Shown here piece by piece: positions 1-17,976 of a stretch of 17,976 bases of DNA (position 1 is the first letter of the stretch; each line of letters begins with the position of its first letter). The notes beneath the pieces were generated by a model. That model did no database searches. It had not been told where the DNA came from and saw only the letters and a program-made list of their open reading frames with translations. The translations under genes were made by a program, and so were the position numbers. The DNA comes from a bacterium (lineage in GTDB: Bacteria > Acidobacteriota > Blastocatellia > HR10). The stretch is from assembly GCA_041640655.1 (NCBI GenBank), contig JBEPZV010000046.1:1-17976 (forward strand), in the 5' to 3' direction.

Positions 1-895
1 GGTGAAACTGAAGAGCACCTACATTGATGCCCTTCCTCGACTCGTGAATCCGACGACTGGACGTGTGCATACGACGTTCAATCAGACGGGGACGGCGACG
101 GGGCGACTCTCCTCGGCCTCCCCCAACTTGCAGAACATCCCCGTGCGCACTCCCTTGGGCCGCCGGATTCGCCGCGCGTTCGTCGCCGAACCAGGATGGC
201 TCTTGCTCTCGGCCGATTACTCGCAAATCGAGCTGCGCATCCTGGCCCACATCACCGGCGATCCGGAGATGACCGAAGCCTTCCGGCGTGGTCTCGACAT
301 CCACGCGCATGTCGCCCGAACGGTCTTCGGCGCGCAGACGCCCGAACAAGAGCAGGAGCTGCGACGCTTAGCCAAGATCGTCAACTTCGGTATCGCCTAT
401 AGTATCGGCGCCTTCGGTCTGGCGCAACGCACAGGCCTCTCGCGCCGAGAAGCCCAACGCGTGATCGAGAACTACTATCGCACCTATCGCGGCGTGCGTC
501 GGTTCATGGACGAGACGCCCAAGCAAGCGCGGCGCACCGGATACGTGCGCACGCTCTTTGGGCGCATTCGACCGATCCCGGACATCGCCAACAAAAATCC
601 GAGCCTGCGCGCCCGCGCCGAGCGCGAGGCGATCAATGCGCCCATTCAGGGGACGGCGGCCGATCTGGTGAAGCTCGCTATGATCCGCGTCCACCATGCC
701 CTGCGCCGGCAAAACCTCAAGAGCCGCCTCTTGCTGCAGGTGCACGACGAGTTGCTGCTGGAGGTCCCGGAGGAGGAGCGGGAGATCGTCCCATCGCTCG
801 TCAAGCTGGAGATGGAGAATGTGCACCGCTTGAACGTCCCGCTCGTGGTCGAGATCGGCCTGGGGCGCAACTGGATGGATGCCAAGGGGGAATAG
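1..895 (+). CDS. polA: DNA polymerase I, C-terminal polymerase domain (5'-partial)
   Basis: Family A polymerase motifs TATGRLSS..PNLQNIP, ADYSQIELRILAH (motif A), R..AK.VNFGIAY (motif B), NAPIQGTAAD, LLQVHDEL (motif C); stop TAG 893-895; frame open to the window edge. Confidence 0.98.
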   Translation, partial: VKLKSTYIDALPRLVNPTTGRVHTTFNQTGTATGRLSSASPNLQNIPVRTPLGRRIRRAFVAEPGWLLLSADYSQIELRILAHITGDPEMTEAFRRGLDIHAHVARTVFGAQTPEQEQELRRLAKIVNFGIAYSIGAFGLAQRTGLSRREAQRVIENYYRTYRGVRRFMDETPKQARRTGYVRTLFGRIRPIPDIANKNPSLRARAEREAINAPIQGTAADLVKLAMIRVHHALRRQNLKSRLLLQVHDELLLEVPEEEREIVPSLVKLEMENVHRLNVPLVVEIGLGRNWMDAKGE

Positions 896-923
896 CCGAG
901 CTCCACTGACGAAGGCGAGGCGC

Positions 924-1401
924 TTATTCCGGAACCTCTGCCGAGATCAGTTCGATCCCCTCTGCGATCAACCGCGCGACGACCACAGGCGTGATGGAGG
1001 CGCAGGCGATGGCCAACCGCGGTCTCACGCCAAATCGGTGCTCGTAGTCTCGGGCAGCCATCTTCAACTTGTCAATGTCCTGCAGATGCGCCCGCGCCGT
1101 CACTTCCAGAATGACGTGCTCGGCATCGCGAATCACGACGTCCACCTGGCGTCCGGCCAATTCCATGGTCTGCACGCGCCCGGCCTTCAACCAGGCCTCG
1201 AGGGCCACCTGAAGCGAACGGCGAAGGACCTCTTCCGAGAGGATTCCAAACCGCGCGGTCCAAGATAGCGGTGAACTCCTCGCGTGTGGGGAGATAGGGA
1301 ACGAGCGTCCCGAGGAGAAGGGCGCGGCGCTCCTCATCCGTGCGTAAAAGCTCCGGCCGCTTCCTCTTCACCCACTCGATCAGCTTCTCGTCCTCCATCA
1401 T
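924..1401 (-). pseudogene. Frameshifted DUF3782-like / PD-(D/E)XK nuclease-fold protein
   Basis: GAGGTG then ATG ATG (1401/1398) directly after the malQ stop begins MEDEKLIEWVKRKRPELLRTDEERRALLLGTLVPYLPTREEFTAILD. Protein-like sequence continues in another frame from ~1257 as ARFGILSEEVLRR...VDVVIRDAEHVILEVTA...YEHRFGVRPRLAI...GIELI to TAA at 926-924. Family from recalled resemblance. Confidence 0.7.
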
Positions 1402-1405
1402 CACC

Positions 1406-2956
1406 TCAGCATTGGACCAAGTCCTTCGCCGGCGAACAATCGGGGAATCGGCCATAGAGCCACGTCAGCTCCCGCAATCGTTCGCGGATCTCCGGCGTCA
1501 ACATCTCGCGACGAAATCGCCAGCGCCAGTTCCCCGTCGGCCGCGCCGGGCGATTCATCCTCGCTTCGCTGCCCAATCCCAGCACATCCTGAAGAGGGAT
1601 GATCGCCAGATCGGCCACCGATCCGAGCGCGGCGCGGATGAAGGCCCAGTGCACGGGCCGATCATCGAGGTCGAGATATTTTCGCGCCAGCTCTCGCTCG
1701 CGCTGCGCCTGCTCCGGCGCGAGCGTGCTCTCCTCGCCACTCCACCATCCGAGGATCGTATTGTTATCATGCGTGCCCGTGTACACCACGAGCTCACGCT
1801 CATGATGATGCGGGAGAAACGAGGAGGTGCACGGATCGCCGCCGAATGCGAACTGGAGGACGGCCATGCCGGGGAATCCGAAGCGCGTGCGCAGGGCTTC
1901 GACGTCGGGCGTGATCACGCCGAGATTCTCCGCCACGATGGGCAACTCGCCCAACGCTTGTTCCAAGGCTTCGAAGAAGGCCTCGCCCGGTCCCTGCACC
2001 CACCGACCGCGAATGGCCGTCGGCTCCGTCGCCGGCACTTCCCAATACGCCTGGAATCCGCGGAAATGGTCGAGCCGAATGATGTCCACAAGCCGCAGCA
2101 TCCATCGCACCCGATCAATCCACCACGCGTATCCGGCGCGAGCCATGACGTCCCACCGATAGATCGGGTTCCCCCACAACTGTCCGGTCTCGCTGAAATA
2201 ATCCGGCGGGACTCCGGCGACGACCGTGGGGTTCCCGTTCTCATCCAGATGGAAGAGATCGCGATGCGCCCACACATCGGCGCTATCATGAGCGACGTAG
2301 ATCGGGAGATCGCCCATGATCCAAATACCGCGTCGCCGACAGTAAGCGCGCAGCGCCGCCCATTGGCGGAAGAACTGGAACTCCCAATACTTCCGCATGG
2401 TGATCTCATGGGCCAACCTCCGCCGCCACTGGTCCAAGGCCTGCGGGTCCCGATGAGCGATCGGCGGATCCCATTGCGTCCACACGGCTCCGTCATGCGC
2501 CGCCTTCACGGCCATGAAGAGGGCGTAGTCCTCGAGCCACCACGCGTTCTCCCGACAAAACATTTCGAACGCCTCTTGCTCTTCCGCCGACGCCCGCGTC
2601 AGAAACCGCTCGAAGGCTTGTCGCAAGCGCGCCAGCTTGAACGGGATCACGCGCTCGTACTCCACCGTTCCCTCGGGGAAGTCCACGCCCTCTGCTTCCT
2701 CCGGTGAGAGGAGCCCCTCCTCAACGAGCATCTCCAAACTGATCAACAAGGGATTGCCGGCGAAAGCGGAGAAGCATTGATAGGGGGAATCGCCATACCC
2801 CGTTGGGCCCAAGGGAAGGATCGCCCAGATGCGCTGACCGGTCTCGACCAGAAAGTCCACGAACCGATACGCCTCCGGGCCGAGATCACCAATCCCCCCT
2901 CGGCTCGGGAGCGAGGTGATATGCAGAAGAATGCCACTCGATCGCGGCCACCGCAT
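1406..2956 (-). CDS. malQ: 4-alpha-glucanotransferase (amylomaltase, GH77), 516 aa
   Basis: RSSGILLHITSLP N-terminus, GDSPYQ..SAFAGNP, GVPPDYFSETGQLWGNP, RLDHFRG, AENLG, YTGTHDN, RMNRP. Start placed at ATG 2956 (MRWPRSSG), not 3130. Confidence 0.96.
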   Translation of the reverse strand: MRWPRSSGILLHITSLPSRGGIGDLGPEAYRFVDFLVETGQRIWAILPLGPTGYGDSPYQCFSAFAGNPLLISLEMLVEEGLLSPEEAEGVDFPEGTVEYERVIPFKLARLRQAFERFLTRASAEEQEAFEMFCRENAWWLEDYALFMAVKAAHDGAVWTQWDPPIAHRDPQALDQWRRRLAHEITMRKYWEFQFFRQWAALRAYCRRRGIWIMGDLPIYVAHDSADVWAHRDLFHLDENGNPTVVAGVPPDYFSETGQLWGNPIYRWDVMARAGYAWWIDRVRWMLRLVDIIRLDHFRGFQAYWEVPATEPTAIRGRWVQGPGEAFFEALEQALGELPIVAENLGVITPDVEALRTRFGFPGMAVLQFAFGGDPCTSSFLPHHHERELVVYTGTHDNNTILGWWSGEESTLAPEQAQRERELARKYLDLDDRPVHWAFIRAALGSVADLAIIPLQDVLGLGSEARMNRPARPTGNWRWRFRREMLTPEIRERLRELTWLYGRFPDCSPAKDLVQC

Positions 2957-2964
2957 AGGGGAGA

Positions 2965-2994
2965 ATGGTACGGAGCGAAGCCCCCGGAGAACAA
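2965..2994 (-). promoter_or_regulatory. Putative sigma70 promoter of malQ (TTGTTC-N18-TACCAT), 8 nt from the ATG; likely leaderless or near-leaderless
   Basis: Minus strand reads TTGTTC (2994-2989), 18 nt, TACCAT (2970-2965), TCTCCCCT, ATG; no Shine-Dalgarno. Confidence 0.5.
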
Positions 2995-3104
2995 GCGGGG
3001 ACTCAAGTCCTTCGGCGATCCCCATCGCGCGCGACCGAACGCCTCGCCTCCTCCACAGGGCGCTCGCGCCGCCCTGAGGGATCGCCTTGAAGCCACGGGT
3101 CTCG

Positions 3105-3133
3105 TTGAGTTTCACTGCGAAAGCTGTCATCCT
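3105..3133 (+). promoter_or_regulatory. Possible promoter of the redoxin-DUF488 unit (TTGAGT-N17-CATCCT with TG extension)
   Basis: TTGAGT 3105-3110, TG 3125-3126, CATCCT 3128-3133; the -10 match is imperfect. Confidence 0.3.
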
Positions 3134-3171
3134 GTTGCAGGAACGCTATGGAGCGAACCGAGAGAAACGCG

Positions 3172-3663
3172 ATGTCGCATCCCCATCCGGGCGAGCTGCT
3201 GCCGGATGTCACGTTGGTGACAGCGGCGGGACAGCCTGTGAGGATTTCGGATTATCGCGGGCAGCGGGCGCTCGTCCTCCTCTTCCTCGGAGAGCGCCAC
3301 GATGCCGCGCTCATCGAACTCCTCCGGGCACTGGCCGATCGTTATGCGGAGATCCATCGAGAGGAAGCGGAGGTCCTGGTGATCGCCCCCGATGCGCGCA
3401 CAGCGGCGGAAGCGATCGCACGAGCGCCGCGCGCTCTCCCCTCTCTCTTCCCCGTCCTCGTGGATGAAACCGGACGCGCGCATCGCGCATATGGAGTCGC
3501 GACAAGCGGAGCGCTCTATATCGCCGACCGATATGGCGAAATCTATTTCGCCCGCGTGATCACGGAGGGGGGCGAGCTGCCCTCCGTGGAGCATATCCTC
3601 TCGTGGGTCCGCTTCACGGAAGCCCAATGTCCGGAGTGAGGGGTTGCGGAATGGCCGGCGTAG
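3172..3663 (+). CDS. Redoxin/AhpC-TSA-like thioredoxin-fold protein; candidate selenoprotein with C-terminal CxxU (in-frame TGA 3637-3639)
   Basis: PGELLPDVTL...GQPVRISDYRGQRALVLLF...FPVLVDETG...YGV...LYIADRYGEI is the Prx/redoxin scaffold. It ends QCPE-TGA-GVAEWPA-TAG with a downstream hairpin. Alternative start ATG 3148. If TGA is a true stop, the CDS ends at 3639. Confidence 0.8.
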
Positions 3664-3676
3664 CCGGGGGCTACGC
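3658..3676 (+). promoter_or_regulatory. Candidate bacterial SECIS hairpin
   Basis: GCGTAGC(C)-GGG-(G)GCTACGC, a perfect 7-8 bp stem with a G-rich loop starting about 26 nt after the TGA. Confidence 0.55.
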
Positions 3677-3685
3677 GAAGATCGG

Positions 3686-4075
3686 ATGAGCCAGAGATCA
3701 GCACCGGAGATTCGCCTCAAGCGCGTGTACGATCCGCCCGATCCTGGCGATGGGCGTCGGTTTCTCGTCGAACGCCTCTGGCCACGCGGGATGAAGAAGG
3801 CCGCACTGCCGATGGACGGGTGGCTGAAAGAGGTCGCGCCCAGCGAAGCGCTGCGCCGATGGTTCGCTCACGATCCCAAGAAGTGGGAAGAATTCCAACG
3901 TCGCTACTTCGCCGAATTAGACCGCAAGCCGGAGGCGTGGAAGCCGCTGCTAGAGGCCGCGCGCCAGGGGACGATCACGTTGCTCTTCAGCGCTCGCGAT
4001 TTGGAGCACAATAGTGCCGTCGCCCTCCGCGTGTACCTGGAAGCGAAGCTCAGGGCGACCAAGGGCTCGGCCTAA
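3686..4075 (+). CDS. DUF488 family protein (YeaO-like)
   Basis: IRLKRVYDP...DGRRFLVERLWPRGMKK...WLKEVAPSEALRRWFAHDP..WEEFQRRYFAEL...ITLLFSARD.EHN.AVAL; start at ATG 3686. Confidence 0.93.
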   Translation: MSQRSAPEIRLKRVYDPPDPGDGRRFLVERLWPRGMKKAALPMDGWLKEVAPSEALRRWFAHDPKKWEEFQRRYFAELDRKPEAWKPLLEAARQGTITLLFSARDLEHNSAVALRVYLEAKLRATKGSA

Positions 4076-4170
4076 GAGATCGTCTCCGGTTTCTCCTTGA
4101 AGCGAGATGCTCCCTCCCCCCGCTCCCCAAGAGCGAAGGAGCGAGGCCTCGCCTCCTCCCTCCGCTTGAC

Positions 4171-4200
4171 GTGACGAGAGCCAAGGCAGGCGGGTATATT
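4171..4200 (+). promoter_or_regulatory. Putative promoter for the amidohydrolase (GTGACG-N18-TATATT)
   Basis: TATATT 4195-4200 is the AT-rich patch in this GC-rich spacer; strong SD GAGGAGGTGA at 4229-4238 downstream. Confidence 0.4.
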
Positions 4201-4241
4201 TTCTCCCCGTGAGTCACAATCCCGAACCGAGGAGGTGAGCG

Positions 4242-5837
4242 ATGCGAATCCGAAAATGGGCGCTTCTGATTCTGAGCGTGATCCTCATCTGGCCGACCGC
4301 GTGGGCGACCGCCCCGGCCTACGACCTGGTGATCACAAATGGACGCATTGTGGATGGGACGGGGAATCCCTGGTTCATCGCGGACATTGGGATTCGAGAT
4401 GGACGAATCGCCGCGATCGGACGGATCCCCGCGGAGGAAGCCGCTCGCGTGCTGGACGCGCGAGGGTTCATCGTCGCGCCCGGGTTCATTGACGTGCACA
4501 CGCACGTGGAGGGGGGGATCCTGCGCCGACCGACGGCGGAGAACTTCCTGCGCATGGGCGTGACCACCGTTGTGACGGGCAATTGCGGAGGCTCCTGGCT
4601 CCCGATCGGAGACGCGCTGCGCCGATTGGAGGACCAGGGTCTCTCGATCAACCTGGCGACGCTCATCGGCCACAACACGGTTCGCCGCGCCGTGATGGGG
4701 GAAGAGGCGCGTCAGCCGACCCCCGAAGAGCTGGAGCGGATGAAGCATCTGGTCGAGCAAGCGATGCGGGAGGGCGCCGTCGGCCTCTCCACCGGACTCA
4801 TTTACATCCCGGGGACGTACGCGAAGACCGAGGAGATCATCGAGCTGGCGCGCGTCGTCGCCCAATATGGAGGCATCTACGCCAGCCACATTCGCGATGA
4901 GGGCAACGGCGTCCTGGACGCGATTCGCGAGGCGATCACCATCGGCGAGCGCGCGGGCGTGCCCGTGCAGATCTCCCACTTCAAGGTCTCGAGCAAGAAG
5001 CTCTGGGGGGAGAGCCGTCGCACCGTCCAACTGGTCCAAGAGGCCCGCGCTCGTGGCCTTCCCGTGACCGTGGACCAGTACGTCTACCCGGCCTCCAGCA
5101 CAGGCTTGGAGACGCTCCTGCCAAGCTGGGTGCATGATGGTGGTCGCGCGAAAGCCGTCGAACGGCTCCGCGATCCAAATCTGCGCGCGCGCATCAAGCG
5201 GGAGATGATCCGCAACATCCGCGAGCAGGGATTCAAAGACTATTCCTACGCCTACGTCGCCCAGTATCGCCCGGACCCGAGCTTCAACGGCAAAAACATC
5301 GCCGAGATCACGCGGCTCGTCCGACGGAAAGCGAGCGTCGAGGAGCAAGCCGAACAAATCATCGAGATGTTCCTCGCCAGCGAAGGGCGCGTGCAGATGG
5401 TCTATCACAAGATGCACGAACGCGACATCGCGCACATCCTGCGGCAACCCTTCACCATGATCGCCTCAGATGCGGGCGTTCTGGAACCGGGACAGGGCGT
5501 GCCGCATCCCCGAGGCTACGGAAACAATGCCCGCGTCTTCAGTCGGTATGTGCGCGAGAGCGCCCTCCTCTCCTGGGAGGAAGCCATTCGGAAGATGACG
5601 AGCCTCCCGGCGCAGGTCTTCGGCTTCTGGGATCGCGGGATGATCCGACCGGGAATGGCCGCCGATCTGGTCATCTTCGATCCCGAACGGGTCGGAGATC
5701 GGGCGACGTTCGAAAACCCCCATCAATATGCTGAAGGGATTCGCCATGTGCTCGTCAACGGAGTCCTCGTCATTCAAGATGGGGAGCACACGGGAGCCCG
5801 CCCGGGACGCGTCCTCTACGGGCCGGGGAAGAGGTGA
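4242..5837 (+). CDS. N-acyl-D-amino-acid deacylase (D-aminoacylase) family amidohydrolase with signal peptide
   Basis: PGFIDVHTH, GNCG, SHIRDE, ISHFK, IASD, PHPRGYG, KMTSLPA, ADLVIFDP. N-terminus MRIRKWALLILSVILIWPTAWA resembles a Sec signal ending in AxA; strong SD. Confidence 0.93.
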   Translation: MRIRKWALLILSVILIWPTAWATAPAYDLVITNGRIVDGTGNPWFIADIGIRDGRIAAIGRIPAEEAARVLDARGFIVAPGFIDVHTHVEGGILRRPTAENFLRMGVTTVVTGNCGGSWLPIGDALRRLEDQGLSINLATLIGHNTVRRAVMGEEARQPTPEELERMKHLVEQAMREGAVGLSTGLIYIPGTYAKTEEIIELARVVAQYGGIYASHIRDEGNGVLDAIREAITIGERAGVPVQISHFKVSSKKLWGESRRTVQLVQEARARGLPVTVDQYVYPASSTGLETLLPSWVHDGGRAKAVERLRDPNLRARIKREMIRNIREQGFKDYSYAYVAQYRPDPSFNGKNIAEITRLVRRKASVEEQAEQIIEMFLASEGRVQMVYHKMHERDIAHILRQPFTMIASDAGVLEPGQGVPHPRGYGNNARVFSRYVRESALLSWEEAIRKMTSLPAQVFGFWDRGMIRPGMAADLVIFDPERVGDRATFENPHQYAEGIRHVLVNGVLVIQDGEHTGARPGRVLYGPGKR

Positions 5838-5919
5838 GGACCGGCCATGCTGGCGGATCAGGCCCTGAGCCGATCGCACGACCGGTGCTGAAACGAGCGC
5901 GAGCGCTCCCCTCGGGCTC

Positions 5920-5959
5920 CGGCGTTTGCCTCGTGAAAATCCGGCGAACGCCGTATTGT
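5920..5959 (+). terminator. Possible intrinsic terminator hairpin after the amidohydrolase
   Basis: CGGCGTTTGCC (5920-5930) pairs with GGCGAACGCCG (5943-5953), one G-U, 12-nt loop; tail TATTGT is weak. Confidence 0.35.
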
Positions 5960-6051
5960 CCGAACTGCCCGGGTCTCCAAAAATATCGGAGGCTGTGTCA
6001 TGCCCTCACGAAGGGAGGGCGAAGTGATGACTCTATGCGGATGGGGACTCA

Positions 6052-7074
6052 GTGCTCGGCGGAAACGGGAAGGGAGTGGGGTTCGCTCGCTGGTGCTCAT
6101 CGTTCAAACAGGTCCTTCCGCGCGTGGTGATAACCGGCGCGCTCGCGCTCGCCCTGTTGAGCGGGAGTTGCGGGAGACCATCTCCGGGGCCGATCCGCAT
6201 CGGATATAGTCCCTTCCCCGGACACGGGTTCCTCAGCCTCGCGGAGCACAAGGGGTTCTTTCGAGAAGAAGGGGTAGCGGTGGAGCTGCGAGAATTCAGC
6301 GCGTTTCCGGCAGCCGCCCAGGCCTATGAGGCCCATCGGCTCGACGCCTTAGCCAGCAGCCTGAGCGGCTTCCTGCAACTGGCGCAGAGGGTGAAGACCG
6401 CTAAGGGCGTCGCCGTGCTCGCCTACTCTGAGGGCGCTGAGGGTCTCATCGCCCAGCCTGAGATCCGGACGATTCACGAGCTGCGAGGGAAGCGGGTGGG
6501 CATCAGCCCTTGGGGCGTCGGGAGCTATCTGTGGGCGCGCTTGCGCGAACGCACGGGCTTGAGGGAGGAGGAGGTCACCGTGGTGAACCTCTCCGCCCAA
6601 GATGGCCAACAGGCCTTCCTGCGACGCGAGATCGAGGCGTGGCTGACCTTCGAGCCCTGGTTGACGCCAGCGGTTCGTCGTACGGGCGCGAACATTCTCT
6701 TCTCGAGCCGCGAGCTTCCGGGGGAAATCGCCGACGTGCTCTCAATCCAGGAATCGTTGCTGCAGGAACGCCGCGAGGAATGCCGACGGTTGCTTCGCGC
6801 CTACTTCCGCGCTGTGGCGTATGGCCGCACGCATCCGGAGGAGGCGGCGCGCTTCTTCGCCGAACGCTCGCGCGTCTCGATCGAAGAGGCGAAGGCGATG
6901 TTGGCCGGGATTCGATTCCTCGACCGAGAGGAGAATCTCCGCGCGCTCGACACGCCGGCCGGACGCGCCGCGCTCGAGCAGCTCATCGAACGCCACCGCC
7001 GAGTGAATATCATTCGCGAGGTCGAAGGGGTCTCTCAGCTCTTCGACGTCGCGCTGATCCGGGAACTCCCATGA
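6052..7074 (+). CDS. SsuA/THI5(NMT1)-like periplasmic substrate-binding protein, probable lipoprotein; start uncertain (GTG 6052, 6076 or 6124)
   Basis: Hydrophobic leader ending LLSGSC, then IRIGYSPFPG..FLSLAEHKGFFREEGV.VEL, YSEGAEGL, I.ELRGKRVG, TFEPWL, SSRELPGEIADVL; its stop overlaps the next ATG (ATGA 7071-7074). Confidence 0.88.
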   Translation: MLGGNGKGVGFARWCSSFKQVLPRVVITGALALALLSGSCGRPSPGPIRIGYSPFPGHGFLSLAEHKGFFREEGVAVELREFSAFPAAAQAYEAHRLDALASSLSGFLQLAQRVKTAKGVAVLAYSEGAEGLIAQPEIRTIHELRGKRVGISPWGVGSYLWARLRERTGLREEEVTVVNLSAQDGQQAFLRREIEAWLTFEPWLTPAVRRTGANILFSSRELPGEIADVLSIQESLLQERREECRRLLRAYFRAVAYGRTHPEEAARFFAERSRVSIEEAKAMLAGIRFLDREENLRALDTPAGRAALEQLIERHRRVNIIREVEGVSQLFDVALIRELP

Positions 7075-9809
7075 AGTCGAAATTCCATGGCCGACTCGCG
7101 CCTTCTCTCTCCGCATCGCTCGCCGTGGCGACCTTCGCGGGGACCTTTCTTCTCTCGGGATTGCTCGTGGTGCTGGATTATCACAGGCAGAAGGCCGCGG
7201 CGCGAGAAGAGGTCTACACGGATGCCGCCAATCTGGCGGGCAACCTGCGATACCCCGTTCAGATGCTGCTCGTTCGTCAGGATCACGGGATGTTGCGCTC
7301 GGTGCTCGAGAGCGCGGCGGGCGACCGCCGGGTGAAGCAGGCCCTTCTCATTGATCGGAGGCAGCGCATCCTGGCGGCTCATCGGTCCGATGTGGTCGGG
7401 CGAGAGGTCCAGGCGGTCCTCCCCGAAGCGCTTCCGCTGATACAGCGGGCGTTGAAGGAGAAACGCCCGCTGTACCAACCGCTCGCGAGTGCCTCCTTGT
7501 ACCTCGCGCTCATGCCGATTTCAACCACGGCCGAACAATACTTCCAGACGGAAGCGGCGGCCGTCCTATTGCTCGCTTTCGACACAGCGTTCCTCGATGC
7601 GCGCTTGAAGACCCAGCTGAGCGTGAGCCTGCTGACCCACGCCCTCAATGGCACGATCTTCGCGCTGCTGATCTTCCTGATCCTGGAACAGGTGGTGACG
7701 ACTCCGATCCGCCGCCTGGCGAAGGCGCTGCGCCAGGTTCAAGGGGGCGATCTGCGCGCGCGCGTGCGCATCCCCCGCGTGATCGAGCTGGGCGAGGTGG
7801 CCCATGCGTTCAACGAGCTGGTCCTCCGGCTGCGCGCATATTATGAGGAGCTGCAGCGCCAGCACCGCGAGCTGGAAGCGTTACACCACACCACCGAACG
7901 GATGAAGGAACAATATCGCCAGCTTGTGGAGCTGGCCCAAGAGGGGATCCTCATCGCAGACGCCAACGAGCTCATCCGCTATGTGAACCCCGCCTTCGCC
8001 CGTGCCCTGGGGTACGCCGAGGAGGAACTGATCGGGCGCTCTATCCTGAGCCTGATACCGGAAGAGGATCGTCCGCGGGTGACTGCCGAGACGGAGAAGC
8101 GACGGAGGGGGGAAAGCTCCCGCTACGAGGTGCGCATGCGAACGAAGGAGGGCGAGCTGCGAGACTTCCTCATCGCCGCCGCTCCCCTGTGGGATGAGGC
8201 GGGGACCTTCGCGGGCGCCTTGGCCGTGACGGTGGACATCACGGAGTTGAAGCGAAAAGAGGAGGCCCTCCGCCGTTCGGAGGAGCGATACAGCGATCTC
8301 TACAACAATGCCCCCGACGGCTACCACACGCTCGCTCCCGATGGCACGTTTCTGGAGATCAACGAGACGGAACTCCGGTGGCTCGGCTACCGGCGAGAGG
8401 AGGTCGTCGGGCAACTCACATTCGGCGATGTGCTGGATGAGCGCAGCCGACGTATCTTCGAGCACGCCCTCGTCTCCCTCAAGGAGGGGGGGACGGTCCG
8501 CGAACTGGAGCTGGAGATGGTTCGCCGCGATGGGACGCACTTCGCCGTACGCGTGAACATGACGGTGGAGGGCGATGAACAGGGCGCGCTCCGCTACCGG
8601 GCGACCGTGCGCGACGTGACCGAACAGAAGAGCTTGGAGAAGCAGCTCATGCACGCGCAGAAGTTGGAATCCATCGGCGCGTTGGCCGGGGGGATCGCTC
8701 ATGATTTCAACAACCTCCTGACGGGCATGCTCGGGTTCACCGAATTGGCCTTGCGAGAGCTCGACCCTCGGGACCCGCGTCGCGAATTGCTGCAGAACGT
8801 GCTCACTCTGGGACAGCGCGGTGCCCGGCTCGTCCGTCAACTCTTGACCTTCAGTCGGCGCATCGAGGTGCATCGCACCACGCTCGACGTGCGGGAATTC
8901 TTGAAGGAGATGGTCGGCCTGCTGCAACGCGTCTTGCCAGAGACGATCGCCGTTCGCCTGGACGTCTCCGAGCATATCGGATCGCTCGAGGCCGATCCCG
9001 TGGGGTTACAACAGGTCCTGATGAACCTCGCCGTGAACGCGCGCGACGCCATGCCGGATGGCGGAACGCTCACGATCTCATGTGCGCCGGTCACGCTCGC
9101 GAAGCCGGGAGTCCCACCACTCCCCCCGGATGCCCCGCCGGGCGCATACTTGCGCCTCTCGGTCGCGGACACGGGGATCGGAATGACGCCGGAGGTGCAA
9201 GCGCGCATCTTCGAGCCCTTCTTCACGACAAAGGAGGTCGGGAAGGGATCGGGGCTCGGCCTCTCGGTCGTTTACGGGATCGTGCGCGCTCACGGCGGAT
9301 TCATCACCGTCGAGAGCGCACCCGGTCTCGGAAGTCGGTTCGACCTCTACCTGCCTCTCACCGAACGCACGGCGATCCCCAGGGGAGGGGGGAGTACAAC
9401 TCCCCTGATCCGAGGCGCGGACGAGCTGATCCTCCTGGCCGACGACGAGCCGGTTCTTCTCGATCTTGAAGAGAAGGTTCTTCGCGCGCATGGTTATCGC
9501 GTCCTGAAGGCGCGCGATGGACAAGAAGCGCTGAGGCTCTATGAGGACCATCAGCGGGAGATCGCCGCGATCGTCTTGGACGCCCTGATGCCGGGGGTCA
9601 CAGGGATCGAAGCCGCCCGCCGGATTCGAGAGCGGGACGCGCGGGCGCGAATCCTCTTGGTCACCGGATACAACCCGGAAGAGAGCGGTCTCAACGGCAT
9701 TCGCGTGGAGAACGTGCACATCCTGCAAAAGCCATACACGCCACGACAGCTCCTGGAGACCATCGGGCACCTGTTGGGGAAGTCGCAGCAAGCCCCACTC
9801 CCGGCATGA
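7071..9809 (+). CDS. Membrane hybrid sensor histidine kinase (TM-periplasmic Cache-like-TM-HAMP-PAS-PAS-HisKA-HATPase-REC), 912 aa
   Basis: Two hydrophobic segments; HAMP (PIRRLAKALRQVQGGDL...ELGEVAHAFNEL); two PAS domains; H-box GIAHDFNNLL, N-box MNLAVNARDAM, DTGIGM, FEPFFTTK, GSGLGL; REC with LADDE/LDALMP/TGY/QKPY. True start is ATG 7071, not 6510. Confidence 0.95.
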   Translation: MKSKFHGRLAPSLSASLAVATFAGTFLLSGLLVVLDYHRQKAAAREEVYTDAANLAGNLRYPVQMLLVRQDHGMLRSVLESAAGDRRVKQALLIDRRQRILAAHRSDVVGREVQAVLPEALPLIQRALKEKRPLYQPLASASLYLALMPISTTAEQYFQTEAAAVLLLAFDTAFLDARLKTQLSVSLLTHALNGTIFALLIFLILEQVVTTPIRRLAKALRQVQGGDLRARVRIPRVIELGEVAHAFNELVLRLRAYYEELQRQHRELEALHHTTERMKEQYRQLVELAQEGILIADANELIRYVNPAFARALGYAEEELIGRSILSLIPEEDRPRVTAETEKRRRGESSRYEVRMRTKEGELRDFLIAAAPLWDEAGTFAGALAVTVDITELKRKEEALRRSEERYSDLYNNAPDGYHTLAPDGTFLEINETELRWLGYRREEVVGQLTFGDVLDERSRRIFEHALVSLKEGGTVRELELEMVRRDGTHFAVRVNMTVEGDEQGALRYRATVRDVTEQKSLEKQLMHAQKLESIGALAGGIAHDFNNLLTGMLGFTELALRELDPRDPRRELLQNVLTLGQRGARLVRQLLTFSRRIEVHRTTLDVREFLKEMVGLLQRVLPETIAVRLDVSEHIGSLEADPVGLQQVLMNLAVNARDAMPDGGTLTISCAPVTLAKPGVPPLPPDAPPGAYLRLSVADTGIGMTPEVQARIFEPFFTTKEVGKGSGLGLSVVYGIVRAHGGFITVESAPGLGSRFDLYLPLTERTAIPRGGGSTTPLIRGADELILLADDEPVLLDLEEKVLRAHGYRVLKARDGQEALRLYEDHQREIAAIVLDALMPGVTGIEAARRIRERDARARILLVTGYNPEESGLNGIRVENVHILQKPYTPRQLLETIGHLLGKSQQAPLPA

Positions 9810-9872
9810 AGCACCACTCCCCGCTCGCTTCGCGCCAGGCGCGCGAAGAGCGATCGAGAAAGGAGTTCGGCG

Positions 9873-11897
9873 ATGGCGAAACGCATTCTCGTTGTCGACG
9901 ACTCGCCGATCGAACTGAAGCTCACGGCGAGGATCCTCGACCAAGCCGGCTACGAGGTCCTCACAGCGACGAATGGGGCGCGCGCGCTCGCGCTCGCGCG
10001 CGAGACCCAGCCGGACTTGGTGCTCCTCGATCTCAACATGCCGCAGATGGACGGCTATGAGGTCTGTCGAAGGCTGAAGGAGGACGAGGCGACGCGCGCC
10101 GTTCCGGTCGTCCTCTACAGCGTGCGCGATCAGATTGTGGATGTGCTGCGCGGGCTCGAAGTCGGCGCTGAGGACTTCATCGTCAAAGGCACGCGGCGCG
10201 ACGAACTGCTCGCGCGCGTGCATCGCATCCTTCGGCGCGAGCGCGAGATCCCGCCGCTTGATCTCTCCGCGCTCGACGAAGCCCTCACCTGCCCGGAGGC
10301 TGAACCGATCGCCCGACTGCTAGAGGACACGTTTCATCGCCACGTGCGCCCCTGCTTGAACGCGCTCTTCGGCGTCCACCCAGCACTCCTTCTGATCGAA
10401 TGCGCCCGGCGACAAGCCGCCGAGCGCGCCCGACTCCTCCTCCCGGAGCACGGGGCATCGGACGCGGCGCTCTTCGATCCTCGCCGCGTGCGCCATGCCT
10501 CGACGGCCGAAGTGCTCGACGCGTTCAAAGCGTTCGCGTCTGAACTCCTGCTCGTCACGGCCAAGCTCGCTAACACCCGCATCTACGGCCCGCGAGAAAT
10601 GGATGAGGTGCTCCGGGCGTTCAAAACCATGCTCCACACCTTCTCCGAGCACCTTCACACCTGGCGTTCCCCATCGCCCGGCGGAACGAAGGCCCATCCC
10701 CCACGGCTCGAACCGAGTGGCGGCCCGCCCTCGACCGATGCCCCGACGGCTTTCACCTTCCTCCTCGATGCCGAGGGGCGGCTGCAGAATCTCGATGAAG
10801 ACCTGGCGAAGGCTCTCGGATATGAGAGGGCGGAACTCCTCGAAGCCTCCCTCGCCTCGCTCCTCCCCGACGCCGAGCGCGAAGCGCTTCAGGCGCTCCT
10901 GCGTGACGTCCGAACGCAGGGAAAGGCCGAGGGCAGGCTCATGCTGCGACGGCGGGATGGAACGCTCCTCCCGATCGCGCTCTCCTCACACGCGCTCTTC
11001 GACAGGCAGGGGAACCTCGTCCTCTCTCAACATCAGGCGAAGCGGCTCTCCGAAACTGCAGAGTGGACAGAACAGTTACGCCAGCTCCAGCACGAGTGCG
11101 ACCGCCTGCGCGAAGAACTTCAACGCGCCCACGCCGAGCATGAGACATTCCTGCACATCATCTCTCACGACCTTCGGCAGCCGCTGCAGATCATCTTGAA
11201 CGCCGCGCAGCTGCTTGAAGAAGAGGGCGGGACGCGGCTGGACGATTCCGCGCGCGAATACCTCACGGCGATCGAGCGCGCAGCCCTTCGCCTGCGCGAG
11301 ATGATCGGCGATCTCCTGAAACTCGCCCACATCACGCCCGAGGCCCTTCGTCGAGAGCCGACCGATGTGGGACGTCTCCTGGAGGAGATTCGCGAGACCG
11401 TATCCCCACTTCTGGAAGAACGCAACGCCTGGCTCACGCTCACCGGCCCCTGGCCCATCATCCTCGCGGACGCCGCCCATCTGCGTCTGGTCTTCCTCCA
11501 CCTCCTTCAGAACGCGCTCACGTTCAATGACAAGCCGCGCCCGCTCGTCGAGATCGGGTGCGCGCCGACCGCCGATCCGGAGCACACGTTCTACGTGCGC
11601 GATAATGGGATCGGCATCGAAGCCCAGCATTGGGAGCGAATCTTCCACGTCTTCCAGCGGGTGCATTCCGAGGAGGAATTTCCCGGACGAGGCGTGGGAC
11701 TCGCGCTCTGCAAGCGGATCATCGAGGCGCATGGCGGACGCATCTGGGTCGAATCCACGCCGGGTGTCGGCAGCACGTTCTTCTTCACCCTCCCGGCGGC
11801 GAACCTCCCCAAAGAGAGCCTGGCTCTGTCGGAACTGTCCGAAGGCGGCGGGATTCATGCGGAGAGGGTTCGCGAAGCCCCCCTCTCGCGAGGATGA
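9873..11897 (+). CDS. Cytoplasmic REC-(unknown helical domain)-PAS-histidine kinase, 674 aa
   Basis: SD AAGGAG; N-terminal REC (VVDDS, LLDLNMPQMDGYEVCRRLK); PAS; H-box ISHDLRQPL; NALTF, DNGIGI, IFHVFQR, GRGVGLALCKRI..HGGRIWVES.PG.GSTFFFTLP; no TM segment seen. Confidence 0.93.
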   Translation: MAKRILVVDDSPIELKLTARILDQAGYEVLTATNGARALALARETQPDLVLLDLNMPQMDGYEVCRRLKEDEATRAVPVVLYSVRDQIVDVLRGLEVGAEDFIVKGTRRDELLARVHRILRREREIPPLDLSALDEALTCPEAEPIARLLEDTFHRHVRPCLNALFGVHPALLLIECARRQAAERARLLLPEHGASDAALFDPRRVRHASTAEVLDAFKAFASELLLVTAKLANTRIYGPREMDEVLRAFKTMLHTFSEHLHTWRSPSPGGTKAHPPRLEPSGGPPSTDAPTAFTFLLDAEGRLQNLDEDLAKALGYERAELLEASLASLLPDAEREALQALLRDVRTQGKAEGRLMLRRRDGTLLPIALSSHALFDRQGNLVLSQHQAKRLSETAEWTEQLRQLQHECDRLREELQRAHAEHETFLHIISHDLRQPLQIILNAAQLLEEEGGTRLDDSAREYLTAIERAALRLREMIGDLLKLAHITPEALRREPTDVGRLLEEIRETVSPLLEERNAWLTLTGPWPIILADAAHLRLVFLHLLQNALTFNDKPRPLVEIGCAPTADPEHTFYVRDNGIGIEAQHWERIFHVFQRVHSEEEFPGRGVGLALCKRIIEAHGGRIWVESTPGVGSTFFFTLPAANLPKESLALSELSEGGGIHAERVREAPLSRG

Positions 11898-11900
11898 AGC

Positions 11901-12830
11901 TCAACTCTCCACCTCGACGTCCGATCGGGAGACGGCGCGTCCGGTCGTATCCACATCGAGGATCAGCGACCGGGCGGACACGCCGTGACGCTCGAAGCAC
12001 GCGACCAGCTCCTCGCCGATCTTTCGGAAATTGCTCGACGCGATGGCGACAACCGTCGGTCCGGCCCCGCTCAGCGCCACGCCGACCAGGCCATCCACAT
12101 CGCGAATCTGCAAGACATCGGAGAGGCCGGGAACCAAGCTCTGCCGATACGGCTGATGCACGCGATCGCGCATGGCCTCGCGAACCAAATCGAATCGGTG
12201 ACGGCGCAACGCCGGCCAAAAGAGCGCGACGCGCTGCAGATTGAAGATGACATCCTGCAGCGGGATCTGCTCGGGCAGAACGCTCCGCGCCGTCTCCGTG
12301 GCCAGCAGCACGTCGGGGACGACAGCGACGATCTTCAGCTCCGGAGGCCATTCGTCCTGAATATATCGCACCTTCCCATCTTCCGTCCGACAGGTGAGGA
12401 CAAGCGAGCCGACGGCCGACGGCGTCACGTTATCGGCATGGCCCTCAAGTTCGCAGGCATAGGCGAGCAACTTCTCCTCACCGAGCACGCGCCCGGTCAT
12501 CGCCTCGAAGGCCGTCAGGCCCGCGACGATGGCCGCTCCACTTCCCCCGAGGCCACGGGCGACCGGGATCTGGTTCTCGATCAGCAGACGCACCTTCGGC
12601 ACCGCGACCCCCTCGCGCTCCCCGGCGAACTGCATCGCGCGCACGATCATGTTCCGCTCATCGGTCGGGATGAGCGAGGCGTCCACCCCCTCCACGAACA
12701 CTTCGTGTGCGGGTGCGGTAGCATTCAACTTCTCCACGCGAACCTTCAGATACACGCGGAGCGCTAATCCCACCGTATCGAAGCCCGCTCCGAGATTGGA
12801 TGTTGAACCCGGTACTCGGATCTCGATCAT
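11901..12830 (-). CDS. thrB: Homoserine kinase (GHMP family)
   Basis: RVPGSTSNLGAGFDTVGLAL, IPVARGLGGSGAA, EGHADNV, DRVHQPYR, LSGAGPT; start ATG 12830. Confidence 0.95.
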   Translation of the reverse strand: MIEIRVPGSTSNLGAGFDTVGLALRVYLKVRVEKLNATAPAHEVFVEGVDASLIPTDERNMIVRAMQFAGEREGVAVPKVRLLIENQIPVARGLGGSGAAIVAGLTAFEAMTGRVLGEEKLLAYACELEGHADNVTPSAVGSLVLTCRTEDGKVRYIQDEWPPELKIVAVVPDVLLATETARSVLPEQIPLQDVIFNLQRVALFWPALRRHRFDLVREAMRDRVHQPYRQSLVPGLSDVLQIRDVDGLVGVALSGAGPTVVAIASSNFRKIGEELVACFERHGVSARSLILDVDTTGRAVSRSDVEVES

Positions 12831-12862
12831 CGCTGCGCGTACTCCCCAACAGCCTCCACAAT

Positions 12863-14416
12863 TCAACTCAGTGCAGTATACACGCGCTCTCTCAGGGCAT
12901 CAAGCGGCGGATGAAGGCCCGTCCAGAGCCGAAACTGCTCGGCCGCCTGGCGCAGGAACATCTCCACGCCGGAGAGAACCGGACATCCCATCTGTTTCGC
13001 CCGGCGCAGCAGGGGTGTCTCCAAGGGGTTGTAGACGAGATCGTACACCAGAGGCCGATGGCGCAGCGCCTCCTCAGGGATCAGCTCCTGCTCCGGATAC
13101 CCCGACATCCCAACGGGCGTGGCGTGGATCAAAACGTCGAACGAATGCGCGGCCAGTTCGGCCAGCGCATAGGCTTTCGCCCCGATCGCTTCCGCCAGCT
13201 CCCGGACACGCTCCAGACGTCGCCCGAAGAGGAGCACACGCGCGCCGCGCGCGCGCACGCCGTAGGCCAGTGCGCGCGCAGCCCCTCCCGCTCCCACGAT
13301 CGCCACGCGCGCTCCCTCCAGAGCGATGCGCTCGGCCAACGGCTCCGTCCCCCCCGCGACATCGGTGTTGTGGCCCACAAGACGCTCTCCCTCGACGACG
13401 ATCGTATTCGCCGCGCCGACGCATCGCACCATGGACTCCACATCGTCCAAGAAGTTCAGGACCGCGAGCTTATGCGGGATCGTGACACTCAAGCCACGCA
13501 GCCGCCACGGCATCTGCCGCGTCTCCGGTCGCACGAAATCGCGCATGAAGCGATCGAGCGCCGCGACTTCAAGCGGCACGTACACGAAATCCAATCCGAG
13601 GAGACGGAATCCCGTATTGTGCACCAGCGGCGAGAGGGAATGGCCGATGGGATGCCCGATCACCCCCGCGACGACCGTTTGCCGCCCGAGTTCCGTGACC
13701 CGATAGAGCGCGCGCAATTCCGAGACGGGGATCTGTCCGGGAGCTGTCTCGCGCCCGGTTGCGGCCGCACCATAGGTGAAGGCGCTGCCGTAGGCCACGC
13801 CGAGAATGCGTGTCAGAAGTCCTGCCCTCCCCATCGCGATCCCCACCAGCTCCCTCCCCTCCTGCCGAGCGCGCTCCAGGAGGCGAAAGATGAGGAGCGA
13901 ATCCCCAATATCGTGAGCAAAGAGGGCGAGCTTCAGAAACCGCGCCGGAACGGCACGCACCCGCTCGTACAGGGCCAGGACATCCTCCCACCGCACCGCG
14001 TCATACCGATGGTGCGAGAGGATCACCCGCTCCCAGGGGAGAACGCCCGAACGCTCGGGTGGGGCAGCATGGAGGAACGCCTCGACGAGATCCATCTCCA
14101 GATCGTAGAAGAGGCGCGCGCGCACCTCCCCCCGCTGCTCCGCCCACGCGATCACCTTCGACCAGAATCGCAATCGTTCGGAGAGCGATGCAGCCGCATA
14201 CCCCCCTTCCTCACGAGGCCGATACGTCAGAATGATCGGCTTCGCCGTCGCCCCCACGACCGGAGCGAGAACCGATGTGGGGTCCCCCACCGGATGTCTC
14301 CCGAGCGCATCCAGGCGCAGCTCGACTCCATCGGCGACTTCGTCCACCGACGCCATCACCGCCAGCGCGCGCTCCAGCGTCGGCTCCGCCACAGACGCGA
14401 CGAGCTTCATGGACAT
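12863..14416 (-). CDS. aroE: Bifunctional type I 3-dehydroquinate dehydratase / shikimate dehydrogenase (AroD-AroE fusion)
   Basis: N-half: VELRLD, LTYRPREEGG, DLE, ILSHH, FLKLA, IAMG..G..TR, APGQ. C-half: GHPIGHSLSPLVHN, SVTIPHK, GAANT, HNTD, GAGGAARA, YDLVYNP.ETPLL, GVEMFLRQA..QF. Start ATG 14416 or 14410. Confidence 0.93.
   Translation of the reverse strand: MSMKLVASVAEPTLERALAVMASVDEVADGVELRLDALGRHPVGDPTSVLAPVVGATAKPIILTYRPREEGGYAAASLSERLRFWSKVIAWAEQRGEVRARLFYDLEMDLVEAFLHAAPPERSGVLPWERVILSHHRYDAVRWEDVLALYERVRAVPARFLKLALFAHDIGDSLLIFRLLERARQEGRELVGIAMGRAGLLTRILGVAYGSAFTYGAAATGRETAPGQIPVSELRALYRVTELGRQTVVAGVIGHPIGHSLSPLVHNTGFRLLGLDFVYVPLEVAALDRFMRDFVRPETRQMPWRLRGLSVTIPHKLAVLNFLDDVESMVRCVGAANTIVVEGERLVGHNTDVAGGTEPLAERIALEGARVAIVGAGGAARALAYGVRARGARVLLFGRRLERVRELAEAIGAKAYALAELAAHSFDVLIHATPVGMSGYPEQELIPEEALRHRPLVYDLVYNPLETPLLRRAKQMGCPVLSGVEMFLRQAAEQFRLWTGLHPPLDALRERVYTALS
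12875..12903 (-). promoter_or_regulatory. Near-consensus sigma70 promoter for thrB inside the 3' end of aroDE
   Basis: Minus strand TTGATG (12903-12898), 17 nt, TATACT (12880-12875). Confidence 0.6.
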
Positions 14417-14425
14417 AACTTCGGC

Positions 14426-14469
14426 ACTATAGCACATCCTCATCCCGACGAGGAACCTTGTGCTATACT
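14426..14469. promoter_or_regulatory. Divergent pair of extended -10 promoters forming an 11-bp inverted repeat
   Basis: Minus strand TGTGCTATAGT (14436-14426) and plus strand TGTGCTATACT (14459-14469), 22 bp apart. Confidence 0.65.
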
Positions 14470-14493
14470 TCCCCCGAGACGGGGAGTCGGAAG

Positions 14494-15321
14494 ATGCGCG
14501 TGCTGCGGATCGTCAATCGAAGGCTTCGAGGGCCCGCGTGGGTCTTCTCGCTCGTTCTGATGAGCGGGAGCCACCCACTGGCCCAGGCCCCTCAAGCGCC
14601 GCCGACGGCCGATATTCGCATCAAGCCTGCGCAGATTCGCGTGGACGCCAGCGTGGGCGAGGATAAGGCCGTTCGCGAACTAGTCGCCCGCTACGGGGAG
14701 CGCCTTCGAGCCGAGATGCGCACCGTCATCGGACGCGCGGGGCAAGACCTGGTCAAGGGCCTCGGCGGCGGATCGCTTGGCGCCTTCGTCGCCGACGTGA
14801 TCCGTCGCACGGCGGAGCAGAGCACGGGAGAACCCGTGCACGCCGCCCTGCAGAATTCCGGCGGCTTGCGCCGTCCCATCGCGCGGGGGAAGATCACGCT
14901 GGGGACGATCTACGAGGTCATGCCCTTCGAGAATCAGATCGTTGTCCTGGAGATCTCCGGCGAGACGCTTCTGGCGCTCCTGCGGCACCTGGTCGCGCGC
15001 GGCAACGAACAGGTCACCGACGCCATCTCCGGCATTCACATCGTCGCCTGCCGGGGGGAATTGCGGGCGGCCTCTCTGGATGGCCGACCGATTGATCCGC
15101 ACGCCGTCTATCGGTTGGCCACGTCCGACTATCTGTACCAGGGAGGCGCCGGATATGCGATGCTCGCGACGGCCCGTCGCGTCATCCCCACAGGGGTGAC
15201 CATCCGCGATGCCTTGATTGCTTTCATCCGAAGCGAACAGGCCGCCGGTCGCGAGATCACCGCATCGGCCACCGATCGCTTCCGCCTGGAATGCCCGGAG
15301 GACTCCCCACGCGACCGATGA
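14494..15321 (+). CDS. Exported protein with only a 5'-nucleotidase C-terminal domain
   Basis: SD GGGGAG; signal-like N-terminus; LGAFVADVIR, ALQNSGGLRRPI..GKITLGTIYEVMPFENQIV, ISG, YRLATSDYLYQGGAGY, IRDALI; no metallophosphoesterase motifs. Confidence 0.88.
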   Translation: MRVLRIVNRRLRGPAWVFSLVLMSGSHPLAQAPQAPPTADIRIKPAQIRVDASVGEDKAVRELVARYGERLRAEMRTVIGRAGQDLVKGLGGGSLGAFVADVIRRTAEQSTGEPVHAALQNSGGLRRPIARGKITLGTIYEVMPFENQIVVLEISGETLLALLRHLVARGNEQVTDAISGIHIVACRGELRAASLDGRPIDPHAVYRLATSDYLYQGGAGYAMLATARRVIPTGVTIRDALIAFIRSEQAAGREITASATDRFRLECPEDSPRDR

Positions 15322-15348
15322 GCGCCCGCGATCCCTGATCCCGTTCGT

Positions 15349-15561
15349 TCACTTCACGACGAAGCCCAGCGGCTTCTCCCTCTCCTTGACCTCCCAGAAG
15401 GCATGGATCTTGTCGAGCGCCACATAGACGACCGTTCCCTCCTCATCCTTCAATCTGGCGACGCCATCCACGATGTCCTCCAGCGTCCCCCGGACGGCGG
15501 AAGGGCCACCGTAGTGAACCTCGATCGTCTTTCCGATGTGCTCGGCCAGGATCTGCTTCAC
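15349..15561 (-). CDS. Small Sm/LSm-like beta-barrel protein (resembles MM0924 family), 70 aa
   Basis: SD GGAGGTG then GTG 15561; MKQILAEHIGKTIEVHYGGPSAVRGTLEDIVDGVARLKDEEGTVVYVALDKIHAFWEVKEREKPLGFVVK. Family from recalled resemblance. Confidence 0.75.
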   Translation of the reverse strand: MKQILAEHIGKTIEVHYGGPSAVRGTLEDIVDGVARLKDEEGTVVYVALDKIHAFWEVKEREKPLGFVVK

Positions 15562-15586
15562 GACTTCCACCTCCCGCCGACATCGC

Positions 15587-16762
15587 TCACGCGACGGCTC
15601 GAGCTTTCGCCATCGCCCGGGCGATGCGTTCGAGCGCGCGCTCGATGTTCTCCAAAGAGTTGGCATAGGAGAAGCGGATGTACCCCTCCCCATAGGCACC
15701 GAAAGCGGTTCCCGCCAGGCACGCGACGCCAGCTTCTTCGAGCAAGTAATCGGCCAGCGCCTTGGAGGTCCACCCCGTCCCCGTGATGTTGGGGAAGACG
15801 TAGAAGGCCCCTCTGGGCTTCCGACACGAGAATCCCTCGATCGCGTTCAATCCGGCGACGATCCGATCTCGCCGCTGGCGGAATTCCGCGACCATCTCGG
15901 CGACCGGCGTCTGATCCCCGCGCAGCGCTTCGATCCCCGCGATCTGCACGAACGACGCCGTGCACGAAGTCGAATTCGTCTGCAGCTTTGCGATCTGCGC
16001 GGCCAAATCCGCTCGCATGACGCCATAGCCCAGCCGCCAGCCGGTCATGGCATATGTCTTCGAGAACCCATCCAGAATGATCGTCTTCTCCAGCATCCCC
16101 GGAAATTGCGCGATGCTCACATGTTCGCCCTCGAAGACGATGCGGCTGTAGATCTCATCGGAGAGGATCATCAGATCGCGATCCACGACAGCTTCCGCGA
16201 TCGCCTTCAGGTCCTCGTATCCGAGAACGCCCCCGGTCGGATTGTGCGGGGAATTCAAGATGATCATCCGGGTGCGCGGGGTGATCTTGCCGATCAACTC
16301 CTCCACATCGAGCGTGAAGTCGCGCTCTTCTCGAAGAGGGATCGGCACGGGCACGCCCCCGACGTAGTTGATCATGGACTCATAGATCGGGAACCCGGGG
16401 TTCGGATAGATCACCTCATCCCCCTCCTCAACGAGGGCGAGGATCGAGAAGAAGATGATCGGCTTCGCCCCCGGGGTGACGACCACCTGATCCGGGGAGA
16501 CCGAGAGACCGCGTCGGCGCGAGACGTCCTCCGCGATGGCTTCCCGTAGTGGCCACAGTCCCGCCGACGGGCCGTACTTCGTCCACCCATCCTTCAAGGC
16601 GCGATAGGCCGCTTCGATGATGGGCGCCGGCGTGAGGAAATCCGGCTCGCCCAGCTCCAGATGAATGATCTCGCGCCCCTGCTGTTCCAGCTCACGAGCG
16701 CGCACTAACACATCGAAAGCCGTCTCCGTTCCCAAACGCGCCATCCGTGTCGCGAGCCGCAT
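15587..16762 (-). CDS. PLP-dependent class I/II aminotransferase (aspartate aminotransferase-like)
   Basis: SD AAGGAGG; LGEPDF.TP, VTPGAK, LNSPHNPTG, SDEIY, DGFSKTYAMTGWRLGY (PLP Lys), GAFYVFPN, IRFSYA. Confidence 0.95.
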   Translation of the reverse strand: MRLATRMARLGTETAFDVLVRARELEQQGREIIHLELGEPDFLTPAPIIEAAYRALKDGWTKYGPSAGLWPLREAIAEDVSRRRGLSVSPDQVVVTPGAKPIIFFSILALVEEGDEVIYPNPGFPIYESMINYVGGVPVPIPLREERDFTLDVEELIGKITPRTRMIILNSPHNPTGGVLGYEDLKAIAEAVVDRDLMILSDEIYSRIVFEGEHVSIAQFPGMLEKTIILDGFSKTYAMTGWRLGYGVMRADLAAQIAKLQTNSTSCTASFVQIAGIEALRGDQTPVAEMVAEFRQRRDRIVAGLNAIEGFSCRKPRGAFYVFPNITGTGWTSKALADYLLEEAGVACLAGTAFGAYGEGYIRFSYANSLENIERALERIARAMAKARAVA

Positions 16763-16824
16763 AAGTCCCTCCTTGACTATCGCCCCGACGGCTCACGCGA
16801 AGCGAACCATCGAGGAAGATCACC

Positions 16825-17976
16825 TCATCGAGTCGCGGTGCCGAGCGCTTCTTCTGCAATCCGACTCGGCCCTGCTTCCTCCAACGCCCGAATCACCAGG
16901 CCGGGCGTCAACAGCTCCGGCAGCGTGATGGGCTCCGTCAGCCGACCGGCCGGGAAGATCACATAAAACGGCACGCCGGACCGGCCGAACTTGGCGAGCA
17001 TGCGCGTGATCTCCGGATTGCGATTCGTCCAATCGGCGCGAATGGCCGTCACGCGCAACTCGCGCATCTTCCGGCGGACGGCCTCCGACGCGAGAACCGT
17101 TCGCTCGTTCACCTTGCAGTTCCAACACCACTCCGCGGTGAAGTCAATGAAGACGGTCTCCCCCCGTCGGACGCGCCGTTCGATATCGGCCAGCGAGAAC
17201 GGCTTCCACTCGATCTCCTCCCCAGACGTTGCGGTCGCCGGGGACTCCGCCGCGAGGGCGCGCGCCTCTCGCCACCGCAACTCCTTCTCAAACGCCCAGA
17301 CGTAGCCCCCGAGCACCAGTGCCGCGGCGACTCCCCACGTCCCCCATCGGCGTCCCCGCGACGCCTGCGGCCCCACCTGACCGATCATCCATACGGCGAC
17401 GGCGACCACGAGGAGGAAGACGCCGGTCCAGATGACCGCCTCTAATCCCATCTGGCTCCCCAGCACATCGAGGAGCCACAGGAGCGCGCCGAGGAGGAGA
17501 AACCCCATCGCCTGCTTGAATCGCACCATCCACATCCCGGGTCGCGGGACGAATCGCAACCACTGCGGATTCCACGCGAGCACCACGTAGGGGAGAGCCA
17601 GCCCGAGAGCGATCGCCGTGAAGACGAGCCAAACGATGCGCCCCGGTTGCGCGAAGGCGAATCCCACGGCCGTCCCCAGAAACGGCGCCGTGCACGGCGT
17701 CGCCAGCGTCGTCGCCAGAACGCCATTGAAGAAGGCCCCTACCCTTCCCGGCTGCTCCAACCACCGCGAACGGACGCTCGGACTCCGAAATTCGAAGACG
17801 CCGAAGAGATTGAGCGCGAAGACGAAGATCACCGTGCTGATGACGACGATGAACGTGGGGGATTGAAATTGGAAGCCCCATCCGATCTGCTCGCCCGTCG
17901 CCCGCAAGGCGATGACGCCTCCGGCCAGCGCCCAGAGCGACACAAGCACGCCCGCGGCGAAGCTCATGCCCATCAG
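16825..17976 (-). CDS. dsbD: DsbD-family protein-disulfide reductase (5'-partial): TM domain plus C-terminal thioredoxin
   Basis: WGFQFQSP, FFNGVLATTLATPCTAPFLG, PRPGMWM..FKQ.MGF, VFIDFTAEWCWNCKVNE, ADWT, FGRSGVPFYV; frame open to the window end. Confidence 0.9.
   Translation of the reverse strand: MMGMSFAAGVLVSLWALAGGVIALRATGEQIGWGFQFQSPTFIVVISTVIFVFALNLFGVFEFRSPSVRSRWLEQPGRVGAFFNGVLATTLATPCTAPFLGTAVGFAFAQPGRIVWLVFTAIALGLALPYVVLAWNPQWLRFVPRPGMWMVRFKQAMGFLLLGALLWLLDVLGSQMGLEAVIWTGVFLLVVAVAVWMIGQVGPQASRGRRWGTWGVAAALVLGGYVWAFEKELRWREARALAAESPATATSGEEIEWKPFSLADIERRVRRGETVFIDFTAEWCWNCKVNERTVLASEAVRRKMRELRVTAIRADWTNRNPEITRMLAKFGRSGVPFYVIFPAGRLTEPITLPELLTPGLVIRALEEAGPSRIAEEALGTATR

Follow-up and report, generated by a model that had tools for sequence, protein, structure and literature searches.

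In typical 2-Cys peroxiredoxins (for example human Prx2, PDB 5ijt and 1qmv), one resolving cysteine on the C-terminal arm pairs with the core peroxidatic cysteine of the other subunit. The GCUG tail of mammalian thioredoxin reductase carries adjacent cysteine and selenocysteine (Sec) residues near the C-terminus of a flavoprotein, where they form a selenenylsulfide. Bacterial selenoproteins of the redoxin type have been predicted as a 'Prx-like thiol:disulfide oxidoreductase' and a 'Redoxin family', assigned to PF00578 / PF08534 and listed with UxxC or UxxU motifs in the tables consulted (PMC13188914, Table 1; PMC2398784, Table 2). Prx-SUH (NF045827) is likewise a peroxiredoxin-related selenoprotein with a CxxU motif. 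The closest solved relatives of the protein described here are AhpE of Mycobacterium tuberculosis (Rv2238c) and archaeal and bacterial BCPs (PDB 4xih, 1xvw, 3drn, 3hjp), found by a profile search of PDB sequences with E of about 3e-15 and superimposing with TM scores of 0.69-0.80. Their peroxidatic cysteine aligns with the second cysteine of a core CxxC in the present family, but they are devoid of its C-terminal CPEC/U motif, and none of the solved chains aligned past profile position 159 of 174.

Our analysis concerns a 17,976-nt stretch of an Acidobacteriota genome (Blastocatellia; HR10; GCA_041640655.1, contig JBEPZV010000046.1, positions 1 to 17,976, forward strand), referred to below as the window. 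The gene at 3148 (or 3172) to 3663 very probably encodes a cytoplasmic selenoprotein of the Prx/BCP fold, with a SECIS-recoded UGA and a redox CxxU tail. Like the redoxin selenoproteins, as these appear in the two tables, its product has a bacterial AhpC/TSA-type thioredoxin fold, a predicted Sec three residues from a cysteine and a putative SECIS 3' of the UGA. In the tabulated proteins, however, the Sec residue occupies the canonical active site, where helix 1 begins, in the form UxxC, whereas in the window protein this site is empty (D52...L55) and the proposed Sec is the second residue of a C-terminal CxxU, eight residues from the end. The redox Cys/Sec would thus lie on a mobile C-terminal arm past the last helix, as in 2-Cys peroxiredoxins and thioredoxin reductase; in contrast to both, the pair is C-x-x-U and the core cysteine is missing in the clade of the window protein. 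The features of the locus are as follows.

3148..3663, + strand: full putative selenoprotein gene, 171 codons and a stop (ORF with read-through translation, Pfam AhpC-TSA match, orthologue alignment)
3628..3639, + strand: codons of the C-x-x-U motif, Cys161-Pro-Glu-Sec164 (aligned to the invariant CPEC of the family)
3637..3639, + strand: TGA read as Sec, residue 164 (Cys in homologues; TGA kept in genomes G001-G004, G006 and G093)
3640..3660, + strand: seven-codon tail G-V-A-E-W-P-A after the proposed Sec (mostly synonymous change within the genus; same peptide in Cys forms)
3661..3663, + strand: true stop codon TAG, within the 5' arm of the hairpin (read from the sequence)
3658..3676, + strand: proposed SECIS hairpin, 8-bp stem and GGG loop (comparative tail folding; 19-mer unique in the genome)
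3686..4075, + strand: DUF488 (YeaO-like) gene (PF22752, 1.8e-45)

The automatic ORF caller reports an ORF at 3148..3639 of 163 amino acids, ended by the TGA at 3637-3639. Across this codon the frame reads TGT (3628-30), CCG, GAG, TGA, GGG GTT GCG GAA TGG CCG GCG and TAG (3661-63), exactly as a preliminary description of the window had it, and translation with TGA as U gives a 171-residue product with the C-terminus CPEUGVAEWPA. That description had also placed the TGA at the second position of a CxxC-type motif, after the only cysteine of the protein; Cys161 is indeed the sole cysteine, and the TGA column aligns with the end of CPEC. Its start at 3172 is an internal ATG, corresponding to Met9 of the called ORF, and would give 163 codons; since Met9 aligns to the start of several homologues, both starts are possible. 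The TGA is identical in four public sequencing runs. It is also included in a contig from an RNA library (n=1) that covers 3150-3738, an observation that shows no more than the presence of this stretch in that library.

Alignment of 91 sequences places the TGA on the second cysteine of the QCPEC(G) motif of the homologues: Q160, C161, P162, E163 and the column of C164 are invariant, and G165 is kept in at least 90% of the sequences. A search of 61 genomes returned family-level matches that contain one TGA and reach residues 169-171 in the source genome (G000) and in five of the six other genomes of its genus (G001, G002, G003, G004 and G006), and Cys at this column in two genomes of the same order (G010 and G011). 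Across 401 evenly sampled genomes of the phylum the only further members were G093, with TGA, and G226, with Cys. The TGA is therefore not unique to this strain, being shared with genus members, with one distant genome of the phylum and with 61 distinct environmental variants. Database relatives divide in the same way: 24 of 34 have the Cys form and end in QCPECG..EW, as the preliminary description had suggested, and the other ten stop exactly at ...QCPE, as do, in a library of 1.84 billion proteins, 52 of the 150 best cluster representatives. Among cultured organisms, Thermithiobacillus tepidarius DSM 3134 has a Cys form. Eight of the ten truncated proteins could be traced to DNA, and the next codon is TGA in all eight and TAA or TAG in none.

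The alternative, in which TGA 3637 simply terminates translation after ...QCPE and the hairpin is unrelated (a terminator, an mRNA stabiliser or a repeat), has on its side that public gene calls terminate there. It would, however, leave a conserved unpaired cysteine and lose the invariant second cysteine of the motif, and it gives no place to the absence of TAA and TAG from the traced proteins. It also sits poorly with the in-frame peptide past the TGA, G-V/A-x-E/D-W-P, which is the peptide that follows Cys in the Cys forms. Within the genus this tail evolves mostly synonymously (GGG/GGC, GGG/GGA, GTT/GTC, GAA/GAG, CCG/CCA, GCG/GCA), the non-synonymous changes being Ala/Ser at the third codon and, in one genome, Pro to Leu with Ala to Thr. 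Two marks of bacterial selenoproteins, UGA against Cys in homologues and coding conservation beyond the UGA to a later stop, are thus found together, and Cys and TGA alternate ahead of a conserved G-x-x-E/D-W-P. A set of 67 environmental TGA loci was retrieved with a pattern demanding GGN-G...GAN-TGG-CC 3' of the TGA, so that part of the conservation seen past the TGA in these loci was built in by the search; no such bias affects the genus genomes, G093 or the protein libraries.

The machinery for Sec insertion, selA, selB, selD and tRNA-Sec, is complete in the source genome, and all four components exceed their curated cut-offs. The tRNA-Sec scores 75.2 bits (gathering score 47) and has the anticodon TCA; selA, selB and selD score 586, 372 and 365 bits, respectively, and selD itself contains an in-frame TGA, as a Sec-containing protein. 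A selA gene was also found in all six other genomes with a TGA form, so that TGA forms are confined to selA genomes in seven of seven checked, which again speaks against an ordinary stop.

Downstream of the TGA lies a perfect 8-bp hairpin, GCGTAGCC-GGG-GGCTACGC, at 3658-3676. The perfect stem stands as first described; the loop, put at about 26 nt after the TGA, begins 27 nt past its last base. The same spacing is seen in selD of this genome, where the loop starts at index 29 from the U of the UGA, and in a PrxU-type gene on contig C15 the loop starts at index 26. When tails were scored for hairpins of at least 5 bp with a loop start at index 16-41 from the U of the UGA, all 61 distinct TGA-form tails had one (median -9.5 kcal/mol, 42 at or below -8), against 22 of 47 distinct Cys-form tails (median 0, six at or below -8). 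The strong hairpins of these six Cys-form tails may be relics, and they weaken the exclusivity of the hairpin to TGA forms. Among distinct TGA-form tails, 60 of 62 have GG or GU in the loop, and at least three registers and sequences of hairpin occur. As in the E. coli fdhF-type SECIS, the family has a hairpin with a G-containing apical loop, here about 17-31 nt after the UGA. The fdhF loop is GGUC, and the GGG of the window is without its U. The family departs further from this type in how near the UGA is to the end of the gene: in 48 of the 62 variants the true stop lies within the stem and translation does not reach the 3' arm; in the remaining 14 the protein tail is three to four residues longer (V/G-G-P/S), and these residues encode the 3' arm.

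A hairpin with a G-containing loop is thus conserved at the position expected of a SECIS, but covariation is modest. One pair is fully compensatory (C-G in four, U-A in four), and the largest hairpin type shows pairing in 86% of its cells, compared with 30-50% when the partner is slid, yet covariation in this type does not rise above that of shuffles. In the hairpin type of the window, known from eight distinct tails and one misfiled, the core stem does not vary, so that compensatory changes are absent; one genome has a broken outermost pair, and three have an open closing pair. The argument is therefore built on how the TGA and Cys forms differ and on the existence of alternative hairpin solutions, rather than on statistics of covariation.

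Taken by itself, the window would also accommodate an unrelated hairpin behind an ordinary stop. Folding of the 71-nt region is ordinary (z = 0.16; 110 of 200 shuffled sequences were equally or more stable), and the 2.36 Mb scanned in the first 40 contigs of the genome hold 705 sites with perfect hairpins of at least 8 bp, from which about 0.008 would be expected by chance in a 26-nt span behind a stop codon, or roughly one behind every 130. For these reasons the sequence of the window is suggestive only, and the weight comes from the comparative evidence. Candidate roles as a terminator or as a copy of the palindromic repeats of the genome were rejected: a terminator scan was empty here, there is no U tract 3' of the hairpin, and the 19-mer is unique in the genome at up to three mismatches. 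Rfam models searched against 3400-3900 (E up to 10) produced four matches; none was relevant, and each lay far under its gathering score. Taken together, the alternation of Cys and TGA, the Sec machinery and the TGA-linked hairpin support the selenoprotein reading put forward in the preliminary description. By comparative sequence evidence, TGA 3637 almost certainly encodes Sec, eight residues before the true end of the protein, and about a third of this widespread family is almost certainly likewise Sec-encoding at its apparent stop and cut short in public gene calls; an ordinary stop at this position is highly improbable.

The body of the protein matches Pfam AhpC-TSA (PF00578) with 50.8 bits (cut-off 26), and its AlphaFold2 model has a mean pLDDT of 88.7 and a pTM of 0.85, falling to a pLDDT of about 56-61 in the tail. 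Foldseek aligned the model to peroxiredoxins and BCPs at E of about 1e-10, and an ESM Atlas search with a natural Cys homologue returned only generic AhpC/TSA clusters. The redoxin fold assigned earlier is thus borne out, and is more exactly a Prx/BCP fold without the fold's own active-site cysteines. Where relatives carry C-x-x-C, the window protein has D52-A-A-L55, and in the P-x-x-x-T-x-x-C pocket both Thr and Cys are gone, leaving no peroxidatic residue there. With the fold present and the pocket Cys/Sec absent, the protein is not to be classed among canonical peroxiredoxins; the core active-site cysteine pair having been lost, the CxxU tail is its sole redox-capable group. Many family members have exactly four Cys/Sec residues, comprising a core CxxC and the tail CxxC/U, and the clade of the window protein as well as the Cys forms of Gemmatimonadales and Acidobacteriota are without the core CxxC and keep the tail motif invariant.

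We propose that SelB with Sec-tRNA(Sec) docks on the hairpin at 3658-3676, such that the UGA at 3637-3639 would be decoded as Sec164; the ribosome would then melt the hairpin, add seven residues and terminate at the UAG at 3661-3663 in the stem. Cys161-Pro-Glu-Sec164 would be borne on a flexible tail directly past the last helix. The most likely chemistry is a reversible Cys161-Sec164 selenenylsulfide, acting as a swinging-arm thiol/selenol oxidoreductase centre, whose logic would resemble that of the resolving cysteine in typical 2-Cys peroxiredoxins or of the GCUG tail in thioredoxin reductase. The redoxin body would hold the partner or substrate on which the protein probably acts.

The protein could instead be a selenoprotein and still a true peroxidase, its catalytic chalcogen having shifted onto the tail, where Sec164 would be peroxidatic and Cys161 resolving. 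AhpD is the partner of AhpC in mycobacteria, and in one relative (P0020) the protein is a fusion with an AhpD/CMD domain; the fold and the nearest solved relatives, peroxiredoxins and BCPs, are also in keeping with a peroxidase. The fusion, however, is a single cluster of two sequences, the pocket Thr and Cys are the very residues lost from the window protein, and the reach of the tail to the pocket is without support in a model whose tail pLDDT is low. We consider a tail-based peroxidase possible but doubtful.

It is also conceivable that Sec is inserted but that C-P-E-U-G forms a metal knuckle of the rubredoxin or zinc-ribbon kind in place of a redox pair, with a four-ligand site that would include the core C-x-x-C in ancestral members and would be completed by dimerisation or by a partner in the clade of the window protein. 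C-P-x-C-G is the classic rubredoxin/zinc-knuckle motif, and it is present here with its conservation extending through G165; the short turn that DSSP assigns to residues 162-164 of the predicted model would suit a knuckle, as would the relatives with exactly four Cys/Sec. A 2026 catalogue includes predicted metal-binding selenoproteins, such as the zinc-ribbon-type FmdB with UxxU, but CxxU in a thioredoxin-fold context is, according to a review statement, usually read as redox across catalogued selenoproteins. The tail motif is invariant in clades without the core CxxC, so the motif does not depend on a full intramolecular site, and neither the window protein nor its DUF488 neighbour has a second cysteine pair to complete one. 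We therefore judge a metal knuckle unlikely, and retain the redox CxxU tail as the preferred reading.

The DUF488 gene begins 22 nt past the stop of the selenoprotein gene, with which it is probably co-transcribed, the RNA-library contig at 3150-3738 reaching into it, and this neighbour is kept in 24 loci and in G226 (Acidobacteriota, Gemmatimonadota). A placement of DUF488 in the rhodanese-phosphatase superfamily found no support, the search for it giving nothing relevant. In archaea, DUF488 is found fused to ParB-CTPase folds. A role for the DUF488 protein as the thiol partner was rejected, as it has no conserved cysteine. More speculatively, and with a rather low probability in our estimation, the family may be a Prx scaffold whose chemistry has moved wholly to the mobile C-P-E-U/C-G arm and, in the clades without core cysteines, this arm may work with or on the adjacent DUF488 protein or on a substrate held by it. 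If true, this would provide the first functional handle on DUF488, as well as a natural bacterial 'TrxR-style' selenenylsulfide tail whose SECIS straddles its own stop.

None of the NCBIfam selenoprotein models reaches its cut-off on the window protein; for the SelL-related NF040769, WAxxUGC_long, PrxU and deiodinase_rel models, the highest score, 29.2 bits, falls short of its cut-off of 120, the others being lower. The Prx-SUH model NF045827 (cut-off 298 bits) does not match the gene in a whole-genome search even at E up to 10, where it matches three other genes (C2:69948, C15:44502 and C26:24901), and it is not among the NCBIfam matches of the protein at E up to 1. The family is also missing from the most recent catalogue consulted, of 119 selenoprotein families, and from the other catalogues checked, whose supplements may list it.

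These data bear on how the family is recorded and on what it offers for study. The records of about a third of its clusters (52 of the best 150) fall short by at least eight residues and lack the selenocysteine. With such truncation, and with the family missing from the 119-family catalogue and from the selenoprotein models of NCBIfam, the selenoproteomes of bacteria from hot springs, soil and sediment are undercounted. The occurrence of Cys and Sec forms, with and without the core CxxC, provides a natural system for the role of a C-terminal CxxU arm on a peroxiredoxin body. For the study of recoding, the family offers a well-populated natural case in which a bacterial SECIS either takes in the stop codon or obliges the protein to carry a few additional residues.

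The reading frame that opens at position 3148 is closed by a mechanical ORF caller at the TGA at 3637-3639; the codons around this TGA are those read in the preliminary description, which proposed a hidden redoxin-fold selenoprotein with a C-terminal CxxU tail and a SECIS-like hairpin. The features of this region are:

2-895, end of polA, an upstream neighbour
1406-3130, minus strand, malQ, adjoining the candidate gene upstream
3148-3639, plus strand, ORF as called, 163 amino acids, ending at the TGA
3628-3639, plus strand, codons TGT CCG GAG TGA in the frame of the ORF
After 3639, plus strand, GGG GTT GCG GAA TGG CCG GCG in the same frame, then TAG at 3661-3663
3658-3676, perfect hairpin (8-bp stem, GGG loop), the TAG stop lying within its 5' arm
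3686-4075, plus strand, DUF488/YeaO-like gene (PF22752, 'inactive DUF488-N3 subclade', 1.8e-45), 22 nt past the stop
Next after the DUF488 gene, an amidohydrolase gene

Translated with the TGA as selenocysteine (Sec164), the product has 171 residues, ends C-P-E-U-G-V-A-E-W-P-A and contains a single cysteine, Cys161. Position 3172, taken earlier as the start, corresponds to Met9 of the longer ORF, a residue matched in several homologues by their initial or an internal Met; either start may be the one used. Inspection of the N-terminus by eye revealed no signal peptide. Taken alone, the observation in the window is only suggestive: the 71-nt hairpin region folds no better than its shuffles (z = 0.16; 110 of 200 at least as good), and a scan of 2.36 Mb of the G+C-rich host genome, G000 (its first 40 contigs), counted 705 perfect hairpins of at least 8 bp, a frequency at which roughly one stop codon in 130 would be followed by one. 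Since the hairpin is unremarkable in energy and such hairpins are frequent, the case rests on comparison.

Relatives were sought in 61 genomes (G000 and 60 others) in six frames with stops read through, with E ≤1e-20 as the family level. Matches reached residues 169-171 across exactly one TGA in G000 and in five of the six other genomes of its genus (G001, G002, G003, G004 and G006), reading …QCPE-TGA-GV(A/S)EWPA, with …EWLT in G004; the sixth, G005, which is 73% complete, gave paralogue-level matches only. Two genomes from another family of the order (G010 and G011) carry the gene without any stop, as …QCPECHLPEWP…. A sample of 401 genomes from the phylum (E ≤1e-15, eight candidates scored per genome) added one TGA member, G093 (…CPE-TGA-GVSEWPV, then a stop), and one Cys member, G226 (…CPECTQAEWPRDD, then a stop). 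The preliminary description gave homologues as ending in QCPECG..EW, and a word-indexed protein search bears this out: 24 of 34 relatives have QCPECG…, most of these with …EWP, and the remaining ten end exactly at …QCPE. Eight of these ten could be traced to DNA (all except P0003 and P0006), with TGA as the following codon every time. An exhaustive profile search of 1.84 billion cluster representatives returned 254 at E ≤1e-30; the best 150 comprise 80 with CPEC, 12 with another CxxC (CDEC, CEEC and the like), 52 ending …CPE and six of other kinds. In these sets, none of which was selected by the motif, Cys and TGA thus alternate at the Sec164 column, the comparison of C-termini by which the preliminary description proposed to judge the gene. 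The TGA is unchanged in contigs from four public runs.

Among members of the genus and close environmental relatives, changes in the seven codons after the TGA are mostly synonymous (GGG/GGC, GTT/GTC, GAA/GAG, CCG/CCA, GGG/GGA and GCG/GCA), the exceptions being Ala/Ser at the third codon and, in one genome, Pro to Leu together with Ala to Thr; beyond the hairpin, sequences diverge completely between species. Conservation of this peptide in the 67 environmental TGA-form loci is partly by construction, because the degenerate pattern with which they were gathered demands GGN-G…GAN-TGG-CC after the TGA. A 589-nt contig from a sediment metatranscriptome library (run X20, approximately 96% identical) covers window positions 3150-3738, from the complete ORF with its TGA through the hairpin to nucleotide 53 of the DUF488 gene; it documents presence in an RNA library and is not proof of transcription.

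The preliminary description had also pointed to the Sec machinery, and the host genome (3.1 Mb in 128 contigs, of which the window is C46; 89.8% complete) encodes all of it: tRNA-Sec (75.2 bits, gathering score 47; called by ARAGORN as tRNA-SeC with anticodon TCA), selA (586 bits), selB (372 bits) and selD (365 bits). The last of these, at C2:48263-49189 (L018), has an in-frame TGA of its own (…HGAG-U-ACK…), and a PrxU-type peroxiredoxin gene at C15:44502-44894 (L171), with TGA at the peroxidatic position (…FTGG-U-TRE…), is a candidate further selenoprotein by sequence. All seven genomes carrying the TGA form have selA, as do the Cys-form genomes G010 and G226; in G011 only a contig-end fragment was found.

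In order to compare hairpins, we took distinct 71-nt tails and scored the best simple hairpin of at least 5 bp whose loop start, indexed from the U of UGA, falls at 16-41. Such a hairpin is present in every one of the 61 distinct TGA-form tails (median -9.5 kcal/mol; 42 at ≤-8), as against only 22 of 47 Cys-form tails (median 0; six at ≤-8), with a Mann-Whitney p of 1.4e-13 that is overstated because relatives are not independent. With G093 added, the loop holds GG or GU in 60 of 62 tails and starts at index 19-33; 48 of the hairpins enclose the true stop, and the other 14 are coding throughout. The hairpins of selD (loop GGUCG) and PrxU in the same genome start their loops at index 29, as in the window, and 26, respectively. 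Three named types account for 52 of 60 distinct tails typed; of the rest, seven fit none and one had been wrongly placed with the window's type. The type of the window itself, GCGUAGCC-GGG-GGCUACGC (8 distinct tails), has an invariant core stem and so no compensatory changes; one genome breaks the outermost pair, and in three the closing pair is open, giving a 5-nt loop. The second type, CCGGYGUA-GGU-UACRCCGG (8 distinct tails), lies in a register three bases earlier and includes one fully compensatory pair, C-G in four and U-A in four with none broken. The third, UGGCCC-GNN-GGGYCA (36 distinct tails), lengthens the protein by three or four residues, V/G-G-P/S, encoded in its 3' arm; it is 86% paired, compared with 30-50% once partners are slid, and its covariation is not above shuffles.

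Two other origins for the hairpin were rejected. It lacks the U tract expected behind a terminator, and it is not a copy of the genome's palindromic repeats, since its 19-mer is unique in the genome at up to three mismatches. Rfam gave four matches over 3400-3900, all far below gathering scores and none relevant. Among the Cys forms, three from Terriglobia/Acidobacteriota MAGs (L057, L060 and L061) have, in the SECIS position behind a TGY codon, a hairpin of 8 bp that is strong (-7 to -12 kcal/mol) and may be a relic of a recent Sec-to-Cys switch. In the Cys form of G010 (L031), a 13-bp perfect hairpin begins about 21 nt after the Cys codon and overlaps the stop; it may represent a relic, or else a terminator.

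A quick maximum-likelihood tree of 102 distinct members (57 Sec and 45 Cys, a ratio that is meaningless because the two were gathered with different biases) interleaves the two forms, with at least seven Sec/Cys changes by parsimony and at least two forced by well-supported branches. Of 119 loci, many with a flank of 700 nt or less, 24 (L054-L071, L078, L125 and L174 among them) have DUF488 as the next gene downstream. These carriers belong to the window's genus, to Cys forms of Acidobacteriota and Gemmatimonadales (Gemmatimonadota) and, in L125, to a single further Sec form; all except L125 are without the core CxxC. The gene also has this neighbour in G226, which adds to the 24. DUF488 itself has no conserved Cys. 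Elsewhere in the window, a 12-bp perfect hairpin with a loop of about 8 nt (7425-7484) lies within a hybrid histidine-kinase ORF (6510-9809), and perfect hairpins of at least 8 bp occur at 9806-9866, in the gap between two sensor-kinase genes (around 9836), at 9957-10017, where 9873-11897 has a GCGC-rich run close to its start, and at 12633-12693, inside a GHMP-kinase gene on the opposite strand. The minus strand also encodes a fused type I dehydroquinase and shikimate dehydrogenase (aroD-aroE, 12863-14443) and, running off the window end, a fusion of a DsbD-type transmembrane domain with Thioredoxin_7 (16825-17973).

By Pfam the window protein belongs to Redoxin and to AhpC/TSA (50.8 bits, cut-off 26); all NCBIfam models stay below their cut-offs, SelL_rel_redox scoring best (29 bits against 120). 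An AlphaFold2 model from a 91-sequence alignment has a mean pLDDT of 88.7 and a pTM of 0.85, with the tail (residues 161-171) low at about 56-61. Foldseek matched the model to typical 2-Cys peroxiredoxins and BCPs (E ~1e-10, TM 0.7-0.8), and a PDB-sequence profile search found Mycobacterium tuberculosis AhpE and BCPs (E ~3e-15). No solved chain aligns past profile position 159 of 174, and the C-terminal motif is therefore without a solved counterpart. The peroxidatic Cys of AhpE aligns with the second Cys of a core C-x-x-C present in many members, Sec and Cys forms alike, and lost in the window's clade (D52-A-A-L55 in the window), Gemmatimonadales and several Acidobacteriota Cys forms. Q-C-P-E-C/U is invariant in 91 of 91 sequences while the core motif is lost in whole clades; judged from this alignment, what is constant and essential in the family is the C-terminal pair, which in the window protein is also the sole possible redox center. 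Larger architectures occur in P0020 (289 aa), a CMD/AhpD domain fused to a redoxin with a CPEC tail, and in two members or near relatives, P0048 (1430 aa, five AhpC/TSA stretches) and P0161 (517 aa, SurA-N and two redoxin domains).

The gene is very probably that of a selenoprotein, and the chemistry of its tail is probably redox rather than metal binding. In the favoured mechanism, Cys161 and Sec164 would form a reversible selenenylsulfide on a mobile C-terminal arm. Reducing equivalents would pass by way of this arm between a partner and whatever substrate the redoxin body binds or, in four-Cys members, between the outside and the core CxxC. The tail could instead be a metal knuckle, as it matches C-P-x-C-G, a rubredoxin-type motif, or the protein could be a peroxidase with its catalytic residue moved to the tail.

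Thioredoxin-fold selenoproteins recoded by a SECIS are well known. In Table 1 of a 2026 review of the prokaryotic selenoproteome (119 families; PMC13188914), AhpC/TSA- and redoxin-type families appear only with core-site TxxU, UxxC/UxxU, UxxS or UGC, except Prx-SUH (NF045827, CxxU), the model of which, run over the whole host genome at E up to 10, matches three genes elsewhere but not the window's. Nor does the GOS study (PMC2398784) list a Prx-like family with a C-terminal CxxU in its Table 2, and the BSepDB paper (PMC13326102) draws on the same list of families. The family is thus apparently uncatalogued in the main tables of these surveys, from which their supplements may differ; public records of close relatives, cut short, are named 'Thiol-disulfide oxidoreductase ResA' or 'peroxiredoxin family protein'. 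Taken together, a real, unannotated selenoprotein gene is well supported, and what it adds is selenocysteine carried by a CxxU arm at the C-terminus of a peroxiredoxin body without core cysteines of its own, a candidate SECIS straddling the stop codon, and the linkage of a selenoprotein gene to DUF488.
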